A stretch of DNA of 64,000 bases from an uncultured Gammaproteobacteria bacterium. GTDB lineage: Bacteria > Patescibacteriota > Microgenomatia > Levybacterales > UBA12049. Both the position numbers and the translations under genes were made by a program. The notes under the pieces were generated by a model, which was not told the DNA's origin, ran no database searches, and saw only the letters and a program-made list of their open reading frames with translations. Of the stretch, positions 1-64,000 are shown in pieces. How positions within the stretch are numbered: the first letter of the stretch is position 1; each line of letters begins with the position of its first letter. The stretch is from contig CAYYSJ010000007.1 of the NCBI GenBank assembly GCA_964474445.1, positions 3,112-67,111 on the forward strand. Reading direction: 5' to 3'.

Positions 1-354
1 AGCAGGTTGGGTCAGAAAGTAACTTAACAAGTGTTGCTTGCAGATAAAACCTTTTACTATCTGCGAGGTCGTTTTGGAATTTTTCTCTATCATTTTGCTT
101 CAACATAATTTCTTAATTGCGCAACTATTTAATAGTAGAGCAAGACTTTATGTCTGTCAAGAGAACATTTCGTCTACATATTGACCTATACGACTTGAAT
201 GTATTACCTAATTTTGTCTGCAAAATTTGATAGCTCTCCAGTTCACCCACTGCTGTTATCCTCTCCGTCGCAAAGTTTGAATCATGGAGCAGTCTTAAGC
301 GACGATAAACTTATAAAAGCTCTCAAAGAGGGAGAGAAAGACCTAGACAAATAG

Positions 355-1104
355 CTAGATTTTCTTTGCGATAATAGTGAGGAAAAGAGGAAATTCAGAA
401 CGTGCCCTATTTTCCATTTTAGCAGCTTTCCCAAGACTTTCTTTCTCTGATACCCATTCTTCCAAATCTTCAATAACAAAACTGTTGTCTTTCAATGCTT
501 TTGTGTAAAAAGACAGTGGATAATGAAAAGACCATGTTACCTCAGAGCTTTTTTCTCCCGGATGCATAGTTATAGGAATTTTAAGAGGTGAGAGATAAAG
601 GTTTTCATACCGATACTGTAATTTGTTTTCTCCCATTCCCCATCCTGATTGACGAGGAATTCTGAAGGAAGGGTGATTAAGAACAATCACAAATTTTCCA
701 TTCTGCACGAGATGTTCGGAAGCATTTCGTATGGCATTTTGTGGAAATTCCATATTTTGTAAAGACAACATAGCAACAGCGTGGGTAAAATCTTTTTCTG
801 AAATACTCATGCGCTTGGTGGCATCTGCAAAAACAAAAGTGTGTTTTGTATTTCTATCTTTGCTTTTTGCAGAATCAATAAGGCTTTTCGCCAAATCTAT
901 TCCAACATATGGAATATTCTGGTCTATTGAGCGAGCTAATATACCTTGTCCACAGCCTATATCCAAAAGTCTGCTGTGAGAATCTAATCCTAATAAACGC
1001 AGTACTCTAGGCAAGACAACAGACTGATGATAATAATGGCCTTTGTCACCAACAATCTTGTTGTACCACTTCCCTGATTTATTCCAAGAGGTATCCTTCT
1101 TCAT
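355..1104 (-). CDS. Class I SAM-dependent methyltransferase
   Basis: 249-aa ORF with glycine-rich SAM-binding motif 'LLDIGCGQGILA' followed by an acidic 'VGIDL' motif, the typical Rossmann methyltransferase layout. Confidence 0.75.
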   Translation of the reverse strand: MKKDTSWNKSGKWYNKIVGDKGHYYHQSVVLPRVLRLLGLDSHSRLLDIGCGQGILARSIDQNIPYVGIDLAKSLIDSAKSKDRNTKHTFVFADATKRMSISEKDFTHAVAMLSLQNMEFPQNAIRNASEHLVQNGKFVIVLNHPSFRIPRQSGWGMGENKLQYRYENLYLSPLKIPITMHPGEKSSEVTWSFHYPLSFYTKALKDNSFVIEDLEEWVSEKESLGKAAKMENRARSEFPLFLTIIAKKI

Positions 1105-1257
1105 AATACTTGTATTCTCTCAAACAATTTAACACTATAGCAAGAGAACAATTACGTATATAGTATTTTTCTTACAAACTTCTTTCAAGATAATACGGTT
1201 TCTGCTTACAAATTTCACCCTTGAACCATCGTACTCTTCTGTTATACTAGCCTCATT

Positions 1258-3072
1258 ATGTCAGCTTCAAACCCGTTACACCACCTTCCCGACCCATTTG
1301 ATGATATTAAAAAAGTGGATATGGGACATTGTTTTAGCGCTAGTAATAGCAATTTGTATGCAAGTGCAGAATTTGGGAGAGATGCAAGGCAACTTGCTGT
1401 TGATGCCCTTATTTTCGATCCCACTATTACCAAACGTGTTGTTATGTCATTGGTAAAACACCAGGCATGGAAACGCAATGATATCACAGAAGCACAACCG
1501 GGGAAATTTCATCATGAACATCGAGAGCTTTTTATTAATGGCCAAAAGATTCCTGAACATTCAGAAAAAATTCTCAGAGAATTATCTGCAAAATGGGGAG
1601 GAACTGATGAAAAAGTTACTTACTATGGAAGTTCTGATATTACTCCTGATGTAGTTAGCCTTATCGCAGAGCTTGCAAAGCAAGACCTTGCTATTTTAAA
1701 GGAAAAAGTTATCAATCACGACAGGAAGAAAAAAATTAGTATTAAAGATAGTGCTCGCCATGGGATTCAGTGGGTCATGGATAGGATTGTCTTTGGTCCA
1801 ACCGTTACGCCACATAATAATATTGTCCAAAAATTCTTGGAGAAAAACCATCTGACGCAATTTGTTCCGACATATCACAATTACGTTTTGCGAAACATTG
1901 ATTGGATGAATCAAAAAATCACCACTGTTGGACAACAGCTTCGACTGCCTCTCTCTCAAAAAAAGAAACGAGTCAAATTACTTGAATTCCAACGTATCAA
2001 TCAACAAGGTATAACGTATCAAGGATGGATGGACGGAGGAACTTCCCTTATCCACTCCTCAAAAGAGATGCAAGGAATTCTTGCAGACTACAGGCAACCG
2101 ATTGCAACCATTGAAATGCAAGGATCTGCAATTGATGCACTTGAAAAAGCTGCATTTCTTTTCCCTAAAAAGGGCAAACATTTTAGAAAATTGGCTGATG
2201 AAGTTCGTGCAAACGTTATCAAACACTTTTGGATGGAAGACAAACAGTTTTTTGCAATGGGAACTGACAGAGAAAACAAAGGAGCACTGAGAAAAATTGA
2301 CACACTCGGAGCAAATGTCGGCGAACTCCTTAACTCTACATTTTTTGATACGATGCTTTTGCATGAAAAACAAAAGTACATCTCAGCAATTTTAACAATG
2401 CTTTTTAGTGATGAATTTCTTACAGACGCAGGTCTTCGTACACGGGCTAAATCTTCTGCTCACCTCACAGACATGTCTGAGAATAAGAATCAACCAAATT
2501 CTCCTTTGGATTATTGGGATTATCAAGGAGCAGAAACATCCTGGATTGTTCAAACAGGAAGAATTGCTGAAGGTCTTCGCATGCAAGGGTTCTACAATTT
2601 GGCGGAGCAATTAGATAACAGAATAGTAAATACCGTCAATCTCTGCAATTTTAATTTGGAATATGTCTATGTTGGAGCAAGAGGACAGTTGGAAAATGTT
2701 GTTGCGTACAAGACAGTTTCAAAGCAAACAATGTATCCACGATCAAAAAATCTTGATGTTGTTACGATCTCTGCAACAAATGTTCCAGAAGCAACGCAAA
2801 CGTGGACTGCATCACGAGTTGCAACAATATTGCATAGGAAAAGCCATCCAGAACTTACTGGACAGACAGAAAAAGAATCTTGGCAGGATAAACTTGAGCA
2901 AACAATCCTTGCTGATTTGAAACAAAAAGGAGCATTTCTTCCGATTTTTGATGCAGAAAAAGTTTTGACACTTCGGGAAACTGCGCCATTATTCGTTGTT
3001 GATCAAGAGAAAGGCAGAAAATTGGAAGAAGACATAAAGGCACATTCTAAAAACTTTTACCTGAATTACTAA
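1258..3072 (+). CDS. Glycogen debranching enzyme-like glycoside hydrolase (amylo-alpha-1,6-glucosidase / GDE_C-type (alpha/alpha)6 barrel)
   Basis: 604-aa ORF. Shares blocks with the 16914..18599 paralog ('KLLEFQRINQQG', 'YPIATIEMQG..DAL', 'HFWMEDKQFFAMGTDREN', 'NSTFFD', 'FLTDAGLRTR', 'DYWDYQG'), the pattern of archaeal/bacterial-type GDE-like hydrolases. Confidence 0.6.
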   Translation: MSASNPLHHLPDPFDDIKKVDMGHCFSASNSNLYASAEFGRDARQLAVDALIFDPTITKRVVMSLVKHQAWKRNDITEAQPGKFHHEHRELFINGQKIPEHSEKILRELSAKWGGTDEKVTYYGSSDITPDVVSLIAELAKQDLAILKEKVINHDRKKKISIKDSARHGIQWVMDRIVFGPTVTPHNNIVQKFLEKNHLTQFVPTYHNYVLRNIDWMNQKITTVGQQLRLPLSQKKKRVKLLEFQRINQQGITYQGWMDGGTSLIHSSKEMQGILADYRQPIATIEMQGSAIDALEKAAFLFPKKGKHFRKLADEVRANVIKHFWMEDKQFFAMGTDRENKGALRKIDTLGANVGELLNSTFFDTMLLHEKQKYISAILTMLFSDEFLTDAGLRTRAKSSAHLTDMSENKNQPNSPLDYWDYQGAETSWIVQTGRIAEGLRMQGFYNLAEQLDNRIVNTVNLCNFNLEYVYVGARGQLENVVAYKTVSKQTMYPRSKNLDVVTISATNVPEATQTWTASRVATILHRKSHPELTGQTEKESWQDKLEQTILADLKQKGAFLPIFDAEKVLTLRETAPLFVVDQEKGRKLEEDIKAHSKNFYLNY

Positions 3073-3109
3073 GGAACGAAATTTCTGAAGAAGCACCTGT
3101 CTTTTACTG

Positions 3110-5479
3110 TTATGCAGAGATAGGATGGCTCACGACTCGGCCTGCTGGTTCTTTATCTTCTACTTTTTGAGCTTTCAAAGGCTTCACTAGCGCAACCGGT
3201 AACACCTCATCCATATGTCCTACAAAGACAAACTTTAAGTCATTAATAACTTCCTTTGGTAACTCTTCCAAATCCTTCTCATTTTCCTTTGGCAAAATAA
3301 CAGTCTTGATACCTGCTCTATGCGCAGCGATCACTTTTTCCTTTACCCCACCAATTTCTAGTGCTCTTCCTCGAAGTGTTACTTCACCGGTCATTGCAAC
3401 TGTTCGTTTGACTGGAATTTTTGTCAGTGCTGAAATAATTGCTGTTGTAATAGCAAGCCCTGCAGATGGACCATCCTTTGGTACTGCTCCTTCTGGAACA
3501 TGGACATGAATATCTGTTTTCTGGAAGGTTTTATCTGGAATACCAAACAGATTTGCACGAGAGCGAATATATGAAAGCGCAGCTTGAGCTGATTCTTTCA
3601 TGACATCACCCAACTGACCAGTCAGAATAAGTCCACCTTTTCCTGGCATCAAAGCAACTTCGATAAAGAGGATGTCTCCACCTGCTTCTGTCCAGGCCAT
3701 ACCAGTTGACATACCAACTTCATCTTTCTTCTCAATAAGATTCTCACTGAAGACAATTGGACCTAAGTACTTCGTTACTGTTTTATCTGTAACAATTGTT
3801 TTCTCAGGGGTCCCTTCAGCAACTTCTTTTGCTACTTTTCGATAGATTGCTGCAAGCCTTCGTTCTAAGTTACGTACTCCAGCCTCTCTTGTATAATGCT
3901 GAATGACAAATTTCACCGCATCATCAGTAATCTCTATTTGGTTTTCTTTGAGTCCATTTGCCTCAACGAGTTTCTTGAATAAGAAGTTCTTTGCAATTTT
4001 GAATTTTTCATCTTGTGTGTATCCTGCAAAGTTAATGATTTCAAGTCTATCCCTCAAAGCTGGCGGAATAGTATCTAAAACATTTGCCGTGGTAATAAAC
4101 ATCACATCAGATAAGTTAAATGGAACTTCCAAATAATGATCCGAAAATCCATGATTTTGTTCCGGATCTAATGCTTCTAACAATGCTGCAGTTGGATCTC
4201 CGCGGAAATCTGCACCAACTTTATCAATTTCATCAAGCATGAAGACAGGGTTCTTAGTTCTAGCATCTTTAATGCCCTGAATAATTCGACCTGGCATTGC
4301 TCCAACATATGTCCGTCTGTGTCCTCGAATTTCTGCCTCGTCACGGATACCTCCAAGAGATACTTTCACAAACTTTCGACCTAATGCTTTTGCAATTGAT
4401 TTTCCAATAGATGTTTTCCCAACACCAGGAGGCCCTGCAAAACAAAGAATTGGTCCTTTCATCTTGCCAGATAATTTTCTCACTGCTAGGTACTCAACAA
4501 TTCGTTCTTTTGCTTTCTTCAGACCAAAGTGCTCTTCATCTAAAATTTTCTCAGCGAGTTTAATATTAACATTATCTTTACTCTCTTGACTCCATGGCAA
4601 GTCTACTAACCATTCAACATAATTTCTAATATACCCTGCTTCTGGATTGAATTGATTCATTTGCCCAAGCTTTTTCACTTCTTTCTTTGCTTTTTCCTCT
4701 ACTTCCTCAGGCATTCCTGCTTTTTTAATCTTATCCAGTAACTCTTTCACTTCACCTGCATCATCTGTCTCTTGTCCTAATTCTTTTTCAATTGTCTTGA
4801 GTCTCTCTCTGAGTATTGCTTGTCTTGCGCCTTTTTCAAATTGTTCTTGAGTCTTGGATGCAATTCTTCTTTCAAGCTCGAGGATTTTAATCTCTCTTGA
4901 AAGCAGATCAGCAATTTTTTCAAGTCTTTCCTTTACATTGGTCATTTCTAATATATGTTGTCGCTCTTGTGGTTTTAGATCCAGTGCAGAAGCAACTAAA
5001 TCAGCAAGTTCTGAAGGAGAATTATCAGACATAATATTCATAAAGACGAGAAAGTCTGAAGACTTTCCTAAATTCATCGCTCTACGAAATTCGTTTGTAA
5101 TATGATTGCATAATGCTCGTACTTCTGGAGTATCTTCAACAACATCAGGAAGCTCTACAACATGTGCAAGAAGATATGCATCATGTTCTTCATAAGAAAC
5201 AATTTTGATACGAGTAAGTCCTCTCACTTGCGCGTTAATTTCACCATTTGTACGAATCATTCGCTCAATTCGTGAGAGTGTTCCAATTTCAAAAAGATCT
5301 TCTGTTGAGGGATCATTAATTCGTGCGTTTTTTTGTAGTACAAAACAGACAATACGTTCATTTTGGAAAGAGGATTCAAGTGCTGCTAAACTCTTCTGCC
5401 TTCCGAAAGTGAGGACTGCATCGGTATTGGGGAATATAATACCATCTCTAATTGGAATTACGGGTACTAATTTGTCCAT
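3110..5479 (-). CDS. lon: ATP-dependent Lon protease (La)
   Basis: 789 aa. N-terminal LON substrate-binding domain, AAA+ Walker A 'GPPGVGKTS', Walker B 'FMLDEIDK', C-terminal protease motif 'PKDGPSAG' with catalytic Ser. Confidence 0.95.
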   Translation of the reverse strand: MDKLVPVIPIRDGIIFPNTDAVLTFGRQKSLAALESSFQNERIVCFVLQKNARINDPSTEDLFEIGTLSRIERMIRTNGEINAQVRGLTRIKIVSYEEHDAYLLAHVVELPDVVEDTPEVRALCNHITNEFRRAMNLGKSSDFLVFMNIMSDNSPSELADLVASALDLKPQERQHILEMTNVKERLEKIADLLSREIKILELERRIASKTQEQFEKGARQAILRERLKTIEKELGQETDDAGEVKELLDKIKKAGMPEEVEEKAKKEVKKLGQMNQFNPEAGYIRNYVEWLVDLPWSQESKDNVNIKLAEKILDEEHFGLKKAKERIVEYLAVRKLSGKMKGPILCFAGPPGVGKTSIGKSIAKALGRKFVKVSLGGIRDEAEIRGHRRTYVGAMPGRIIQGIKDARTKNPVFMLDEIDKVGADFRGDPTAALLEALDPEQNHGFSDHYLEVPFNLSDVMFITTANVLDTIPPALRDRLEIINFAGYTQDEKFKIAKNFLFKKLVEANGLKENQIEITDDAVKFVIQHYTREAGVRNLERRLAAIYRKVAKEVAEGTPEKTIVTDKTVTKYLGPIVFSENLIEKKDEVGMSTGMAWTEAGGDILFIEVALMPGKGGLILTGQLGDVMKESAQAALSYIRSRANLFGIPDKTFQKTDIHVHVPEGAVPKDGPSAGLAITTAIISALTKIPVKRTVAMTGEVTLRGRALEIGGVKEKVIAAHRAGIKTVILPKENEKDLEELPKEVINDLKFVFVGHMDEVLPVALVKPLKAQKVEDKEPAGRVVSHPISA

Positions 5480-5656
5480 AAATATTTACCTATTTAGCAC
5501 TCTATCAGACATGTTGCTAACTGTCAACCCCCAAAAATACTCTAATCCCTCCTTATCCTCGTAAGAAAATACTATAACTGTATAATACAACTGAACTTAT
5601 GCAAATACGCCAATTTTTTTTCATTGTTCACACTAATAACGAACCTCTTTCTCTGG

Positions 5657-5686
5657 TTGACAGCCTCAATCTGACAGACCTACAAT
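5657..5686 (+). promoter_or_regulatory. Putative sigma70 promoter for the MgtE_N/CBS-Nramp gene pair
   Basis: TTGACA (5657-5662), 18-nt spacer, TACAAT (5681-5686); AGGAAG RBS 5688-5693 ahead of ATG 5696. Confidence 0.4.
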
Positions 5687-5695
5687 TAGGAAGCC

Positions 5696-6877
5696 ATGAT
5701 CTATTTAAGCCAACTTCTTAACAAACCAATTTACCAAAATGGCAAGCCTTTTGGAAAAATTGTTGACCTTGCAATCTTTGAGAATAGGCCAAATCCTCCT
5801 GTTTCAAAAGTAGAAATTAAACACGGTACAGAAAAATTGACCGTCTCCCCCCAAGCACTTACGTTGATGAATAATCATATTTCTTTGCCTGCACAACATA
5901 TTCCTATGCTTCCCTATGATCATAAGGATTTCTATCTCGTTGAAGATTTACTCGATAAACAGGTTATTGATACGGATGGGAGAAGATTGGTTCGAGTTAA
6001 TGATGTAATCCTTGAAAAGAACGGAGAATTTAAGGTGGTCGGCATTGATATTGGTTTTGCAGGTGTACTGAGGCGTTTAGGGTTAGGTATGTTTGCACAT
6101 CAAACGACAGTACTTCCCTGGAATGTTATTGAAGCATTTGATTATCAAACAGGAGATGTCAGAATAAAAATAAAACAAAGCAGTCTGAATACCCTCCACC
6201 CTGCTGATCTTGCAAATATTCTTGAGGATGCAGGAACAAAAGAGCGGATAGGAATTGTTGAAGCACTAGATGCAAAGCAAGCGGCAAGAGCCCTGGAAGA
6301 AGCAGATGAGGAGACACAAGTCTCAATTCTTGAAAACCTGAAGCCAGAGACAATAAAAGATGTTGTCAATAAAATGCATATTGCAGAAATCGCAGATGTC
6401 TTCAAAGACCTGAATCCCTCGAAGGCAAAAGAAGTCCAAAACGCATTAGGTACTGAAAGAACCCAAAAAGTGACTAAATTGCTCTCGTTCTCAGATGATG
6501 TTGCGGGAGGAATGATGCACTTAGGTTTTTTCCAAGCAGAAAGTAGTAAGACAGTAAAAGAAGTTATTAAGGAAATGGAAAATCAAGCAAATGTTCCAGA
6601 AACGATTATTGTTACAAATGAAGGCGGAAAAATAGCAGGAGTTATTAACACGAAAGAACTTCTTATCGCAGACAAATTGTCACTACTGGAGGATAATATT
6701 TCTGATAAAAAATTTGTATTCCCGGATACTCCCTTAGACGATATTATTGAGCTTTTTGCACAATACAACCTCCGAGTTGTTCCTGTTGTTGATCAAGAGA
6801 AAAAACCTGTTGGTATTATCCTTATTGATGATATTCTTAAAATAGTTGAAGAGGAAAATAGAAATGAAGACCTTTAA
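5696..6877 (+). CDS. Cytosolic PRC-barrel + MgtE_N + CBS-pair protein (MgtE-type Mg2+ sensor module with no membrane domain)
   Basis: 393 aa. N-terminal PRC-barrel-like region. The central helical block 'LEDAGTKERIGIVEALDAKQAARALEEADEETQVSILENLKPETIKDVVNKMHIAEIADVFKDL' matches the MgtE N-domain pattern. A C-terminal tandem CBS pair follows. The protein ends with no TM helices. Its 3' end overlaps the start of the Nramp-like gene by 32 nt. Confidence 0.7.
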   Translation: MIYLSQLLNKPIYQNGKPFGKIVDLAIFENRPNPPVSKVEIKHGTEKLTVSPQALTLMNNHISLPAQHIPMLPYDHKDFYLVEDLLDKQVIDTDGRRLVRVNDVILEKNGEFKVVGIDIGFAGVLRRLGLGMFAHQTTVLPWNVIEAFDYQTGDVRIKIKQSSLNTLHPADLANILEDAGTKERIGIVEALDAKQAARALEEADEETQVSILENLKPETIKDVVNKMHIAEIADVFKDLNPSKAKEVQNALGTERTQKVTKLLSFSDDVAGGMMHLGFFQAESSKTVKEVIKEMENQANVPETIIVTNEGGKIAGVINTKELLIADKLSLLEDNISDKKFVFPDTPLDDIIELFAQYNLRVVPVVDQEKKPVGIILIDDILKIVEEENRNEDL

Positions 6878-8102
6878 GAACGTATTTATCCGAATTCTTC
6901 CTCTTCTTGCAATCATTGGGCCTGGAATTATTTCCGGATCTGTCGATAATGATGCAGGAGGGATTACAACCTATTCTCTTGCAGGGGCTTCTTTTGGCTA
7001 CACCCAATTATGGGTATTAACAATTACAACGTTTTGTCTGATTATCACTCAAGAAATTGGCGCACGAATGGGACTTGTCACAGGAAAAGGATTGTCTTCA
7101 TTAATCCGTGAAAAATTTGGTGTGCGGTGGACAACATTTATTATGGGAGTTCTTCTTGCTGCAAATATTGGGACAATTGCTGCAGAATTTGCTGGAATTG
7201 CTGCTGCCTTGGAAATATTCCATATCAGCAAATTAATATCTGTTCCTATTGCAGCTGTTATTATTTATGCTCTTATGTTGAAAGGTAATTTTAAAAGACT
7301 AGAGAGAGTTTTTCTTGTCGCTTCCGCATTTTATCTTGTTTATATTGTTTCTGCTGTTCTTGCCAAACCTGATTGGGGTCTTTCTTTTAAAAGCCTTGTT
7401 GTCCCAACAATACAATTAAATAAAGGATATTTCCTTACCATGATTGCTGTTATTGGAACAACGATCACACCATGGGGGCAATTCTTTATTCAGGACTATG
7501 TGGTAGATAAAAAACTGAGTAAAGATGATTTATCTATTGAGCGAGGAGATGTCATGGTTGGCTCAATACTCACCAACGTTATTTCTTACTTTATTATTAT
7601 TGCGTGTGCTGCAACAATTTTTAGTCACGGTTTGGCTATAAATGATGCAAAAGATGCGGCAATTGCTCTTCAACCACTTGCCGGACATCTGGCTAGTTTT
7701 CTTTTTGCTTTTGGACTTTTGAACGCTTCCATTTTCGGTGCTGCATTAGTGCCAATTTCAACGTCCTATGTTGTCAGTGAAGCTTTTGGATTTGAATCAG
7801 GGCTTAATTTTAGTTTTGAAGAAGCACCTCAATTCTATGGATTATTTGCATTTCTACTGATAATGGGAAGTCTACTCGTTATTCTTCCGTTTGTTCCCCT
7901 CTTAACAATTCTTTTTGTTTCACAGGCAATTAATGCAGTTCTTCTTCTCCCAATTCTTATTTTTGTATACATTCTCTCGAACGATAAAAAATTACTTGGA
8001 GTATATGCAAATAATAGGATTGTTAATATTATTGTTTTGATCACCTTTTTTGGAATTGCAATTGCTTCAATTATTTACTTTGCCACACAGTTTATTCATT
8101 AA
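6846..8102 (+). CDS. Nramp-family transporter, NRMT-like (non-canonical metal site)
   Basis: 418 aa, about 11 TM helices. TM1 reads 'GPGIISGSVDNDAGGITTYSLAGASFGY', aligning to Nramp 'GPGFL..IDPGN..AGA' with DPGN replaced by DNDAGG. TM6 reads 'GTTITPW' in place of canonical 'GAxxMPH'. Confidence 0.75.
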   Translation: MKRKIEMKTFKNVFIRILPLLAIIGPGIISGSVDNDAGGITTYSLAGASFGYTQLWVLTITTFCLIITQEIGARMGLVTGKGLSSLIREKFGVRWTTFIMGVLLAANIGTIAAEFAGIAAALEIFHISKLISVPIAAVIIYALMLKGNFKRLERVFLVASAFYLVYIVSAVLAKPDWGLSFKSLVVPTIQLNKGYFLTMIAVIGTTITPWGQFFIQDYVVDKKLSKDDLSIERGDVMVGSILTNVISYFIIIACAATIFSHGLAINDAKDAAIALQPLAGHLASFLFAFGLLNASIFGAALVPISTSYVVSEAFGFESGLNFSFEEAPQFYGLFAFLLIMGSLLVILPFVPLLTILFVSQAINAVLLLPILIFVYILSNDKKLLGVYANNRIVNIIVLITFFGIAIASIIYFATQFIH

Positions 8103-8293
8103 GAAGTTTATTATCTTTGTTGTAACTTTTTCAATAGATACACTTTCAGTTTTATATAATCCTTACACTCTGTTTCAAGATATATGTAAGAATAAAGAGA
8201 TATTTTTCATCTTCTTCTTACAAAGATTACCTGTAATTTTTATCTTTATCATTTATTCTCCTCATTATATTTGCTCCCCTGACCCCCAAGATT

Positions 8294-10528
8294 ATGCAAA
8301 AACTATCAATTATCATTCCTGTTTTTAATGAAGAGGGAAATATAGAAAAGCTTGTTAAACGAATTGACAAGACATGTAAAGCAGGAAAAATTCTCTATGA
8401 GATTATTTTTGTAGACGATCATTCTACCGATAACACAAGAGAAATAATCAAACTCCTCTCTCCATTCTTCCCTCTTTCACTCCATATGAAACAAAGTAGG
8501 CAAGGTAAATCATATTCGCTTCTTGAAGGATTTTCTTACACAAAGTATGACATCCTCTGCATGATTGATGCCGACTTACAATATGCACCAGAATATATTC
8601 CTGAAATGTTACAAAAAATTTCATTTGCTGATATTGTCATTGCTCATAGGGTAGAACAATCAGTACCTTTGTCTCGAAAACTCCTCAGTAACACACAACA
8701 TCTTCTTTTTAATAAATTGTTACATCATATCGACTATGATGTACAATCAGGACTAAAAATATTTAAAAAGGAAATCATAGAACGTATAACCCTTAATCCG
8801 AAGCCGTGGACATTTGATTTGGAATTCCTATTAAAAGCACAGAATGCAGGATATACAATAATATCCCATGATATTATTTTTCATAAAAGAGTCCATGGTG
8901 TATCAAAAATACATATTCTGAAAGATTCATGGCAGATAGGGCTTGCTGCAATACAATTGCGATTTGCAAAATCTTCTGTTATTCCTTTCGATCCAACAAC
9001 CGCGTTTAAAAACGGAAAAGGATTTCATTACAAGGGACGTACTTTTATTCATCATTCTGAACTTTCTGTTCAGGAGACTGCTTTTTTCCGACTTACTCCT
9101 TCCCAACAGCTCGTCATACTCTTTACTTTCCTTGCCATACTTATGAGTTTTCTTACTGATTGGCATTTCACTATTATTGCATTACTTGCAATACTCACAG
9201 TTTTTTATTTTACTGATCTCTTGTTTAGTTTATTTCTTGTCCTCAGAAATTTTCAAAAACAAACAGAGATTGAGGTGGAGGATACCTATCTTACTTCTCA
9301 CAGAGCATGGCCAATATATACAATATTCTGCCCTTTGTATCAAGAAACCACCGTTATTCCACAATTTGTAGAGGCAATACAAAAACTTGACTATCCAAAA
9401 GACAAATTGCAAGTAATGCTTCTTTTGGAAGAGGATGACCTAGAGACAATCAAAAAAGCTCGTTCTCTTTCTCTCCCATTCTATTTTGAAATTGTTGTTG
9501 TTCCTCACTCGCTCCCTAAAACAAAACCGAAAGCACTTAATTATGGTCTGTCTCTTGCAAAAGGAAATTATGTAGTTATTTTTGATGCTGAAGATATGCC
9601 AGATCCATTACAGCTAAAAAAGGTCGTCGTTGCATTTGAAAAAAGTGACAACGATATCGCCTGTATGCAAGCAAAACTCAATTTTTATAATCCTCATCAA
9701 AATTTATTAACAAGAATATTTACTGCAGAATATTCTTTATGGTTTGATCTAGTACTGACAGGATTACAATCTCTTGAAGCACCTATTCCCTTAGGGGGAA
9801 CATCAAATCATTTCCGAAGACGGGAGTTAAAAAATTTAAAAGGATGGGATTCTTTTAATGTCACTGAAGATTGTGATTTAGGTTTACGGCTTGCTAAACA
9901 AGGATTTAAAACTGCTTTGGTTAACTCAACAACTCTTGAGGAAGCAAACAGTGATATCAAGAATTGGTTTCATCAAAGAGGTCGCTGGATTAAAGGATAT
10001 ATTCAAAGTTATTTTGTTCACATTAGAAATCCAAAAGAGTTTCTCAAACAAGCATCCCTGAAGGACTTTATTTTATTCCAAATTGTTGTTGGGGGCAAAA
10101 TAATGTCATTATTTGTTAACCCTCTTCTCTGGGCAATCACTATTATTTACTTTGCTTTTAGATCACATGTAGGAAATCTTATTGAATCCTTCTTCCCAGC
10201 ACCAGTGTATTATATTGGCACTCTTTCTCTCATTTTTGGAAACTTTCTCTACATGTATTACTACATGATTGCAACAATCAAACGAAGCCATTTTAGCATT
10301 ACAAAATATGCTCTCCTTGTTCCCCTTTATTGGCTCTTCATGAGTATATCCGCCTGGGATGCACTTTATAAGATGATTGTTTCTCCTCATCACTGGGCAA
10401 AAACTGTTCATGGCCTACATCTCAAATCACCTGTTGTTGCACACATGAAAACAGTACAAGAAACGAATACATCATCTCAGAATACTATCCCAAGCTTTCC
10501 TCAAGATATACAACCTGCCTTATCATAA
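8294..10528 (+). CDS. Dual-domain family-2 glycosyltransferase (Dpm1-like polyprenyl-phosphate sugar synthase domain + processive QxxRW synthase domain, membrane-embedded)
   Basis: 744 aa. N-terminal GT2 'IIIPVFNEEGNI...IIFVDDHSTD'. Central TM segments. Second GT2 domain with 'VIFDAEDMPD', 'TEDCDLGLR' and the processive-synthase signature 'QRGRW', followed by C-terminal TM helices. Confidence 0.7.
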   Translation: MQKLSIIIPVFNEEGNIEKLVKRIDKTCKAGKILYEIIFVDDHSTDNTREIIKLLSPFFPLSLHMKQSRQGKSYSLLEGFSYTKYDILCMIDADLQYAPEYIPEMLQKISFADIVIAHRVEQSVPLSRKLLSNTQHLLFNKLLHHIDYDVQSGLKIFKKEIIERITLNPKPWTFDLEFLLKAQNAGYTIISHDIIFHKRVHGVSKIHILKDSWQIGLAAIQLRFAKSSVIPFDPTTAFKNGKGFHYKGRTFIHHSELSVQETAFFRLTPSQQLVILFTFLAILMSFLTDWHFTIIALLAILTVFYFTDLLFSLFLVLRNFQKQTEIEVEDTYLTSHRAWPIYTIFCPLYQETTVIPQFVEAIQKLDYPKDKLQVMLLLEEDDLETIKKARSLSLPFYFEIVVVPHSLPKTKPKALNYGLSLAKGNYVVIFDAEDMPDPLQLKKVVVAFEKSDNDIACMQAKLNFYNPHQNLLTRIFTAEYSLWFDLVLTGLQSLEAPIPLGGTSNHFRRRELKNLKGWDSFNVTEDCDLGLRLAKQGFKTALVNSTTLEEANSDIKNWFHQRGRWIKGYIQSYFVHIRNPKEFLKQASLKDFILFQIVVGGKIMSLFVNPLLWAITIIYFAFRSHVGNLIESFFPAPVYYIGTLSLIFGNFLYMYYYMIATIKRSHFSITKYALLVPLYWLFMSISAWDALYKMIVSPHHWAKTVHGLHLKSPVVAHMKTVQETNTSSQNTIPSFPQDIQPALS

Positions 10529-10534
10529 ATAATC

Positions 10535-12106
10535 ATGAAGAACAAAATATATAAACTATTATTGAAAAGAAAAGAGGAATTCCTTCTTATTTGCATTGCG
10601 TTCATTTTTGCAGTTGCTAGTAGTGTGTTCTTTTTTATCCAAGGCGATATTTTAGCCTATGGAGACGCTGAATCTCATATTAATATTGCTAAGCGTGTCG
10701 TTGACAGCCTCACACCAGGTCTTGCTCAATTGGGTGGTATCTGGCTGCCACTTCCGCATGTTCTGATGTTACCTTTTGTCTATTTTAATATTCTTTGGCG
10801 AACTGGAATTGCAGGATCGATCGTTGGCGGAATATGTTATATAGGCGCAGCTCTCTATTTGTATAAACTTACCTTTTTGTTAACAAAAAATAAAGCTGCT
10901 TCCTTGCTCTCCTTTTTTGTTTTCGTCCTTAATCCAAACGTCTTGTATCTACAATCTACTCCAATGAGTGAATTACCCTTGATTGCATTTTTTGTTCTTT
11001 CAACCTACTACTTTATCCATTTCATTCAGGACGATAAGAGACTTTTTTCACTTATTCTATCTGCATTTTTTGCGTTTTGTGCAAGCTTGTCTCGTTATGA
11101 TGGATGGTTTCTAGTTGGGTTTGAAACCATCGCTCTTTTTCTTTTTTACATCCCTAAAAAACTTTTTCAACAACTAGAAGGGAAAACTGTTTTATTCGTA
11201 ACGCTTGCATTTTTCGGAATAGTCCTTTGGTTACTGTGGGACTTTTTAATTCTTGGTGATCCCTTCTATTTTAGTAATAGTCCATTCTCGGCAAAATCGC
11301 AGCAACAAGCATGGTTTACACGGGGAGAGCTTCCTACCTATAAGCATATGTTTCTCTCATTTGCCTACTATTTTGTAACATCCTTACATAATATTGGTTT
11401 ACTCATTTTCATTCCTACATTAGTGGGATTTATAATTTTTTTATTTCATAAAAAATATTCAAATAAAATCATCATTGTACTACTCCTTACTGTTCCTTTT
11501 ATTTTTTATTGGACGACGCTGTATTTAGGACAATCTGTTATCTTCATTCCAGACTTAACACCAACAACGTTTCATTGGAGGCTATTTAATGTGAGATATG
11601 GTGTTATGATGGTACCGTTTGCTGCGATTTTCTTAGGATATTTATTCACAAAAAAAATACGTCTTTTACAAGGCTTCCTCGTTGTCTGTTTGTTGCTCCA
11701 ATCATTACTTTTCTTTACGGGAAAAGATTCTATCATTTCATTGGAAGACGGAGTTTCTGGTTTATCAGCTGCAAAAAAAGTTGATGCTAGTTTATGGATG
11801 GAGCGTCATTATGATAGAGGTCTTATCCTTTTAGATGATTATGCGAGGACACTCAGTGTTATCAAAAGTGGGCTGCCTATTGAAGACGTTATTTATATCG
11901 GAAATAAACCCTATTGGGAAAATACATTACGAGAACCTGAGAAATATGCAACATGGATTGTTTTGCAAAAAGATGATGCTGTATGGAAAAAACTCTATCA
12001 AGATACAAACCAACGTGGCAGACTATTTAAATACTTCCAAAAAGTGTACACCTCTCCTGAAATTCTTATTTTCAAACGTAATCCTTCCATTGTTGCTTCT
12101 CGCTAA
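10535..12106 (+). CDS. GT-C fold membrane glycosyltransferase (PMT/ArnT-like, GT39/GT83 family)
   Basis: 523 aa polytopic membrane protein with an N-terminal 'YGDAESH' loop motif typical of dolichyl/undecaprenyl-phosphate-sugar dependent GT-C enzymes. The start codon overlaps the upstream GT2 stop region. Confidence 0.6.
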   Translation: MKNKIYKLLLKRKEEFLLICIAFIFAVASSVFFFIQGDILAYGDAESHINIAKRVVDSLTPGLAQLGGIWLPLPHVLMLPFVYFNILWRTGIAGSIVGGICYIGAALYLYKLTFLLTKNKAASLLSFFVFVLNPNVLYLQSTPMSELPLIAFFVLSTYYFIHFIQDDKRLFSLILSAFFAFCASLSRYDGWFLVGFETIALFLFYIPKKLFQQLEGKTVLFVTLAFFGIVLWLLWDFLILGDPFYFSNSPFSAKSQQQAWFTRGELPTYKHMFLSFAYYFVTSLHNIGLLIFIPTLVGFIIFLFHKKYSNKIIIVLLLTVPFIFYWTTLYLGQSVIFIPDLTPTTFHWRLFNVRYGVMMVPFAAIFLGYLFTKKIRLLQGFLVVCLLLQSLLFFTGKDSIISLEDGVSGLSAAKKVDASLWMERHYDRGLILLDDYARTLSVIKSGLPIEDVIYIGNKPYWENTLREPEKYATWIVLQKDDAVWKKLYQDTNQRGRLFKYFQKVYTSPEILIFKRNPSIVASR

Positions 12107-12227
12107 ACTAAACACTATCCAGTTACATGGATAAAACTCGACAACCTATCTTGCTCAACTATTACAGACTCTTACACGAAGTCTTAAACATACAAATTAG
12201 AGTAAAAGAAGAGAGGAGGTGTCTTGT

Positions 12228-12380
12228 ATGCTTAAGTCATCTATTATTATCATGAGTATCCTTGTATTTGCGCTTCTTATTATGCAAGGAGTTCGTGCAC
12301 AATCGCCATCAACAACAAATAATCCAACACCGACAAGAATGGTACCAAGTGGTGCTCCTTCTACAGGATTTGGAGACTAA
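12228..12380 (+). CDS. Small secreted peptide (50 aa) with signal peptide; hypothetical
   Basis: Absent from the ORF track because it is under 60 aa. Strong SD 'GAGGAGGTG' lies 7 nt upstream of the ATG. Sequence MLKSSIIIMSILVFALLIMQGVRA|QSPSTTNNPTPTRMVPSGAPSTGFGD. Sits immediately upstream of the sortase gene. Confidence 0.35.
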   Translation: MLKSSIIIMSILVFALLIMQGVRAQSPSTTNNPTPTRMVPSGAPSTGFGD

Positions 12381-12395
12381 CACAATTTGCTTTAT

Positions 12396-12437
12396 GGGAG
12401 AGAATGATGTAGAGTAATTACTCACTTACTCTCTCCC
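12396..12437 (+). terminator. Long nested hairpin (attenuator/terminator-like) between small peptide gene and sortase
   Basis: GGGAGAGA...TCTCTCCC outer 8-bp stem enclosing the perfect palindrome GAGTAATTACTC, followed by TTTATT. Confidence 0.4.
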
Positions 12438-12443
12438 TTTATT

Positions 12444-13013
12444 ATGAAAAAGTGGATTATTGTCGTAGTATTTTTCATCATTCTATTGATTAGTTCCATT
12501 TTTTATTATAAGTCACAAAAAACTACTTTCTCATTTAACTCACAATTTTCTCCTACACCCATAAAAGAAATCGTTGGCATTCCAATACTCCTCACCATTC
12601 CACGATTTCACATAAGCGTAAAAATAGAATCCGTGGGACTAGATAGTAAAAACAGAATGGATATACCAAAAGATTTTACCAATGTCGCCTGGTATAATTT
12701 GGGGTTTAAACCAGGGGAAAAAGGAAGTGCAGTTATTGATGGACATGTAGATACACCAACAGGAGCACCTGCTGTCTTTGCACAAATTTCTACTCTTCAA
12801 AAAGGTGACATTATTTCAATTCAAGACTCGTCTAGTAAAACACATTCCTTCACTGTAACAAATGTTATTACCTATCCTTATAACCAACTACCTCTTCAAA
12901 CTATTTTTAATAGTATAGATAAACCACGACTTAACTTGATAACATGTGCGGGAATCTGGGATAGCGTGAATAAAAACTATTCAGAAAGAACTGTTGTCTT
13001 TGCAGAAGAGTAA
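12444..13013 (+). CDS. Sortase family transpeptidase
   Basis: 189 aa. N-terminal membrane anchor, catalytic His in 'VIDGHVDT', Cys in 'LNLITCAG' (TLxTC motif), and C-terminal Arg in 'ERTVVFAEE'. Confidence 0.8.
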   Translation: MKKWIIVVVFFIILLISSIFYYKSQKTTFSFNSQFSPTPIKEIVGIPILLTIPRFHISVKIESVGLDSKNRMDIPKDFTNVAWYNLGFKPGEKGSAVIDGHVDTPTGAPAVFAQISTLQKGDIISIQDSSSKTHSFTVTNVITYPYNQLPLQTIFNSIDKPRLNLITCAGIWDSVNKNYSERTVVFAEE

Positions 13014-13020
13014 ACTTATT

Positions 13021-14031
13021 TTATTGTTCTATTGCTACATTGCTTACCACTTTGTTTGTCATATTCTTTTTGAGAACAGTAATCATCATAAGAATTACCA
13101 GGCTTACCAGCACTACGACAAATATTTCTAAAACATAAAACTTCCTTAGTCTTGTTGATTCCAAAAAATCTAATACAATGTAGTGAATAAAAAATAATGA
13201 GTAGGAATTTTTGCTAATGTGCTGTAAAAATTTTTGAATACTTTGAGGAAAAGAGAGCGAAGAAAAGAGTGAACTAAAAAACATCGTACAAACGATTCCA
13301 AATGAAAGATAATATAGCGTTGGTGGATATTTATTATCGTAAAAAAGAAGTGATTTATGAAAAAAGGTATAAAAAATATATATTCCACTAAAAATACCTA
13401 CACAGAAAAGAAAAAGTATTCTTTTATAAACCTCTCTTTGTTTTGAATAATACAAGCCAAGGAGAAAAATTAATGACCAAGGAATCCACATAACATATCG
13501 ATATAAGACATATGGAAAGGTGAAAATTGTAAAGAAACTTGTTATACAAAGAGCAAACAATATGTATAACCAAAGATATTTTACTCTTTGCAAGAAAAAC
13601 AAGAGTGGAGTAAGCACTGTTAATTCAATAAAAATAAGAGGCAGCCAATTCGTATTGGTACCACTAAACAGTGTTAATGACATAAGAAAAAACGTTATGT
13701 TTTTTTGCAGGCCAAAATGGGTGAAAAATCTAGGGAAAACAAAAAAAAGTGAAAAATGAATAACGAAATATACAAGAAATGGTAGGTACAATCGTCCTAA
13801 CCGTTTCTTATACCAAGAATAAATAGCTTGTGTATTCACAAAAGCGCTTTCATAATGAGCGGCTACAAGTCCTGAACAAAAAATAAATGCAACAACAACA
13901 AATTGCAATATATTCCAGAAAAATATAGTGGTTGTACTCGTTAGATGAAATGAAAGTGTATGAATGATCACGACTCCAAGAAGAGAAAAGGCACGAAGAG
14001 TATCAACAAATGCTATTCTATTTTTGTTCAT
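13021..14031 (-). CDS. Acyltransferase family 3 (OafA/YrhL-like membrane O-acyltransferase)
   Basis: 336 aa polytopic membrane protein. N-terminus 'IAFVDTLRAFSLLGVVIIH' is characteristic of the acyltransferase_3 family. Confidence 0.7.
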   Translation of the reverse strand: MNKNRIAFVDTLRAFSLLGVVIIHTLSFHLTSTTTIFFWNILQFVVVAFIFCSGLVAAHYESAFVNTQAIYSWYKKRLGRLYLPFLVYFVIHFSLFFVFPRFFTHFGLQKNITFFLMSLTLFSGTNTNWLPLIFIELTVLTPLLFFLQRVKYLWLYILFALCITSFFTIFTFPYVLYRYVMWIPWSLIFLLGLYYSKQREVYKRILFLFCVGIFSGIYIFYTFFHKSLLFYDNKYPPTLYYLSFGIVCTMFFSSLFSSLSFPQSIQKFLQHISKNSYSLFFIHYIVLDFLESTRLRKFYVLEIFVVVLVSLVILMMITVLKKNMTNKVVSNVAIEQ

Positions 14032-15223
14032 AAAATTTCTTCCCTTTTAGTTTATCAGGAAGAAATGATTTCTGATCAACAGGTCCAACATACTCTTCAC
14101 TCCACGTGTAATTCTTCCCATATCCAATCTCTTTCATAAACTTTGTAGGAGCATTGCGAAGATGAAGTGGGACAGGCTCTATTGGATACGCAAAAACTGC
14201 TTCTTGAGCCTTCCCTAATGCATTTGCAACAGCTCGAGATTTGGGAGCTCGTGCTAAATAAATGGTTATATGAGAAAGAATTAATTTTGCCTCAGGCATG
14301 CCGATTTTGTCAACAGCTTCAAAAGCCGAGTTTGCCTGAATAAGTGCTCCTCTATCTGCCATACCGATATCTTCTGATGCAAAGATAATCATGCGCCGAG
14401 CAATAAATGTCGGATCTTCTCCATTCTCAAGCATTCGGAGTAAATAATATAATGCAGCATCAGTATCAGATCCTCGAAGCGATTTGATGTATGCGCTAAT
14501 CAGGTTGTAATGTTCCTCTCCTTTTTTGTCATATAATGTGTTTGCTCTTTTTTGAAAAATTTCTTCAATAATGTTTTTTGTAATCTCTTTCTCTCTATAC
14601 CCTGTTACAGCAATTTCAAGTCCATTAAGAACAACTCTTCCATCTCCTCCTGCAAAAAGAATAAGGGCACCAATAGCATCTTCTTGGATTGTTTTTTTGT
14701 ATTTGCCTAGACCATACTCACCATTTGTCAGTGCTTTTTGAATCAATTTCTCCAAATCCTTTTTTTCTAGTTGCTGTAAGACAAATACCCGACACCTGGA
14801 CAAAAGAGCACTGTTAATCTCAAAAGAGGGATTTTCAGTTGTTGCCCCAATAAGAGTGATGAGGCCATTTTCAACAAAAGGAAGTAACACATCCTGCTGT
14901 GCTTTATTCCAACGGTGCACTTCATCTATAAATAGTATTGTCTTCTTCCCATCACTTTTGTTCTTTTCTGCCTGCTTTACAATTTGTTTGAGATCTTCTT
15001 TTCCAGCAGTAACACCAGAAAGTTGATAGAATTCTGAATGCGTTGCTTGAGCGATGATGTAGGCAAGCGTTGTTTTTCCAACACCTGGAGGACCCCAGAA
15101 GATCATTGAAAAAAGCTGATCTGATTCAATAAGGCTTCTGATAATTTTCCCTTTACCAACGAGATGCTCTTGGCCAATAAAATCATCAAGCGATTGAGGA
15201 CGCATTCGATATGCTAGATTCAT
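14018..15223 (-). CDS. rarA: Replication-associated recombination protein A (AAA+ ATPase)
   Basis: 401 aa. Walker A 'GPPGVGKTTLA', Walker B 'ILFIDEVHR', MgsA C-terminal helical domain. Confidence 0.9.
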   Translation of the reverse strand: MNLAYRMRPQSLDDFIGQEHLVGKGKIIRSLIESDQLFSMIFWGPPGVGKTTLAYIIAQATHSEFYQLSGVTAGKEDLKQIVKQAEKNKSDGKKTILFIDEVHRWNKAQQDVLLPFVENGLITLIGATTENPSFEINSALLSRCRVFVLQQLEKKDLEKLIQKALTNGEYGLGKYKKTIQEDAIGALILFAGGDGRVVLNGLEIAVTGYREKEITKNIIEEIFQKRANTLYDKKGEEHYNLISAYIKSLRGSDTDAALYYLLRMLENGEDPTFIARRMIIFASEDIGMADRGALIQANSAFEAVDKIGMPEAKLILSHITIYLARAPKSRAVANALGKAQEAVFAYPIEPVPLHLRNAPTKFMKEIGYGKNYTWSEEYVGPVDQKSFLPDKLKGKKFYEQK

Positions 15224-16706
15224 GAAGGTATTGTAACATACCTTGTTGTGATGCAGAATGTTCTAACTCATCTCGTAAGAAATATGCTGCATGGAGGTAT
15301 GATATTTTTTGCTTGTAAGTTGAACATGTCCATCCAAATCCTCCTTGCTTTTTATAGTGGAAAAAATTTTGTCCATTAACACTATTTTCTTCTGTAATAG
15401 TATCTGTTGTTCCAGTTACACCATTGTATTTTTCAGGGAAGTTTTTATCTATTTCAAAAATATTTGTGAGTGTCTCTATAGAATCCTCCATAATTTTGAT
15501 TGCAGTATTCAAGAAAAGCAAACGATCTTCTTTAGGTAAGGTTTCATTAGCGGATGCATCTAATATCCCTTTAATTGCCATAAATTCAATAGGAGGAAAT
15601 ACATATGGAGCATCCCATTGCTTAGGCTTTAGCATTTTTTGAACAGCTTTTAAATTTCTCCTCATAACCCCGATTTCTTCAAATGATTTATTTTCTACAG
15701 GAGGCTGTAGAGATTCTTGCGCATCAACAATAAGCCCGTGCCCTTTATCAAATTTAGGCAAGTGAGCCAACATTCTTTTTAATTGTTCAGGCGTTGCAAG
15801 ACCAGACCATGCAGTAGCAAAAGCTGCAAGTGAATAAAAATCATCACGTTCTTTCTCTACATAATTAAAATCAAAGAAAAATCCTTTCTCGTCATCCCAC
15901 ATTAACTCATTTATTCTTTGTTTTCTCTTTTCTGCTTCCTGATTCCAATATTTTGCTTCCTCTACATTTCCAGTTATTTCAGCAGCCTTAGCAAAATCCA
16001 TTTCGTATTTATAAAGAAAACAGTTGAGATCAATAGGCAGATATTCTTCTGCTCTTCCAGCAAAACGGGATGTAAAATCCCACCCTGATTCTCGCTCAGC
16101 ATTCCAACCATACCCAGTATCTCTATCTCCATAACGAGATAAACCATATTCATCCACATAATGATGATATCTTCCAATGCCTTCTTCACCATCAGATCTA
16201 TTTGTCCAAACTAAAGAATATTCTTTTTTAGCTTCTTCTATTGCAGTCTGTAACCATTCTTTCTCTGCTGGTGTATCTTTATCAGGAATTGCTTGATATG
16301 TTTCCATAATCATTGATGAAAGAAGTGGAGCCTGAGAGCTAATCAGGAACGATTCAAGAGAAGCATTTGGAATAATATGATGATCATCCAATTCTTTACA
16401 GAGTGCTGCAATTGTAGACTTTGCTATATCAATATCATTCGGCGTATTAAGATTACCTTGCATCATAAAGTAACTATCCCAATAGAAAAGCAAAGGGAAT
16501 CTTTCTGTATTAGGAATGCGAAACCGTCTATCACCCAAACCAATTGCGCCTATTTCTGGAATATAGGCAGGCTGAGTACGAACAGTTTTTGCAGTAAATT
16601 CATCTACATAAGCAAGTGCATGTTGAATTCGAGGCGAATGCAAATCAAGCTTAGGGCGCCTTGTTAATTCTCTCCCACTAATTCTTTCTATTACCATAAG
16701 ATACAA
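15186..16706 (-). CDS. Trehalase-like glycoside hydrolase (GH37-type (alpha/alpha)6 barrel)
   Basis: 506 aa. 'LLFYWDSYF' resembles trehalase signature 1 (ExYxWDxY) and 'KQWDAPYVFPP' resembles signature 2 (QWDxPxxWxP). Overlaps the rarA start by 38 nt, so the true start may be internal. Confidence 0.5.
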   Translation of the reverse strand: MYLMVIERISGRELTRRPKLDLHSPRIQHALAYVDEFTAKTVRTQPAYIPEIGAIGLGDRRFRIPNTERFPLLFYWDSYFMMQGNLNTPNDIDIAKSTIAALCKELDDHHIIPNASLESFLISSQAPLLSSMIMETYQAIPDKDTPAEKEWLQTAIEEAKKEYSLVWTNRSDGEEGIGRYHHYVDEYGLSRYGDRDTGYGWNAERESGWDFTSRFAGRAEEYLPIDLNCFLYKYEMDFAKAAEITGNVEEAKYWNQEAEKRKQRINELMWDDEKGFFFDFNYVEKERDDFYSLAAFATAWSGLATPEQLKRMLAHLPKFDKGHGLIVDAQESLQPPVENKSFEEIGVMRRNLKAVQKMLKPKQWDAPYVFPPIEFMAIKGILDASANETLPKEDRLLFLNTAIKIMEDSIETLTNIFEIDKNFPEKYNGVTGTTDTITEENSVNGQNFFHYKKQGGFGWTCSTYKQKISYLHAAYFLRDELEHSASQQGMLQYLHESSISNASSIA

Positions 16707-16913
16707 AAAACAAGCATATTCCTATGCTTATTGTGTTACTTGACACAAAGCTGACAGAAATTGTACCTGCAAGCCTGTAGTTTTACAATGTATATCAGAT
16801 ACGTATTGCCATTGTGTATGAGAAACGGTATTAAATGCTGACCTGTCTAGTTGATGTCAAGTAGGCTGCACTCTGCCGCTGTACCATAACCATTACTAGT
16901 ACAGAACACATAT

Positions 16914-18599
16914 ATGGGTACTGAAATTCGATCACAATTGAAGCAAGTGAGGCAAGATTTACCTCACAATTTTCAGGTGCGTACATTTCCTAATAAGGTA
17001 GGTCTGGTAAATAGATTACGACTTTGGAAAGAGATGTCGCGTGAGATGAGGCATTTTAGAGGTGAGGTGTGGCATAAAGATGAGATATGGGCAAGTAACA
17101 GTGAGAATTATAGTTATGCTTTTTTTGGAAGAGATAGTCTTGAAGCCTCGGAAGATACCCTTCCCTTTGATACCACATTTGCAAGAGACACTATTCGCAA
17201 TTTAAGTAGACTGCAAGGCCGCTCATATAATGCTGTGACAGAAGAAGAACCAGGGAAAATTGTTCATGAATTCAGACAAAAAAGTAATACCCACCCACAA
17301 GCAACGCAGGAAATCTTTCAAAAACTCCATGATATGTGGGGGGAAAAAGGAACAGATTTTGTTAGTTATTACGGTAGTGCAGATGCAACGCCACTCTACA
17401 TACGACTTGTTGCAGATTATTGCCAACAGGTAGGCAATACCAACATTCTTGATGAAATAATAATCCAGAAAGATGGAAAAGAAAAATCAATTAGAGAAGT
17501 CTTATGGAACAGTTTGGAATGGTTACAACGACGCGTTGAAGATGGTCCTCTAGGACCTGATGGATTATCTACTGAGCCTCATCCTGACAAAAGAATAAAA
17601 CTTCTTGAATTTAAGCGAATGAATGAAAAAGGAATCGAAAATCCCATTTGGAAAGATTCTCTTACTTCCGTCATGCACCCAGACGGAACATTAGCAAATC
17701 ATGATTATCCTATTGCAACAATTGAGCTGCAAGGTTTAGCTTATGATGCATTAACAAAGGGAACAGAACTTTTTAAAGAAGACTATACAAAGGCTCAAGC
17801 GAGAGCTGGTATGCTCCTCACTGCCTCTGAGGTTCAACTGAATACGTTGACTCATTTTTGGATGCCTGAGCGGAATTATTTTGCCGTTGGGTTAGATAGA
17901 GACGATAATGGTAATTATAGACAAATACGAACTATAGAATCAAACCCAGCAGAACTTCTGAATACGACATTTTTTGATAAGCTCCCTGAGCATATGAGAC
18001 AACCGTATATCACAGGTATTGTTAATACAATTTATAGTAAGAACTTTTTAACAGACGTTGGAGTTAGATGCAGATCATTAGAATACACAGGTATGATAGA
18101 TTTCTGGGATTATCATGGAGTTCACGCTGTGTGGCCAAAAGAAACATATGATATTGCAAAAGGACTTTTGAAGCAAGGATTTCCTCAATTAGCAGAACAA
18201 CTTTTTTTTCGTATGAGAAACGGTATGAAAGTTGAAAACTCATTTGCCGAATTATTTTACGTTGACGATGATGGTTCTGTAGCTTATAAACCAAAAAAAT
18301 TACTCGACACAAATGCACAACACGGCAAGGTTATTGTCACAACATCTGTTCCTGAAGACAAACAAACATGGTCTTGGAGTGCATACATTGCAAGTGTCCT
18401 TAATAGAAGGATAAAACCAAACATACTATCTTGGCAATATAAACTTGAAGAGCAACTTCTTCTTGCAAATCCGTTAGTAGAACCTCTTTCATTTAGAAAA
18501 GCCAGAGCTCTTATGCGAAGAGCATACGTCATTGATCAGCAAACTGCATTTGATAGAGAAAGAGTGTTCAAAGGAAAACTGAGACGAACTGCAGATTAA
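16914..18599 (+). CDS. Glycogen debranching enzyme-like glycoside hydrolase, paralog of 1258..3072
   Basis: 561 aa sharing collinear motif blocks with the first GDE-like ORF ('KLLEFKRMNEKG', 'YPIATIELQG..DAL', 'HFWMPERNYFAVGLDRDDNG', 'NTTFFD', 'FLTDVGVRCR', 'DFWDYHG'). Confidence 0.6.
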   Translation: MGTEIRSQLKQVRQDLPHNFQVRTFPNKVGLVNRLRLWKEMSREMRHFRGEVWHKDEIWASNSENYSYAFFGRDSLEASEDTLPFDTTFARDTIRNLSRLQGRSYNAVTEEEPGKIVHEFRQKSNTHPQATQEIFQKLHDMWGEKGTDFVSYYGSADATPLYIRLVADYCQQVGNTNILDEIIIQKDGKEKSIREVLWNSLEWLQRRVEDGPLGPDGLSTEPHPDKRIKLLEFKRMNEKGIENPIWKDSLTSVMHPDGTLANHDYPIATIELQGLAYDALTKGTELFKEDYTKAQARAGMLLTASEVQLNTLTHFWMPERNYFAVGLDRDDNGNYRQIRTIESNPAELLNTTFFDKLPEHMRQPYITGIVNTIYSKNFLTDVGVRCRSLEYTGMIDFWDYHGVHAVWPKETYDIAKGLLKQGFPQLAEQLFFRMRNGMKVENSFAELFYVDDDGSVAYKPKKLLDTNAQHGKVIVTTSVPEDKQTWSWSAYIASVLNRRIKPNILSWQYKLEEQLLLANPLVEPLSFRKARALMRRAYVIDQQTAFDRERVFKGKLRRTAD

Positions 18600-19051
18600 A
18601 ACGTGTTATTTCTCTTCATATTTTGCAAAAATTCTTTCTGTTCTTCCACAATATTTTGAGGAAAATCGGAAAAAAACTTTATAGTGCTTGCTTGCTCATC
18701 AAGAATAAATTTTTTAGACGTAGAGTTGCACAAGAAAGCAAGACCAACAGGATGATCAAATCCTCCTCCTGCTTCTTGATTAAGATATTCAATATATCCT
18801 AAAAATTTTCTTACAGTAACATCAACTCCTAACTCTTCTTTTGCAATTCTTTTTACTGCACCTTCAAGTGATTCCTTAAAATAAACAGTCCCTCCTGGTA
18901 AATGCCATATGTTGGCAAAAGGAGGTATGCCACGCAAGGTAAAAAGTATACCCTCCTTATCCTGTATCACTACTTCTACTGTTAAACGTGGCACTTGAGA
19001 ATAAATCTTTTTGTATTCTTCAAATGTGAACTGTTTATTCATTTCGATCAA
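18596..19051 (-). CDS. NUDIX hydrolase
   Basis: 151 aa with Nudix box 'GGTVYFKESLEGAVKRIAKEELGV' (GX5EX7REUXEEXGU). Confidence 0.75.
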   Translation of the reverse strand: MIEMNKQFTFEEYKKIYSQVPRLTVEVVIQDKEGILFTLRGIPPFANIWHLPGGTVYFKESLEGAVKRIAKEELGVDVTVRKFLGYIEYLNQEAGGGFDHPVGLAFLCNSTSKKFILDEQASTIKFFSDFPQNIVEEQKEFLQNMKRNNTF

Positions 19052-19156
19052 TCATATCATATCAGCATAACAATGTTTCTCACTTATTATTGATCCTTTT
19101 CTCTAAGAAGTTTCATATTACTCCTTCAAACTGAGATTGCTTACTCCATTAGAATA

Positions 19157-20203
19157 ATGAGACAGATAAAACCAGTAAACAAAACAGTACGAAAAATTGC
19201 AATTTTTCGGGCTCTTCAATTAGGAGATATGCTTTGCAGTATTCCGTCATTTCGTGCACTCAGAGCATATTATCCGGATACCAAAATTACGCTCATAGGG
19301 CTTCCTTGGGCGAGGGATTTTGCACAAAGATTTCCTCACTATATTAACGAATTTTTTGCATTTCCAGGATATCCCTCTTTGCCGGAAAGAAAATTTAATC
19401 TTGAAGCATTTCCACGATTTTTACAAAAAGTGCAAGACGAACAATTTGATCTCGTTTTTCAAATGCATGGATTAGGTACAATAACGAATCCACTCATCAC
19501 ACTCTTTCATGCAAAACAGTCTGCCGGATTTTATATAAAAAATACCTATTGCCCTAACAAGAAAATGTTTTTTATCTATCCAGAAGAACTCCATGAAACA
19601 CATAAATATTTATTCTTACTTAAACAACTTGGGATTCCCTCTCAAGGGAACTATTTAGAATTTCCTATATCAAAAACCGAAGAGTATCAAACAACAATAC
19701 TCATGCAAACATATGGCATAAAAAAGAAGAAATATATTATGTTGCATCCAGGAGGAAGAGATAAGAAAAGACAAAATGGTGTTACACTCTTCTCTACACT
19801 TGCAAATGTTCTTACTCATCAAGGGTATACTGTTGTTCTGACAGGAACTGCAAACGAACAGACTCTTTGTAAACAAATACTCAAAGAAACCACTTCAAAA
19901 AATATCATTGACCTTTCTGGAAAAACACAGTTAGGCCAACTTGCGTATATCATACAACATGCTTCACTTCTTGTTTCTAACGATACCGGCGCATCTCATC
20001 TTGCTGACGCACTTCATACACCAAGTGTTATTCTTTTTACACCTTACTCAAATCAAAATCGTTGGGCACCCTTAAATACGCAGCTCCATATATCACTCGC
20101 CCCACCCTACTCTCTTGACCAGATACTGAATACTGCAACTGCACTACTTTATCATGATATGGCAAGTCGCGTATCTCCAAGAAAGGAGCACTATGCAAAC
20201 TAA
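19157..20203 (+). CDS. GT9 family glycosyltransferase (ADP-heptose-dependent heptosyltransferase-like), copy 1
   Basis: 348 aa. N-terminal 'KIAIFRALQLGDMLCSIPSFRALRAYYPDTKITLIG' and C-terminal 'SNDTGASHLADAL' are the conserved GT9 (WaaC/WaaF/WaaQ-like) blocks. Confidence 0.75.
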   Translation: MRQIKPVNKTVRKIAIFRALQLGDMLCSIPSFRALRAYYPDTKITLIGLPWARDFAQRFPHYINEFFAFPGYPSLPERKFNLEAFPRFLQKVQDEQFDLVFQMHGLGTITNPLITLFHAKQSAGFYIKNTYCPNKKMFFIYPEELHETHKYLFLLKQLGIPSQGNYLEFPISKTEEYQTTILMQTYGIKKKKYIMLHPGGRDKKRQNGVTLFSTLANVLTHQGYTVVLTGTANEQTLCKQILKETTSKNIIDLSGKTQLGQLAYIIQHASLLVSNDTGASHLADALHTPSVILFTPYSNQNRWAPLNTQLHISLAPPYSLDQILNTATALLYHDMASRVSPRKEHYAN

Positions 20204-21203
20204 CAGACCTCGGATACTTACCTGGCATATTCATGGAAGTTATTTATATTACTTAACACAAACTGCATGCGAATTTTATATTCCGGTAAAAGAGGAACGA
20301 CCAGATCGCTATATTGGCTTGCCTGAAGGTGACTTCCCTTGGGGAGAGAATGCTCACGAAATTGCAGCTGAAAAAATAAAAGAGCTTGATTTTGATTGTA
20401 TCCTTTTTCAGTCTCAAGAAAATTATACCCAGGATCAGTATGAGGTTCTTTCAGCACAACAGCTTAGCCTGCCCAAAGTATATCTTGAGCATGATCCTCC
20501 TCGTGAAACACCGACAGATACCAAACACATTGTTGATGATCCAGATATCTTGCTAGTCCATGTCACGCATTTTAATAATGTATTTTGGGACAATAATCAA
20601 ACTCCGACAACTGTTATTGAACATGGTGTTTCCATTCCAAAAGATATCCAGTATGTGGGAAACTTGCGTAAAGGCATTGTTGTTGTTAATAACCTTCAGA
20701 CAAGAGGAAGAAGACTTGGACTCGATATTTTTGAATCAGTAAAAAAGCACATTCCAGTAGATATTATTGGTATAAACTCACAATATGTTGGAGGACTTGG
20801 GGAAATTTCTCATCAAAGACTTCCCTCATTTCTTGCTCACTATAGATTTTTCTTCCACCCCATCAGATATACCAGTTTAGGACTCGCCGCTTGTGAAGCA
20901 ATGATGATAGGACTTCCCATTGTTGGATTATCAACAACAGAGATGCCAGATGTGATTGAAAATGGTAAAGAAGGGTTTTTACACAACGATATCGCTACTT
21001 TAATACAACACATGCAAGAGTTACTCAATGATAAGGCATATGCGAAAAGATTGAGTCAAAATGCAAAGAATAAAGCATTGAAAAAGTTTCACATAAAGCG
21101 TTTTGTAGAAGATTGGGAAGATCTTTTTCAATCTGAAATACAAAAGCATAAGAGGAAAGCTCTACAACATACAATGAGAAAAAGTATAGGAGGAATTTTA
21201 TGA
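20193..21203 (+). CDS. GT4 family (GT-B, retaining) glycosyltransferase
   Basis: C-terminal 'EAMMIGLPIVGLSTTEMPDVIENGKEGFL' matches the GT4 E-x7-E region. I prefer the start at ATG 20193 (AGGAG RBS) over the track start 20154; it overlaps the upstream gene by 11 nt. Confidence 0.7.
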   Translation: MQTNRPRILTWHIHGSYLYYLTQTACEFYIPVKEERPDRYIGLPEGDFPWGENAHEIAAEKIKELDFDCILFQSQENYTQDQYEVLSAQQLSLPKVYLEHDPPRETPTDTKHIVDDPDILLVHVTHFNNVFWDNNQTPTTVIEHGVSIPKDIQYVGNLRKGIVVVNNLQTRGRRLGLDIFESVKKHIPVDIIGINSQYVGGLGEISHQRLPSFLAHYRFFFHPIRYTSLGLAACEAMMIGLPIVGLSTTEMPDVIENGKEGFLHNDIATLIQHMQELLNDKAYAKRLSQNAKNKALKKFHIKRFVEDWEDLFQSEIQKHKRKALQHTMRKSIGGIL

Positions 21204-23104
21204 AAAAAAGATTAGCTTTTATATCAGAGCATGCATCTCCCCTAGCCGCATTAGGAGGAGTTGATAGCGGAGGACAAAATTTATATGTAGACCAAGTAGC
21301 CAAGCATCTTTCAATGTTAGGGTATGAAATTGATATTTTTACGCGTTGGGATAATCACCAACTTCCTAAAGTGATTAATTATCAAAATGGCATACGTGTT
21401 ATTCATATAAAAGCAGGTCCTGTCCAATACATTAAGAAAGAACTGCTCCTTTCCTATATGCATGAGTTTACTATAGAGATGTTACGGTTTATTGAGGAAG
21501 AGGAACTTACCTATAAGTTAATCCATGCTAACTTTTTTATGTCAGCACTTGTTGCTTCAGAAATAAAAAAGGAACTTCGAATTCCCTTCGTTGTCACATT
21601 CCATGCATTAGGAAAAATACGACGTATGTATCAAGGTGACAAAGATACATTTCCCGATACGCGATTTACTATCGAAAAAGAAGTATGCAACAGTGCGGAT
21701 CAAATTATCGCAGAATGTCCCCAAGATAAAGAAGATCTCATGTATCACTATCATGCAAGCCAAGATAAAATAAGCATTATACCTTGTGGATTTGATCCAA
21801 ATGAGGTATACCCTCTTGATAAACATCTTGCAAAAATCACCATAGGACTTGATCCTCACAAGAAATATATTTTGCAACTAGGTCGTATTGTCCCCCGAAA
21901 AGGTATTGATACTGTTATTGCTTCATTTGCAAAACTTCGTAAAAAAACACAAGGACAAGTAAAACTACTCATTGTTGGAGGAGAATCTGATGAGCCAAAT
22001 TCTTCTATTACTCCCGAAATTGGAAGACTACAAAACATTGCGAAAGCATTACATGTTGCAACAGATGTCATCTTTTTAGGGAGACGATCACGTGAACAGT
22101 TAAAATATGTATATAATGCTGCTGATATCTTTATCAGTGTCCCGTGGTATGAGCCATTTGGTATCACTCCTCTTGAAGCAATGGCATGCGGAACACCAGT
22201 GATTGGTTCTCGTGTTGGAGGAATAAAATTTAGTGTTATCGATGGAAAAACCGGTTTTTTAGTAGAACCACATGATACAGAAATGCTTGCAACAAAAATG
22301 CAGGAATTGTTAACAAATGAAAAGCTTGGAAGATCTTTCTCAGAGAATTCGCTAAAAAGAGTTAATGAATTCTTTACATGGAAAACTGTTGCATCAATGC
22401 TTTCAACAATCTACGAAAAAATTCTTTACTCCCAAAAACTTTCTGTTCAACAATATAATGAACAATCAGATATTGTAGACAGAAACTTTGAAGTACTCAT
22501 AACAACTGTTCAACGGTCTCAACAAAAACTGCGACTGTCCATTGTTCATACAACCCGAATTTTGTATACGTGTTTACAAAATGATGGAAAGATACTGATT
22601 TGTGGAAACGGAGGAAGTGCGACAGATGCTCAACATTTTGCAGGAGAACTCGTTGGCAGATTTAAAATAGAAGATAGACTTGCCCTCCCTGTCCTTTCCT
22701 TAACAGCAGATTCATCAATATTAACAGCAATAGGCAATGACTATTCATTTGAGAATATTTTTGCAAGGCAAGTTGAAGCATATGGGAAACCGGGAGATGT
22801 CCTTATTGCAATTAGTACAAGTGGTAATTCAAAAAATATTATCAATGCTCTCAAGACAGCGAGAGAAAAGGACCTTATCTGTATCGGATTTACAGGCAGA
22901 AGCGGTGGAAAGATGATAGATGATTGTGATATTTCACTTGTTGTCCCTGCAGATCAAACTTCCCTCATCCAAGAAATTCATACGCACCTGATTCATTCGA
23001 TATGTGAACTTATTGAAAAACAACTGTTTTACTCTCATGAACAATCACTATCTAAATCTAAAAAAAATATAAACGATACAATGCCAGTGGCAAAAAATGG
23101 ATAA
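21200..23104 (+). CDS. Fusion protein: GT4 glycosyltransferase + SIS-domain sedoheptulose-7-phosphate isomerase (GmhA-like)
   Basis: 634 aa. Residues ~1-400 are a GT4 fold ('GGQNLYV', 'EPFGITPLEAMACGTPVIGS', 'E..NG..GFLVEP'). Residues ~440-620 are a SIS domain with GmhA hallmark 'ILICGNGGSATDAQHFAGELVGRF' and 'ISTSGNSKNI'. Confidence 0.7.
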   Translation: MKKRLAFISEHASPLAALGGVDSGGQNLYVDQVAKHLSMLGYEIDIFTRWDNHQLPKVINYQNGIRVIHIKAGPVQYIKKELLLSYMHEFTIEMLRFIEEEELTYKLIHANFFMSALVASEIKKELRIPFVVTFHALGKIRRMYQGDKDTFPDTRFTIEKEVCNSADQIIAECPQDKEDLMYHYHASQDKISIIPCGFDPNEVYPLDKHLAKITIGLDPHKKYILQLGRIVPRKGIDTVIASFAKLRKKTQGQVKLLIVGGESDEPNSSITPEIGRLQNIAKALHVATDVIFLGRRSREQLKYVYNAADIFISVPWYEPFGITPLEAMACGTPVIGSRVGGIKFSVIDGKTGFLVEPHDTEMLATKMQELLTNEKLGRSFSENSLKRVNEFFTWKTVASMLSTIYEKILYSQKLSVQQYNEQSDIVDRNFEVLITTVQRSQQKLRLSIVHTTRILYTCLQNDGKILICGNGGSATDAQHFAGELVGRFKIEDRLALPVLSLTADSSILTAIGNDYSFENIFARQVEAYGKPGDVLIAISTSGNSKNIINALKTAREKDLICIGFTGRSGGKMIDDCDISLVVPADQTSLIQEIHTHLIHSICELIEKQLFYSHEQSLSKSKKNINDTMPVAKNG

Positions 23105-23112
23105 ACAAACGA

Positions 23113-23835
23113 ATGGAAACGTTGAAAAATAAAATTATTCTTATTACAGGTGCAGGACAAGGACTTGGTGAAGCAACAAGTCGAGTACTAGCAAAAGAGG
23201 GTGCAATTATCCTGGCTGCTGATATTCAATATGAATTAGTTGTTTCACTCATTGAGGATCTTATTGCACAAGGGTATCAAGGTGAAGCGTTTCATCTTGA
23301 CGTAACAAACGATGACTCTATACAAAAAGTGCTTGACACTATTATGAATAGTTATGGACATATCGATGTTTTAATTAATAATGCGGGGATCGATGTAACC
23401 AAGCCTATTGAAGAAATAGCGATTGAAGAATTTGACCACATTCTTTCGGTCAATTTACGAGCACCATTTATATTATCAAAGTCTGTTCTTCCTTTTATGA
23501 AACACTCTGGAGGGAGTATTGTCAATATTATTTCTACAGCAGCAAAACGTGCATGGGTAAATGCTTCTGCTTATCATGCAAGTAAATGGGGATTATTAGG
23601 ACTCTCCTATGCATTACATGTTGAAGGAAGAAAAAAACATATTAGGGTTTCAGCTGTTGTTGCAGGAGGGATGAAGACACCTTTTATTTTAAACCGTTTT
23701 CCTGATACACCGCTTGAGGTGTTACAGAACCCTGAAAGAGTTGCTGAAATCATTAAGTGTGTGCTTTTGGTACCTGAAGAATCAGTCGTCCCTGAAGTAA
23801 TGGTGCTTCCTATGCAAGAAACATCATGGCCATGA
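23113..23835 (+). CDS. Classical short-chain dehydrogenase/reductase (SDR)
   Basis: 240 aa. 'ITGAGQGLGEA' cofactor motif, 'NNAG' motif, catalytic 'YHASKWG' (YxxxK). Confidence 0.8.
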   Translation: METLKNKIILITGAGQGLGEATSRVLAKEGAIILAADIQYELVVSLIEDLIAQGYQGEAFHLDVTNDDSIQKVLDTIMNSYGHIDVLINNAGIDVTKPIEEIAIEEFDHILSVNLRAPFILSKSVLPFMKHSGGSIVNIISTAAKRAWVNASAYHASKWGLLGLSYALHVEGRKKHIRVSAVVAGGMKTPFILNRFPDTPLEVLQNPERVAEIIKCVLLVPEESVVPEVMVLPMQETSWP

Positions 23836-24398
23836 TTATGAAAAAAGCAATTTTTATTGATAAGGATGGGACACTGATTACCAATGTTCCTTATAATGTA
23901 GACGTTAATAAAATACAACTCGTGAATGATGTTGGACCAAGTCTCCTGCGTCTTTCCCAACATGGATATCTGTTTGTTGTCATAACAAATCAGTCCGGCA
24001 TTGCAAAAGGATTATTTACCGAAGAACAGCTATCTCCTGTTTTTCAAACAATACAAGCACTTTTAGATGCATTTCATGTAACTCTTGCTGGGTTTTATTA
24101 TTGTCCACATCATCCTCAGGGGACTATCAGTTCGTATACAAAGACTTGTTTTTGTCGCAAACCTTTACCTGGTCTTCTTTTCCAAGCAGCATCTGATTTA
24201 CACATAGACATTTCTTCCTCATGGATGATTGGGGATATGCTAACAGACGTTGAAACTGGAAATAAGGCAGGGTGTAAAACGATATTGCTCCACAATAGTA
24301 ATGACATAGAAGAAGATATATCTCCTCATAATATTCCCTATTACATAGCACCAACCTTTCGCGACATCGTTGACGCAATACTTCTATCAGAGAAGTGA
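23826..24398 (+). CDS. gmhB: D-glycero-D-manno-heptose 1,7-bisphosphate phosphatase (HAD family)
   Basis: 190 aa. HAD motif I 'IFIDKDGTLI', 'VITNQSGIAKG', Zn-binding-like 'CPHHP...CFCRKP' loop, motif 'MIGDMLTDVETG'. Confidence 0.75.
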   Translation: MAMIMKKAIFIDKDGTLITNVPYNVDVNKIQLVNDVGPSLLRLSQHGYLFVVITNQSGIAKGLFTEEQLSPVFQTIQALLDAFHVTLAGFYYCPHHPQGTISSYTKTCFCRKPLPGLLFQAASDLHIDISSSWMIGDMLTDVETGNKAGCKTILLHNSNDIEEDISPHNIPYYIAPTFRDIVDAILLSEK

Positions 24399-24428
24399 CT
24401 ACAATCGATACACCCAATTATATACTGT

Positions 24429-25913
24429 ATGATTCGTGATTTTTCGACAATATTAAAAAAAATTGAAAACCTATCCTTTATTGTTATAGGAGATGCCATG
24501 TTAGATGTGTATATACGAGGACTTTCGCAAAGACTCTCTCGAGAAGCGCCAGTCCCCATTATCGCAGTTGAGGATAGGCAAGAGCGTGCAGGAGGAGCAG
24601 CAAATACAGCCATTAATGTGGCACAATTCGGCGCTCATTGCTATTTTATGTCTACAATTGGAGAAGATCCCGAAGGAGACAGTCTTATACAGATACTAGA
24701 TAGCAATGGTGTTCATACAGAAACTCTAATAAGGGAAAACAAAAGAACATTAAGCAAACAAAGAGTATGCGCTCAAGATCAACAACTCGTTCGATTTGAT
24801 TATGGAAATGATAAAAAAATTAACAAAAGCACAGAACACAAGTTGATTACAGCTCTTTCACAACTTCACCAGCAATGTGATGGTATTATTATTTCTGACT
24901 ATGAATATGGAACGATAACAGAAGCTATTAGAGAGGAACTCTACTCTCTCCAAAAAATATTAAAGAAAATTATTGTCGTCGATGCAAAACACCCTCAGAA
25001 ATATTCACTTCTCTCTCCAACACTCGTAAAACCAAATTTTGCTGAGACCATGGATCTTTTACAAATAAAGGACTATCCAACAACAAACAGAATAGCTTTT
25101 ATAGATTCCTATAAAGACCAAATCCTTGAAAAAACAGGAGCATGTATCGTAGCAGTAACACTTGATAAAGAAGGGAGCATTGTCTTTCAGCAAAAAAGTA
25201 ATTCATATCAAATACCAACCACTCCAATGGATAATGCAAAAGCTGCTGGCGCTGGTGATACATATACCGCAATGTTTGCACTTTCACTTGCGGCACAGGG
25301 AGAAATTTTTACTGCAGCGCATGTAGCAGCAGTAGCAGCAGGAATTGTTATCCAGAAAGATCTTACTGCAATTTGTACAAAATCAGATTTGTACTTTTAC
25401 TACTATTCACAACAAAAACAACTTCAGTATTCAGACATGCCACAATTTATACAGTCTATAAGAACACAGAAAAAACGGATTGTGTTCACAAATGGTTGTT
25501 TCGATATTATTCACAGCGGACATATTACCTATTTACAAGAAGCAAAAAATCTTGGCGATATATTAATTGTAGGACTCAACACTGATGAGAGTGTCAAAAG
25601 GCTCAAAGGAAAAGAACGACCAATTAATACATTACTAGATCGCATGCATGTCTTATCTGGGCTAGCAAGTGTTGATTATGTTATTCCATTTGCAGAAGAT
25701 ACTCCTATTGCTCTTATCAAAAAAATTTGTCCAGATATTTATGTAAAAGGGGGAGACTATACAAGAGAAACATTACCTGAAGTACCAATTGTAGAACGTT
25801 TGGGAGGACGACTCGAGATTATTCCTTATGTAAAAGACCATTCCACAACAAACATTATTCGACAGATACAAGAAAAAACATCTGGAAAATCTATGTTACA
25901 TTCTTATGAATAA
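24429..25913 (+). CDS. hldE: Bifunctional D-beta-D-heptose 7-phosphate kinase / D-beta-D-heptose 1-phosphate adenylyltransferase
   Basis: 494 aa. N-terminal pfkB-type sugar kinase ('VIGDAMLDVYI', 'GGAANTA', 'GAGDT'). C-terminal cytidylyltransferase-like domain ('FTNGCFDIIHSGHITYL', 'LIVGLNTDESV'). Confidence 0.85.
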   Translation: MIRDFSTILKKIENLSFIVIGDAMLDVYIRGLSQRLSREAPVPIIAVEDRQERAGGAANTAINVAQFGAHCYFMSTIGEDPEGDSLIQILDSNGVHTETLIRENKRTLSKQRVCAQDQQLVRFDYGNDKKINKSTEHKLITALSQLHQQCDGIIISDYEYGTITEAIREELYSLQKILKKIIVVDAKHPQKYSLLSPTLVKPNFAETMDLLQIKDYPTTNRIAFIDSYKDQILEKTGACIVAVTLDKEGSIVFQQKSNSYQIPTTPMDNAKAAGAGDTYTAMFALSLAAQGEIFTAAHVAAVAAGIVIQKDLTAICTKSDLYFYYYSQQKQLQYSDMPQFIQSIRTQKKRIVFTNGCFDIIHSGHITYLQEAKNLGDILIVGLNTDESVKRLKGKERPINTLLDRMHVLSGLASVDYVIPFAEDTPIALIKKICPDIYVKGGDYTRETLPEVPIVERLGGRLEIIPYVKDHSTTNIIRQIQEKTSGKSMLHSYE

Positions 25914-27000
25914 AGATTGGCGACTGGTTCGCAATATACTCTGTATTCGTCCTGACAATATGGGAGATGTCATTATGACTCAACCCGCACTTCGAGCACT
26001 TAAAGAATCACAACAAGAGGTACATATTACTCTGCTCACATCAGATATTGGAGCAAACATTACTCCATATATTCCAGAAATTGATAAAACAATTGCATAC
26101 AATGTCCCATGGGTAAAAGCTTCTGGTACCGACGTACCCCAATTATCTTCTCTTATCCAAACTCTTAGCAAAGAGCAATTTGATGCAGCTGTTATTTTTA
26201 CGAATTTCAGTCAAAGTGCACATCCTTCTGCTGCTATTTCTTTACTTGCTCATATCCCTAAGAGATTGGCATATTCACGCGAACGTGTGTATGATCTCCT
26301 GACAGATTGGGTAGCTGATACAGAACCCTTTACTCCTCTTATACATGGTGTAGAAAGAAACCTAAAATTAGTAGCGACGATAGGTGCAACAACAATAAAT
26401 ACCAATCTTTCCTTAAAAATTCTGTCAGAAGATTTTCAAAATCTTTTAACACTTCTTTTTCAGACGAGCCTTGACTTAACAAAACCGTGGGTCATTATTC
26501 ACCCGGGAGTAGAAGATAAAAAAAGACAATTCCCTGTTGGACGTCTTGCAGAAGTAGCGCGCCTACTCATCCATAAGGGATATCAAATACTTTTGACAGG
26601 CACTCAAAAAGAAGAACAACAAATACATCACATGCAACAGCTTCTCCAAAAAAGAGCAATTAACCTTGGTGGAAAACTATCATTAGGGGAATTCCTCGGT
26701 CTTTTAAGAATTTCTCCTTTAGTAATAGCGAATAATACTGGAGTCGTTCATATGGCTGCAGCACTCAACACACCAGTTATCGTTTTATATGCAAGAACAA
26801 ATCCAGAACATACTCCATGGAATGTTAAAAGTTATGTTTTTTATTTTGACACATCGTCGAGCCTAAAAAGTAAGGTTCCTCTACTCTCATACATCGCACC
26901 GCATGATCAAATCCCTTTGCCAAAAGCAATGGAAATTCTTGAAGCTGCTTTAGCGATATTAGCATCGTATACTCATTCACCGAACTTCCAATTTTTATGA
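25906..27000 (+). CDS. GT9 family glycosyltransferase (heptosyltransferase-like), copy 2
   Basis: 364 aa. 'ILCIRPDNMGDVIMTQPALRALK' N-terminal GT9 block and 'ANNTGVVHMAAAL' C-terminal block. The stop TGA overlaps the next ATG (ATGA). Confidence 0.75.
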   Translation: MNKDWRLVRNILCIRPDNMGDVIMTQPALRALKESQQEVHITLLTSDIGANITPYIPEIDKTIAYNVPWVKASGTDVPQLSSLIQTLSKEQFDAAVIFTNFSQSAHPSAAISLLAHIPKRLAYSRERVYDLLTDWVADTEPFTPLIHGVERNLKLVATIGATTINTNLSLKILSEDFQNLLTLLFQTSLDLTKPWVIIHPGVEDKKRQFPVGRLAEVARLLIHKGYQILLTGTQKEEQQIHHMQQLLQKRAINLGGKLSLGEFLGLLRISPLVIANNTGVVHMAAALNTPVIVLYARTNPEHTPWNVKSYVFYFDTSSSLKSKVPLLSYIAPHDQIPLPKAMEILEAALAILASYTHSPNFQFL

Positions 27001-27800
27001 AAAACGTAACTGTCCTTATACCTACACTCAATAGAACAACATCACTTGCAGTAATGCTGATGAGTATTGTTTTTCAAACCTACACTAACTTTGATGTAGT
27101 GATTTCAGATCAAAGTGACACGAACAGTCCTTTTGAAGACCCTACTATCCAAACAGTTATTCGTCTTTTCAGGCAAAAAAATCATACAGTACATACTCTT
27201 GTTAACCTCCCGAAATATGGAATAGCACAACAACGGCAATTTCTTCTGGATCATGCTCATACGTCATATAGTCTTTTTCTTGATGATGATCTTATTCTCG
27301 AGCCATATGTCTTAGAAGGCATGGTGAAAGTTATTGAAAAGGAAAACTGCGGTTTTGTAGGACGTGCTCCTATTGGATTAAGTTTCTATAATGATGTTCG
27401 TTGTCAAGAAGAACATATTCGCTTTTGGAAAGGGAAAGTGAAACCTGAAACAGTATCACCAAATACCTCAAAGTGGAACCGGCATCGTATTCATAATGCA
27501 GCAAACATTCTGCACATCGAAGAGAAACTGGGCATTACCTATGAGAAGCAAAAGACATATAAGATTGCATGGATTGGTGCTTGTGTATTATATGATACAG
27601 AAAAATTAAAAAAAACGGGAGGATTTTCTTTTTGGAAAAAACTACCTTCAGCTCATTGCGGAGAAGATGTCTTGGCTCAACTTAGGGTGATGAAAAAGTA
27701 CGGCGGATGTGGCATACTTCCTTCAGGAGTCTATCATCAAGAAGTACCAACAACACTTCCTTCCAGGGATATTAATGCTCCTGAATTTATCAGCGTATGA
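26997..27800 (+). CDS. GT2 family glycosyltransferase
   Basis: 267 aa. 'VLIPTLNR' start of a GT-A fold, 'FLDDD' DxD motif. Confidence 0.7.
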   Translation: MKNVTVLIPTLNRTTSLAVMLMSIVFQTYTNFDVVISDQSDTNSPFEDPTIQTVIRLFRQKNHTVHTLVNLPKYGIAQQRQFLLDHAHTSYSLFLDDDLILEPYVLEGMVKVIEKENCGFVGRAPIGLSFYNDVRCQEEHIRFWKGKVKPETVSPNTSKWNRHRIHNAANILHIEEKLGITYEKQKTYKIAWIGACVLYDTEKLKKTGGFSFWKKLPSAHCGEDVLAQLRVMKKYGGCGILPSGVYHQEVPTTLPSRDINAPEFISV

Positions 27801-28519
27801 AATTTGTACCCTATACAATTATTGATAAACAGCAAGAATTGGAAGATACCTATATTATTCGTTTAGCGCCTTTGTATAAAAATATTTTTGATTTTTTAGC
27901 AGGGCAATATTGTTATCTTCTTAATCCTACCTACAAAGATCCAAAAGATCCTCATCCTTTCTCCATTGCATCATCTCCATTCCAACGAGACTATTTAGAA
28001 TTTTGCGTTAAAACATATGGAGAGTGGACTACGTCATTTGTCAAAAAATCAGTAGGAAAAGAAGTCCTTGTCTCAGACCCTTTAGGAGAATTTACTTGGT
28101 CACGTGATATCTCATATGCTGTATTTCTTTTAGGAGGCATCGGTATCGCGCCTATTATGTCTATACTCAGAACTCTCGCAACATCTCACAGTTCCATTCC
28201 ACTAACGATACTTTATGGAAACCGAAACCCAGGAACAATTGCATATAAGAAAGAACTGGAGGAGCTTACGAAGCACCTTGCCTTAAACATCATCCACATT
28301 TTTTCAGATAGTGATATCCATTCTTTGGGGAATGAATATCAAGGCTTTATTACAAAAGAGATACTTCTCAAAGAAGTTAACTTTACAAACAAATCTACTT
28401 TTTTTATTGTCGGTCCACCGATCTTTGTTGAGAAAATGAATACCATTCTTTCTGACATGCACATTACAAAACAGCAACAAAGACAAGAGCTGCTTGCCGT
28501 TCTTTCTGTACCTGTATGA
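27797..28519 (+). CDS. FNR-like FAD/NAD(P)-binding oxidoreductase (ferredoxin reductase-type, no Fe-S domain)
   Basis: 240 aa. FAD motif 'HPFSIASSP' (RxYS-type), NAD(P) motif 'LLGGIGIAPIMS' (GGxGxxP), C-terminal 'FIVGPP'. Confidence 0.6.
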   Translation: MKFVPYTIIDKQQELEDTYIIRLAPLYKNIFDFLAGQYCYLLNPTYKDPKDPHPFSIASSPFQRDYLEFCVKTYGEWTTSFVKKSVGKEVLVSDPLGEFTWSRDISYAVFLLGGIGIAPIMSILRTLATSHSSIPLTILYGNRNPGTIAYKKELEELTKHLALNIIHIFSDSDIHSLGNEYQGFITKEILLKEVNFTNKSTFFIVGPPIFVEKMNTILSDMHITKQQQRQELLAVLSVPV

Positions 28520-28537
28520 GTAAAAAGCCAATATTGC

Positions 28538-29587
28538 ATGCCAAAACATACTCTTCATGATGTTAAAAAAATCGCTTTGTTGCGAGCAAATGCATTAGGT
28601 GACTTTTTTTTCGCTTACCCTGCACTGTGCGCATTAAGAAATGCCTATACAGATGCAGAAATTGTCTATTTAGGCAAACCTTGGCATAAAGAATTTCTCG
28701 AGTCACGAATATCTCCTATTAATCGTGTTATTGTTGTTCCTCCTAGCATAGGTGTGCGAGAAGAAAAAGACTATCTATGTAGCAAAGAAGAACTAGATAT
28801 CTTTTTTGCTGAGATGAAAAAAGAACATTTTGATCTTGCCATACAAATGCATGGAGGGGGAAAGTACTCAAATCCATTTATTTTGAAACTTGGAGCAAAA
28901 ACCACCGTAGGACTGAAAACACCTGATGCATCACCCCTTGATATATCGATCCCCTATGATTTGTATCAAAATGAATTTCTAAAATATTTAGAAGTTGTTG
29001 GATGCATTGGGGCAGTAACAAAAAATCTTCATCCTCTGCTTTCTGTTACCAAAACAGATCTCTCCCTCGCAAAAGACTATGTCCCTTCGAAACCTTTTAT
29101 TGTTATGCATCCTGGTGCATCCGATCCTCGAAGGAGATGGCCGGAAAAATACTTTATTGAAATAGGAGATATCCTTTCAAGAAAGGGGTTCAGCATCATC
29201 ATAACTGGCACAGAAGCTGAAAAAGAGATTGCTGCACATATTATTTCTCGTATGCAAAAAAACGCAATTAACTTATGTGGAGCTAGTAACCTCAGTACTC
29301 TTACTGGAATTTTGGCTCTTTCACAGCTTGTCATTTCCAATGATAGCGGCCCCCTGCACCTTGCTGATGCTGTGGGAGCAAGAACCGTTGGAATATATTG
29401 GGTTGGAAATGCGATGAACAGTTCTCCTCTTATTCGTGCTGGTAAAAAAGTCTTGTTTTCCTGGACGCTGTTGTGTCCTTTCTGTCATACAAACTGTATT
29501 GAGAAAAATTGTGGACATGAAGTTTCTTTTGTAGAAGATATCAAACCAAAACAAGTCATCGAAGCTGCATACCAATTGTTACAGTAA
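28538..29587 (+). CDS. GT9 family glycosyltransferase (heptosyltransferase-like), copy 3, with C-terminal Cys4 cluster
   Basis: 349 aa. 'KIALLRANALGDFFFAYPAL', 'ISNDSGPLHLADAVG', and a C-terminal 'LLCPFCHTNCIEKNCGHE' four-Cys motif absent from copies 1 and 2. Confidence 0.7.
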   Translation: MPKHTLHDVKKIALLRANALGDFFFAYPALCALRNAYTDAEIVYLGKPWHKEFLESRISPINRVIVVPPSIGVREEKDYLCSKEELDIFFAEMKKEHFDLAIQMHGGGKYSNPFILKLGAKTTVGLKTPDASPLDISIPYDLYQNEFLKYLEVVGCIGAVTKNLHPLLSVTKTDLSLAKDYVPSKPFIVMHPGASDPRRRWPEKYFIEIGDILSRKGFSIIITGTEAEKEIAAHIISRMQKNAINLCGASNLSTLTGILALSQLVISNDSGPLHLADAVGARTVGIYWVGNAMNSSPLIRAGKKVLFSWTLLCPFCHTNCIEKNCGHEVSFVEDIKPKQVIEAAYQLLQ

Positions 29588-29591
29588 GTAC

Positions 29592-31541
29592 TTACTCATA
29601 TCCTCTTTTTTGCAGCTGAAAAAATTGAGCATATAATCCGTACTTGTCTAAAAGTTCTTGGTGAGAACCTTGTTCGATAAGTTCTCCTTTCTCTAACACA
29701 TAAATTTTATGCGCCATTCTTACGTTTGAAAATCTATGTGAAATAAAAAGAAGGTTTTTTGTTTTGTAAAGCTCTTTCAGCTTATCAAAGATTTTCACTT
29801 CTCCATCCGGATCTATTGCGCTCGTTGGCTCATCGACGATCAGTATTGGAGCATCTCGAAAAATTGCTCTTGCAATTGCAACCTTTTGCCACTGTCCACC
29901 AGATAATTCAACACCACTATCAAACCATCTTCCAAGAACTTGTTGATATCCTTTTGGCAAAAATCGTAGAAGATCTTCACTATGAGAATGTTTGAGAGCG
30001 TTTTCTACTTCTTCTCGTTTTTGCTCTCTACTTTCCATTCCCTTTAATTTTTCAAGATTTCCAAACCAAATATTTTCTTCAAGACTCAAATAATACTTTG
30101 CAAAGTCCTGAAATAACACGCCAATATGCTGGTACCAATGTTCTATATCAATATGTTTTAAATCAACCCCATCAACAAGAATTCTTCCATCTGTTGGATC
30201 ATAGAATCGAAAAAGCAATTTAATCAGTGTACTTTTCCCTGCTCCATTATGACCAACAATTGCAGTATCTTGTCCTTTTTCGATAACCAAATTGATATTC
30301 TTTAATGAGTAAGCTTCTGCTCCTGGGTACTTAAAACTAACATTGTCAAAAATAATTTGACGAGGTCCAATCGTATCAAAATATTTTGGGTTATCTGGAA
30401 TAAATGTTGTATTTTTTATATCAAGTAAATTGAAGTAATCTTCTAAATAAAGGCTGTTTTCGCTGACGGCTCCAATATTAATAAGAATACTGGAAATTTG
30501 TCCAGAAAATGTAAAAAGGATATTAAGGAAAAAGGTAAAATCACCGATAGAATACGCTTTTGTATCAACACCGGAGATAAAATGAGTCAAAGCAAAATAA
30601 ATAGCAATAGGAATAAGAATAAAACTTACGGTAGAAAGAAGAGAATAAAGAGCAATTGGTTTTTGATAATCTGCAACCATCTTTTTTTGAAGCTCCTCAG
30701 TTTTTTGAATAAAGTGATCCCCTAATCCATAGATTTTCATTTCTGAAAGTGTTTGAAAATTTGTGAAGAGAGATTTCAAATACCAAACATAGTTTGCTCC
30801 TGACGCATTTTTTGTTTGTGCAGACCAAGCGATATTTCCATATTTCGCGCGAAGATAATAGACAGGTGTACAAATAACTGCAAGCATAACAAAATATATC
30901 GGACTAAATTTTAATGCAATAAGTAAAGAAAATACTAATGCAGCAATGTTATACACAATTGCATTTAATGTATGAAGAATTTCTGGAAGTCTCACTGTGT
31001 AATTATTCTCAACCTTTGCAATAAGATTACGTACTTCTCCTTTTTCAAGATTAGTAAAATCCATATCCCCCAGTTTTTTCATAAAAAGGCGTGTAAGTGC
31101 ATCTTGCAGCTTTGCCTTAACAAAATAATCAAAATAATACTGATTGAAGGTAAAGTTAACAAATCGGGATAAATATTCAAAGAAAAGATACGTCCCTATG
31201 ATAATAAATAATGAATTTCCAGGTATAACACCAGCATTATGCGCAACCTGATCGATCATCAACTTATAGAGAAAATACACACCAAAAAGAAGTGATGCAC
31301 CCAAAGCGGCTGTACTAAAATATGAAATAAAAAGAATCTTGTCTTCTTTAAAAGAAATGAGGAGTAAACGCCAGATATTTGAGATAAATTTTCTTGACGA
31401 GTGTTTCTTCTTTGAGAAATGTTCTTTTTTTTTCCTCAGCGTATTATAAAGGATGGGCAGGACAGACATACGTTTTGTATTTTGGATGGCCATTGTAACA
31501 ACGAATTTTGGTAATTGCAAGCAAGCACCAAACCATTTCAA
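29592..31541 (-). CDS. ABC exporter, fused permease-ATPase (MsbA/type I exporter-like)
   Basis: 649 aa. N-terminal 6-TM domain. C-terminal NBD with Walker A 'GHNGAGKST', signature 'LSGGQWQKVAIARA', Walker B 'ILIVDEPTS'. The true start may be internal (M17 or M26). Confidence 0.85.
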   Translation of the reverse strand: MKWFGACLQLPKFVVTMAIQNTKRMSVLPILYNTLRKKKEHFSKKKHSSRKFISNIWRLLLISFKEDKILFISYFSTAALGASLLFGVYFLYKLMIDQVAHNAGVIPGNSLFIIIGTYLFFEYLSRFVNFTFNQYYFDYFVKAKLQDALTRLFMKKLGDMDFTNLEKGEVRNLIAKVENNYTVRLPEILHTLNAIVYNIAALVFSLLIALKFSPIYFVMLAVICTPVYYLRAKYGNIAWSAQTKNASGANYVWYLKSLFTNFQTLSEMKIYGLGDHFIQKTEELQKKMVADYQKPIALYSLLSTVSFILIPIAIYFALTHFISGVDTKAYSIGDFTFFLNILFTFSGQISSILINIGAVSENSLYLEDYFNLLDIKNTTFIPDNPKYFDTIGPRQIIFDNVSFKYPGAEAYSLKNINLVIEKGQDTAIVGHNGAGKSTLIKLLFRFYDPTDGRILVDGVDLKHIDIEHWYQHIGVLFQDFAKYYLSLEENIWFGNLEKLKGMESREQKREEVENALKHSHSEDLLRFLPKGYQQVLGRWFDSGVELSGGQWQKVAIARAIFRDAPILIVDEPTSAIDPDGEVKIFDKLKELYKTKNLLFISHRFSNVRMAHKIYVLEKGELIEQGSHQELLDKYGLYAQFFQLQKRGYE

Positions 31542-31564
31542 AAAGCAGTCTCTTCAAAAAATGT

Positions 31565-31801
31565 CTACATTTTTAACAGCTCAAATACCCTATACATAAG
31601 GAAAGCAGGCCAAAAAATTGCTTTAAAAATCCCTATAATTCCAAGCAAAAAAGATGTTGCATGTTGTAAGTAGTATACGAGCACTCCAAAAAAAGCAATG
31701 CCATATATCCCTCCTCCTATTGCACTATTCTGTTTCATGCATATCACCTCCTCTCCTTGAGATAATATATCATATATCTCACTCTGTTCTTCTTTACTCA
31801 T
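31565..31801 (-). CDS. Small membrane protein, hypothetical
   Basis: 78 aa with two predicted TM helices; codirectional with and 23 nt upstream of the ABC exporter. Confidence 0.3.
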   Translation of the reverse strand: MSKEEQSEIYDILSQGEEVICMKQNSAIGGGIYGIAFFGVLVYYLQHATSFLLGIIGIFKAIFWPAFLMYRVFELLKM

Positions 31802-32080
31802 GATTTTTCTTTCACCTTCTTTACATCTTTACTAACTCTAGCTGTTACTAAGTAACAGCATAGAAACATGGCAAAGTATTGACCAAAGACGAAACAACTA
31901 GTCGAAGAAGAACTACACGAACACAAAACCAAGGGAAAGTGGAAAAGTAGAAAACAAGCAATTGCTGTCGCACTCAATGTAGCCCGTGAAGAAGGAGATA
32001 AAGTTCTTCCTCCTAAGAAAAGAAAGTCATGAAGACCACGATTAACTGAATTTTATCTCAGCAAATGATACACTATTGAT

Positions 32081-32611
32081 ATGAAATACCTTGCTTTATT
32101 ACGAGGAATAAATGTTGGTGGAAAAAGCACAGTAAGAATGGCGGAGCTTCAAGAATCAATGAGAAAAGCAGGATTTCGTAACGTATCAACATTTATTAAC
32201 AGTGGAAACGTTCTCTTTGAGTCTGATGAAACTGACATACAACAACTCACAAAACAAATCGATGCATTATTATTAAAAACTTTTTTTGCCATTAAAACTG
32301 TTGTTATCTCTGATAAAAACTTAGAAGATATCATCAAACATATACCAGACAGTTGGACAAAGAATGATTTGCAAAAATACATTGCATTTATAAAAAGTCC
32401 GTCTGTTCCAGAAGATATTATCCAAGAAGTGCAGTTGAAGGAAGGAATTGATTTTATTGAAAAAGGACCAGGGGTTGTCTTTATGTCTACAAAAATGGAT
32501 GGACTGACCAAGAGCGGCTTTCCTAAATTAATTACAAAAAAAGTCTATCAAGATATAACGATACGAAATTACAATACTGTTGAGAAACTAGCTTTAATGA
32601 TGAGAAAATAA
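32081..32611 (+). CDS. DUF1697 family protein
   Basis: 176 aa. N-terminal 'MKYLALLRGINVGGK' is the hallmark of the DUF1697 family. Confidence 0.7.
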   Translation: MKYLALLRGINVGGKSTVRMAELQESMRKAGFRNVSTFINSGNVLFESDETDIQQLTKQIDALLLKTFFAIKTVVISDKNLEDIIKHIPDSWTKNDLQKYIAFIKSPSVPEDIIQEVQLKEGIDFIEKGPGVVFMSTKMDGLTKSGFPKLITKKVYQDITIRNYNTVEKLALMMRK

Positions 32612-32636
32612 CATGGATTTCGTGGAGCTTTTTGTA

Positions 32637-33305
32637 TTATTTGGCAGCCTCATCTAACCTTTTTGCAACATCATCCCAATTAACGACATTCCACCATGCT
32701 TCTACGTAATCCGGTCGTTTATTGTAATACTGAAGATAATATGCGTGTTCCCATACATCAAGTCCAAGAAGTGGAATTTTCCCTTGCGTTAATGGTGAAT
32801 CCTGATTGGGAGTACTCATCATCTTTACCTCCCCATTGTCCCATACAAGCCACTCCCATCCACTTCCAAAGATCTTTACCGCAGCTTGGCTAAATTGTTC
32901 TTTGAATGTCTTAAGATCACCAAATGTATGCTGTATTTTATCTAAGAGTGTCCCTGATGGTTCTTGGCCTGTTCCTTTTTTTGGTGCCATCATCTTCCAA
33001 AACATAGAGTGATTATAATGACCTCCTCCATGATTTCGTACAGTCGTTCTTACATCTTCAGGTATCTGATCTAACGATTTGATAATTTCTCCAATACTTT
33101 TTTCTTGCCATTCTGGATATTTTTCTAGCGCTTTATTGAGATTATCTATGTAAGCCCTATGGTGTTTATCATGATGGAGATATTGAATATCTTTACTAAT
33201 AAAAGGAGCAAGGGCATCATAATCGTATGGGAGATCTGGAAGAGTAAACATATCTTCAATGTACTTAATATGACCTGTTTTGTCAACCGTCTGGTAGAAA
33301 GTCAA
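32637..33305 (-). CDS. sodA: Fe/Mn superoxide dismutase
   Basis: 222 aa. 'HHDKHH', 'DVWEHAYY' and metal-ligand His/Asp positions typical of Fe/Mn SOD. Confidence 0.9.
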   Translation of the reverse strand: MTFYQTVDKTGHIKYIEDMFTLPDLPYDYDALAPFISKDIQYLHHDKHHRAYIDNLNKALEKYPEWQEKSIGEIIKSLDQIPEDVRTTVRNHGGGHYNHSMFWKMMAPKKGTGQEPSGTLLDKIQHTFGDLKTFKEQFSQAAVKIFGSGWEWLVWDNGEVKMMSTPNQDSPLTQGKIPLLGLDVWEHAYYLQYYNKRPDYVEAWWNVVNWDDVAKRLDEAAK

Positions 33306-33657
33306 GCGTGAAAATTAAAAAAAACACACGTTGTCACGTCATTATAGCTATACTTACAGGTCTCTATTCTAATATATATTATTTATTAAAATAATGAAAT
33401 AGACTCAACTGATGGGATATATATACATATGACGACTAAAATTATCCTCATCTATCGACATTCACTTAAAAATAGCCTATAATATATACCGCGTGAGAGC
33501 AATCCTTATTTGCTACAAATGTGGAAAGAAATTTGAGATACATTCTCGCGATGTTCTTAAATTCTTAAGGCTCTCTTATAGAGAGGAATAATCAGTTACT
33601 TGAGCATATAGAAATGCAACTGATAACGCAAAGATTCTACTTAAGTTTATTTAATGT

Positions 33658-34563
33658 ATGAAGGTAGAAATTACTAGAACAATTCAATATCAACCTGAAA
33701 GAGCCTGTGTTTATGTTGGAATGTTAGATAATCAACAGGTACTTATAAAAGACAGTGGAAGACCGGCTAGATTTCAACATGAGGCAGAAGTTTATCGTAG
33801 ATTGTCAAGCTCTGTAAGAGGTAAAGCTCGAAATAAACCTCTTGTGTTTCCAAAGTTAGTGGACATCAATGACGCTGAGCATCGTTTGATAATAGAGTAT
33901 GTCAATGGCGTAAGTTTAAAGGAACTACTAAACAATCAGGATAGGTCATTATCATCAATTGAGAAATATACAATTTCAAAAAAACTATTAGAAGCAACTG
34001 GTTTTTTTAATAAAAGCGGAATTGCACATTTAGACGGCCATCCTGATAATGTAATTTATGATTCAAACAGTGAAAGATTGGTATTGTTTGATTATGATCT
34101 CTCTCTATTAGGCAACCCATCCCTGAAAAAAGTCAAAAACGATTATGCTCGAGCAGCAACAACGAAGAGTACATTTTATTTACCGAACGTTCCTGGGGTA
34201 ACGATACATGCTCCTGAATTAATGCAAGTTGGCACAATAGATGGAGAAGCAGCTGATAGATACTCTACAGCATGTACTGTTATACAAGTTTGTTGGGGAT
34301 TTCAGCCACTTCTAGAATCTACAAAAAATGACCAAACTAGACTTAATATTGGAGAGTTAAGACAAGCAGTGCAAATGTCTCCACAGTATAGACCAGAACA
34401 ATCTCCTTTACTAGAACAATTATTAGTTAATCTTTCATTTGATCCTAAAAAAAGGAACAGTTCTTATAAAAGATTGATCTCGACATTGGATACATTAATT
34501 TCATATGATAGTAAAGGTCTAAAATCAAAACCTTTCTCTTCCTCCAGAAGACCGGGTTTATGA
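33658..34563 (+). CDS. Protein kinase-like fold protein (atypical ePK)
   Basis: 301 aa. 'VLIKD' (beta3 Lys), 'HEAEVYRRL' (alphaC Glu), catalytic-loop-like 'HLDGHPDNV', 'LFDYDLS' (DFG-like), 'HAPE' (APE motif). Confidence 0.45.
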   Translation: MKVEITRTIQYQPERACVYVGMLDNQQVLIKDSGRPARFQHEAEVYRRLSSSVRGKARNKPLVFPKLVDINDAEHRLIIEYVNGVSLKELLNNQDRSLSSIEKYTISKKLLEATGFFNKSGIAHLDGHPDNVIYDSNSERLVLFDYDLSLLGNPSLKKVKNDYARAATTKSTFYLPNVPGVTIHAPELMQVGTIDGEAADRYSTACTVIQVCWGFQPLLESTKNDQTRLNIGELRQAVQMSPQYRPEQSPLLEQLLVNLSFDPKKRNSSYKRLISTLDTLISYDSKGLKSKPFSSSRRPGL

Positions 34564-34582
34564 GGGTACTATTGATTTTATT

Positions 34583-35215
34583 ATGTTAGCATCTATTTCT
34601 CAAAACAAATATACAACATTTTACATTGTGCGTCACGGAGAAACCGATTGGAACACTACAAAAAAAATACAAGGTAGTAGCGATATTCACCTTAATGAAA
34701 GGGGCATAAAACAAGCTGAAGCATTATCTCTGAAACTAAACTCTATTATATTTTCCTCAGCTTTCTCTTCAAACTTAAGTCGAGCAAAGGATACTGGAAA
34801 CATACTTCTTGCAAAGAAAAATGTCCAACTTCAAGCAACAAACAGCCTAAAAGAAAGAGAGTTTGGCTCTCTAGAAGGAAAAAGTACAGATTACTTGCAC
34901 AAAATGCATACACTTTTTGCTACTTTCACGGACAAACAGATACTAGAATATAAGTATGATCAGAGTTTTGAAAGTAATCAAGAAGTTATGAAAAGAGTTA
35001 CTCGCTTTCTAAGAAAAGTTGGAAAAGAGTTTTTTGGACAGAATATACTTGTCGTTACACATTCTGGTGTTATAAGACCTCTTCTTGTTGAACTTGGAGC
35101 AGGAAGATATACAGACTTTCCTTCGGGATCAATCGATAATGGAGCATATCTAAAAATTCTTTTTGATGGAAAAAACTTTTTTTTGGCTGAAACAGATGGG
35201 ATTCACAAAAGGTAA
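34583..35215 (+). CDS. Histidine phosphatase superfamily (phosphoglycerate mutase-like)
   Basis: 210 aa. 'FYIVRHGETDWN' RHG catalytic motif and second His in 'VVTHSGVI'. Confidence 0.75.
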   Translation: MLASISQNKYTTFYIVRHGETDWNTTKKIQGSSDIHLNERGIKQAEALSLKLNSIIFSSAFSSNLSRAKDTGNILLAKKNVQLQATNSLKEREFGSLEGKSTDYLHKMHTLFATFTDKQILEYKYDQSFESNQEVMKRVTRFLRKVGKEFFGQNILVVTHSGVIRPLLVELGAGRYTDFPSGSIDNGAYLKILFDGKNFFLAETDGIHKR

Positions 35216-35339
35216 TAGGTTGATCTAGAGGCTTGTTGCAAAAGCACAGCTCGAGAAAAAGCAACAGAGGAGTGACATTTCTATTGTCATCCGACACCAT
35301 CTGGTAGAGAAAAGACTCTGATTTCTTTTGATATATCTA

Positions 35340-36524
35340 TTATTTCGTTATTTTCTGTCGAAATAGGAAGAGAACAACAAATGCAAAAAGTGCCATGATA
35401 CTTCCATAAAAAAACGTAGCTGAAGGATTTATCCTACTCCATAGTATTCCGCCAATAACTGAAGCGAAAAATGTTCCAACAGCAGTAAGGGTATAATAAG
35501 CACCAAAGAACGTACCAGACTCTTTTTGAGTAATAAACTCTGAAATATATGCCTTCGATACCCCATCAGTTGCTGCGATATAGACACCATAAAGAGGAAA
35601 TAGTATCCAAAGCCATACTGGATTGTTCACTAATCCAAAGAGAGCATATACGAGTGCAAAAACAAGAAGTCCTCCAGAAAAAATTTTTCGTGCTCCTAGT
35701 GTATCTGATAAATATCCAGCAGGTGTTGCAAATATCGTTTGGGAGAGGTTGTAGAGCACATACGCTAAAACAACAGAGATTGTACTTAACCCCAAATTTT
35801 TTGCATATAACAGAAGGAAAGTATCTGAGCTGTTCCCTAAAGCAAATATGAAGCTTATAACAAGAAACAGTTTGAGTTTTGGTTGCAATAGTTTCCAGTC
35901 AATTTTGACAAACTCTCTTTTCTCCTCTACCAATACTTGTCTTTTCTCTTTGACAAGAACTACTAAAATGCAAACAGCAATCACTCCTGGAATAAATGCG
36001 AGAAAAAAAGTAAGACGAAGGTTATCTTTTAATAAATACAAGGCAACAAGAGCAAGGAGTGGTCCAATCACTGCCCCAAGACTATCAAACGCTCTATGAA
36101 ATCCAAAAATGAATCCTTTATTCTCTGGTGTGGTGTTCTCCAAAAGTAAACTATCCCGTGGTGCAGTACGCAGTCCTTTTCCAAGTCTGTCAATAAAGCG
36201 AGCAAAGAGAACAAAGGGCCATGCATAAGCTAAACCAATAAGCAGTTTTGAGACAGCCCCAAATGAATACCCAAGAGTCACAAAGATTTTTCTTTTTTTT
36301 AGATAATCTGAGTATGTTCCAAAAAAGTATTTTGTAATGCTTGCAGTTGCCTCAGCAAACCCTTCAATAAAACCAAGGATAGGAATTGATGTGTGAAGAA
36401 CAGTCGTAAGGAAAATCGGAACAATTGGATAAATCATCTCTGAAGCAATATCATTGAAAAAGCTCACGAGTCCAAGCACAAAAACGGGAATAGGTATTTT
36501 TCTTTTCAATGGCAAAAATTTCAT
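35340..36524 (-). CDS. MFS transporter
   Basis: 394 aa, 12 predicted TM helices; loop motif 'DRLGKGLRTAPRD' between TM2 and TM3 is typical of MFS. Confidence 0.75.
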   Translation of the reverse strand: MKFLPLKRKIPIPVFVLGLVSFFNDIASEMIYPIVPIFLTTVLHTSIPILGFIEGFAEATASITKYFFGTYSDYLKKRKIFVTLGYSFGAVSKLLIGLAYAWPFVLFARFIDRLGKGLRTAPRDSLLLENTTPENKGFIFGFHRAFDSLGAVIGPLLALVALYLLKDNLRLTFFLAFIPGVIAVCILVVLVKEKRQVLVEEKREFVKIDWKLLQPKLKLFLVISFIFALGNSSDTFLLLYAKNLGLSTISVVLAYVLYNLSQTIFATPAGYLSDTLGARKIFSGGLLVFALVYALFGLVNNPVWLWILFPLYGVYIAATDGVSKAYISEFITQKESGTFFGAYYTLTAVGTFFASVIGGILWSRINPSATFFYGSIMALFAFVVLFLFRQKITK

Positions 36525-36622
36525 AGGTCTAGCTTATTGTAAAAAAGTTTTGAATTATTGTGAAGTACCTCAAGACTAATGAAGAATTATTTGTCCTGTT
36601 TGAATTTTTCTTCTTACACGCA

Positions 36623-37405
36623 CTATTTCTTCGTATCCGTACTATTTAATACAGATGCAGGCTTTGTCGGTACTGGTGAAAGTGATGGTGCTAGAGCGCT
36701 ATTTAGCCTGTCCTTTCCAAGAATAATAAGGATATCCACCCCATCTTGAGGACTCTCTGTACTTGGGAGATTGGTAACTGTTGCGTTATAGAAAGTTGCT
36801 AACGCTTGTCCGGCACTTTTTGCAAGAGGATTAAATACGACGACTATTGTTTTTGCATAATCAGTATTATTTGCAGTCCCTGTTTTGACAATACTTGCCC
36901 CTGGAAATGTACTTTGAAGACTCGTCTGTTCTTTTCCAGCTAATCCATCAGTTACAGTCCCATTAAGAATTGCAATTTTTGCTTGAGGAGCTTGATTTGG
37001 TTGTGCTCCTACATTAACTGGACCAACATTGATAATTTTGTGAGCACTTGGACTATAGAGAATTGCCATTTGTGATTTTGTAAAGATAAGTACCTTATCC
37101 CCATTTTTTGCAAATTTAAAAAAGATTTGATTATTTAATTTTGAGACATCTGTCACCGTTGCAATCGTTGGAAGCTCATCATTTGGCAAAAGCATGAATT
37201 TTCCTACTTCAGCTGCTAATCTTTTTGCTTCTTCTTGATTTCTTTGCATAACATTTTTTGGTAAGTTTTGTTGATATTGATAATAGAAATATCCACCCGC
37301 TCCGAGACCTATCAACGTAAGAATTACTGCAACAATATAATATATCTTTGCAGAAACCAGAAACTTTACTTTTCTATTACTAAGGTGTGGAATCGTATCG
37401 TTCAT
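36623..37405 (-). CDS. Membrane-anchored LytR_C-domain protein
   Basis: 260 aa. N-terminal TM anchor. C-terminal region 'IAILNGTVTDGLAGK...VKTGTANNTDYAKTIVVVFNP' resembles the LytR/CpsA/Psr C-terminal (LytR_C) domain. Confidence 0.45.
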   Translation of the reverse strand: MNDTIPHLSNRKVKFLVSAKIYYIVAVILTLIGLGAGGYFYYQYQQNLPKNVMQRNQEEAKRLAAEVGKFMLLPNDELPTIATVTDVSKLNNQIFFKFAKNGDKVLIFTKSQMAILYSPSAHKIINVGPVNVGAQPNQAPQAKIAILNGTVTDGLAGKEQTSLQSTFPGASIVKTGTANNTDYAKTIVVVFNPLAKSAGQALATFYNATVTNLPSTESPQDGVDILIILGKDRLNSALAPSLSPVPTKPASVLNSTDTKK

Positions 37406-37542
37406 AACCTTTACTTTATCATAAATTGTATTGCATTACCATTAATACTGCTCTCGAAGTAGCAGTTTATAGTCTATTAAATTCTTCTATTAATAGAGCA
37501 ATAACTAAATAAATTATATTCCAAGTACTGTTAAGCACTAAC

Positions 37543-40500
37543 TTAGTTGCTGGATCCTTTAACAACAGTATAATTTATCACAGGAGCATCCACTGCAGTT
37601 CCTCCGGTTGTGAGAAAAGTAATCTGGAAACTTCCTGCTGCTATATTTGTTACAAATAGCTCATACAGATTAGTTCCTGAATTTTGATTCAAAAGGATCG
37701 TATCTGTTGCTGCAACTGTACTGTTTGTAACAGTAAATGAAGTTGCTGTAGCTGACCCTGCTGCTGAAAAGAGAGTTATTTGACCTGTTGTCTTATTAAG
37801 CGTAACGCCTGTTGATCTACTAGTAAGTTGTGTAACAGTACCTCCTGCTCCTGCTCCATAACCGATTCCAGTTGATCCAGTTGATTTAATAAATCCTGTT
37901 GCAGTCAATGGACCATTAACCGTTGCTCCTGCATTAGATGTTGAATTACCAATGGTAACAAGACCAGAAGTTGCGGAAATAGTATTAATACCTACTGTAC
38001 CTGTTCCTTTTCCATCTAAAGTAAGATTCGTATTGGCACCTGAATCAATTGCAGCAAGGGCTGTCGTGCCTCCTGTCGCGGCTCCTGTTACTGATAAACC
38101 AGTCGCAACAGAAGCTGTACTAGCATTAACTTGAAGTACAGGATTCAATGATCCACCCGCTCCAACTGTTAATGCATTCGCACTAGTTGATGTAACCGTA
38201 ATTGCACCTGATCCAATGGTTCCAGCGCCTGTTATATTACCCGCTGATGTAATTGTAATGTTTGGTGATGTGAGAAAGTTCGTATATCCAGTACCAAAGG
38301 TAAGTGCGTTAAAGTTATTATTTGCAACTGCACTTACATTGGCAAAATTAATACCAGTATTGGTATTGGTTCCACTTGATGGTGCAGTACCAACCATTGC
38401 CACAGAAAGTCCATTCACACTTGTTCCCGCTGCTGCGTTACTGTTTGTCACATTAAATGTTGTTGCTGTACCAGTGGTGTTTGAATAATTTTGAGTAACT
38501 GTTCCCGTTCCAGAAGCCAGTGTTAATGTCTTATTTGCTGATACTGTAGTATTTGCACCTAAGGTAATAGCATTTGCATTGGTAGTACCAATATTAACAC
38601 CCGCCGCTCCTCCGGTATCAAGCGTTACTGCATTTGCACCTGTTGATTGGAATGTAAATGCTCCCGCAACTGCTGGCTGTACAGCAGTCGAGGAGAGAGT
38701 CACGCCGTTATAACTTCCTGCGCCAGTAATAACACCACCTGAGGTAACATTAATGTTTGGTGATGTGACAAAGTTTGTATACCCAGTACCAAAGGTAAGC
38801 GCATTAAATGTATTATTTGCAACTGCACTTACATTGGCAAAATTAATACCAGTATTGGTATTGGTTCCACTTGATGGTGCAGTACCAACCATTGCAACAG
38901 AAAGCCCATTCACACTTGTTCCTGCTGCTGCATTACTGTTTGTCACATTAAATGTTGTTGCCGTACCTGTGGTGTTTGAATAATTTTGGGTAATTGTTCC
39001 CGTTCCAGAAGTAAGTGTTAATGTTCTATTTGCAGCAATTGTTGTATTCCCATTAAGATTGTTCGCTCCAGTTGATGTTGAGAAGGTACCTGTACCGTTA
39101 AAGGTATAATTTGGATTATTTGTACCATTACCGAAATTAAGAGCATTTGCATTGGTATTACCAACGTTGACAGCAGCTGCTCCTCCTGCATCTAATGTCA
39201 AAGCATTAGCACCATTTGATTGGACTGCAAGCACTCCAGCAGATGTTGGCTGAATAGTACTACCAACTGTAATGTTTGCACCAGTAACGGTTAATGTTCT
39301 GGATGTTGTACCTCCTGCAACGGTAAAACCATCTGCTGCAGAGGTTAAGGTTAACCCATTGACGGTACTGGATGTCGCAAGCGGACCACTCACGGTTGTT
39401 GTCACGCCTGATCGTCCGATTGTCACACCATTTGCATTTGTTGTCCCAATATTGATTCCTGCTGCTCCTCCTGCATCAAGGGTGAGGGCTGTTGCTCCTC
39501 CGGAAGTAACTGACAGTGCTCCAGATCCCGTAATATTCCCGCCAGCAGTAAAGGCAGGCAGGGTTAACCCAGTCGTTGTTACTGTTCCATTGATGGCTGG
39601 AGCTGTTAATGTCTTATTTGTTAATGTCTGGGTTGCTCCGATACCAACAACCGTATCGGTTGCCGTTGGGAATGTCATGGTTGTTCCATCGGTACCTGCT
39701 AAGGTTAAGGTATTGCTGACTGTTAATGTTTTAGCTGTTGTTCCACCAGCAATCCCAAACCCTGTTGCATTTGCCGTAAGGGTAAGACCATTAATTGCAC
39801 CGAAACTTGAAATGGTTGGAGAACCTGAACCAGTAATATTGCCACTGGCAGTAAAGGCAGGCAGTGTTAATCCTGTCGTTGCGACTGTTCCATTGATTGT
39901 TGGAGCTGTTAGTGTTTTGTTTGTTAATGTTTGTGTCGCCCCGGTACCAACAACGGTATCGTTCGCAGTTGGGAACGTCATGGTTGTACCATCAGTGCCT
40001 GAAAGGGTAAGTGAGTTATTTGCAGTTAATGTTTTTCCACTCGCTACAGTTAATCCGTTCACTGTTGTTGCATTAATTGTTCCAGAACCAGAAGTCGTAA
40101 GTGATGCCCCTGTTCCAACTATCATAGCTGCGCCTGTATTTGTACCCCCACTGAGTGTTGAGAAAGATGCGCCAGAGCCTGAACTTGCTGCAATGGTAAT
40201 ACCTCCTGCAGCATTTGTAATAGTTACTCCAGATCCAGCAGTAAGAGTTCCTAGACTGTATCCACTACCATTTCCAATTAATACCTGTCCATTTGTTGGT
40301 GTTGTCGTTACTCCGGTTCCACCATTACCAACAGGAAGCGTCCCTGTGACATCTGAAGAAGCAAGATTTGTTGCTGAGGAGGTAATACTACCAGAGCCAT
40401 TACTATGTAATATTCCCGATCCTAATGCACCAATTGTTAATCCACCTGAAAGATTGAGATTACCATTATTATCTATAGTAGCCTTTGTTAAGTTAAGGGC

Positions 40501-41487
40501 TGACCATCTATTACTTGATGTACCAAGTTGACCAACGCCTGATTGAGCAGGATACAAATCACCACCCGTAGAACCCAAAACTGCCCCATCTCCAAGTGCA
40601 CTTGAGTTTGTCCCAGCATTCGCTTGAGCAGAATTATACGTAGTTAACACACTACCTTCTGTTAACATAACATCATCAAGATATACAGCTCCACTTGTTA
40701 GTCCTTGAACCTGGAACATTGGATAATAATTTTTGCTATCAGTAATAAGTCCTCCCGTAGTCACTGTTGTTGAAATCCTATACCAATCTTTTGTTCCAGA
40801 TATTGTTATATTTTTAAATGAACCCTCTTTATTATTTTGTTCATCCCAAAACCCAATACGGAAGGTTGCATTAGAAGCATTGACATTTTTTACCCATGCA
40901 GAAAGTGTATATGTTCTCTGTGGAGTTGTTTTTGTGTTAGGTTGAGAAATACCAAAATTACCTGTTCCTCCACCAACAAACTTAAGTCCATAGCTTCCTG
41001 AATGAATTCCCTCTTGAGAAATAAAGGTATTCCCAGAATTTGAATCAAGCTGAGTATTCCATTGTGAGGGAATACTTCCAGTTCCGCCTGCCTCAAAAGA
41101 AGAATTTCGAAGAAGATTTACTCCGGCTGTATCTACAACTAAGGCATTTTGAGAAGGTGCTTGATTGAGGGAGCTTATTTGTAATGACAGATTCCCTACT
41201 TTTTGTTGAAGTGCTGCAAACGCGTCTGGATCAATACTTATTCCTTCTACCGCTCTTGTTTGAGGTTTTGACGCATTCACTACCAATGTATTTGTACTCT
41301 CATAAGGAGTCTTCCCTTGAAAGACAACGTTCATCACAGAACCCAAAAAATTTCGCATATCTTGTCCGCCAAAAGCTTGTGCACTTGGGACCTGAGAGAG
41401 GACAAGAATCACGATAAACGACGTTGCAATCAGAAACTTTCGTAAGGAAACCTTTGCTCTTTTTCTTTCTTTTTTGTTTTCTTTCAT
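37543..41487 (-). CDS. Giant secreted Thr/Gly/Asn/Ala-rich repeat protein with N-terminal CBM4/9-like carbohydrate-binding module and beta-helix-like repeats (surface adhesin/fibre candidate)
   Basis: 1314 aa. Signal peptide/anchor 'FLIATSFIVILVLSQVPSAQA'. CBM4_9-like block 'NLLRNSSFEAGGTGSIPSQW...GSYGLKF...YTLSAWVKN'. Then ~1000 aa of low-complexity T/G/N/A repeats with recurring 'TQTLTNKTLTAPxINGT' and 'TLTL(S/A)GTDGTTMTFPTA' units. Confidence 0.7.
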   Translation of the reverse strand: MKENKKERKRAKVSLRKFLIATSFIVILVLSQVPSAQAFGGQDMRNFLGSVMNVVFQGKTPYESTNTLVVNASKPQTRAVEGISIDPDAFAALQQKVGNLSLQISSLNQAPSQNALVVDTAGVNLLRNSSFEAGGTGSIPSQWNTQLDSNSGNTFISQEGIHSGSYGLKFVGGGTGNFGISQPNTKTTPQRTYTLSAWVKNVNASNATFRIGFWDEQNNKEGSFKNITISGTKDWYRISTTVTTGGLITDSKNYYPMFQVQGLTSGAVYLDDVMLTEGSVLTTYNSAQANAGTNSSALGDGAVLGSTGGDLYPAQSGVGQLGTSSNRWSALNLTKATIDNNGNLNLSGGLTIGALGSGILHSNGSGSITSSATNLASSDVTGTLPVGNGGTGVTTTPTNGQVLIGNGSGYSLGTLTAGSGVTITNAAGGITIAASSGSGASFSTLSGGTNTGAAMIVGTGASLTTSGSGTINATTVNGLTVASGKTLTANNSLTLSGTDGTTMTFPTANDTVVGTGATQTLTNKTLTAPTINGTVATTGLTLPAFTASGNITGSGSPTISSFGAINGLTLTANATGFGIAGGTTAKTLTVSNTLTLAGTDGTTMTFPTATDTVVGIGATQTLTNKTLTAPAINGTVTTTGLTLPAFTAGGNITGSGALSVTSGGATALTLDAGGAAGINIGTTNANGVTIGRSGVTTTVSGPLATSSTVNGLTLTSAADGFTVAGGTTSRTLTVTGANITVGSTIQPTSAGVLAVQSNGANALTLDAGGAAAVNVGNTNANALNFGNGTNNPNYTFNGTGTFSTSTGANNLNGNTTIAANRTLTLTSGTGTITQNYSNTTGTATTFNVTNSNAAAGTSVNGLSVAMVGTAPSSGTNTNTGINFANVSAVANNTFNALTFGTGYTNFVTSPNINVTSGGVITGAGSYNGVTLSSTAVQPAVAGAFTFQSTGANAVTLDTGGAAGVNIGTTNANAITLGANTTVSANKTLTLASGTGTVTQNYSNTTGTATTFNVTNSNAAAGTSVNGLSVAMVGTAPSSGTNTNTGINFANVSAVANNNFNALTFGTGYTNFLTSPNITITSAGNITGAGTIGSGAITVTSTSANALTVGAGGSLNPVLQVNASTASVATGLSVTGAATGGTTALAAIDSGANTNLTLDGKGTGTVGINTISATSGLVTIGNSTSNAGATVNGPLTATGFIKSTGSTGIGYGAGAGGTVTQLTSRSTGVTLNKTTGQITLFSAAGSATATSFTVTNSTVAATDTILLNQNSGTNLYELFVTNIAAGSFQITFLTTGGTAVDAPVINYTVVKGSSN
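38258..39030. repeat. Near-identical 495-bp (165-codon) tandem duplication inside the giant protein gene
   Basis: Antisense ORFs 38216..38488 and 38753..38983 translate to near-identical peptides, giving a period of exactly 495 bp. On the coding strand this duplicates 'TLTL(T/A)SGTGT(I/V)TQNYSNTTGTATTFNVTNSNAAAGTSVNGLSVAMVGTAPSSGTNTNTGINFANVSAVANN'. Confidence 0.7.
39540..40010. repeat. Diverged ~303-bp (101-codon) tandem repeat inside the giant protein gene
   Basis: Two ~85% identical nucleotide blocks starting near 39547 and 39850, coding 'TLTL(S/A)GTDGTTMTFPTA(N/T)DTVVG(T/I)GATQTLTNKTLTAP(T/A)INGTV..TGLTLPAFTA(S/G)GNITGSG'. Confidence 0.55.
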
Positions 41488-41546
41488 AGAAATAGCATTA
41501 CATATTCATGATGAAGATTATGTGAAGAAAATACTGTATTTCTTGT

Positions 41547-42620
41547 TTAATTTGAAGGTAAAGCTTGTGCAGATGTATGAAGAGGTAGTTTTATAGTTAC
41601 CGTTGTTCCTTTCCCGAGCTCACTTGCTATGTGAATGTTTCCATTATGTTTTTCTAAAATCATTTTTGTTATGGTAAGCCCTAACCCTATACCTTCCGTC
41701 TGCTTACCTTTATTATTTCCACGAAAGAATCTTTGATACAGATAGGGGAGATCTTCTTTTGAAATTCCTACACCTGTATCCGAAATTACAATGCTTACAT
41801 TATTTTTTTCTCTTCTACTACTGACTATTATTTTCCCCCCCTTATTTGTGTATTTAATTGCGTTTTTTAATATATTAACTATAGCCTGTTCCATACGTAT
41901 CGAATCTCCTAATAAAGAGACTTTTGGCAACTTTTTAACAATAAGTTCTATTTCCTTTCTATCTGCTATATAACGCATCCGTATAATTGCCTGATCTATG
42001 ACACTATCCAGAAGGAAAGGAATAGTAATAAATGTTTCTTGGTATGTATCGTTACGAGATAAAAAGAGTAAATTGTCTAAAATAAGCTGAATTCTCTCGA
42101 TTTCATTACGATTAGCTCTTCCAGCAGCTTGTCTTTGCAGTAAAAGATCTTTTTGACTCTTAAAATCTTTGATATTTTGTTGTAAAAATATTTCTAAATC
42201 TGCTTTGATGATAGAAAGAGGAGTACGAAGCTCATGAGAAGCTTCTGCTAAAAAATTTTTTTGATTCTCAACAATTTTTTTGAGAGGCCTGATTCCAAAA
42301 CCAGCAAGGACATAACTAATACCAATTACTACAAAAAACATGAATACATCTTCAGGCTGGATACTATATAATGTTAATGTTGCTAATCTTGTTGCTCTGT
42401 TTATAAACCTTTGCCTTCGAGAATCAGTAGGATTGGATATTTCATTTGAAATTATCACTGCTTCCTCTGTAAACTCTCTGTGAAGAAGGGTGAGATAGAA
42501 TAAGATCCCACTTACAATAACGAGCGTATAAATAATTGTTAGTTGTAATTGCGTCGATGTGAAAGGATTATTTTTTAAGTTGATAACCCACACCACGAAT
42601 CGTTTCCAAAATGTTTTCAT
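41547..42620 (-). CDS. Sensor histidine kinase
   Basis: 357 aa. Two N-terminal TM helices, HisKA H-box 'EASHELRTPLSII', HATPase_c G-boxes 'DTGVGI' and 'GIGLGLTI'. Confidence 0.85.
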   Translation of the reverse strand: MKTFWKRFVVWVINLKNNPFTSTQLQLTIIYTLVIVSGILFYLTLLHREFTEEAVIISNEISNPTDSRRQRFINRATRLATLTLYSIQPEDVFMFFVVIGISYVLAGFGIRPLKKIVENQKNFLAEASHELRTPLSIIKADLEIFLQQNIKDFKSQKDLLLQRQAAGRANRNEIERIQLILDNLLFLSRNDTYQETFITIPFLLDSVIDQAIIRMRYIADRKEIELIVKKLPKVSLLGDSIRMEQAIVNILKNAIKYTNKGGKIIVSSRREKNNVSIVISDTGVGISKEDLPYLYQRFFRGNNKGKQTEGIGLGLTITKMILEKHNGNIHIASELGKGTTVTIKLPLHTSAQALPSN

Positions 42621-43254
42621 ATCCTACCTCCTTTAACTTCTTTCTAATATTTTTAACATGTACATCTACCACATTAGAAAATGAGTCAAAATTAATGTCC
42701 CAAATTTTTTCTAATATCTGTTCTCTTTCTAAAACAGTATTTGGATGTTCCATAAGGTATTGAAGAAGATTAAATTCTTTAAGCGTTAATATAAGTTCTT
42801 TTTCTTGATAGAGAACTTTTCTCATTGCTGTATTAAGGATAAGGTCACCAATACGCAATTCTGAAGTAATATTTTGTGCTTTATGAGATCTACGCACCAA
42901 TGCACGTATACGAGCAAAAAGAATATCAAATGAAAAGGGCTTTGTGAGGTAATCATCAACACCAGCATCAAGACTTGTAATGATATCTTCAGGTGTATCT
43001 TTTGCGGTGAGCATAAGAACAGGTATCGTTAATCCTTGCCTCCGTAACATTTTGCATAGTTCTACTCCGCTCTTACCTGGAAGCATAAAATCAAGCAAAA
43101 GCATATCGATACTATCCTGATTTCGAGAGATAAAAAGCTCTGCATCCTCGGCAGAAGAAAAACTGTACGCTGTATAGCCTTGTTGTTTGAATCCTTTTTT
43201 AAGATTTTTTGCCAGTCTTTCTTCGTCCTCAATAATCAAAATTTTCATATTCAT
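42568..43254 (-). CDS. OmpR-family response regulator
   Basis: Receiver domain ('KILIIEDEE', 'LLLDFMLPGKSG', 'LTAKD') plus C-terminal winged-helix trans_reg_C. I prefer the start at 'MNMKILIIED' over the track start 43284. Overlaps the kinase gene. Confidence 0.85.
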   Translation of the reverse strand: MNMKILIIEDEERLAKNLKKGFKQQGYTAYSFSSAEDAELFISRNQDSIDMLLLDFMLPGKSGVELCKMLRRQGLTIPVLMLTAKDTPEDIITSLDAGVDDYLTKPFSFDILFARIRALVRRSHKAQNITSELRIGDLILNTAMRKVLYQEKELILTLKEFNLLQYLMEHPNTVLEREQILEKIWDINFDSFSNVVDVHVKNIRKKLKEVGYENILETIRGVGYQLKK

Positions 43255-43427
43255 AGTATGCACCGTCCATAATGAAGATTTCATGAAGAGTTAATGCTTT
43301 TGCTTACTATAACATAACTTTAGTTTTTTTAGTAGGGAAATGATCATGTAAGATATACAATTCAACGGTTCTTATCACAAGCAAAGAGGGTGTACTGAAT
43401 GAATGTGGATCTTAATCTAAAGTAATA

Positions 43428-44423
43428 TTATTCTTTTTTAAGAATTGCATACGATGAGTTACCAAGCAATATATTACCTGAGACTACTGTTTGTATATTG
43501 CTGAGTTTATTGTTTTGTATTGTTGCATTCATTAAGTTATATCCACTATTTCCTTGTGCTTGCAAATAATAAATGACGTTTTTCGTGTTAGAAAATGCTG
43601 GATACGCAAGATCGCCTGATAGTAATGTACGGATATTTGAAAGCCCACTTGTACTATCAAAATCAGCAATATATAGTGTCACGCTAGTTGATCCATCATT
43701 CCTTCCTAAAAACAGAAGCTGCTTCCCATCAGGTGAGAATGCTGCTTGATATGCATTTTGATTTTCAAAGGTTAAGGTTGTTATCAGTCCCGTTGTATTA
43801 TCAAACTGTTCGATCGTTGAATATGGCATTAATGTTTGAGGATCATATTGATAATAATCATAAAGGATAATATTGCTATTAACTGGATTAAACAAAGGAT
43901 GAGCAAGTCCTCCCGAGTACGGACTGGGTTTTGCGACATTGGTTGATTTTCCAGTTGCTAGGTTTAATACATACAACGCATTGTCTGGCACATTGGTTTG
44001 TGCTTTATCTTTATCAGATACGTAGGCAATTCTGTTTTGAGCAGGACTCGCAGCAGGATCTGTGATCCAACTCATCGTATCGATAGTATCGTTATTTCCG
44101 CTAAAAAGTGTTTTTATGATATTCCCTTGTTGATCAAACATCAGTAAAGAAGCATAGTTTGTTGTTTTTTCAATGGCTGCAAAGGTATTTCCAATTTTTA
44201 CGGGCTCGATGAGATGTTGCCCATGGGTAATTTGTGCACTACCTTGATGTGATACTTGATAGATATCTCCTTGGTTACTAAGAACAATGACATCTGTTGG
44301 AGGAATATTTTTTGTGCTAAAAGTAGCCATTGTTTGGCCTCCTTGGTGCGTTTGGAAAAACGCAACAAGAAAACCAAGAACACATGACACAATACTTAAG
44401 AAGAGTAATCTTCGTTTTCTCAT
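43428..44423 (-). CDS. Secreted beta-propeller protein (TolB-like repeats)
   Basis: 331 aa. N-terminal signal anchor. Repeated 'SPDGKQLLF..DGSTS.LYI'-type blades typical of TolB/WD40-like beta-propellers. Confidence 0.5.
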   Translation of the reverse strand: MRKRRLLFLSIVSCVLGFLVAFFQTHQGGQTMATFSTKNIPPTDVIVLSNQGDIYQVSHQGSAQITHGQHLIEPVKIGNTFAAIEKTTNYASLLMFDQQGNIIKTLFSGNNDTIDTMSWITDPAASPAQNRIAYVSDKDKAQTNVPDNALYVLNLATGKSTNVAKPSPYSGGLAHPLFNPVNSNIILYDYYQYDPQTLMPYSTIEQFDNTTGLITTLTFENQNAYQAAFSPDGKQLLFLGRNDGSTSVTLYIADFDSTSGLSNIRTLLSGDLAYPAFSNTKNVIYYLQAQGNSGYNLMNATIQNNKLSNIQTVVSGNILLGNSSYAILKKE

Positions 44424-45454
44424 TGCGCTATTCCCTCCTCATTCGATAGACTCTTCAGGGTTACTTCTCCAGCATTTTCCCCAAAAATTTGTGTCACTAA
44501 TGTTGCTGATTGAGAAGCGTCTGCAATAACAATGCTTTGTCCATCAGTAGAATTCCCTACTGTCGAATAGGTTGGAGGAGAAAGCGTCAGTTGTTTTACT
44601 GTTACATTCTTATTGGTCAAAAAGAACAAACCAAGTTGTGCCCCATAAGCTGGAGAAATATCAGTTTTCATCTGTCCATTCAGACTTTGTAAAATGCTTG
44701 GCAGTTTCGCAAAGGATGATTTTGAGTGAAGGAGTGTATCTTTCAACGTTAAGAGCAACTGTCTTTGTCGTTGTGTGCGTCCAAAATCCCCAATAAGATC
44801 TTCATGCCGAGAACGCACGTACTGAAGCGCTTGTTCCCCTGTCATATGTTGCATGCCAGCTTGGATATCAAGGCGTTGATATCCGTACGGATTTGAGCTA
44901 TTGATATCTGTTGGATAGGAGTTATCCAAAACCGGATGAACTACCTGCAAATTTATTCCTCCAATCATATCAATACTTTGAATGAAACCATAGAGGCCTA
45001 CCCAACCATAATGATCAATAGGGACGCCAAAGGTTTGCTCAACCACTTTAATTGCACTTGGAATCCCATCATACTCAGCAGCTTGGTCTATCTTACCATA
45101 CGTTTGCCTATCAGGCATTTTCACCCAAAGATCTCGTGGGATAGAGAACATATCTACTTCTTTTTTAGCGTAATCGATATGGACTACCATCATGGTTTGC
45201 GTTAAGGGATTACCCGTAAATTTCTGATCGTTATCGCTTCCCAGCAAAAGGATATTCGTCTGGTTAGGCAACGATGTGACATTGGCTACATTTTTCACCG
45301 AAACACGTTGGTTCATTGCTGCTGTAATAAATTGCTGGAGTGAATTCAAATAATAGACTCCATATCCCAAGAAAAAACAAACAATGATAACAAGAGCAGC
45401 AAAAATCAAACGGACAATGAATGGCTTTTGTTTCTTTTCGGGAACATCATGCAT
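44420..45454 (-). CDS. LytR-CpsA-Psr (LCP) family cell-envelope polymer transferase
   Basis: 344 aa. N-terminal TM anchor, LCP core 'NILLLGSDND...TQTMMVVHID...MFSIPRDLWV' plus downstream conserved Arg residues. Confidence 0.8.
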   Translation of the reverse strand: MHDVPEKKQKPFIVRLIFAALVIIVCFFLGYGVYYLNSLQQFITAAMNQRVSVKNVANVTSLPNQTNILLLGSDNDQKFTGNPLTQTMMVVHIDYAKKEVDMFSIPRDLWVKMPDRQTYGKIDQAAEYDGIPSAIKVVEQTFGVPIDHYGWVGLYGFIQSIDMIGGINLQVVHPVLDNSYPTDINSSNPYGYQRLDIQAGMQHMTGEQALQYVRSRHEDLIGDFGRTQRQRQLLLTLKDTLLHSKSSFAKLPSILQSLNGQMKTDISPAYGAQLGLFFLTNKNVTVKQLTLSPPTYSTVGNSTDGQSIVIADASQSATLVTQIFGENAGEVTLKSLSNEEGIAQ

Positions 45455-45466
45455 ATAGCTTTTCTA

Positions 45467-46762
45467 TTATACAAGGGAAATCAGCTTCTTTGAGCGATGA
45501 TTATAGGAGAAAAGTTGGGTATAGGAACCGATATCGATTGCTGCTCTAAACTGAAGCATTGCATCTTCTGTAGGGAAATATTGCTCTAAGTGTTCTATAA
45601 CCTCTCTTTCCTCCATAGTATGATGTGGGCTTTCTTGTAAACGTTTTATAATATATTGGATAAGGACGATATTTCCTTCTGCTTGTGTACGAAGAATTTC
45701 TCTTGCTTTCTCTTGCAACGCATTAGCAAATGCAAGACCAACTTCTGTTAAAAGTATTTTATTTCCCTCAATGCCACCAAAGCCTAGAATATCAATAAGG
45801 CTGGTTAAATGAAGCATTTCTGCAACTGAAACAGTGTTTTGAACCGAATGGAGATCTACTTTACCACCAAACGCAGCAATACCCTTTAAGAATCCTTTCA
45901 TTGTATGAATGCTTACCAGCGGTAATACTTGATACGCAGATTTTTCTTCTGCAACCGAAAGTTCTTGCACTCCATGAATAAGCTTTGCAGGACTGACATG
46001 TGGATTTGTCATGATTTGATAAATACTATCAACAAGCTGTAACCTCTCTGGAGTTTTCGTTTTTCGTTTTTCAACTGATAAGCCTGGTACTTCCACCCGA
46101 AACCTTCCCGGATTTGCTGAAAGAACAAACATTCGATCAGCCATACTAACTGCCTCATCAATATTGTGTGTTACCATCACAATTGTTTTGGTTGGAATCT
46201 TTTTCTCAAGCCATAAAGAAAGCAACTCATGGCGTAAATTTTCTGCGGTTAAGACATCAAGAGCAGAAAAAGGCTCATCCATGAATAGTATCTCAGGCTG
46301 AACAACAAGTGCTCGCGCAAAGCCAACTCGCTGTTTCATACCCCCTGAAATCTCTTTTGGAAATGCTTCCTCAAATCCTTTCAAGCCAATAATCTCAATA
46401 ACTTCTTTTATTCTTTTTTCTTTTTCGTCTTTTGAAATATTTTTTGCAATAAGACCAAGAGAAACATTTTCGCGAACAGTAAGCCACGGATAAAGCGCAA
46501 AGTTTTGAAAAACAATTGCAGCATAGTGGTTCGGTCCAGCAAGAGACTTTCCATTCACCATAACATGTCCTGTAGAAGGAGGAATAAGACCGGCAAGGAT
46601 GCGAAGAAATGTTGACTTTCCGCAACCTGATGGACCTAAGAGTGCAACAAATTCACCTTCATGAACAGAAAGGTTTAGATTATCAAGTACTACTTTTTTT
46701 GTTTTTCCATCTCCATACCATTTATGGATATGCTTTGCTTGTAATAAACTGTTTGACTCCAT
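45467..46762 (-). CDS. ABC transporter ATP-binding protein (NitT/TauT-type) with ~200-aa C-terminal extension
   Basis: Walker A 'LGPSGCGKSTFL', signature 'ISGGMKQRVGFARAL', Walker B 'ILFMDEPFSALD', H-loop 'VMVTHNIDEA'. I prefer the start at 'MESNSLLQAKHIHKWYG'. The C-terminal half has no recognised motif. Confidence 0.8.
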   Translation of the reverse strand: MESNSLLQAKHIHKWYGDGKTKKVVLDNLNLSVHEGEFVALLGPSGCGKSTFLRILAGLIPPSTGHVMVNGKSLAGPNHYAAIVFQNFALYPWLTVRENVSLGLIAKNISKDEKEKRIKEVIEIIGLKGFEEAFPKEISGGMKQRVGFARALVVQPEILFMDEPFSALDVLTAENLRHELLSLWLEKKIPTKTIVMVTHNIDEAVSMADRMFVLSANPGRFRVEVPGLSVEKRKTKTPERLQLVDSIYQIMTNPHVSPAKLIHGVQELSVAEEKSAYQVLPLVSIHTMKGFLKGIAAFGGKVDLHSVQNTVSVAEMLHLTSLIDILGFGGIEGNKILLTEVGLAFANALQEKAREILRTQAEGNIVLIQYIIKRLQESPHHTMEEREVIEHLEQYFPTEDAMLQFRAAIDIGSYTQLFSYNHRSKKLISLV

Positions 46763-46769
46763 ATATAGA

Positions 46770-48524
46770 TTATTCAAAATGATACTTGCTTTCCGCAAGA
46801 CGGTAAATTCTCTGCCAGAAAAAACGATTAATGGTAAAAACAAGAATAGCCATGGTTATGGTACTAATAAGTAGTAGATGAAAATTATTCGTATTTGCAG
46901 CTTCAGCAATAGTCGCTCCAAGCCCTACTGTTTGATGTACTTTCCCTGCAAAAGTGACATACTCAGAGACAATACTTGCATTCCACGCTCCACCTGTTGC
47001 AGTAATCATTCCGGTAACAAGATAAGGGAAAATAGAAGGGAGAATTAAGTATCGCCATCTGTTCCATCCTCTAATTTGATAGATTGTCGTTGCTTCCCGA
47101 AGGTCATTAGGAATTGCCATTGCCCCTGCAATCACATTAAATAGTACATACCACTGCGTTCCCAGAAGCATTAAGACGACAGCAGCAATATTTAATCCAC
47201 TTGGAAGAAACAAAAGAAGCAAGAGTAATGCAGGGAAAAGTGCTGTTGCAGGAACTGAGGCTGTCATTTGGATAATTGGCTGCACCCTTTTTGCCCATTT
47301 TGGATTCAGGCCAACCGTAACTCCAACAGGAACAGTCCAGAGGAGAGATATCAGGAGAGCTGACATAGTCCGAAGGAGAGTCACCACAGCTCCTGTTCCA
47401 ATCATTTTCCATTCAAGTGAGCTAATTTGTTTGACAATACCCAATGTCACAATAACCCCTATAACAAATAACACGACACATACGAATAGCAAGAATGCAG
47501 TGGCAATAGATTTTGTTGGAACCGTTTGTTTCCTTATATGCATTGGTTCTACCAATTCCTGTTTGTTGTCTCCACTACTAAACACCAAATCGATAAGTGT
47601 CACAAGAGGTATAAAAAGTACCTTTTCCAAAAAAGTCAAAATCCGTGATTGCAGAAGAAGTGATAAAAACCACGAATGAGGCTTTTCATCGGACTCATTT
47701 TGTTCTAATTTGAATCGATCTCCCCACGCAACAAGTGGACGCCACAGGAGCTGATCCAGAAGCACAATAACACAGATAAGAGTCCCGAGTCCCAACAGCA
47801 ACGCAATGATATTCCCTTGATTTGCAGCAGCTTGTAGATATGATCCAATGCCGGGGAGTTGGAAACTTTTCGTCCCTAAGGTAAATTGTTCTGATGCCAT
47901 CAGAAAAAACCACCCTCCTGCCCAACTCATCATTGAATTCCAAATAATAGAAATTGTTCCTGAAGGAATTTCTAAACGAGTAAATCGTTGCCAAAAGTTT
48001 AAATGGTTTATGAAAGCTACTTCTTTTAACTCCTCTGGAATAGTAAGAAGCGTTTGATAAAAGCCAAACGTAATATTCCACGCTTGGGAAGTAAAGATAA
48101 GAATAACTGCTGCAAGTTCCAAACCAAGGTTCGTGTGAGGAAATAATGCAACCAACCCAAGAACAACTCCTGGCATAAACGAAAGGATCGGAATACTTTG
48201 CAACACATCAAGTATTGGAATCATGATTCCTTCTGTTCTTCGACTCATGACTGCAATACGAGCATAGAGAAAACTAAAAAGAAGAGCTATCACATAGGCA
48301 ATTGCCATTCTTCCTGTTGAGAGCACTGCATAATATGGGAGTTTTGTTGGTGAAAGATCAATACTAAAGTTTTGGTTAACAGGAGCATGCCATTGTACTG
48401 AAAGTATGATAATAAAATAGAGAAGGGAGAAAAGAACTCCGAACACCAATAGATCTGAAACAAAAGAATGTTTCTTCGGAAGGATTATATTATGAAATCC
48501 TTGTCTAGTATATGTGTGTGCCAT
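46770..48524 (-). CDS. ABC transporter permease with duplicated transmembrane domain
   Basis: 584 aa with two consecutive BPD-type permease units (~12 TM); NitT/TauT-like. Immediately upstream of its ATPase. Confidence 0.7.
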   Translation of the reverse strand: MAHTYTRQGFHNIILPKKHSFVSDLLVFGVLFSLLYFIIILSVQWHAPVNQNFSIDLSPTKLPYYAVLSTGRMAIAYVIALLFSFLYARIAVMSRRTEGIMIPILDVLQSIPILSFMPGVVLGLVALFPHTNLGLELAAVILIFTSQAWNITFGFYQTLLTIPEELKEVAFINHLNFWQRFTRLEIPSGTISIIWNSMMSWAGGWFFLMASEQFTLGTKSFQLPGIGSYLQAAANQGNIIALLLGLGTLICVIVLLDQLLWRPLVAWGDRFKLEQNESDEKPHSWFLSLLLQSRILTFLEKVLFIPLVTLIDLVFSSGDNKQELVEPMHIRKQTVPTKSIATAFLLFVCVVLFVIGVIVTLGIVKQISSLEWKMIGTGAVVTLLRTMSALLISLLWTVPVGVTVGLNPKWAKRVQPIIQMTASVPATALFPALLLLLLFLPSGLNIAAVVLMLLGTQWYVLFNVIAGAMAIPNDLREATTIYQIRGWNRWRYLILPSIFPYLVTGMITATGGAWNASIVSEYVTFAGKVHQTVGLGATIAEAANTNNFHLLLISTITMAILVFTINRFFWQRIYRLAESKYHFE

Positions 48525-48590
48525 ATGTGTATATTACCGTCTTCTGCCTTTCAACAGACGGGTAGTCTCTTGTCTAGTAGGCATCTCCTT

Positions 48591-49892
48591 TTAGTGTCCT
48601 AACGTGAAAATCATCGCAACTGCCGCAGCACCCATTGAAATAAAGGTTATCCAAACTACTACTTGGGAAAGCCATCCACTAGCATACTCTCCCATAATTT
48701 TTTTATTTGCTGCTATTTTTGCAATAAGGAAAATTAGCGGTACCGCAACAACCCCATTAATCACTGCCGTTACAACAAGCGCTTTAATTGGATCAAGACC
48801 AATAAAGTTAATCATTAAGCCAATGAGTGTAGCAATAGTGATAACGCCATAAAATCCATGTGCACGTTTGAGCTTTAAATTGAGTCCTTCCTTCCAGCTA
48901 AATGCTTCAGAGAATGCATACGAAGCAGAGCATGATAAGACAGGAATAGCAAGAAGTCCTAATCCGATAATGCCAATAGAGAAAATGAGTTTTGCAAGAT
49001 ATCCAGAGTTAGGAAAGGTATGTACCAATGGTTCTAATGCTTTTGCTGCATCTGCCGAGGTTGCAATATTTGTAACTCCATGGGAATTCAGTACTGTTGC
49101 AGTGACGACAATAATACACCAGGTGACAGCCTCTGAAGCAAACATACCAAACGCATTATCAATACGCATGTTTTTCACTATTCTCCATACATTTTTTGGT
49201 TCTCCATCTGCATTCAGTTCATGATGTGCTTTCTCTTCTTCAACTTCTTGGTTCGCTTCCCAGAAAAATAAGTAAGGAGAAATTGTTGTCCCAAGAACAC
49301 CTGTGATAATAAAAAGAAATGCAAAGCTAAATTCAAAGTGAGGAAGAATCGTTGCTTTTACAATAGTCTGAAATGGAAGATGAATAATAAGAAGAGTTAA
49401 TGGGTATGCAAGAAGAGCTATGGCTAACCATTTGAGGATACGAGAATAAACATAATAGTTAGTAAATATTTCAAGGGTAAGAATAAAGGCCGTAAAAAAG
49501 AGTGTCCAGATCACAAAATGAAATGGAAGAATTAAATTTGCAGCAGCAGCTAATGCCCCAATGTCTGCTCCAATGTTGATTGTGTTTGCAATTAAAACAA
49601 GAACGACGACACCATATAGTACCTTTTTACTATAGTTGTCTCGTACTACAGCAGCAATCCCTTTTCCTGTGACAATACCTATTCTTGCACAAGCTTCTTG
49701 AACTGCAATCATTAAAGGAAGCATCGCAATTGCTGTCCATAGTTGTCCATATCCAAATTGAGCACCTGTTTGAGAATACGTTGCAATACCAGATGGATCA
49801 TCATCTGCCGCTCCAGTAACTAATCCTGGCCCTAATACGCGAAAAAATTTGCGAGAATTCTTCTTTGTGTTATGCAGTAGTTCTTTTATCAT
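48591..49892 (-). CDS. Nramp-family transporter, NRMT-like paralog 2
   Basis: 433 aa. TM1 'GPGLVTGAADDDPSGIATYSQTGAQFGYGQLW' has DDDPSG in place of DPGN. TM6 'GTTISPY' replaces 'GAxxMPH'. Confidence 0.75.
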   Translation of the reverse strand: MIKELLHNTKKNSRKFFRVLGPGLVTGAADDDPSGIATYSQTGAQFGYGQLWTAIAMLPLMIAVQEACARIGIVTGKGIAAVVRDNYSKKVLYGVVVLVLIANTINIGADIGALAAAANLILPFHFVIWTLFFTAFILTLEIFTNYYVYSRILKWLAIALLAYPLTLLIIHLPFQTIVKATILPHFEFSFAFLFIITGVLGTTISPYLFFWEANQEVEEEKAHHELNADGEPKNVWRIVKNMRIDNAFGMFASEAVTWCIIVVTATVLNSHGVTNIATSADAAKALEPLVHTFPNSGYLAKLIFSIGIIGLGLLAIPVLSCSASYAFSEAFSWKEGLNLKLKRAHGFYGVITIATLIGLMINFIGLDPIKALVVTAVINGVVAVPLIFLIAKIAANKKIMGEYASGWLSQVVVWITFISMGAAAVAMIFTLGH

Positions 49893-49976
49893 GCCTTATT
49901 TATCTTCCTTATCTATTTTGCTCCTATTTTTTCATATATTGCAATAGCTAAGAGGATTTATATGTTGAAGTGATGT

Positions 49977-50201
49977 TTATTCGTTATCTCCCATACTTTT
50001 TTGTAATTCTTGGTGTGCTTTTTCTGTTAGTTCCATTGCTTGTTTACCTAATTCATAAGCTTTTTGTGTATGTTCTACCTCTTTTTCTTTATTTCCTAAC
50101 GCTCTATGAATTGCAGCTCGCTGATGATGTTCTTCCACTTTTTCGTGAAGCGTTGCAGCATCTAAATGAAGTGATAATGTATCGTCCATAAAATACTTCA
50201 T
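49977..50201 (-). CDS. Small His/Glu-rich helical protein, hypothetical
   Basis: 74 aa, hydrophilic, His-rich ('HLDAATLHEKVEEHHQRAAIHRALGNKEKEVEH'). Codirectional between the two Nramp-like genes. I prefer it to the antisense ORF 49970..50191. Confidence 0.3.
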   Translation of the reverse strand: MKYFMDDTLSLHLDAATLHEKVEEHHQRAAIHRALGNKEKEVEHTQKAYELGKQAMELTEKAHQELQKSMGDNE

Positions 50202-50247
50202 GCGACTTCTCTTTTTTATTCAAAAAACACAATAAGAGATTCCTAAC

Positions 50248-51930
50248 TTAATGTCCCGTTGCAAGTTGTACAACTTTGATAATCATTAGTAATGCAGCAA
50301 CAACTAAGTATCCTCGAAGCGTATACATACCGATTTTTCTTGTTAATGACCATTCAGGTTTTGGTAATGTCTCTAATGGTTGCATTCTCCAATTCATTTT
50401 TTCCTCAAGAGACATCAATTCTTTTTTCTCTGTCTTTTTCTTACTAAATAGATAGAATCCTCCTGTTATCAGAAGCCCGGCAATAAGAGCACTTCCGGTC
50501 CAAACAGTTACTTGAGTTCCATCAAGATTTGGGAAAAGCGTTGTCGCAGCAAGAATAAAGGAGAGCATAACTAACACTCCAATAATGATACCTGCAATTG
50601 CATTAAGCCATTTTGTATTTACCCAAGGGCCAAGCACATGTTTATCGTTGCACAAAAGGACAAGAAATACAGTGGCCGATGGAAGAAGAATGCCAGCTAA
50701 AGCTTGTACAGCAAGGTTAATAAGCCCAAGAGGAGCATGAGGAATAAGCACTATTGCTGCTGCAAGAACAACAAGGACTGAATAAGAAATGTAGAAGAAT
50801 TTTGCATCTTTAAATGATCTATGGAGTGAATGATGCATTCGAAATACATCTCCAAATGCATATGAAGTTGAAAGGGTAACTGCAGCAGCACCAATCACTG
50901 CAGCATCTATAAGAATTATTGCCCCCATAGCTCCTGCTTGATGTCCAAATGTTGTAGCAAGACCACTAATGACTCCTGTCATATCTGAAAACTGTCCTGT
51001 AAGTTTTGTTCCTGCAAATGCAAAAGCAGTTACGATGATCATGGCAGCAGCACCAAATTCGGTAACAAATGATCCAAAAATGGTATCCATTACTTCATAT
51101 TTAAGCCAGCGAGGAGTAATTCTCTTGTCAATAACGTTTGACTGTTGGAAAAACAATTGCCATGGAGCAACAGTAGTCCCAACAATACTCACAATAAGAA
51201 GGAGTACGGTGGAGTTAAGTCCTCCTGCTATTCCAGGAATAAACGTATCATGGAGAACTGGCATCCAGTGAGGGTGAACCATGAGAGCTAATGGATAAAC
51301 CAGAAATGAGAAGACAATAAAGCCGTACATAAATTGCTCCCAACGTTTGAAGCTTCCAGTAAGTGCAGTTGCAATAAGGATTGTGGCAAATAAGGGAACA
51401 GACAGGTATGGAGGAATTCCAAAGTAAAGTGCACCTTGAGAAATACCAATAAATTCAGTGACAATAGTAAGAAAGTTTAAAATAAATAAATCCCCTGCTG
51501 AGAAAAATCCCCAGAATTTTCCAAACCGTTCAATAATCATGCGAGCATGTCCGACACCTGTCACAGCACCAAGACGAGCAACCATTTCTTGATTCACAAT
51601 AAGAACAGGTATAAGAAGGAAGAGCGTCCACATAAGAGAAGTGCCGTAATTTTGTCCTGCTTGCATGTATGTAGCAACTCCTCCCGCATCGTTATCACCA
51701 ACCATAACAATGAGCCCTGGACCCATGATCACTAAAAACGCAAGAAGTTTTTTTAATAGTCCTTTATGCTGATATGGATGTTCATCTTTTCGGATAGTAC
51801 CCCATGCGCCATAGATATCACCCAAGTGGGCTGGATCTAACACAGCACTCCCCGCATGAGAGTCAACCTCATGTGGATGAGGTAAATATTTATAATAAAC
51901 GTTTTTGAAAAATTCTTTCATCACAAACAC
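50248..51930 (-). CDS. Nramp-family transporter, NRMT-like paralog 3 (extended C-terminus)
   Basis: 560 aa. TM1 'MGPGLIVMVGDNDAGGVATYMQAGQNYGTSLMW'. TM6 'GTTVAPW'. Extra C-terminal TM helices and a ~60-aa tail. Confidence 0.75.
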   Translation of the reverse strand: MFVMKEFFKNVYYKYLPHPHEVDSHAGSAVLDPAHLGDIYGAWGTIRKDEHPYQHKGLLKKLLAFLVIMGPGLIVMVGDNDAGGVATYMQAGQNYGTSLMWTLFLLIPVLIVNQEMVARLGAVTGVGHARMIIERFGKFWGFFSAGDLFILNFLTIVTEFIGISQGALYFGIPPYLSVPLFATILIATALTGSFKRWEQFMYGFIVFSFLVYPLALMVHPHWMPVLHDTFIPGIAGGLNSTVLLLIVSIVGTTVAPWQLFFQQSNVIDKRITPRWLKYEVMDTIFGSFVTEFGAAAMIIVTAFAFAGTKLTGQFSDMTGVISGLATTFGHQAGAMGAIILIDAAVIGAAAVTLSTSYAFGDVFRMHHSLHRSFKDAKFFYISYSVLVVLAAAIVLIPHAPLGLINLAVQALAGILLPSATVFLVLLCNDKHVLGPWVNTKWLNAIAGIIIGVLVMLSFILAATTLFPNLDGTQVTVWTGSALIAGLLITGGFYLFSKKKTEKKELMSLEEKMNWRMQPLETLPKPEWSLTRKIGMYTLRGYLVVAALLMIIKVVQLATGH

Positions 51931-52094
51931 CTCCTATGTAAAAGGTAATATTGGAAAGTTCGCCTGAAAGAAGAGGATTATCTAAGAGGAACCATACAAA
52001 AATAATCTACAATCTCTTATAAACTCTTTTTGTTTAGCGACGTCTTAACACCTCTTCTCGTTGAGCTTCGACTATTGCTGAAAGACGTATGCGT

Positions 52095-52268
52095 ACTACT
52101 CTATTCGTTCTAACCTAATCTAAATCAATGAAATTAAGCTATTGCAAGCTACTTTGGATTAATCCTTACTCCGGAAAAATCTGTCCTGACCTTGACCGTC
52201 TCTCGACGTGGGGGGTCAGCAGCTTGTATTCTTTCAGCAGTCTCACCTAACGAGGTGCAACTAACTAT
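52095..52268 (-). ncRNA. Candidate M-box (ykoK) Mg2+-sensing riboswitch in the leader of the Nramp-like operon
   Basis: Minus-strand leader reads ...CGTTAGGTGAGACTGCTGAAAGAATACAAGCTGCTGACCCCCCACGTCGAGAGACGGTCAAGGTCAGGACAG... This aligns with the Bacillus mgtE M-box core 'CGUUAGGUGAGGCUCCUGUAUGGAGAUACGCUGCUGCCCAAAAAUGUCCAAAGACG' as I recall it, with conserved GUUAGGUGAG, GCUGCUG.CCC, AGACG and CAGGACA boxes. About 330 nt of leader lie upstream of the Nramp ATG. Confidence 0.55.
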
Positions 52269-52276
52269 CTGTGGAA

Positions 52277-52306
52277 ATTATAAAACTTTAAATTTTAGTT
52301 TGTCAA
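52277..52306 (-). promoter_or_regulatory. Strong sigma70-type promoter driving the M-box/Nramp-like operon
   Basis: Minus-strand TTGACA (plus-strand 52301-52306), 18-nt spacer, TATAAT (plus-strand 52277-52282); perfect consensus hexamers. Confidence 0.5.
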
Positions 52307-52366
52307 CCCCTCAAAAAGTATTTACTATTTTTCCAATATTGACAATCTAAACTACATAAGTATAGA

Positions 52367-52780
52367 ATGTCAATATCTGAGCAACTGCTCATATATACAT
52401 ATATCACAATGGATCCAATTAACAAAGAACATATCCATAAAGGAGAAAAAGCAATACCACCAAAACCTCTTCTTGAGGTAGTAGTACAAGTATTTGAAGC
52501 ACTTGGTGATGAAACTCGAGCAAAGATTCTTTACGCAGTGAGGAAACAAGAAATGTCAGTTCGAGATTTAGCAATCATTATCGATATTTCTGAATCTGCA
52601 ATTTCCCACCAATTAAAATATTTAAAAACAAGACATTTAGTAAAATCACGAAGAGATGGAAATGTCATCTACTACAAAGTAAGTTTTAGACATTTATCAG
52701 CACTCCTTAAAGAAGCAGAGTATTATGCGGATCACCTGAAAAGTAAATTACCTGACCACCCCTATAGAGAAGATGAATAA
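52367..52780 (+). CDS. ArsR/SmtB-family metalloregulatory transcriptional repressor
   Basis: 137 aa. 'ALGDETRAKILYAV..EMSVRDLAIIIDISESAISHQLKYLKTRHLVKSRRDGNVIYY' winged-HTH of ArsR type. The start may be the internal 'MDPINK'. Confidence 0.75.
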   Translation: MSISEQLLIYTYITMDPINKEHIHKGEKAIPPKPLLEVVVQVFEALGDETRAKILYAVRKQEMSVRDLAIIIDISESAISHQLKYLKTRHLVKSRRDGNVIYYKVSFRHLSALLKEAEYYADHLKSKLPDHPYREDE

Positions 52781-52782
52781 CT

Positions 52783-53718
52783 ATGCATAAACAGCTGCCA
52801 CACAACCATATGAAAGGCCACTCTGAGGAACACACTCATGGAACGATTGATCCGTCAATCACAACAAGTGACAAAGGATTATGGGCACTGAAATGGTCTA
52901 TGGTAGGCTTTATTATTACCTCTGGTATTCAATTTCTTATTGTTTTATTCTCAGGGAGTGTTGCATTGCTCACTGATGCAATTCATAATTTTGGTGATGC
53001 TGGAACAGCTATTCCTTTATGGTTTGCATTCCAAGTATCCAAGCGTAAACCAAATCAGAAATTTGCCTATGGATTAGGACGAGCAGAAGACTTGGCAGGA
53101 CTTTTTATCCTCGTTGTTATTTTATTCACAACAATTATTGCAGGATATCAAGCAACATACCGGCTTATCCATCCCCAACATTTACAAAACTTGTGGATTG
53201 TATTATTCGCTGCTCTTATTGGTTTTGTTGGAAATGAGACTATTGGACTCCTTCGTATTAAGGTAGGTAAAGAAATCCATAGTGCAGCCTTGGTTGCCGA
53301 TGGACAACATGCTCGTATTGATGGACTGGCAAGCCTTTCAGTTATTATTGGTGTTATCGGCGCTTGGCTGGGATATACAATTGTTGACCCACTCGTTGGT
53401 ATCGGTATTATCCTCATTGTATTACATACCCTTTGGGAAGCTGGAAAAGAAATACTTGTGAGACTCCTGGATGGTGTTGATGAAGAAGTGATTCATCAAA
53501 TACAACATACAGCAGACCATATAGATGGAGTCGGAAAATTTACTGACATAAGAGCAAGGTGGAGTGGCCACTTTTTGTTTGTTGAATTGACAATTTTAGT
53601 ACAACATAACCTGACTGTTGAAAAGGGACACACAATTGCAAGCAATGTTAGACACGAACTTCTTCATCATATGCCTCACATTGCAGACGTTACTGTTCAT
53701 GTAGAGCCCGTGAAATAG
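52783..53718 (+). CDS. Cation diffusion facilitator (CDF) family divalent-metal efflux transporter (CzcD/ZitB-like)
   Basis: 311 aa. His-rich N-terminus 'HNHMKGHSEEHTHG'. TM2 'LLTDAIHNFGDAGTAI' and TM5 'HARIDGLASLSVIIG' metal-site motifs. C-terminal cytoplasmic domain. Confidence 0.85.
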   Translation: MHKQLPHNHMKGHSEEHTHGTIDPSITTSDKGLWALKWSMVGFIITSGIQFLIVLFSGSVALLTDAIHNFGDAGTAIPLWFAFQVSKRKPNQKFAYGLGRAEDLAGLFILVVILFTTIIAGYQATYRLIHPQHLQNLWIVLFAALIGFVGNETIGLLRIKVGKEIHSAALVADGQHARIDGLASLSVIIGVIGAWLGYTIVDPLVGIGIILIVLHTLWEAGKEILVRLLDGVDEEVIHQIQHTADHIDGVGKFTDIRARWSGHFLFVELTILVQHNLTVEKGHTIASNVRHELLHHMPHIADVTVHVEPVK

Positions 53719-53924
53719 CAAGAGAACACGAAGAGAAACCACCATTGTTGAAATTTATTGACAAGCACATGAAATAGGTATAGCATATGCGCATGAACCA
53801 AAACATAAAGCCAAATCTTCCAACAACGCTTATTTTTCTTCCAGATCCAGGAGTATCCTATGCTGATTTTCTAGACAATATGCTCATTTTGAGAAAATAA
53901 ACGAAGTAACTAGAAAATCAGCAC

Positions 53925-53948
53925 GACCAGCCAAAAGGCTGGTTTTTT
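53925..53948 (+). terminator. Rho-independent terminator after the CDF gene
   Basis: ACCAGCC-AAAA-GGCTGGT 7-bp stem followed by TTTTTTT. Confidence 0.55.
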
Positions 53949-54473
53949 TGTGGCAAAAATAAATATATGAAAGAACATAATTTTTTTGATTCAGATATAT
54001 TGTTCACAATATCACTTGTCCTGCTCGCACTTATAATCAGTGTTCCTTTTATCTTAGGGAAAGCATCTCCTTTTTTTGGAGGAATAATTTTTGCAGCAGT
54101 TTCATATTTTGTTATTGCGGCTCTATAAGTATGTAGAACTAAGGAGAAGTCTTTATGTGGGGAAATAGCTGGTATTATCTTCTCAATGAAGAACTTGCAG
54201 AAGAAAATAATATAAATCTTAGTGAGGAAACAAGTAAGATGTATCACTCCTGTTTTCTGTTATTAGGGGTGTCTCTTGTAACAATGATGAAAAAATTATT
54301 TTTACTTAGTAAAAAAACTCTCTCTATTGTTATTATCCTATTATCCATAGTGCTGATTACAGTACTTTATTGGAACCTTGTTAATAATCTCATGAAACGA
54401 AGTCACAACGAGACATTTAGTGGTCGAGGTCCAATTCTGCATAAAGTACCCGTAAACACAAAATAGCTGTTTC

Positions 54474-55247
54474 CTATTCTTGAAAAAATTCTAGAAGCAC
54501 AGGGAGGAGAAGGTTTGGTTTGATCATATGGGACATACCTTCTATGTCCACTTGTTTTGCATTTGGAATTATTTTTGTTACTGCCGCTACAGCTTTTCTT
54601 AAGCTTTCAGCGCTTTTTACTCCAGTAATAACAATTGTTGGCACAGTAATAGATGCTGCAGCTTTAGGAACGCTATTGTCCCCCATAATGGCAATATCGT
54701 AAGGTAAAGTATGTGCTACTGACATATTTTTTGCCCATACTCCTGGTATTAACCGCATGATATAAGTAAAGAAGGCGGGCATTCCCATAATTTTTGTTAG
54801 GAAATAGGTGACTGCATCACTTCGTTTATTATCCACAATCATCTGGTTCAGTTGCTGTATTAGATTTGCAGGTGGTTTCGTACCAACATAGGGAGGCTCA
54901 AAAAGAGCAAGTTTTTTTACCTTTACTCCCTTTGCAACAGCTTGCAGTGCTAACGCAGCACCAGAAGAAAATCCAACCATGTATGTTGGCTCGGCAATAG
55001 CCTTGACAACAGCTTGCAAATCTTCTATTTCTTTCTCAACAAGATATGGTTGTGTATTCCCACTCTCCCCACGACCTCGACGATCGTATGAATACACAGT
55101 AAAATGTTGTAAAAGCAATGGCATCATCATTGGCGTGGTTCCGGAGTCTCGAAAACAAAACGCACCATCAACTAGTATCAGGTTAGGACCCTTTCCTCTT
55201 TTTTCATAAATAATTTCCGTACCGTCTTTTGAAATTACTTTAGGCAT
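54474..55247 (-). CDS. Alpha/beta hydrolase fold protein
   Basis: 257 aa. Nucleophile elbow 'VGFSSGAALAL' (GxSxG), oxyanion region 'LILVDGAF'. Confidence 0.75.
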   Translation of the reverse strand: MPKVISKDGTEIIYEKRGKGPNLILVDGAFCFRDSGTTPMMMPLLLQHFTVYSYDRRGRGESGNTQPYLVEKEIEDLQAVVKAIAEPTYMVGFSSGAALALQAVAKGVKVKKLALFEPPYVGTKPPANLIQQLNQMIVDNKRSDAVTYFLTKIMGMPAFFTYIMRLIPGVWAKNMSVAHTLPYDIAIMGDNSVPKAAASITVPTIVITGVKSAESLRKAVAAVTKIIPNAKQVDIEGMSHMIKPNLLLPVLLEFFQE

Positions 55248-55329
55248 ATCTTTTACCAGAGTATCATACTACAGATGTTTTTTAAAAGGTATATGAAGAG
55301 ATATATATTCTACCACCTACCAGAGTGGT

Positions 55330-56889
55330 TTAATGATTACTCGCTGCAGTTGTCGCTGTTGCTGCCACAGGTGTGGTTGTGGAAGTAGGGGTTGTATTTG
55401 TTCCTTTCAGTGGAAAAGCTACTTTTACTTTGCTAACTCGTGGAACACGAATAGTGATATCCGTTGCTGTTCCAGTTGTGTCAGTTGGATTTCCATAATA
55501 CCATACAGTAACCATCTGATTTACTGCTAAATCTGCTGAAGAATCAGGTTGACCATTCTTTTGAACGATTGTGTTGCCTGTGAGAGTAAATGTATATGAG
55601 CTCTGGTTCTTTGCTACAACAGTAATTGTTGATCCTTGAATTGCAGTTACCATTCCCGTTCTTGATAGTTTTTTAGGTAGTACTACATCAATAGTTTTTG
55701 CAAGGTAAGTATTTGCTGCAGTTTGAGGAACTGCATATACTCTCACCATTGTTCCATTTTGGATTGCATGAGCAGTCGCATCATCTCTATTGCTATGGAA
55801 CACTGTTTGCATATTCACTTGGATAGTGTAAACTCCCCCAGTTGCTGTCTGCAAGGTAAAACTATCTTGAGCAAAGTTAGCAATTGTTCCTGTTAATGGA
55901 ACAATGAGACTTTGTGGAACACCAATCAGTACCTCTTTTGCAAGAGGGGTTGTTGTTGATGGAGTTGGGGTAGATGTTACACTTGGTGTAGGAGTACCAG
56001 AAGTAGTTGCTGTTTGTCTTGGAAAAACAACATGAACAAATGTACCTACAGCAAGGTTTGTAAATGAGGCAGAACCAGAAGAACCATATTGTTTAAATAC
56101 TGTTGTATTATCTGTTGCAAAGGTAAAGATCTTATTATTTGGAGTCTGCACAGTAAAGTTTGGTGTACTTACTACAGTCACTTGTCCTGAAATTGTTTGG
56201 TTTGCACCTGGCTTGTAGCTAGGTGCATTGGTCAATGCGTTAACAAGTCTATTGATATTTGTTTGAGATTGACGAGTAGTAAAGTTAATTGCATTCTGAA
56301 TTTGCTGTCTTTTTGTTGAATCAACTGTCGTCGTAAGTTCTTTATTGAGTACAGCAAGACGGGTCTGTTCTCTGTCTTTCACAGTATCAATAAGACTTGT
56401 TACTTCTTTTCCTTCTGCAGCTAATTTTTGCGTTGCATTACTTACCGCTTGAATATTTTTATTATAATCAGAGAGCATTTGATCTGTTAAATTTGTGTTA
56501 TTTTTTTGGAGTTCTGCTTTTGCCTCTGATAAACGAACCTGTGCAAAATGCAGTTGCAATTGAGCTCTTTGGTAATCATCAATGGTAAAAAATGTTTGGA
56601 CATTTTCTCCCCACCGTTTAAGAAAGTAAAACGGTGAATCAGGAAGGAGTCCAGGGTTTGAAAGATTATCATAGTTTTGTTGGTTAGGAGTGAGAAGTGT
56701 TGTTTGGGTAGGAGCATCCGTTTGTGAACTTGAACTATCCTGAGCAACAGTTGTTGCTTGAGGAGCATCCTGAGAAGGTGTAACAGTTTGTGCGAAAGAA
56801 AAAGCTGGAGAAACTGTTAAGAGTACCAAACTTGCAAATATGCCAAAAAGACTAATAAAAATTTTTCTCATACTTTTATGATAGAGCAC
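55330..56889 (-). CDS. Secreted Thr/Gln-rich protein with N-terminal helical region and repeated beta domains; hypothetical
   Basis: 519 aa. Signal peptide 'IFISLFGIFASLVLLTVSPAFSFA'. Thr/Pro/Ser-rich linkers. Three related ~100-aa segments ('..TVQTPNNKIFTFATDNTTVF..', '..YTIQVNMQTVFHSN..', '..YTFTLTGNTIVQKNG..'). Confidence 0.4.
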   Translation of the reverse strand: MLYHKSMRKIFISLFGIFASLVLLTVSPAFSFAQTVTPSQDAPQATTVAQDSSSSQTDAPTQTTLLTPNQQNYDNLSNPGLLPDSPFYFLKRWGENVQTFFTIDDYQRAQLQLHFAQVRLSEAKAELQKNNTNLTDQMLSDYNKNIQAVSNATQKLAAEGKEVTSLIDTVKDREQTRLAVLNKELTTTVDSTKRQQIQNAINFTTRQSQTNINRLVNALTNAPSYKPGANQTISGQVTVVSTPNFTVQTPNNKIFTFATDNTTVFKQYGSSGSASFTNLAVGTFVHVVFPRQTATTSGTPTPSVTSTPTPSTTTPLAKEVLIGVPQSLIVPLTGTIANFAQDSFTLQTATGGVYTIQVNMQTVFHSNRDDATAHAIQNGTMVRVYAVPQTAANTYLAKTIDVVLPKKLSRTGMVTAIQGSTITVVAKNQSSYTFTLTGNTIVQKNGQPDSSADLAVNQMVTVWYYGNPTDTTGTATDITIRVPRVSKVKVAFPLKGTNTTPTSTTTPVAATATTAASNH

Positions 56890-56996
56890 CTACTATTATT
56901 GTCAAGGATTATGAACAGAAAATGAAAATATCGAGATATCTTTATCTTTAGAATGAGGATAAATGAGACACAAGCAATGGAATATGCAGGATTTCC

Positions 56997-57404
56997 CTAT
57001 CTGTTTTTAGCCGAGGGTTGTAGCATACCTACAACATTATTTTCACTATCGCGAAAAGAGATATACATTCCTACTTCAGGAATATTCATTTTCTCACCTT
57101 CAACTTTTCCACCTGCTTCTTCAACCGCTTTTATGCTTTCGTCTAAATTATCAACGGAGATAACAAGATGGGGAGATCGGTTAAGATCATCATCTTGATA
57201 ATCAAAAAATCCACCATTTATTGCCCCTGGAGTTTTAACCATCCCTTCTTGGTCAGTTTCAGTCGTATGCGCAAGGACGTAATTTGCCATATCAGGACCC
57301 AACTGTATCATATTCCATCCAAATGCCTTTGAGTAAAATTCGGCAACACGCTTTTTATCCTTTGCAGGCATTTCAAAATGAGTTACTGGATTTGGTTTCG
57401 TCAT
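56997..57404 (-). CDS. VOC family protein (glyoxalase/bleomycin-resistance fold)
   Basis: 135 aa. 'VTHFEMPAKDKKRVAEFYSKAFGWNM' N-terminal VOC signature. Confidence 0.75.
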   Translation of the reverse strand: MTKPNPVTHFEMPAKDKKRVAEFYSKAFGWNMIQLGPDMANYVLAHTTETDQEGMVKTPGAINGGFFDYQDDDLNRSPHLVISVDNLDESIKAVEEAGGKVEGEKMNIPEVGMYISFRDSENNVVGMLQPSAKNR

Positions 57405-57571
57405 AAATTTATTTTAGCAGCTGTTTTCCAAAATACAAGAGTCTTTGTCTGTACTTGCTGCAAAAAAGCATTTCTATCCTCCCCCTCATTATCTAGAAAA
57501 GTTCGAAAATAATAACATTACTTAGTTTGAATTTTACATAGAAGTCTTAACTATGTTATACAATATGAAAG

Positions 57572-57967
57572 ATGAAATTCATTAATAAGGATCAACGAAT
57601 TGACGATTACATTGAGACACTTCCAATTTGGCAACAGGATATTTGTCAAAAAATTCGAGAATTAGTGCATCTTGCAGACCCAGAAATTGTTGAAACAATT
57701 AAGCGAACAAACCAACCATATTTCACTTTAAATGGTAATGTTTGTGCACTTCTTGCTACAAAAGATCACATGAATGTCTTTATTTATGATCCTATTGCTC
57801 CTGACCCAGAAAAAATAATTAATCAGGGTCAAGGTAATTTAACTGCACGAGCAATACAAATCTACCAGAGAGATACAATAAAAGAGAAAGCTTTTATAGA
57901 TCTCATTAAAGCAGTAATCGCAAATAATCGTGCAGGAGGCTGGAGAAAATTACAAAAAAATCGATAG
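57572..57967 (+). CDS. DUF1801 (YdhG-like) domain protein
   Basis: 131 aa. 'IDDYIETLPIWQQDICQKIRELV...PEIVETIKRTNQPYFTLNGNVCAL' matches the DUF1801 pattern. Confidence 0.6.
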   Translation: MKFINKDQRIDDYIETLPIWQQDICQKIRELVHLADPEIVETIKRTNQPYFTLNGNVCALLATKDHMNVFIYDPIAPDPEKIINQGQGNLTARAIQIYQRDTIKEKAFIDLIKAVIANNRAGGWRKLQKNR

Positions 57968-58057
57968 CACTTATTGGATAAGAGTTTTGATATAGTCTAG
58001 TAGTACATACTAAACCGTATTCTTGTCTATATACGTCTCCTTTACTATAATGGGCAT

Positions 58058-58426
58058 ATGTCAGATAAAAAGTTTTCCTCGATTGATGACTACATTCGTA
58101 CTTTTCCTCATGATGTAGTCGCTATTCTTGAAAAGATAAGACAAACAATTCGCAAAGCAGTACCAGACGCCGTAGAAACGATTAGCTATAATATGCCAAC
58201 CTTTGATTTGGAAGGTGAACATTTAGTCTTTTTTGCTGGATGGAAAAATTATGTTTCACTTTATCCCTTACCAGCAGGAGATAGTGCTTTCCAACAAAAA
58301 GTAGCACCCTACAAAAAAGAAAAAAGCACACTACGGTTTCCACTTAATGAACCTATCCCTTACGACCTCATAGAAGAAATTGTTACTCTCTTAATCAAAG
58401 AAAGGCAAACAGTTCTACAGATATAA
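58058..58426 (+). CDS. DUF1801 (YdhG-like) domain protein, tandem paralog
   Basis: 122 aa. 'IDDYIRTFPHDVVAILEKIRQTI...VETISYNMPTFDLEGEHLVFFAGWKNYVSLYP'. Confidence 0.6.
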   Translation: MSDKKFSSIDDYIRTFPHDVVAILEKIRQTIRKAVPDAVETISYNMPTFDLEGEHLVFFAGWKNYVSLYPLPAGDSAFQQKVAPYKKEKSTLRFPLNEPIPYDLIEEIVTLLIKERQTVLQI

Positions 58427-58562
58427 ACCCATAAAAATATATTGACACAGGTTAGTAATCCTTCTGATGCCAATGCTCTTCTTGTCAAAGAGCGAGATTG
58501 GCAATATATGCATTTGCTTGAGTTAGGGGAAAAATTATAATGTAACGTGTATACTATACATA

Positions 58563-59417
58563 ATGGGAAAAAACTACACGATACTTTATCTACTTATCGC
58601 TGCCCTTCTTTTAACTATTTTCTTCATAAGACCAGCAACCCATCCACTCCCTAAAATTTCAACGCCAACTCCCATACCAACTGCTACCCCAACCCCATTT
58701 ATCTTTACATCATATACCTTGCCTGTCATTGAAAGAAAAGACGTATATAAAATTGTTATGGTTGGTGATTCAATGACAGCTGCATTAGGCCCGCACGGAG
58801 GAGGTTTGAGTGAATATATGAATTCATTATATAAAAAGAACCCACAAGACCCTCAAAGGATTATCATTGATAATTATGCGAAATCAAGCAATATTTTAGC
58901 TATAAATGATGAGTTAACAAAAAAAATTACTATTAGTGAATACACCTTTGGACCATTACTTTCTGATAATTTTGATCTGATTCTTGTTGAATCATTTGGC
59001 TACAATCCCTTATCACAATTTGGACTAGAGGAGGGTTTAAAACAACAAAACATTGCATTAGATAAACTCATGCAAACGTTGATGACAACGCACCCCCACG
59101 CCGACATTGTATTTGTTGCAACTATTGCACCCAATCAGACAAACTATGCAAAAGGAGTACAACCAAATTATTCGCCAACAGATAGGGCAAATTTAGCACA
59201 GGAACGTATGACATATATTAAAAATCATATTGACTATGCAAAAAAACATTCTATACCACTTATTAATATTTATGAAAAATCATTAACAAAAGAGGGAGAA
59301 GGGAATATGCTCTATATTAATCAAACCGACGATATTCATCCTTCTTTTGTGGGAGTTGATTTTATTGGGCACGAAATTGGAAATTTTATCTCTGATAATA
59401 AAATGCTACAACAATGA
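58563..59417 (+). CDS. Membrane-anchored SGNH/GDSL-type hydrolase (putative)
   Basis: 284 aa. N-terminal TM anchor, Pro/Thr linker, then 'KIVMVGDSMTAAL' GDS(L)-like block. Confidence 0.45.
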   Translation: MGKNYTILYLLIAALLLTIFFIRPATHPLPKISTPTPIPTATPTPFIFTSYTLPVIERKDVYKIVMVGDSMTAALGPHGGGLSEYMNSLYKKNPQDPQRIIIDNYAKSSNILAINDELTKKITISEYTFGPLLSDNFDLILVESFGYNPLSQFGLEEGLKQQNIALDKLMQTLMTTHPHADIVFVATIAPNQTNYAKGVQPNYSPTDRANLAQERMTYIKNHIDYAKKHSIPLINIYEKSLTKEGEGNMLYINQTDDIHPSFVGVDFIGHEIGNFISDNKMLQQ

Positions 59418-59552
59418 AGATATCTTAATGTGCTGGGGAACCAAAACGACTGCTTTGATCTGTAATGTAACAGGTCCAGAAACTCAGTCAGGGCATTAGA
59501 ACGATTCGCAATAAAAGGAATTAGGACCTGCTCTTGAGGTTATAATAAAGTT

Positions 59553-60179
59553 ATGAAGAAATTTCTAATCATTCTTTCGATAATTGCTACATTTGTCCTG
59601 CTTTCATATGCTGCATTGCTAATCTATATTGGCAACAAGGCAAAACAAGATACGAAAGTGAAATCAGATGTTATCCTAGTCTTGGGTGAAGGAGCCTATG
59701 GGGGTACTTCCTGCTACGGTCCCATATGCCAGCATGGCTTTGTCCCACATCCTCAATATAGTCCTTGTCTGGTCGCCCGAATAAATCAAGCAGTTTCTCT
59801 TTACAAAAACCATTATGCTCCAAAAATTCTTATGTCTGGGGGAACCGATAAAGAAGATCATGTAAATGAATCTGAAACCATGAAAAAAATCGCTATCGAA
59901 TCCGGTGTTCCCCAAGGGGATATTTTAATGGAAAAAGAATCAACTTCAACTTATGAAAACTTGCTACTCTCTCAAAAAATACTTAATAAAGTCGGTTTAC
60001 ATTCAGTCATCATAATTACGGACCCTTATACTAACGCCAGAGCTGGACTTGTGGCCTCAAAATTACGTTATAAATACTCTTTGTCTCCTGCTATAAATAC
60101 TCCCTGTTCGCATCCAAATGAATATTTTCACAGAGAACCTTTAGCAATAATTGCCTATATACTCTTAGGTAAAATATAA
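59553..60179 (+). CDS. DUF218 (YdcF/ElyC/SanA-like) domain protein
   Basis: 208 aa. N-terminal TM anchor. 'DVILVLGEG' and 'KILMSGGT' motifs of DUF218. Confidence 0.7.
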   Translation: MKKFLIILSIIATFVLLSYAALLIYIGNKAKQDTKVKSDVILVLGEGAYGGTSCYGPICQHGFVPHPQYSPCLVARINQAVSLYKNHYAPKILMSGGTDKEDHVNESETMKKIAIESGVPQGDILMEKESTSTYENLLLSQKILNKVGLHSVIIITDPYTNARAGLVASKLRYKYSLSPAINTPCSHPNEYFHREPLAIIAYILLGKI

Positions 60180-60395
60180 AAGCATTCATCAACCTAAACT
60201 AGAATTTCAAGCTAAAATTAGTATATCCGCACCCTTTGATCAAAGAGGATTGGTTTGGTGTTTCACACTTTACTGCATGGTTTTAGTAATGTTCAGGAGT
60301 GCATTTTTGCGATCCAAATGTTTTGAAGAAGAATGATGGGTTTATAAAACCTTTACAAACGAAATGGACACCCCGGTCAGTTAGGGGTACCCGTC

Positions 60396-60430
60396 TTGGC
60401 TGGCGGATATCAACGCTATTCGAACTTTTT
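60396..60430. repeat. Intergenic ~35-nt motif, copy 1 (TTGGCTGGCGGATATCAACGCTATTCGAACTTTTT)
   Basis: 30/35 identical to copy 4 and clearly related to copies 2 and 3; lies ~100 nt upstream of the ArsR-like gene 60537. Confidence 0.6.
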
Positions 60431-60536
60431 GGCAAACCTCACGAGAACAACTTTACATTCCTAACTATCTATAATTAACTAAACTTATTGACAGAAGTAA
60501 ATTATTCAAATATACTTAACTTATAAGTTAAGTATT

Positions 60537-60902
60537 ATGCCCAACTCCCATATACCACATGATTTAGATAAAGTTTTTGAATCTCTTGCCAACCAACACA
60601 GGAGAGAAATTGTTTACGTTTTAGGCTTACAACCATATTCAATAAGCCAGTTAGCTTCTATGCGAAACCTTTCCCTTCCTGCAATTCATAAGCATATAAA
60701 AATACTTGAAGACGCGGATATGATAGTCCGTAAGAAAATCGGAAAAAGTAATGTACTTACCCTCAACCGAGAATCATTACGAGAGCTTCAGGATTGGCTT
60801 ATGCAATATCATGCTTACTGGGGTAACAGCAAAGAGACATTAGAGAATTATGCTAAACATTTAGAGCAAGCAAAACGTCGAAAGGAGGTGAAGAAAAAAT
60901 GA
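60537..60902 (+). CDS. ArsR-like winged-helix transcriptional regulator
   Basis: 121 aa. 'HRREIVYVLGLQPYSISQLASMRNLSLPAIHKHIKILEDADMIVRKKIGKSNVLTL' HTH_20/ArsR-type wHTH. Overlaps the next gene by 4 nt. Confidence 0.65.
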   Translation: MPNSHIPHDLDKVFESLANQHRREIVYVLGLQPYSISQLASMRNLSLPAIHKHIKILEDADMIVRKKIGKSNVLTLNRESLRELQDWLMQYHAYWGNSKETLENYAKHLEQAKRRKEVKKK

Positions 60903-61228
60903 AAAAATTTGTACTCATCTTCTATGGCAAAGTTAGACCAGAAGATATAAGTAAAGAAGAAATGAAAAGTACAATGGACAAGTGGATGGCCTGGTTTGAC
61001 ACATTCAAAGATAATATGATCGACGGAGGTAATCCATTTGCTGCTGGCGCAAAGTCTGTGACAGCAAAAGGCGTTGAAACGATTCCAGCAGATATGTGGC
61101 CTGCTCAAGGTTACACTATTATTAATGCAAAAGACATGGATGAAGCGACAGAAATTGCTAAAGGGTGCCCTGCACTTGAAAATGATAATGAAGGAGCCGT
61201 ACGTGTCTATGAAGCACAGGTAATGTAA
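60899..61228 (+). CDS. YCII-related/DGPF-like small protein (putative)
   Basis: 109 aa. 'KKFVLIFYGK...STMDKWMAWFDTF' resembles the YciI-like family often paired with ArsR-type regulators. Assignment is tentative. Confidence 0.4.
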   Translation: MKKFVLIFYGKVRPEDISKEEMKSTMDKWMAWFDTFKDNMIDGGNPFAAGAKSVTAKGVETIPADMWPAQGYTIINAKDMDEATEIAKGCPALENDNEGAVRVYEAQVM

Positions 61229-61241
61229 ACAGTTTATTTAT

Positions 61242-61276
61242 GAAGAGGTATCCTATCTCGGGATACCTCTTCTTTG
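61242..61276 (+). terminator. Hairpin terminator after the YCII-like gene
   Basis: Perfect 12-bp stem GAAGAGGTATCC/GGATACCTCTTC with 7-nt loop, followed by TTTG. Confidence 0.5.
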
Positions 61277-61306
61277 TGAGCGAAAGGTTCGAATCCGAGT
61301 TTGTCT

Positions 61307-61342
61307 ATTTGCTGCGGATACTATAGCACATTAGAACTACTC
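61307..61342. repeat. Intergenic ~35-nt motif, copy 2 (ATTTGCTGCGGATACTATAGCACATTAGAACTACTC), preceded by AGGTTCGAATCC box at 61285-61296
   Basis: Shares TTGCTG(G)CGGATA...GC.(C/T)ATT.GAAC core with the other copies; ~60 nt upstream of the ADH gene. Confidence 0.55.
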
Positions 61343-61400
61343 TAACCTTACAAAACTTCATATCCATATAATTTTAACTTTGATATAATCAAAATATAGT

Positions 61401-62411
61401 ATGAAAATTAACACATATGCTGCATATGCCCCAAAAGAAGAATTAAAAAGTTTTTCCTATGAAAGAACTCCCAGAGAAAATGAAATAGTCGTGTCTATAA
61501 ACTCATGTAGTTTAACCAGAGGGGATATTAGGTTTATTGATAATTACTGGAATGATACTCAGTATCCCATGGTACCAGGTCTTGAGATAGTCGGAAGAGT
61601 TACTGAGATTGGTAAAGATGTGAAAGAAATTAAAATAGGAGACGTAGTTGGGATTGGTTACCAAATAGAATCATGTTTTACATGTGAATATTGTTTGGTT
61701 GGAAAAGAACAGTTTTGTCTCAAGCAAAAACTTATTCCTGTTCATGGGTATGGAGGATTGGCAGACACTATAATAGTTGATTATAGATTTGCTTTTAGGA
61801 TGCCAGAAAATTTACAATCTCCTGAGTCAACGCCACTTCTATGTGCTGGTCTCACACCGTATGCAGCAATTAAAAAATGCAATGTAAAATCTGGCATGAA
61901 TGTAGGTGTTATAGGAATTGGTAGTCTTGGGCACTTTGCAATTCAATTCCTAAGCAAAATGGGATGCAAGGTAACAGCCTTTTCTCACACAATGGATAAA
62001 TCAGAAGACCTTAAAAAATTAGGTGCGAGTAGTATTATTCTTTCAACTGATGAACACGCATTGCAAAAATTGGAAAGACAATATGATTTCATCATTTCAA
62101 CATCAGCTGGTAATTTATCCTGGGAAAAATTTATTAAGATACTCAAGCCAGAAGGTATTTTGTGCTTTGTAGGATTACCTCCAGAACCCATTTCTTTCAA
62201 AGCGGAGTTACTCGCTGACTTTGCACAAAAGAGTATCGTAGGTAATTACATAGGTAGCAGAGAAGACATGAAAGATATGCTTACCTTTGCTTCGAAACAT
62301 AGCATTAAATCCATGGCTGAAATATTCCCAATGGAAAAAGTTAATGATGCTATTGCAAAAATGAGAAAATATGAAATCCCATTTAGCTTAGTTCTCACAA
62401 GAGACTCCTAG
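61401..62411 (+). CDS. Zinc-dependent alcohol dehydrogenase (MDR superfamily, CAD-like)
   Basis: 336 aa. Catalytic-Zn ligand region 'GDIRFID...', structural-Zn motif 'CFTCEYC..GKEQFC', Rossmann 'GVIGIGSLGH'. Confidence 0.85.
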   Translation: MKINTYAAYAPKEELKSFSYERTPRENEIVVSINSCSLTRGDIRFIDNYWNDTQYPMVPGLEIVGRVTEIGKDVKEIKIGDVVGIGYQIESCFTCEYCLVGKEQFCLKQKLIPVHGYGGLADTIIVDYRFAFRMPENLQSPESTPLLCAGLTPYAAIKKCNVKSGMNVGVIGIGSLGHFAIQFLSKMGCKVTAFSHTMDKSEDLKKLGASSIILSTDEHALQKLERQYDFIISTSAGNLSWEKFIKILKPEGILCFVGLPPEPISFKAELLADFAQKSIVGNYIGSREDMKDMLTFASKHSIKSMAEIFPMEKVNDAIAKMRKYEIPFSLVLTRDS

Positions 62412-62438
62412 ATAGGTTCGAATCCACGAGGCTGAAGA

Positions 62439-62474
62439 TTTTGCTGGGGATAATGGAGTACAGTAGAACCACTC
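62439..62474. repeat. Intergenic ~35-nt motif, copy 3 (TTTTGCTGGGGATAATGGAGTACAGTAGAACCACTC), preceded by AGGTTCGAATCC box at 62414-62425
   Basis: Same core as the other copies; box 1 overlaps the ADH stop codon. Confidence 0.55.
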
Positions 62475-62537
62475 TTGCCTCCAATTCTAGTCAAACAAAT
62501 TAGTTCTCTGCGGAATTTTTCATGATATAATACTCTC

Positions 62538-62607
62538 GATGCGGTCGCCGAGTTGTCAGGCATCTGTCCGCAAGACAGAGGACACAGGTTCAGCGCCTGT
62601 CCGCATC
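62538..62607 (+). ncRNA. GC-rich tRNA-like/structured leader element (candidate cis-regulatory RNA)
   Basis: 70-nt GC-rich island in an AT-rich genome, directly after a TATAAT box (62524-62529). Outer 7-bp stem GATGCGG/CCGCATC. Internal hairpins CTGTC-CGCAA-GACAG and ACAGG-TTCAGCG-CCTGT (T-arm-like). Direct repeat CTGTCCGCA occurs twice. Confidence 0.4.
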
Positions 62608-62616
62608 TCAAGTTTT

Positions 62617-63594
62617 ATGACACCACAAGAATATATTCTTTCAACACTAGAAGCACTAAAAGCCCCTGTCCAAATAGAAGATATTGGCAATACTTCCTTT
62701 GAGGATGCAATTTATTCGAAAGTTATGTCGAAAAAATTTCGTAAACTCAAACCAGGCGAAGATGCAGTAAGACTTACCAAACAAGCAATCCAACGTCTCG
62801 TTAAAGACAATAAGCCAATCAGAATTTTTGAGATGTTTGGCGGTAACAAACTTTGGCGATTTGAAGAAGCACCTGAAATTGACTGGGCAGAACTTTTTAG
62901 CTTTACCTACTTTGCACAATGGGCAAGACTTATTGCAAGCGTGTATAAACCAGGAGTCATTTTTGAATATTTTTCTCAGGATATTTCTGTTGAAAGACTT
63001 AATAATATTCCACGAATTGAAACAGATAAATATAGCGAAACATTTCGCTCAATGCTTAAGTTTGTTAAACCATATCTACCAGAAAATGTACAATTTATTT
63101 ATACCCGTCATTATGATTTATTTAAAAACCCTAACGATTACTATAAAGAGATAGAGGAAGCTAAGCAAGAACTTCTTAAACAGAATAATGGCAAACTTCC
63201 AGAAATGACAGACGCTATGAAAGCTGCAACTGAATTAAACGTAAAATTAAAGCCTGGACAAAACAATGATCCACAATGGCGGGAAAAGGTCGAATTGGAA
63301 CATCAAGCAATCTTTATAACACCAACTTTAAAGAAAGTTTCTGATGATCCAGCGAAGATTTGGACATGCCCCACATATTATTCTGATTCTGTAGTAACAG
63401 GAAGCACCAAAAGATCTTATGCCAAATTTTGGGCAGGCATTGGTGCGTTACAAAAAGAAGGAAATAGTTTTGCAGAGTTAGTTTTAACTCCTAGACAGTT
63501 AGAATCTGCAGAATTTGATTGGGAAGAAGTTAGTATACCAGGACTTGAAGGTAAAAATTTTAAAAGAGTACGGATGTTAAAAAAGCCTCTATAA
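62617..63594 (+). CDS. Hypothetical protein (no recognised domain)
   Basis: Track ORF 62539..63594. I prefer the start at 'MTPQEYIL' (62617) because the first 26 codons coincide with the structured GC-rich leader. No motif recognised. Confidence 0.4.
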   Translation: MTPQEYILSTLEALKAPVQIEDIGNTSFEDAIYSKVMSKKFRKLKPGEDAVRLTKQAIQRLVKDNKPIRIFEMFGGNKLWRFEEAPEIDWAELFSFTYFAQWARLIASVYKPGVIFEYFSQDISVERLNNIPRIETDKYSETFRSMLKFVKPYLPENVQFIYTRHYDLFKNPNDYYKEIEEAKQELLKQNNGKLPEMTDAMKAATELNVKLKPGQNNDPQWREKVELEHQAIFITPTLKKVSDDPAKIWTCPTYYSDSVVTGSTKRSYAKFWAGIGALQKEGNSFAELVLTPRQLESAEFDWEEVSIPGLEGKNFKRVRMLKKPL

Positions 63595-63662
63595 ATTTAC
63601 CTCAGGTTCTAACCAGTCTATGAAAGGTACTTGAGATTAGGCTGTCTTATTAGACTAAATTC

Positions 63663-63697
63663 AATTGCTGGCGGACATAGATGCTATTCGAACTTTT
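63663..63697. repeat. Intergenic ~35-nt motif, copy 4 (ATTGCTGGCGGACATAGATGCTATTCGAACTTTTT)
   Basis: 30/35 identical to copy 1; lies in the convergent spacer between 62617..63594(+) and the partial HAD gene(-). Confidence 0.6.
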
Positions 63698-63738
63698 TAT
63701 ATAACTACTCAAGAGCAATTCTATATACCGAATTATGT

Positions 63739-64000
63739 TTAATTAATGTTTTTTAAATCTTCTTGTGTGCTAATAAAACCAGCAATTGGAGTGTCAGTAA
63801 ATTCATCTTTACTATTGAACCCATTTATTAAAACGAAACAACTCATATTTGCGTTGAGTGCCGACTGTACCCCAACCATTGTATCCTCAATAACAACACA
63901 TTCTGATGGTTCTACTTGTAGTTCTTCTGCAGATTTGAGGTATATCTCTGGGTCAGGTTTATGATGAGCTACATCTTCCTTGCAAATTATTGATTTGAAT
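63739..64000 (-). CDS. HAD-superfamily hydrolase (beta-phosphoglucomutase-like), C-terminal part; 5' end beyond window
   Basis: Minus-strand translation '...KEDVAHHKPDPEIYLKSAEELQVEPSECVVIEDTMVGVQSALNANMSCFVLINGF...' ends at TAA 63739-63741. The KPDPE and (I)EDT..G motifs are HAD motifs III/IV. Confidence 0.6.
   Translation of the reverse strand, partial: FKSIICKEDVAHHKPDPEIYLKSAEELQVEPSECVVIEDTMVGVQSALNANMSCFVLINGFNSKDEFTDTPIAGFISTQEDLKNIN

Follow-up and report, generated by a model that had tools for sequence, protein, structure and literature searches.

The closest described systems are the 'mgtE-nramp operons' reported by Shin et al. 2014 (PLoS Genet, PMC4072509; Fig. S5), in which a homolog of MgtE's N-terminal cytoplasmic domain adjoins most NrmT genes. 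An M-box precedes many, not all, of these NrmT/MgtE-fragment operons, and the same authors already speculated on a cytoplasmic feedback regulation of NrmT. Ca_c0685 and Ca_c3329 of C. acetobutylicum did not depend on the MgtE fragment for Mg2+ transport, and in one co-expression test, with the A. capsulatum pair, Mg2+ rescue was unchanged (PMC4072509). The A. capsulatum transporter behaved as a Mn2+ importer and rescued a Mn2+ defect (PMC4072509). A literature search for later work on the partner protein gave only Shin et al. 2014, and the structural paper on EleNRMT (PMC8806188) does not discuss a partner. The latter describes EleNRMT as a monomeric, 11-TM uptake carrier for Mg2+ and Mn2+, driven by the membrane potential and not coupled to H+. 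It also gives the NRMT signature: DxxG in helix 1 and TxxA/T in helix 6, compared to DxxN and A/CxxM in canonical Nramps.

We analysed a gene pair of this kind in a stretch of 64,000 nucleotides, called the window below. The two genes, ORF1 and ORF2, make up an operon that lacks a riboswitch and is of the type known as 'mgtE-fragment / nrmT'. The gene pair is no discovery, as its association and the idea of feedback had both appeared in print in 2014, and an earlier note on this DNA was mistaken in calling the arrangement previously undescribed (PMC4072509). As in the operons of Shin et al. 2014 (Ca_c0685; Acp2976-Acp2977), the MgtE-fragment gene lies immediately 5' of the NrmT/NRMT gene and the pairing is clade-wide. 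Unlike them, the window pair is from CPR (Levyibacteriota-like), has a conserved 14-nt overlap and lacks an M-box. The fragment is a single gene in the window, whereas it is split into two in C. acetobutylicum, and Shin et al. 2014 (PMC4072509) mention neither PRC modules nor CBS domains.

Layout and junction of the gene pair

Both reading frames are present where the earlier note had placed them (Table 1). The 32-nt overlap that it gave for them comes from a mechanical ORF call, which takes the first possible start of ORF2, TTG 6846. An in-frame ATG is found at 6864, preceded by GAAGAGGAAA, and counted from there the overlap is 14 nt. Among the related CPR loci that could be read, 41 in number, the overlap has exactly this length in 31 and measures 11-23 nt in 40, whereas the position of the first possible ORF2 start varies among CPR loci. 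Purine-rich equivalents of GAAGAGGAAA are also present in CPR loci. ORF2 almost certainly begins at ATG 6864, and the longer overlap is to be discarded. The tight pairing claimed in the same place is retained: with a Shine-Dalgarno-like site inside ORF1, the overlap probably leads to coupled translation and to matched amounts of both proteins. In other phyla, the sensor-NRMT junctions (ORF1 and its orthologs being called sensors below) show an overlap of 1 or 4 nt or else a short gap.

Promoter-like sites around ORF1 are not more numerous than expected by chance, hence the one listed in Table 1 is only a candidate. As it adjoins the ORF1 ATG, it would leave no space for a riboswitch leader, and a sensitive Rfam scan of positions 5400-5800 (E up to 1) gave no riboswitch, M-box included, 5' of ORF1.

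Table 1. Features of the sensor-NRMT pair and of the separate M-box operon, in positions of the window
Feature	Position	Strand	Basis or remark
Promoter-like TTGACA-18-TACAAT, 11/12	5657..5686	+	Just 5' of ORF1 ATG; candidate
ORF1, soluble NRMT-associated 'MgtE-like fragment', 393 aa	5696..6877	+	Pfam, structure match, hydropathy
N-terminal beta-rich module, aa 1-77	5696..5926	+	Probably first PRC-like barrel
PRC-barrel domain, aa 78-160	5927..6175	+	PF05239, E 1.6e-10, 41.3 bits vs cutoff 21.2
MgtE_N helical domain, aa 167-268	6194..6499	+	PF03448, E 4.6e-21; net charge about -8
CBS pair, about aa 273-388	6512..6859	+	PF00571 in two stretches, E 9e-15; net charge about -11
Shine-Dalgarno-like GAAGAGGAAA within 3' end of ORF1	6848..6857	+	6-9 nt upstream of ATG 6864
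14-nt overlap, ORF1 stop TAA 6875-6877 vs ORF2 ATG 6864	6864..6877	+	Probable translational-coupling junction
ORF2, NRMT-type SLC11/Nramp-family transporter, 412 aa	6864..8102	+	Pfam, EleNRMT similarity, site residues
433-aa PF01566 paralog, 'outgroup'-like	48591..49892	-	DDDPSG / GTTISPY; Ala at Q379 position
560-aa NRMT paralog	50248..51930	-	DNDAGG / GTTVAPW; downstream of M-box
M-box Mg2+ riboswitch, separate operon	52045..52261	-	RF00380, 117.3 bits
Perfect consensus promoter preceding M-box	52306-52277	-	

The partner protein and the transporter

The Pfam search bore out the domain content read earlier from the letters: PF05239, PF03448 and PF00571 were found in ORF1, all above their gathering scores, and PF01566 in ORF2. 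The first 77 residues of ORF1 gave no Pfam detection in the window protein. The equivalent region of distant homologs (L053, L097, L122) matches PF05239, and AF2 predicts six strands there with moderate pLDDT. As judged by these profile matches, the partner protein appears to carry two PRC-like modules across all groups, a feature new here. The ORF1 architecture is shared by homologs in CPR, Eremiobacterota, Chloroflexota and Acidobacteriota and belongs to a large protein family (466 matches).

The MgtE membrane domain PF01769 gave no match in ORF1, and the Kyte-Doolittle maximum over 19 residues is 1.32, so that ORF1 has no TM segment, as had been claimed. The protein aligns to the T. thermophilus MgtE (TtMgtE) cytosolic domain 2YVY with E 9.6e-27, and its AF2 model superposes on 2YVY with a TM of 0.82 (target-normalised) and an rmsd of 2.2 A. 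This model was built on a shallow alignment (21 sequences, none below 50% identity); pLDDT is 83-94 for the CBS pair and below 50 for aa 70-161, the PRC region, where the model is unreliable and was left uninterpreted. TIGR00400, the mgtE equivalog, is matched over positions 22-257 of 450 (105 bits vs a cutoff of 232.75). By Pfam, 2YVY alignment, partial TIGR00400 match and AF2 superposition, ORF1 fits the NrmT-associated MgtE-like fragment.

ORF1 thus resembles the cytosolic domain of TtMgtE (2YVX/2YVY) in having a homologous MgtE_N and CBS pair, with the same fold and a comparable negative charge. It differs from TtMgtE in being a separate polypeptide, without plug helix or TM pore domain, and in carrying an N-terminal extension of about 160 residues with PRC-like barrels. 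Its C-terminal end aligns to about Tt residue 261, so nearly the whole plug helix is missing. The 'full' regulatory portion of MgtE announced by the earlier note therefore holds for MgtE_N and the CBS pair, but not for the plug helix.

The acidic ligands of Mg4-Mg7 in TtMgtE (E59, D91, D95, D226, D247 and D250) were mapped onto the sensors. In ORF1, the MgtE_N positions are occupied by R198 (E59), A230 (D91) and D234 (D95), and the CBS positions by N358 (D226), D379 (D247) and K382 (D250). Two of the six are retained, D234 and D379, and the label 'Mg2+ sensor' is less secure for ORF1 than for its homologs in other phyla. CPR sensors have K/R for E59 and S/A for D91, while D247 and D250 are variable. 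From these alignments, most MgtE-type Mg2+ ligands appear to be gone from the CPR clade including ORF1, which is new here, and the binding sites, possibly also affinity or ligand, would differ from those of MgtE. Non-CPR sensors keep most of the acidic ligand positions; in the partners of Ala-type NRMTs (see below), six of the seven MgtE acidic positions tested are D/E in 45-46 of 46 sensors. Overall acidity is similar in the two proteins, with net charges of -11 (MgtE_N) and -12 (CBS) in TtMgtE and -8 and -11 in ORF1, and in sensors of some phyla MgtE_N falls to about -27. E201 of ORF1 is universally conserved among sensors.

The ATP site in the CBS domain of MgtE consists of Y170, R187, D188, N203 and F227 (PMC5529423). 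In ORF1, Y170 is deleted, as in CPR sensors, and the other positions read K320 (R187), E321 (D188), S336 (N203) and L359 (F227). At the position of F227, which stacks on ATP in MgtE, all 119 sensors have Leu. This apparently universal Leu is new here and probably means that MgtE-like ATP modulation is absent.

ORF2 had been described as an 11-TM Nramp-like protein, and the data agree: PF01566 is matched over profile positions 1-356 of 357 (E 5.6e-90, 302 bits), and the closest relative of known structure is EleNRMT, an 11-TM protein (7QIA, E 2.6e-101; PMC8806188), the other Nramp-family chains in the PDB reaching 1e-29 or weaker. Identity to EleNRMT is 43% over 381 residues. The site residues are DNDAGG (DxxG) in TM1 and GTTITPW (TxxT) in TM6. 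The helix-6b histidines of the H+ pathway are absent, with Trp at the W229 position and Ile at the N234 position, and the helix-10 Gln is retained at the Q379 position. ORF2 thus shares D55, G58, T224, W229 and Q379 with EleNRMT and departs from it by a Thr for Ala227 (Met in canonical Nramps) and the Ile for N234. By these sequence features ORF2 is an NRMT, a member of the Nramp-related clade of PF01566, and by homology it is probably an 11-TM, uncoupled Mg2+/Mn2+ carrier.

Conservation of the pairing and riboswitches

In a survey centred on the sensor gene, an NRMT gene was found directly downstream and on the same strand in all 75 loci having downstream sequence. These loci come from at least four phyla (CPR, Eremiobacterota, Chloroflexota, Acidobacteriota), with sensor identity down to 26%. 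The sensor-linked NRMTs of this first survey were of Thr/Ser type in 70 of 70, at the position where EleNRMT has Ala. That the sensor might be limited to Thr/Ser-type NRMTs was ruled out by a metagenome survey centred on the other, Ala-type subclade and seeded with the 560-aa M-box paralog of the window: a full-length sensor gene lies upstream in 47 of the 54 informative loci. The partner is essentially never found without an NRMT and most sampled NRMTs have a partner, so that the adjacency on which the earlier note relied is borne out by both surveys (75/75 and 47/54). Within CPR, the transporter is the slower-evolving of the two (median identity 70%, against 51% for the sensor). One locus (L057), with an open frame of 909 codons, was considered as a natural sensor-Nramp fusion and rejected: the Nramp is encoded in a different frame, and the 909-codon frame continues into Arg-rich, high-GC alternate-frame sequence.

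Of 80 related loci, six have an M-box directly 5' of the sensor gene (101-133 bits, profile search and Rfam). Two of them, L039 and L041, are CPR, and their NRMT is 72-73% identical to ORF2. The generalisation that no sensor-NRMT operon has an M-box, true of the first 11 loci sampled, was overturned by these six. That some orthologous operons, including two from CPR, have an M-box and ORF1 has none is new here; the six lend support to a link between the pairing and Mg2+, as do the strong acidity of the MgtE_N and CBS parts and the D/E residues kept at MgtE positions in the partners of Ala-type NRMTs.

In the window, the M-box belongs to a separate operon (Table 1). Of the two paralogs that had been presented as M-box-controlled, the 560-aa gene does lie behind RF00380, whereas such control is only possible for the 433-aa gene. 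No terminator-like site separates the two genes, and they may be transcribed together. No sensor gene lies beside the 560-aa paralog within the window, and tblastn found neither a second sensor gene nor a true mgtE in it. The closest relatives of the 560-aa paralog are high-GC metagenome sequences (54-64% identity), most of which have an upstream sensor.

Possible roles of the partner

On balance, the most likely role of the partner, plausible and in our judgement slightly more probable than not, is that of a post-translational feedback brake on the NRMT responding to divalent cation. The soluble partner would bind the NRMT from the cytoplasmic side, and the PRC modules, which are mildly basic, are candidates for the part that docks; this role is a guess, since the AF2 model is poor for them (pLDDT below 50). 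At high cytosolic divalent cation, the acidic MgtE_N/CBS part would compact and uptake would be inhibited, giving negative feedback. A brake of this kind would be needed by an Mg2+ carrier that is uncoupled and driven by the membrane potential, and the window operon has no riboswitch to supply it. In MgtE, growth and Co2+/Ni2+ hypersensitivity assays revealed that delta-N mutants had lost regulation. Against an MgtE-like gating, ORF1 is without the plug helix, through which MgtE passes on its signal, keeps two of the six mapped ligand positions and has Leu for F227. Against a brake stand the dispensable fragment in C. acetobutylicum and the unchanged Mg2+ rescue with the A. capsulatum pair, whose transporter rescued a Mn2+ defect (PMC4072509). 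A more specific version, which we put forward tentatively and hold to be somewhat short of probable, is that PRC-PRC-MgtE_N-CBS constitutes a trans-acting gating subunit of a LeuT-fold SLC11 transporter, in which PRC docking would replace the plug helix and the CPR module would be rewired to other sites or to another signal. If true, an Nramp-family transporter would for the first time have a known regulatory subunit, and the question of the 'ancillary gene' from 2014 would be settled.

The partner could also regulate the NRMT while sensing Mn2+, another cation or a metabolite in the CBS cleft, at least in CPR. We consider this rather unlikely, even though most MgtE Mg2+ ligands are replaced in CPR sensors, the window operon lacks an M-box, the A. 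capsulatum pair includes a Mn2+-transporting protein and the NRMTs of the sensor-centred set all have Thr/Ser at the EleNRMT Ala position. Against it, TxxT falls inside the published signature DxxG-TxxA/T, and Mg2+ riboswitches stand before the orthologous CPR operons L039 and L041. A metabolite in the cleft would also have to cope with the loss of the MgtE nucleotide residues (Leu replaces F227 in all sensors, and Y170 is missing from those of CPR), and the sensor domains are still strongly acidic.

Readings in which the partner does not gate fare less well than a feedback brake. That it is a cytoplasmic chaperone or buffer taking the imported cation onward, the alternative put forward by Shin et al. 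2014 (PMC4072509), is in our judgement improbable. Its highly acidic surface (MgtE_N to about -27 in some phyla) and the strict 1:1 genetic coupling would suit a stoichiometric acceptor. Free Mg2+ in cells is millimolar, however, which leaves no obvious role for a Mg2+ chaperone. Moreover, MgtE uses its homologous module as a regulatory clamp (PMC5882242), and the partner was unnecessary for transport or growth rescue (PMC4072509). A subunit for assembly, stability or localisation without sensing, for example CBS dimers that tether two NRMTs, is more improbable still. It would be in line with the bridging of the MgtE dimer subunits by Mg5 and Mg7 (PMC5882242), with the monomeric state of EleNRMT (PMC8806188) and with the faster evolution of the sensor in CPR (median 51% vs 70% identity). 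NrmTs nevertheless work alone in B. subtilis (PMC4072509) and in liposomes (PMC8806188), and the acidic ligand positions strongly conserved in non-CPR sensors argue for ion binding. Finally, the adjacency could be meaningless and ORF1 a decaying mgtE remnant beside a Nramp gene, as its partial, below-cutoff match to TIGR00400 (22-257 of 450) might suggest. To this we give practically no credence: the gene order is unchanged in more than 120 intact orthologs of full length from several phyla, with the same 14-nt overlap within CPR, the architecture is that of a 466-match family, and the extra PRC modules are foreign to MgtE. The conservation data refute this reading.

Regulation by CBS pairs occurs in the transporters CorB/CNNM, ClC and OpuCA, and regulation by RCK subunits in KtrAB/TrkAH, the Ktr/Trk regulator being a separately encoded soluble subunit. 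By analogy, what these systems may have in common with a sensor-NRMT feedback brake is a cytosolic ligand-binding module controlling a membrane transporter; folds and partners are different. CBS examples are present among the structural fold matches of the ORF1 model. To our knowledge, a trans-acting regulator of this sort has been demonstrated for no SLC11/LeuT-fold metal transporter. Residues predicted to be worth mutating in ORF1 are D234, D379 and E201, together with D24, D84 and D118 in the PRC modules. The retention of Mg2+ ligands depends on the lineage, high with Ala-type NRMTs and low in CPR, and can guide the choice of ortholog.

Sensor and transporter genes

Both reading frames were found where the earlier note had placed them, and its reading of ORF1 as PRC, MgtE_N and CBS domains without a membrane domain held. 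Pfam matches above the gathering threshold were obtained for a PRC barrel (aa 78-160, E 1.6e-10), MgtE_N (aa 167-268, E 4.6e-21) and CBS in two stretches (E 9e-15); ORF1 gave no match to the MgtE membrane domain and contains no hydrophobic segment (maximum KD19 = 1.32). The NCBI mgtE equivalog model covered ORF1 with positions 22-257 of 450 only (105 bits, cutoff 232.75). ORF1 is homologous to the cytosolic domain of Thermus thermophilus MgtE (TtMgtE; E 9.6e-27) and shares its fold: when its AF2 model (aa 190-380 confident, aa 70-161 poor) is compared with the PDB, the top match is 2YVY, the MgtE cytosolic domain with Mg2+ bound (target TM 0.82, rmsd 2.2 A). Since its C-terminus corresponds to about TtMgtE residue 261, nearly the whole plug helix is absent. 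As distant homologs match the PRC model at either aa 1-70 or aa 84-125, the conserved layout is predicted to be two PRC-like modules, MgtE_N and the CBS pair. MgtE_N and CBS carry net charges of -8 and -11 (-11 and -12 in TtMgtE), and the PRC part is slightly basic.

The expected Nramp-family transporter downstream was recognized by PF01566 (E 5.6e-90). By far the closest solved relative of ORF2 is EleNRMT, the Nramp-related Mg2+ transporter (NRMT) of Eggerthella lenta (7QIA; E 2.6e-101, 43% identity), all other Nramp-family PDB chains scoring 1e-29 or weaker. EleNRMT itself is a monomeric Mg2+/Mn2+ carrier of 11 segments without H+ coupling. The NRMT clade is defined by the ion-site signature DxxG / TxxA/T replacing DxxN / A/CxxM (PMC8806188). 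ORF2 carries DNDAGG and GTTITPW, has Trp and Ile where the helix-6b histidines would stand, and keeps the Gln of helix 10; judged by these residues, it is an NRMT.

The 32-nt overlap reported earlier arises when ORF2 is begun at TTG 6846, its first possible start codon. The in-frame ATG 6864, which has GAAGAGGAAA 5' of it, overlaps the ORF1 stop (TAA 6875-6877) by 14 nt. Among the readable related CPR loci, 41 in all, 31 have an ATG-defined overlap of exactly 14 nt and 40 one of 11-23 nt, whereas the first possible start shifts between them; 14 nt is therefore almost certainly the true value. In other phyla the genes overlap by 1 or 4 nt or are separated by a short gap. Translational coupling of the two genes is plausible.

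Conservation of the pairing

One genome per species was scanned with the sensor alignment, and the best 80 loci of 173 confirmed relatives were analysed. These 80 comprise 47 CPR loci (Levyibacteriota, Microgenomates, Patescibacteria) and 33 others, which come from Eremiobacterota, Chloroflexota, Acidobacteriota and, in one case, an Accumulibacter MAG; identity to ORF1 ranges from 86% to 26% over the full length, PRC region included. The sensor is followed by an NRMT homolog in the same orientation in 75/75 loci with downstream sequence; in the other five the contig stops at the sensor. Conversely, a scan of metagenomes that started from the 560-aa NRMT paralog of the window yielded 80 high-GC loci (54-64% identity). 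Of the 54 loci whose upstream sequence reaches 1300 nt or more, 47 have a full-length sensor ahead of the transporter on the same strand, one has it only on the opposite strand, and six lack it. The adjacency noted in the window is thus general among homologs, and the partner is a near-obligate companion of NRMTs across subclades, the window's sensor-less M-box paralog being the exception. In CPR loci with two PF01566 genes, the sensor always adjoins the NRMT-type one, never the distant paralog.

One locus (L128) has two sensor-like genes (136-1341, -, and 1975-3165, +) near a single NRMT: one immediately precedes the transporter in the same orientation, and the other is divergent and further upstream. 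In another (L057, 5794-8523) the sensor frame stays open for 909 codons through the NRMT gene; a fusion was rejected as the NRMT is out of frame, and the long frame would be due either to high GC, as an alternate-frame artefact, or to loss of the stop codon. Several contigs (L001, L008, L012, L013, L015 and others, L040) are recorded as 'uncultured Gammaproteobacteria' or 'Sulfotelmatobacter'; their GC is low, their pair clusters with CPR and the 14-nt overlap is the same, so that the records were probably mislabelled taxonomically or the contigs misbinned.

Metal ligands, regulation and possible role

Published functional residues of MgtE were mapped onto 119 sensors: Mg2+ sites Mg4 (D91/D247), Mg5 (D226/D250), Mg6 (D95) and Mg7 (E59) (PMC5882242), and the ATP site, Y170, R187, D188, N203 and F227 (PMC5529423). 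Retention of the metal ligands depends on lineage. NRMTs are called Ala-type or Thr/Ser-type after the residue at the EleNRMT Ala227 position. Of the 46 partners of the Ala-type, 45-46 have D or E at each of E59, D91, D92, D95, D247 and D250; E59, D95 and D247 are kept in all 32 non-CPR partners of the Thr/Ser-type. The acidic ligands are largely gone in the CPR clade, and ORF1 (R198, A230, D234, N358, D379, K382) keeps two of six. E201, and D24, D84 and D118 of the PRC modules, are among the positions that are each kept by at least 95% of sensors. Since the F227 position is Leu in 119/119 sensors and Y170 is deleted in CPR sensors, MgtE-style ATP modulation seems unlikely anywhere in the family.

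In the window operon no riboswitch was found upstream of ORF1; a promoter-like site abutting its ATG is the only candidate control element. Mg2+-riboswitch control occurs occasionally: an Rfam-confirmed M-box (101-133 bits) lies immediately 5' of the sensor gene in six of the 80 sensor-centred loci. Two of these (L039, L041) are CPR, with NRMTs 72-73% identical to ORF2, and provide the best evidence at hand that the ORF2 clade handles Mg2+. Where loci of the Ala-type set have an M-box, its place can differ: it stands upstream of the sensor in L153 (1185-1364) and between the two genes in L095 (3063-3233); in L117 (3063-3230) it adjoins the transporter, and the sensor is some 2 kb distant. The riboswitch of some organisms thus governs the transporter and not the sensor.

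The earlier note held this arrangement to be a previously undescribed way of gating. The gating idea is reasonable but unproven, and novelty has to be withdrawn, since Shin et al. 2014 (PLoS Genet 10:e1004429, PMC4072509), who introduced the name NrmT, had already put that idea forward and shown 'mgtE-nramp operons' (S5); the window pair is of the same kind, a CPR member. In their work neither Ca_c0685 nor Ca_c3329 required the MgtE fragment to transport Mg2+, co-expression of the A. capsulatum pair gave no better Mg2+ rescue, and the A. capsulatum transporter rescued a Mn2+ defect; a role for the fragment found no support in these experiments. Shin et al. do not mention PRC or CBS domains, the EleNRMT structural paper (PMC8806188) makes no mention of the partner, and our literature searches found no later papers on it.

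Conservation of the sensor and of the pairing rules out a meaningless mgtE remnant. We lean, at somewhat better than even odds, towards a complex in which the PRC modules would dock onto the transporter and cation binding by the acidic MgtE_N/CBS part would inhibit an otherwise unbraked, potential-driven carrier. It is unlikely that the partner is instead a regulator sensing something other than Mg2+; a chaperone or buffer appears improbable, and a purely structural subunit distinctly so. The data as a whole offer a sharper, testable picture of an ancillary protein discussed since 2014.

Paralogs and metal-related genes

Features of the window and of related CPR loci
Feature	Position	Strand	Remarks
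ORF1, 393 aa	5696-6877	+	PRC barrel, MgtE_N, CBS x2 (Pfam)
ABC transporter	45467-48524	-	
433-aa PF01566 paralog			outgroup-like type; DDDPSG/GTTISPY, Ala at Q379 position
74-codon ORF	49976-50201	-	between 560-aa and 433-aa paralogs
560-aa NRMT paralog	50248-51930	-	GTTVAPW; 35% identical to ORF2
M-box	52045-52261	-	RF00380, 117 bits
Perfect consensus promoter	52277-52306	-	TTGACA-18-TATAAT, immediately 5' of M-box
ArsR-family regulator and CDF cation-efflux pump	52367-53718	+	divergent from M-box promoter
Second PF01566 paralog, L008	9544-10758	-	
Second PF01566 paralog, L018	3103-4317	-	
Second PF01566 paralog, L021	4690-5925	+	
Second PF01566 paralog, L043	1837-3066	-	

The M-box of the earlier note is real, and the 560-aa paralog sits immediately downstream of it and its promoter. 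The nearest relatives of this paralog all lie on contigs of high GC (0.68 on average; the window has 0.37) and mostly have a sensor upstream; the sensor-less window copy suggests that the M-box-transporter unit was acquired horizontally without the partner, or that the partner was lost later. The 74-codon ORF is helical and His/Glu/Lys-rich, with a sub-threshold TPR_12 match (E 3.5e-4, 21 bits, cutoff 30); as no terminator-like site was seen between the three genes, it may belong to the M-box operon. Together with the ABC transporter, ArsR regulator and CDF pump, the M-box genes form a small metal-homeostasis neighbourhood. Elsewhere, local GC reaches 0.44 at 38001-40000 (about 0.36 in the remainder), inside a 1314-aa ORF (37543-41487, -). 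Several CPR loci also have a second, distant PF01566 paralog no more than a few kb from their sensor-NRMT pair; these paralogs are 28-30% identical to ORF2 and resemble the 433-aa type.

Follow-up and report, generated by a model that had tools for sequence, protein, structure and literature searches.

Three intact metal transporters of the Nramp fold, none of them with the transition-metal motif, are encoded by a Levyibacteriota-like bacterium with a small genome. Their genes lie within 45 kb of the 64,000-nt stretch of DNA that we analysed (the window). What do these transporters carry, how are they controlled, and did they arise together by recent duplication? We consider it likely, with a probability of about 80%, that the window encodes three anciently diverged, Nramp-related (non-Slc11) transporters of PF01566. 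P3 and P1 would be NRMTs under different control, and P2 would belong to a third clade. The features that bear on this reading are as follows.

5657..5686, + strand: sigma-70-like promoter, TTGACA-18-TACAAT, 11/12, a consensus match only, ending 10 nt upstream of the start codon, ATG, of the MgtE-like gene.
5696..6877, + strand: MgtE-like soluble protein, 393 aa, with PRC-barrel (78-160), MgtE_N (167-268) and a CBS pair (Pfam), without a membrane domain.
6864..8102, + strand: P1, 412 aa, ATG at 6864; NRMT-family; D-A-G-G / T-T-I-T-P-W, TM10 Gln kept.
48591..49892, - strand: P2, 433 aa; Nramp-related, separate clade; D-D-D-P-S-G / T-T-I-S-P-Y, with Ala for the TM10 Gln and Asp for the TM3 Glu.
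49977..50201, - strand: 74-aa His/Glu-rich helical open reading frame, between P3 and P2.
50248..51921, - strand: P3, 557 aa, ATG at 51921; NRMT-family; D-A-G-G / T-T-V-A-P-W, TM10 Gln kept.
51931..52044, - strand: expression platform without a U-tract terminator; the element is conserved in the related locus L063.
52045..52261, - strand: M-box Mg2+ riboswitch (RF00380), 117.3 bits against a gathering threshold of 44, covering the full model (1-169); one of its hairpins is enlarged by an insertion of 48 nt.
52277..52306, - strand: sigma-70 promoter, TTGACA-18-TATAAT, 12/12 consensus, preceding the M-box and conserved in the relative L063.

An earlier sequence-only reading had called three Nramp-family reading frames (6846..8102, 48591..49892 and 50248..51930). 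All three are present and full-length by Pfam (PF01566, full-length Nramp fold; E 5.6e-90, 7e-71 and 1.7e-71 for P1, P2 and P3), and the starts of P1 and P3 were shifted to ATG. For P1, ATG 6864, with GAGGA 8 nt upstream, is likelier than TTG 6846 of the mechanical reading frame; for P3, ATG 51921 is likelier than the GTG start that gave the end at 51930. Both choices agree with the protein versions in the databases. Pseudogenes or decay were ruled out for P1, P2 and P3, as the reading frames are full-length relative to their homologues, with 95-100% coverage, and vary hardly or not at all at the site residues. P3 has a family-specific N-terminal extension and a C-terminal extension with two extra hydrophobic helices. 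In HMMER comparisons with solved structures, the closest match of all three was EleNRMT (7qia; 344, 159 and 192 bits for P1, P2 and P3, with E 1.4e-101 for P1), compared with 72, 56 and 40 bits for DraNramp. An AF2 model of P2 (pLDDT 83) also had 7qia as its top fold match (TM 0.84/0.91), with TM-scores of 0.78-0.82 against canonical Nramp structures.

The motif strings reported earlier (DNDAGG, DDDPSG and DNDAGG in TM1; GTTITPW, GTTISPY and GTTVAPW in TM6, for P1, P2 and P3) were exact. When aligned with HMMER against solved structures, they occupied the metal-site positions of the Nramp fold, at high or maximal posterior probability, and they were placed identically when aligned jointly with DraNramp, E. 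coli MntH, BfraNramp and EleNRMT. This multiple alignment also bore out that all three proteins lack DPGN and A-x-x-M-P-H. In DraNramp numbering, D56 is retained in P1, P2 and P3, N59 is replaced by Gly and A227 by Thr. M230 is replaced by Thr in P1, Ser in P2 and Ala in P3; the substitution of Met by Thr, formerly ascribed to all three, thus holds for P1 only. That of His by Trp or Tyr was correct, H232 being Trp in P1 and P3 and Tyr in P2. The positions of the proton pathway (Dra E124, D131, R352, R353 and H232) are non-ionisable in all three families, as they are in EleNRMT.

These signatures are invariant across the 21-22 members sampled per paralog family, with one exception, the Met position of the P2 family (Ser in 20/21). 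Their fixation argues against both chance and decay. The TM10 Gln is kept in 22/22 members of the P1 family and 21/21 of the P3 family, and is Ala in 21/21 of the P2 family, in which TM3 Glu is further replaced by Asp and T130 by Asn.

How are these residues to be read? The published NRMT signature is DxxG–TxxA/T, and in EleNRMT D55, T224 and Q379 have functional roles, Q379A strongly compromising transport (Ramanadane 2022). DxxG is present in P1 (DAGG), P2 (DPSG) and P3 (DAGG), invariant in each family. TxxA/T is present in P1 (T-T-I-T) and P3 (T-T-V-A) and absent from P2 (T-T-I-S). We class P1 and P3, on these residues, as ordinary members of the published NRMT/NrmT family (Shin 2014; Ramanadane 2022); that P2 belongs to NRMT proper appears doubtful. 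The remark that Mg2+-transporting relatives carry a hard ligand at the Met position was imprecise: in EleNRMT this Met is Ala, a change that makes room for a hydrated ion, and the Thr that stands in for Ala-227 serves as the hard ligand (Ramanadane 2022). EleNRMT is uncoupled from H+ and transports Mn2+ as well, and EcoDMT carrying the NRMT site residues gained no Mg2+ transport (Ramanadane 2022). H+-uncoupled transport of Mg2+ (and Mn2+) but not of Ca2+ is a defining property of NRMTs. Site residues alone are no proof of selectivity.

The M-box lies between the 12/12 promoter and the start codon of P3, that is, in the 5' leader of P3. Judging by this leader, P3 is under M-box control. In the platform, elements of the CCUCUU type have two alternative pairing partners, the GGAGG Shine-Dalgarno sequence and, in aptamer helix P1, the 3' strand (GAGAAGAGG); the fold has a free energy of -41.4 kcal/mol (z -3.96). 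A simple terminator scan found no terminator for the M-box, and we therefore propose a translational platform, in which P3 would be switched off at high cytosolic Mg2+, probably through sequestration of the Shine-Dalgarno sequence. An M-box is present at 3/7 P3-family loci (the window, L063 and L064) and was found at none of the other 4/7. In L064 (Collibacillus), an M-box of 159 bits is followed by the transporter gene and then by MgtC. Of the P3-family loci, 2/7 have an MgtE_N–CBS gene that lies upstream and overlaps, and 1/7 has a divergent MgtE_N gene. With this context and an NRMT site, P3 is very probably a Mg2+ importer. Among the three paralogs, Mg2+ specificity appears well supported for P3 only.

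P1 has a different setting. Its start overlaps the stop codon of the MgtE-like gene by 14 nt, and this gene is directly upstream of the P1 orthologue in 56/57 related loci that include upstream sequence. The promoter ends 10 nt from the MgtE-like ATG, which leaves no space for a riboswitch leader; at gathering threshold, Rfam gave no match in the intergenic region 5480..5695, and none of 22 P1-type loci had an M-box upstream. Residues 150-388 of the MgtE-like protein match the cytosolic domain of Thermus thermophilus MgtE (2yvy residues 17-259, E 9.6e-27). The N domain and the CBS pair are present, but the chain stops after the latter and lacks the five-helix transmembrane pore domain of the MgtE channel. 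By this architecture it is a fragment-type MgtE paralog and not a channel; we presume that it is a cytosolic sensor or partner of P1. The pairing of an MgtE fragment with an Nramp-related transporter has already been described (Shin 2014). P1, without a riboswitch, is translationally coupled to a soluble protein that joins a PRC-barrel to the Mg2+-sensing cytosolic domain of MgtE, and this protein might plausibly gate or tune P1 at the protein level. P3 and P1 would then be controlled at different levels, the one by a riboswitch, the other by a protein partner.

Does P1 carry Mg2+, as the sequence-only reading had assumed for all three paralogs? The best-surviving alternative, which we do not favour but take seriously, is that P1 and its partner serve mainly for Mn2+ import and that the partner senses something other than Mg2+ or has another role. 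The NrmT of Acidobacterium capsulatum (ACP_2977), a gene in the same arrangement, fully complemented Mn2+ uptake and only weakly or partly that of Mg2+, and the co-expressed MgtE fragment (ACP_2976) was without effect on complementation (Shin 2014). This result speaks against a Mg2+-type label for P1, and the transport of Mn2+ by EleNRMT itself points the same way (Ramanadane 2022), as do the lack of an M-box at all 22 P1-type loci, an Fe/Mn superoxide dismutase encoded in the window and the fact that no canonical MntH was seen among the window's reading frames. On the other hand, P1 retains the D, T and Q that EleNRMT needs for handling Mg2+, agrees with the NRMT signature in its TxxT form and has a partner related by homology to a domain known to sense Mg2+ (and ATP).

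The case of P2 is again different. The earlier statement that two of the paralogs follow an M-box stands for P3 directly; the window has a single M-box, to which P2 is tied only through probable co-transcription. Of the two features associated with NRMT genes, P3 has the M-box and P1 the MgtE fragment; the sole link of P2 to either is that it lies downstream of P3. A sequence scan found no promoter-like or terminator-like site between P3 and P2. The 74-aa reading frame between them is 63% identical to the one at the same position in L063; among 1.84 billion proteins it had one close representative and spurious matches to repeat proteins. The order M-box–P3–small reading frame–P2 recurs in L063, where a gene for an MgtA-type Mg2+ ATPase (TIGR01524, 940 bits) begins 13 nt after P2. 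P2 in this lineage is thus probably co-transcribed with P3 and would hence be tied to Mg2+ status.

A Mg2+-type label is nevertheless not supported for P2, in view of the Ser at the Met position, the change of TM10 Gln to Ala, the substitution (Q379A) that cripples EleNRMT, and its placement in a clade of its own. It is possible, if rather unlikely, that P2 is no NRMT for Mg2+ or Mn2+ at all and handles another, harder or more charged cation or coordinates its ion differently, its position behind P3 being incidental. Consistent with this, the family has fixed D-D-D-P-S-G / T-x-x-S-P-Y together with the TM10, TM3 and T130 substitutions. Four features recur in the plant Al3+ transporter NRAT: Ser68 of DPSN, Thr241 at the Met position, Tyr243 and the loss of the TM10 Gln. 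The P2 site appears to combine NRMT features with residues otherwise found only in plant NRAT. Orthologues outside Levyibacteriota stand alone, without a Mg-related neighbour, and none of 6 P2-type loci had an M-box upstream. No conserved P2 neighbourhood hinting at a substrate was found; the neighbours were unrelated: LigD, a HAD hydrolase, UPF0182 and an MFS fragment (Mucilaginibacter, a JGI contig and Levyibacteriota contigs). Against a different substrate, the top sequence and fold match of P2 is still EleNRMT, DxxG and the TM6 Thr of the NRMT type are present, and in two Levyibacteriota genomes P2 is in an M-box-led gene string, in one of them between an NRMT and MgtA.

P2 is, by its alignment and clade, a member of a widespread, uncharacterised Nramp-related clade, a sister branch with a different ion site, which would be harder and more acidic. 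It is possible, though less likely than not, that this clade is a selectivity class with a substrate or coordination unlike those of EleNRMT and MntH, and that Levyibacteriota have recruited P2 into an M-box-led Mg2+ regulon. The P2 family is the only moderately novel element here. The MntG/YcsG type of Bacillus subtilis ('G-motif 3') was considered for P2 and rejected: the YcsG chain 9a52 was absent from the PDB sequence hits at E<=0.001 and came only at rank 18 in the fold search, with 16% identity.

To place the three families, a neighbour-joining tree (Kimura distances, bootstrap) was built from 38 sequences; its inner nodes are weak (27-62%). The split between {E. coli MntH, DraNramp, BfraNramp} and the three families plus EleNRMT had 100% bootstrap support, and the P1, P2 and P3 families each formed a clade supported at 100%. 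The P1 and P3 families clustered with EleNRMT (62%, among the weak nodes), and the P2 family was nearest to the canonical branch. None of the three paralogs was placed within the canonical clades A, B or C.

Is this a lineage-specific expansion, as proposed earlier? A recent duplication giving three Mg2+-importing Nramps in one genome would account for three copies in 45 kb, for the absence of the soft Met ligand from all three, for the M-box in the window and for P1/P2 or P3/P2 pairs lying close together again in other Levyibacteriota contigs. However, the paralogs are only 20-36% identical to one another, and orthologues 60-85% identical to them are found in other phyla: Acidobacteriota for P1, Bacteroidota and Saccharimonadales for P2, Chloroflexota and Bacillota for P3. 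The fully supported clades and the unlike site chemistry (Thr, Ser or Ala; Gln or Ala) also stand against this proposal, which we regard as very improbable. The cross-phylum orthologues and the low identity between paralogs instead indicate that P1, P2 and P3 are three old subfamilies that co-occur, with no recent expansion. That any of them is a canonical, H+-coupled Mn2+/Fe2+ MntH whose cited residues were misaligned, as the names of homologues ('Mn2+/Fe2+ NRAMP family transporter' and the like) might suggest, is refuted by maximal posterior probabilities at the motifs, by NCBIfam MntH model scores far below cut-off (NF001923, 106/98/103 bits for P1/P2/P3 against 430; TIGR01197, 64/51/47 against 272.5), by the missing proton-pathway residues and by the 100% split in the tree.

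The preferred reading, three old Nramp-related subfamilies of which P3 and P1 are NRMTs, suggests a transport mechanism for these two. By homology with EleNRMT, P3 and P1 would be H+-uncoupled uniporters with a widened site to which TM1 contributes Asp, TM6 Thr and TM10 Gln. The membrane potential would drive their import of Mg2+ (and Mn2+) in a largely hydrated state. Uniport and the substrates are what we infer.

In this small-genome lineage of Patescibacteria, each of three different Nramp-related transporters thus has its own control arrangement: a riboswitch for P3, a soluble MgtE-like partner for P1 and neither of these for P2. The window is a compact natural system for two questions that date from 2014: the role of the MgtE-like fragment for an NRMT, and whether the preference for Mg2+ or Mn2+ is set by the residue at the Met position (Ala, Thr or Ser), by the TM10 Gln or by other site residues. 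The P2 clade is among the Nramp-related groups termed entirely uncharacterised in the current literature. The finding is of use mainly for annotation, as genes named automatically 'Mn2+/Fe2+ NRAMP transporter' appear here to be of the NRMT type.

The closest known system is EleNRMT of Eggerthella lenta (7QIA/7QIC/7QJI/7QJJ; Ramanadane 2022), which is 42% identical to P1, 31% to P3 and 29% to P2. The site of P3 is identical to that of EleNRMT (D-A-G-G, T-x-x-A-P-W and the TM10 Gln), whereas EleNRMT lacks the terminal extensions of P3 with their two extra hydrophobic helices. The site of P1 differs solely at the Met position, where Thr takes the place of Ala, within the published consensus; that of P2 differs by Ser at this position, by Tyr for Trp and by Ala for Gln379. 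The H+ pathway residues are absent from EleNRMT as from P1, P2 and P3. Canonical Nramp/MntH proteins (DraNramp, E. coli MntH and BfraNramp 10KY) share with the three the LeuT-type fold, the TM1 Asp and the TM3 Glu/Asp, but P1, P2 and P3 are without DPGN, AxxMPH and the proton-pathway charges, at 17-27% identity.

Plant NRAT (OsNrat1/SiNRAT, 8ONT; Al3+) resembles P2 in having Pro-Ser in TM1, a hydroxyl residue in place of the Met, Tyr in place of the His, and no TM10 Gln. The Asn of TM1 and the Ala of TM6 are retained in NRAT (DPSN–AxxT) but are Gly and Thr in P2 (DPSG/TxxS); P1 and P3 have no NRAT-specific residue. NRAT is a eukaryotic branch inside Slc11, and its likeness to P2 is one of single residues, at 16% identity in the fold alignment.

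For gene arrangement, the nearest parallels were described by Shin (2014). CabNRMT/NrmT of Clostridium acetobutylicum (Ca_c0685, Ca_c3329), an M-box-led Nramp-related gene that restored Mg2+ uptake, is like P3 in lying behind an M-box, a likeness of gene arrangement. Genes for MgtE cytosolic domains are associated with this group (Shin 2014); in the window, M-box (P3) and MgtE-like partner (P1) are split between two paralogs. A. capsulatum ACP_2976/ACP_2977 is like P1, with an MgtE-fragment gene immediately upstream and no M-box, and P1 has homologues 72% identical in Acidobacteriota. ACP_2977 itself is likened to P1 by arrangement, and it behaved as a Mn2+ transporter in complementation, unlike the Mg2+ reading of P1. 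Finally, the gene at 5696..6877 shares with the MgtE Mg2+ channel of T. thermophilus (2YVX/2YVY) the N domain and CBS pair that form the cytosolic Mg2+ sensor; its product differs from the channel in having no transmembrane pore and an additional N-terminal PRC-barrel, and it is a separate protein encoded beside an Nramp-fold transporter.

All three Nramp-related ORFs of the window (P1, P2 and P3) are present where the sequence-only reading had them, and all are full-length:

6846..8102, plus strand: P1; Pfam PF01566, E = 5.6e-90, full-length Nramp fold
48591..49892, minus strand: P2; Pfam PF01566, E = 7e-71, full-length Nramp fold
50248..51930, minus strand: P3; Pfam PF01566, E = 1.7e-71, full-length Nramp fold

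Database copies start a few codons later for P1 (ATG 6864, 412 aa, GAGGA 8 nt upstream) and P3 (ATG 51921, 557 aa, with GGAGG ahead). The G+C content of the window is ~37%, and P1 has its nearest genomic matches in MAGs labelled Candidatus Levyibacteriota or Patescibacteria (66-76% identity). The DNA thus most likely comes from a CPR bacterium with a small genome.

To compare the ion sites, we aligned the three proteins with DraNramp, E. coli MntH, BfraNramp (10KY) and EleNRMT (7QIA), the solved member of the Nramp-related magnesium transporters (NRMTs). The TM1 and TM6 strings had been quoted exactly, and HMMER alignments against solved structures mapped them to the Nramp metal site at maximal posterior probability; the multiple alignment likewise placed the cited residues at metal-site positions.

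Residues at ion-site positions (DraNramp numbering) in P1, P2, P3 and EleNRMT, from the alignment
D56: Asp, Asp, Asp, Asp
N59: Gly, Gly, Gly, Gly
A227: Thr, Thr, Thr, Thr
M230: Thr, Ser, Ala, Ala
H232: Trp, Tyr, Trp, Trp
Q378: Gln, Ala, Gln, Gln
E134: Glu, Asp, Glu, Glu
E124, D131, R352, R353 (proton pathway): non-ionisable in all four

The proposed replacement of His by Trp or Tyr was thus seen in all three proteins, but that of Met by Thr is limited to P1, because M230 is Ser in P2 and Ala in P3. The site signatures were invariant within each paralog family (21-22 homologues sampled each), except for Thr at the Met position in 1 of 21 P2-family members. Being invariant or nearly so across the sampled homologues, the signatures represent selected states and not decay. 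The best-scoring DraNramp chain against P1 was PDB 8e6i, the M230A mutant (ATVAPH) and not the wild type; its top rank is probably due to its mimicking the NRMT site. For the tree, the wild-type Met was put back into the DraNramp sequence taken from 8e6i.

EleNRMT was the top solved relative of P1, P2 and P3 (344, 159 and 192 bits, versus 72, 56 and 40 bits for DraNramp), and their NCBIfam MntH scores of ~100 bits were far under the cut-off of 430. In a neighbour-joining tree built from 38 sequences and 404 columns, with 200 bootstraps, canonical Nramps were split from EleNRMT and the three families with 100% bootstrap, which places P1-P3 outside the canonical group. Each family also received 100%. 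EleNRMT clustered with the families of P1 and P3 at 62%, and the P2 family branched separately, closest to the canonical Nramps. EleNRMT carries Mg2+ and Mn2+ without H+ coupling, its residues D55, T224 and Q379 matter functionally, and the NRMT signature is DxxG–TxxA/T (Ramanadane et al. 2022). P1 (TxxT) and P3 (TxxA) satisfy this signature; P2 (TxxS, Gln to Ala) does not. Assignment to the NRMT type in place of MntH is right for P1 and P3.

The suggestion of a lineage-specific expansion is not supported. P1, P2 and P3 are just 20-36% identical to one another, and 60-85% identical orthologues occur in Acidobacteriota (P1), Bacteroidota and Saccharimonadales (P2), and Chloroflexota and Bacillota (P3). 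Pairs of P1/P2 or P3/P2 lie close together in other Levyibacteriota contigs too. The genes represent three old subfamilies found together.

The only Rfam hit of the window lies upstream of P3:

52306..52277, minus strand: sigma-70 promoter (12/12), upstream of the M-box
52045..52261, minus strand: M-box riboswitch, 117.3 bits versus a gathering score of 44, full model matched
52367..53718, plus strand: ArsR/SmtB-type metalloregulator and CDF cation-efflux transporter, divergent from the M-box promoter

No U-tract terminator was found 3' of the aptamer, and CCUCUU-type elements, conserved in the close relative L063, have two alternative pairing partners, the Shine-Dalgarno sequence and the 3' strand of aptamer helix P1. 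From these two features we infer that control by the P3 leader is translational. Among seven P3-family loci, that of the window included, an M-box was present at three (the window, L063 and Collibacillus L064, the last scoring 159 bits with MgtC downstream), an overlapping MgtE_N–CBS gene upstream at two, a divergent MgtE_N gene at one and neither at one. We estimate a probability of roughly 0.7 that P3 is an EleNRMT-type uniporter for Mg2+ (and Mn2+), uncoupled from H+ and controlled by the riboswitch. With the ArsR–CDF pair beside M-box–P3, metal import and efflux are adjacent.

The promoter-like sites of the ArsR/SmtB–CDF pair and the M-box overlap, and the divergent pair also adjoins the P3 orthologue in L063. 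P3-family proteins (541-609 aa) share a conserved N-terminal motif, VLDPAHLGDIYGAWGTI (50248..51921, minus strand, protein residues 30-46), and a C-terminal extension (residues 470-560) that adds two hydrophobic helices and holds a conserved W-R-M-Q-P-L..L-P-K-P motif; neither feature occurs in EleNRMT or P1.

P1 is preceded by a gene for a soluble MgtE-like partner:

5696..6877, plus strand: PRC-barrel, MgtE_N and CBS pair (Pfam), overlapping the P1 start by 14 nt

Residues 150-388 of the partner, which has no membrane part, align to the cytosolic domain of T. thermophilus MgtE (2YVY residues 17-259, E = 9.6e-27). This pairing recurred at 56 of 57 related loci with upstream sequence, and transporters paired with an MgtE fragment carried TxxT or TxxA. 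No M-box was found at 22 P1-type loci. A promoter-like site ends 10 nt ahead of the partner's ATG, leaving no leader. P1 would be the same carrier type as P3, under protein-level control by the MgtE-like sensor, a mode of control proposed by Shin et al. 2014. The tested A. capsulatum NrmT shares the arrangement of P1 (MgtE fragment, no M-box); in the assay it acted as a transporter of Mn2+, and the accompanying MgtE fragment made no difference. Assigning Mg2+ uniformly to all three proteins is not supported. An Fe/Mn superoxide dismutase gene is present (32637..33305, minus strand), and canonical MntH, CorA and full-length MgtE were not found among window ORFs of at least 120 aa; both observations are relevant to whether an Nramp-related paralog supplies Mn2+.

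The PRC-barrel (residues 78-160) lies N-terminal to MgtE_N–CBS; in most related loci the tblastn match begins at residue 1, which suggests that it is a conserved part of the partner. The sole exception among the 57 loci, a Chloroflexota MAG (L038) without the upstream fragment, carries tandem P1-like genes (6070..7221 and 8103..9233; 66% and 50% identical to P1).

The window also carries Lon, the dismutase, the ArsR–CDF pair and an ADP-heptose/GT9 cluster; this remaining content alters nothing in the reading of P1-P3.

19157..29587, plus strand: three GT9 heptosyltransferase-like genes, with a PfkB–cytidylyltransferase fusion (HldE-like), a GT4–SIS fusion and a HAD phosphatase
12444..13013: sortase gene
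37543..41487 (minus), 1258..3072 (plus), 16914..18599 (plus) and 10535..12106 (plus): ORFs of 1314, 604, 561 and 523 aa, for which Pfam gave no match at the chosen thresholds

The first gene set resembles an ADP-heptose pathway, which is unusual for a presumably monoderm, sortase-encoding CPR bacterium. The 1314-aa ORF sits in the window's sole region of raised G+C (0.44).

P2 had also been placed behind the M-box. P3 follows it directly; P2 lies farther downstream on the same strand, past a 74-aa ORF:

49977..50201, minus strand: His/Glu-rich, helical 74-aa ORF between P3 and P2

No promoter-like or terminator-like site was found between P3 and P2. The small ORF is 63% identical to its counterpart in L063, has hardly any match in a library of 1.84 billion proteins and could be a small metal-binding protein. 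L063 keeps the order M-box–P3–small ORF–P2 (orthologues 81% and 72% identical), followed 13 nt downstream of P2 by an MgtA-type Mg2+ P-type ATPase (9774..12305, plus strand; TIGR01524, 940 bits versus a cut-off of 611). At that position the window has a fused ABC permease (46770..48524) and an AAA_assoc_C-domain ATPase (45467..46843) of the nitrate/sulfonate/taurine type. P2 orthologues in Mucilaginibacter and a JGI contig stand alone among unrelated neighbours, with no M-box.

P2 shares DxxG and the TM6 Thr with NRMT. Its TM1 carries three Asp in a row and a Ser, its TM6 a Ser and a Tyr, and its TM3 an Asp and an Asn; the TM10 Gln is missing. Its AF2 model (pLDDT 83) best matched EleNRMT (TM 0.84/0.91). 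A relationship to B. subtilis MntG/YcsG was considered and rejected, as none was found. Four P2 features resemble those of NRAT, the Al3+ transporter of plants (DPSN Ser68, Thr241, Tyr243 and Gln to Ser, in NRAT residues).

Nramp-related genes behind M-box riboswitches, with demonstrated Mg2+ uptake, and an MgtE-cytosolic-domain gene adjoining most group members were described by Shin et al. 2014; M-box-led and MgtE-fragment-coupled NRMTs are thus both already published. Further Nramp-related groups beside NRMT, most termed entirely uncharacterised, were reported by Cellier 2022 and in a 2026 preprint. On the basis of sequence and synteny, the sole element that would go beyond this literature is the P2 clade, with its hybrid ion site and, in Levyibacteriota, its apparent recruitment into a gene string led by an M-box.

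Follow-up and report, generated by a model that had tools for sequence, protein, structure and literature searches.

We favour, with about even confidence, the reading that these two adjacent genes of a candidate-phyla-radiation (CPR) bacterium specify a compact polysaccharide machine of the synthase-dependent kind that also attaches side-chain sugars to its product. Its synthase would export a β-glycan, possibly mannan-like, and its GT-C fold glycosyltransferase would decorate this polymer outside the membrane with sugars supplied by a further domain (domain 1), which is fused to the synthase. We found no description of this fused synthase/GT-C system in the searchable literature. In the following, 'the window' denotes the whole 64-kb stretch of DNA that was analyzed. 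The first of the two genes has the following features:

8294–10528, plus strand: 744-aa fusion of a polyprenyl-phosphate glycosyltransferase domain and a processive membrane synthase (reading frame, Pfam, PDB, AlphaFold, Foldseek, homologs)
8294–8998, plus strand: domain 1 (aa 1–235), a cytoplasmic GT-A domain of the DPMS/GtrB/ArnC type (5mlz match, residues)
8567–8575, plus strand: DAD (aa 92–94), the DXD metal and donor motif of domain 1 (aligns with 89-DAD-91 of PfDPMS)
9098–9256, plus strand: two transmembrane helices (aa 269–321) that link domain 1 to the synthase and form the N-terminal transmembrane pair of the latter (AlphaFold, hydropathy)
9311–10021, plus strand: GT-A core and interface helix of domain 2 (aa 340–576), the catalytic domain of a processive β-glycan synthase (Pfam, structure matches)
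9974–9988, plus strand: QRGRW (aa 561–565), the acceptor-binding signature of processive GT2 synthases (motif)
10058–10381, plus strand: C-terminal synthase helices (aa 589–696), the presumed translocation channel (AlphaFold, hydropathy)
10385–10423, plus strand: PHHWAKTVHGLHL (aa 698–710), a family-wide C-terminal motif (conservation)

An earlier interpretation of this DNA (hereafter the sequence-only reading) had described a 744-aa protein with two GT-A domains that are separated and followed by transmembrane helices. The reading frame, Pfam and a PDB sequence search bear out the two domains, with matches to both Glycos_transf_2 and Glyco_trans_2_3, and the helices are found at aa 269–321 and 589–696 in the AlphaFold model (pLDDT 84.9) and the hydropathy profile. 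That the two halves might be separate genes is contradicted by the single uninterrupted frame and by hundreds of full-length homologs from many CPR lineages; as these share the same architecture at 54–75% identity, an artefact of assembly is ruled out.

Domain 1 shares its fold, its DXD motif and its acceptor-phosphate residues with polyprenyl-phosphate glycosyltransferases. It matches Glycos_transf_2 (PF00535; aa 5–163, E 5e-40), and its best match in both sequence and structure is the dolichyl-phosphate mannose synthase of Pyrococcus furiosus (PfDPMS, 5mlz; aa 2–206, E 9e-24, 29% identity; rmsd 3.2 Å over 236 columns in Foldseek). In the alignment, E13, D42 and D92-A-D94-L-Q96 correspond to E12, D39 and 89-DADLQ-93 of PfDPMS, and DAD is invariant in 40 homologs. 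Likewise, R119, R128, S132, R199 and K205, all invariant or at least 90% conserved among homologs, correspond to R117, R131 and S135, which position the lipid phosphate in PfDPMS, and to R202 and K208 of its A-loop (PMC5526996). The residues expected of a Dpm1-type enzyme, on which the sequence-only reading of this domain hinged, are therefore in place.

Domain 1 differs from PfDPMS in two respects. Firstly, the mannose-contacting H94 and K178 are replaced by Y97 and T173, so the lipid-linked sugar is perhaps not mannose. Secondly, PfDPMS has a GtrA-like four-helix transmembrane domain, and members of this class are expected to have one of their own (GtrA-like in type III DPMS, two transmembrane helices in GtrB and ArnC), whereas domain 1 lacks a C-terminal transmembrane domain and the GtrA_DPMS_TM model does not match the fusion. 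The two helices that follow domain 1 (aa 269–288 and 290–321 in the AlphaFold model) belong to the synthase, since stand-alone synthases from other phyla start just before the equivalent position.

Domain 2 carries every signature of a processive, membrane-translocating β-glycan synthase. At aa 342–632, it matches the Pfam families Glyco_tranf_2_3 (PF13641, E 2e-31) and Glyco_trans_2_3 (PF13632, E 3e-22), and at aa 303–622 the sequence of BcsA (E 4e-17). Foldseek retrieves BcsA, hyaluronan synthase and chitin synthase, the first two over about 470–520 alignment columns. The motifs DAED (431–434), TED (524–526) and QRGRW are invariant among homologs, including Q561, R562, R564 and W565 of the processive signature, which the sequence-only reading had correctly recognized. 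Helices flank the GT-A domain on both sides, with the C-terminal ones modeled at 589–621, 636–663 and 670–696, and presumably can form a channel. Behind them, PHHWAKTVHGLHL represents a P[HF]xWxKTxHGL motif that the alignment traces from CPR to Chloroflexota, Bacillota and Actinomycetota, with W701, K703, T704, H706 and G707 invariant. By analogy with the WGTR motif of hyaluronan and chitin synthases, it is possibly the gating loop of the synthase.

Domain 2 thus resembles bacterial cellulose synthase (BcsA-BcsB, together with BcsZ and BcsG), PgaC and the hyaluronan and chitin synthases in its D, DxD, TED and QxxRW motifs, in the helices around its GT-A domain and in its structural matches. 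Its identity to BcsA is, however, only about 18%, and the fusion stays well below the cut-offs of the NCBIfam product families PgaC_IcaA (101.6 vs 422), CelA (90.9 vs 699) and PRK15489 (26 vs 537). It also has no PilZ domain, and the 64-kb window contains no co-polymerase (BcsB/PgaD), no resident hydrolase or lyase and no c-di-GMP receptor. Escherichia coli NfrB, a c-di-GMP/MshEN-controlled GT2 exopolysaccharide synthase (PMC8669469), pairs a membrane GT2 synthase with MshEN, as do relatives of domain 2 in Paenibacillus and Chloroflexi. Its similarity to the fusion is weak (PRK15489, E 2e-6), its MshEN is C-terminal and it has no GT-C partner, whereas the fusion has no MshEN.

The second gene starts 6 nt past the stop codon of the fusion and has the following features:

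10535–12106, plus strand: GT-C fold glycosyltransferase, 523 aa (AlphaFold, Foldseek, PMT_2 matches of homologs)
10658–10678, plus strand: YGDAESH (aa 42–48), the start of the first extracytoplasmic loop (conservation, model)
11093–11107, plus strand: RYDGW (aa 187–191), a second conserved motif at the outer end of a transmembrane helix (conservation)
11732–12103, plus strand: C-terminal soluble α/β domain (aa 400–523) (AlphaFold secondary structure)

The product of this gene has the GT-C fold and carries an invariant Asp in its first outer loop. The protein, which is 55–75% identical across many CPR lineages, has no sequence match in Pfam, NCBIfam or the PDB, and its family profile has no detectable sequence similarity to solved GT-C structures. 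Its AlphaFold model (pLDDT 89.5, pTM 0.89), by contrast, retrieves GT-C enzymes at all of ranks 1–33 in Foldseek against the PDB (E down to 9e-8), among them STT3, DPY19, ALG12, ArnT, PglB, ALG9, Pmt4 and AftA, with TM-scores of only 0.5–0.57 and about 0.55 for the first four. Of the PMT/ArnT-like GT-C enzyme proposed earlier, the GT-C part and its YGDAESH motif hold, while membership in PMT/GT39 is rejected: the window protein matches neither PF02366 nor PF13231 (PMT_2) even at E up to 10, has no MIR domain and shows D-A-E instead of DE. Among 41 homologs, PF13231 is matched by 17 and PF02366 by three. Judging by its model, the protein belongs to a divergent GT-C family with STT3, DPY19, ALG12 and ArnT as its nearest structures. 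With ArnT (5f15), STT3/PglB, DPY19, ALG12/ALG9 and PMT it shares the fold, a cytoplasmic N-terminus and an acidic residue that opens the first outer loop, but it has neither a MIR nor a WWDYG-type domain.

YGDAESH directly follows the first transmembrane helix (aa 13–36), and its Y42, G43, D44, E46, S47 and H48 do not vary among 41 CPR homologs; D44 is presumed to be the catalytic or metal-binding acid. RYDGW, which we infer to bind phosphate or metal, is invariant in CPR and mostly kept as R-Y-[DE] elsewhere. The N-terminus of the GT-C protein is strongly basic and the linkers in synthase-GT-C fusions are basic as well, consistent with a cytoplasmic C-terminus of the synthase and an outward-facing D44. 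The C-terminal soluble domain is presumably extracytoplasmic and, as modeled, may bind the acceptor; it is missing from the four Chloroflexota loci with synthase and GT-C in a single ORF (958–996 aa).

The sequence-only reading had joined donor synthesis, polymer synthesis/export and the GT-C enzyme into one module, and this is strongly backed by conserved synteny and by fusions in every combination. Synthase and GT-C genes adjoin in the window and in the loci L001, L004 (two tandem pairs), L035 and L085, and in many other CPR loci they bracket a conserved cluster whose genes all run on the same strand. Of 36 non-CPR loci, four have the GT-C fused to the synthase, 25 have the two side by side on the same strand and three have them no more than 1.3 kb apart. 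The best 150 cluster representatives of the GT-C family include 13 synthase-GT-C fusions, two of which (P0262 and P0296) contain domain 1 as well. In CPR, domain 1 forms one protein with the synthase, and in P0252, P0351 and P0389 a donor-type GT2 is fused to the GT-C; single proteins thus combine synthase and GT-C, donor-maker and GT-C, or all three parts.

Furthermore, sister clusters contain additional components. In Paenibacillus, Cohnella, Sporolactobacillus and a Chloroflexi MAG, a DPMS-/GtrB-type GT2 and GtrA stand beside synthase and GT-C, and this set of GT2, GtrA and GT-C is a classical three-component side-chain system. The GtrA HMM matches in L035, L045, L058, L061, L069, L075 and L078, but has no hit, up to E 10, anywhere in the 64 kb of the window. 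Genes for GH26+CBM35, GH92, GH113 and GH5 occur in the module clusters of relatives, where the GT-C may even be fused to GH5 (P0248, P0252) or, along with the synthase, to GH113 (P0299). A BcsB-like subunit is found in five loci, MshEN c-di-GMP modules in relatives from other phyla, and CE4 or PIG-L deacetylases in CPR clusters. Neither a flippase nor a hydrolase nor a BcsB-like gene lies within 64 kb in the window or in its closest relatives.

The sequence-only reading had also pointed to a sortase, an acyltransferase and LCP-type genes nearby as support for such a module:

12444–13013: sortase (profile match)
13021–14031, minus strand: Acyl_transf_3 (profile match)
44420–45454, minus strand: the sole LCP gene in the window, 32 kb from the pair

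The first two are real, but the LCP gene is not close by. Since just a single close relative (L001) shares the sortase and acyltransferase beside the pair, and given the distance of the LCP gene, none of them is evidence for the module.

A rival reading, for which the sortase gene behind the pair is one argument, gives the parts two unrelated jobs: domain 1 and the GT-C would glycosylate secreted proteins or a membrane lipid in a PMT/ArnT-like manner, domain 2 would make an independent exopolysaccharide, and the fusion would merely tether domain 1, which has no transmembrane domain of its own, to the membrane. Mycobacterium tuberculosis Ppm1 is a comparable tethering fusion, homologs of the GT-C match PMT_2, and in S. 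epibionticum a donor-GT2 is fused to a GT-C without a synthase. We nevertheless consider separate jobs rather unlikely, because the commonest fusion type joins synthase and GT-C without domain 1, in 32 of the 36 non-CPR loci the GT-C comes after the synthase, fusions of the GT-C with polysaccharide hydrolases occur, and the sortase is not conserved beside the pair.

Alternatively, the pathway could be lipid-primed. Domain 1, which resembles AglJ, the starter of a dolichyl-phosphate-linked glycan, would then make a polyprenyl-phosphate-sugar primer and pass it directly to the fused synthase for elongation and translocation, and the GT-C would move the whole chain to peptidoglycan, protein or lipid like an oligosaccharyltransferase or ligase. 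Such a route needs no flippase, matching a window without GtrA; triple fusions exist, and STT3 oligosaccharyltransferases head the list of Foldseek matches to the GT-C. The scores for STT3 and for ArnT/ALG12 are similar, however (TM-score 0.51–0.57), separate GtrA genes in L061, L069 and L078 favor a flipped monosaccharide donor, and many stand-alone synthases of the family have no adjacent donor synthase. Nor are the characterized synthases of the BcsA and HAS types known to depend on a lipid primer. We regard this pathway as unlikely.

The GT-C might also be a non-catalytic structural partner of the synthase that, like PgaD or BcsB, serves as a co-polymerase or extends the channel. Pairing of synthase and GT-C is near universal even without a nearby donor synthase, and conservation of E46 and of part of RYDGW does not extend beyond CPR. 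On the other hand, nine of the ten aligned relatives from other phyla retain D44 (L039 does not align at this position), the loop around it is highly conserved, links and fusions to donor synthase and GtrA recur, and the GT-C coexists with a true BcsB-like subunit in five loci, which makes a purely structural role improbable. Least probable is that domain 2 is a GT21-like processive glycolipid synthase that makes oligoglycosyl-diacylglycerol membrane lipids and exports no polymer: CPR bacteria do have a reduced lipid metabolism and Glyco_transf_21 matches weakly (E 3e-12), but the PF13641, PF13632, BcsA and HAS matches are stronger, and orthologs from other phyla come with BcsB-like subunits, MshEN modules and polysaccharide hydrolases.

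In the favored polysaccharide machine, domain 2 would polymerize a β-linked chain from nucleotide sugars and thread it through its own channel. Domain 1, anchored to the membrane only via the synthase helices, would charge an undecaprenyl-type phosphate with one sugar at the cytoplasmic face; the lipid-sugar would be flipped across the membrane, and the GT-C beside the channel exit would transfer its sugar onto the emerging polymer. The acceptor proposed earlier was protein or lipid; the synthase's own polymer is likelier, because other lineages have fusions of the GT-C with the synthase and with polysaccharide hydrolases. The BcsB-like subunits of five loci and the loss of the soluble GT-C domain in the four Chloroflexota fusions point the same way. 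This polymer would most likely be mannan-like, with α-mannosyl branches derived from polyprenyl-phosphate-mannose, as suggested by the hydrolases of the sister systems and the closeness of domain 1 to DPMS, whereas the deacetylases in CPR clusters hint at HexNAc rather than mannose. The many actinobacterial loci with synthase and GT-C but no donor synthase close by speak against the favored machine, and so does the lack of flippase, hydrolase and BcsB-like genes in the window.

Several known systems share parts of this scheme. In the three-component extracytoplasmic glycosylation systems, namely GtrB/GtrA/GtrC, CsbB/GtcA/YfhO, GacI/GacL, ArnC/ArnT and the GT136 system (Kelly et al., 2024; PMC11127046), a GT2 loads polyprenyl phosphate with a single sugar and a GT-C passes this sugar on to an extracytoplasmic glycan, and the sister clusters in Paenibacillaceae even carry the GtrA flippases. 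There, however, the acceptor is a polymer made by Wzx/Wzy or ABC-transporter pathways, or lipoteichoic acid, whereas in the present system their place is taken by a processive synthase that is physically joined to the donor synthase or to the GT-C, and the window has no flippase gene and a domain 1 without its own transmembrane domain. BcsG bound to BcsA (PDB 9fmv) sets an example of a synthase-docked modifying enzyme that depends on a lipid donor. Bcs-type accessories, i.e. BcsB-like subunits, a resident hydrolase and c-di-GMP modules, occur in the sister systems. Unlike in the Bcs system, the modifying enzyme here is a glycosyltransferase and the product would be branched; we know of no such product among synthase-dependent polymers.

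The window thus holds a pared-down two-gene version of a system that elsewhere also includes a hydrolase, a flippase, a BcsB-like subunit or c-di-GMP sensor domains. The fusions of its parts in every combination point to an undescribed route to branched surface polysaccharides.

The two genes under study are read in tandem:

8294-10528, forward strand, fusion protein, one frame of 744 aa
10535-12106, forward strand, GT-C gene, one frame of 523 aa

Just 6 nt separate the TAA stop codon of the fusion gene from the ATG start codon of the GT-C gene, and because of this spacing the two are almost certainly co-transcribed; a scan for promoter and terminator consensus sequences yielded no more than shuffled sequence. 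That the first gene encodes a single protein with both GT2 domains, as had been read from the sequence, is confirmed by its undivided frame and its database matches. In Pfam, it matches Glycos_transf_2 at aa 5-163 and Glyco_tranf_2_3/Glyco_trans_2_3 at aa 342-632, while sequence searches of the PDB return the dolichyl-phosphate mannose synthase of Pyrococcus furiosus (PfDPMS, 5mlz; E 9e-24) as best match for aa 2-206, followed by ArnC and GtrB, and BcsA (E 4e-17) for aa 303-622. An AlphaFold model built with 40 homologues (pLDDT 84.9) gives the same two-domain split in Foldseek: domain 1 matches 5mlz (29% identity, rmsd 3.2 Å), ArnC and GtrB, and domain 2 matches BcsA, the hyaluronan synthases of Chlorella virus and Xenopus, PcManGT and chitin synthase. 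In the model, aa 269-321 form two helices between the domains, and domain 2 is followed by three long hydrophobic ones (aa 589-696).

In PfDPMS, the key residues are E12, D39, 89-DADLQH-94, F177 and K178, with R117, R131 and S135 contributing to the acceptor phosphate site and R202 and K208 to the A-loop (PMC5526996). The DXD and catalytic residues of domain 1, whose lack had been named as a refutation, are retained in the PDB alignment to PfDPMS: E13, D42, D92-A-D94-L-Q96, R119, R128, S132, R199 and K205 are identical, and each of them is invariant in the family or conserved to 90% or more. The same alignment places Y97 at the position of H94 and W172/T173 at that of F177/K178. Since Y97 and T173 occupy sugar-contacting positions, the likeness to PfDPMS does not fix the donor sugar. 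Neither Pfam nor a GtrA HMM detects a GtrA-like or other transmembrane domain of its own in domain 1, and an HMM search of the 64-kb window for GtrA found none.

Domain 2 carries the motifs DAED (431-434), NVTEDCDLG (with TED at 524-526) and QRGRWIKGY (561-569), which are invariant among its homologues. A further C-terminal motif, P-[HF]-x-W-x-K-T-x-H-G-L, is shared by CPR, Chloroflexota, Bacillota, Actinomycetota and one Lentisphaeraceae MAG; we take it to resemble WGTR, a motif in the gating loop of hyaluronan and chitin synthases. Membership in the PgaC/IcaA, CelA or NfrB (PMC8669469) types was rejected, as the NCBIfam scores are far under the cut-offs. Domain 2 is a processive synthase outside any named product family.

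The GT-C is considerably more divergent. Neither its single sequence nor a 41-sequence profile of its family has a match in Pfam (E up to 10), NCBIfam or the PDB sequences. Its AlphaFold model (pLDDT 89.5, pTM 0.89), by contrast, retrieves exclusively GT-C enzymes at Foldseek ranks 1-33 (STT3, DPY19, ALG12, ArnT, PglB, ALG9, Pmt4, AftA), with TM-scores of 0.48-0.57 for matches with E <= 0.001. The sequence-only reading had called it PMT/ArnT-like and had proposed PMT_2 as a third model beside the two that match the fusion protein. The fold assignment holds; PMT_2 does not match the protein in the window, only 17 of its 41 homologues (three match PMT), so that the likeness to PMT_2 and ArnT applies at clan level only, and a GT39 PMT it is not. 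Its N-terminus is strongly basic, TM1 spans aa 13-36, and the YGDAESH motif (42-48) stands at the start of the first outer loop. Within this motif, D44 does not vary in CPR, and of ten aligned relatives from other phyla nine have it as well (the one from locus L039 is unaligned at this point); E46 is not kept beyond CPR. A second conserved motif is RYDGW (187-191), and aa 400-523 form a small soluble domain in the model.

Fusion protein and GT-C each have hundreds of homologues with 54-75% identity, for instance in Saccharimonadales, Levybacteria, Roizmanbacteria, Gottesmanbacteria and Giovannonibacteria, names that assign the window to a CPR/Patescibacteria genome. When 1.84 billion cluster representatives (clusters at 50% identity) were searched with a profile, 3,249 relatives of the GT-C scored E <= 0.001, and 1,021 of them E <= 1e-30. 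Between distant CPR/Patescibacteria lineages, both proteins are still 55-60% identical, a level that looks high for exopolysaccharide genes and suggests a core component of the CPR envelope. For synteny, we collected 80 loci from species-representative genomes and six more by exact-protein look-up, and scanned their ORFs with HMMs of the two fusion halves and the GT-C. The fused form of domains 1 and 2 is common in CPR; adjacent single genes occur in the order domain 1, domain 2 in L021 and in the opposite order in L024. The GT-C directly adjoins the fusion gene in the window and in L001, L004, L035 and L085. Paralogous subtypes of the family occur within single genomes: a Saccharimonadales contig (L004, 8602-16350) holds two tandem pairs of fusion and GT-C genes and a long-form copy on the opposite strand, and in another CPR locus (L083, 4574-12217) a short form (738 aa) and a long form with GT4 (1,577 aa) are divergently adjacent.

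This long form combines domain 1, domain 2, a region of ~450 aa and a GT4 in one ORF of up to ~1,620 aa. Roughly two dozen CPR loci conserve the ~450-aa region between synthase and GT4 (L015 12161-13528; aa 745-1200 of a 1,568-aa ORF), which has no match in Pfam or among PDB sequences. The long-form ORF is the first gene of a conserved same-strand CPR cluster, which continues with GT2s, a CE4 or PIG-L deacetylase, a ~510-aa probable distant GT-C paralogue, the GT-C and a ~415-aa protein. The latter lies downstream of the GT-C in 19 CPR loci and is homologous to a C-terminal extension of the GT-C in the cluster representatives P0241 and P0258, which matches CarboxypepD_reg in both and, weakly, Glyco_hydro_cc in P0258. 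The ~510-aa membrane protein upstream of the GT-C (L015 18144-19679 and equivalents) has no Pfam match in L015, L084 and L086; in several loci, an ORF near its position is weakly matched by an iterated GT-C HMM (22-38 bits), and the N-terminal half of P0281, in which a full GT-C follows at aa 542-1034, shares by eye its GSRYLIP motif. The protein is probably another GT-C, and a very divergent one. None of the extra genes of the long cluster is found in the window, which carries a pared-down two-gene version.

Stand-alone relatives of domain 2 (43-51% identity over ~450 aa) are also found outside CPR, in Chloroflexota, Actinomycetota and Bacillota among others. Of 36 such loci, 25 have the GT-C next to the synthase on the same strand, three have it within 1.3 kb, and four have both in one ORF (L039, L040, L042, L043; 958-996 aa); the four loci without a GT-C include two that reach a contig edge. 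These synthases often carry N-terminal c-di-GMP modules (MshEN/DUF4388), and BcsB-like genes accompany five of them and GGDEF genes four. An extreme c-di-GMP sensor array is seen in a Chloroflexi locus (L057, 7517-11398), where a 1,293-aa synthase of this family has six MshEN repeats. Donor enzymes are present as well: in Paenibacillus thalictri, P. tyrfis and Cohnella, a GtrB-like GT2 and a separate GtrA accompany synthase and GT-C, and P. foliorum, Sporolactobacillus and one Chloroflexi MAG have a GT2 resembling type III DPMS (GT-A plus GtrA_DPMS_TM).

Among the 150 best GT-C cluster representatives, scanned with our own HMMs and Pfam, four kinds of fusion were found. Synthase and GT-C are fused in 13, two of which also include domain 1 and thus three predicted activities in one chain (P0262, 1,471 aa; P0296, 1,511 aa); a donor-type GT2 is fused to the GT-C in P0252, P0389 and P0351, the last by eye with a GtrA-like N-terminus; GT-C and GH5 are fused in P0248 and P0252; and one protein, P0299, combines synthase, GT-C and GH113. 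As each pairwise combination of donor synthase, synthase and GT-C occurs fused somewhere, there is strong evidence that the three act together. The earlier view of donor synthesis, polymer synthesis and export, and GT-C transfer as one module is thus largely right in light of fusions and synteny, and is refined here.

The best-supported mechanism is co-translocational side-chain glycosylation, in which a docked GT-C would act on the product of the synthase during translocation and draw on a lipid-sugar made by domain 1. Such a GT-C would resemble BcsG on BcsA in its working mode, but would transfer a sugar. A three-component glycosylation paradigm (PMC11127046) and possible self-flipping by PfDPMS (PMC12992685) have been described; here, a flipped monosaccharide donor is favoured because of the separate GtrA genes in Paenibacillaceae. 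Basic residues precede TM1 of the GT-C, in the window as well as in the linkers of the fusions, which places the C-terminus of the synthase and the N-terminus of the GT-C in the cytoplasm and D44 outside. The soluble domain of the GT-C is absent in the four Chloroflexota loci with a synthase-fused GT-C, and its absence where the two are fused would fit a role in holding the polymer. Rivals to the docked GT-C are a lipid-primed synthase working with a ligase, a single anchor shared by independent functions, a GT-C without a catalytic role, and domain 2 as a glycolipid synthase. We consider it improbable that a hybrid fourth assembly route, in which the lipid-sugar of domain 1 would be elongated and translocated by the synthase and the chain ligated en bloc by the GT-C to the wall or a surface protein, makes the main CPR wall glycopolymer; the gene pair is unusually conserved in CPR.

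Synthase-dependent systems typically include a resident hydrolase (BcsZ, PgaB, PslG), and several hydrolases are associated with this family: GH26+CBM35 genes in L058 and L061, GH92 in L058, GH113 in five Chloroflexi-type loci and in P0299, and GH5 in four actinobacterial loci and in fusions. In CAZy, nearly all GH26 and GH113 enzymes are beta-mannanases, which occur in GH5 as well, and GH92 comprises exo-alpha-mannosidases. Taken with the likeness of the donor domain to DPMS, these hydrolases suggest that the polymer may have alpha-mannosyl branches on a backbone of the beta-1,4-mannan type. The chemistry of two inverting steps would fit, since GDP-alpha-Man would yield a beta-linked chain through the GT2, and beta-Man-P-polyprenol an alpha-mannoside through the GT-C. 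For CPR, the case for a mannan is weaker, because the hydrolase-like proteins there are GH5-like or Glyco_hydro_cc-like and the CE4/PIG-L deacetylases hint at HexNAc.

A sortase, an acyltransferase and LCP-type genes had also been cited in support of the module, a part of the argument that we abandon. The genes for Sortase F and Acyl_transf_3 do exist; elsewhere, they adjoin the pair only in L001, a 71-75% identical relative, and the one LCP gene of the window lies 32 kb away. Likewise, Nramp precedes the fusion gene also in L001 and L002; as co-occurrence is confined to these close relatives, Sortase F, Acyl_transf_3 and Nramp were all rejected as module parts. The 561-aa protein of 16914-18599, without a Pfam or NCBIfam match, has both a paralogue (32% identity) and an orthologue (65% identity) in L001; it was considered as a second GT-C or as the 'unk511' protein of the CPR cluster and shows no similarity to either. 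Together with the products of 1258-3072 and 15186-16706 (reverse strand), two glycoside-hydrolase-type proteins of which one is trehalase-like and one weakly MGH1-like, it makes up a group of large, apparently cytoplasmic proteins near the pair. Also without a Pfam match is a 1,314-aa ORF (37543-41487, reverse strand), which adjoins a LytR_C-domain protein, lies in the window's one GC-rich stretch (GC 0.44 versus ~0.36) and may encode a surface protein. Beyond these, the window shows an unusual density of divalent-metal transport genes and, at 19157-29587, a full ADP-heptose-type cluster in a CPR, presumably monoderm, genome:

19157-20203, 25906-27000 and 28538-29587, three GT9 heptosyltransferase-like genes
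21200-23104, MshA-like GT4 fused to a GmhA/SIS isomerase
23826-24398, GmhB-like HAD phosphatase
24429-25913, HldE-like PfkB kinase plus cytidylyltransferase
further genes of the heptose cluster: GT4, SDR, GT2 and FNR-like reductase
5696-6877, PRC/MgtE_N/CBS protein directly upstream of the first Nramp
6846-8102, 48591-49892 (reverse strand) and 50248-51930 (reverse strand), three Nramp paralogues within 64 kb
52367-53718, ArsR regulator and cation-efflux (CDF) pump

In a cultivated Saccharibacterium, Southlakia epibionticum, Tn-seq found SEML1_0125, a membrane GT2 with BcsA fold, and SEML1_0400, a GT39-like GT-C, to be essential, and SEML1_0793, a fusion of DPMS-like donor GT2 and GT-C, to be non-essential (PMC10633639). 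This is the only CPR Tn-seq data set, and the three proteins may be relatives of the module in the window. The 'EPS machinery' of S. epibionticum (SEML1_0081-0083; Wang et al. 2023) was rejected as an instance of this system, being a Wzx/Wzy-type cluster instead.

The searchable literature yielded no account of a synthase that is coupled to a GT-C, and the system is best described as a new combination of two known kinds, widespread and experimentally tractable. To our knowledge, synthase-dependent polysaccharides such as cellulose, PNAG, alginate and hyaluronan are linear and only acetylated, deacetylated, epimerised or decorated with phosphoethanolamine, and extracytoplasmic glycosyl branching is known only from Wzy- or ABC-dependent glycans and teichoic acids. 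The fusions make the branching idea testable, and single polypeptides of 1,100-1,500 aa with two or all three activities are ready for cryo-EM and in vitro reconstitution. A synthase hard-wired to a GT-C and a donor synthase would show how the product of such an enzyme can acquire branches while emerging.
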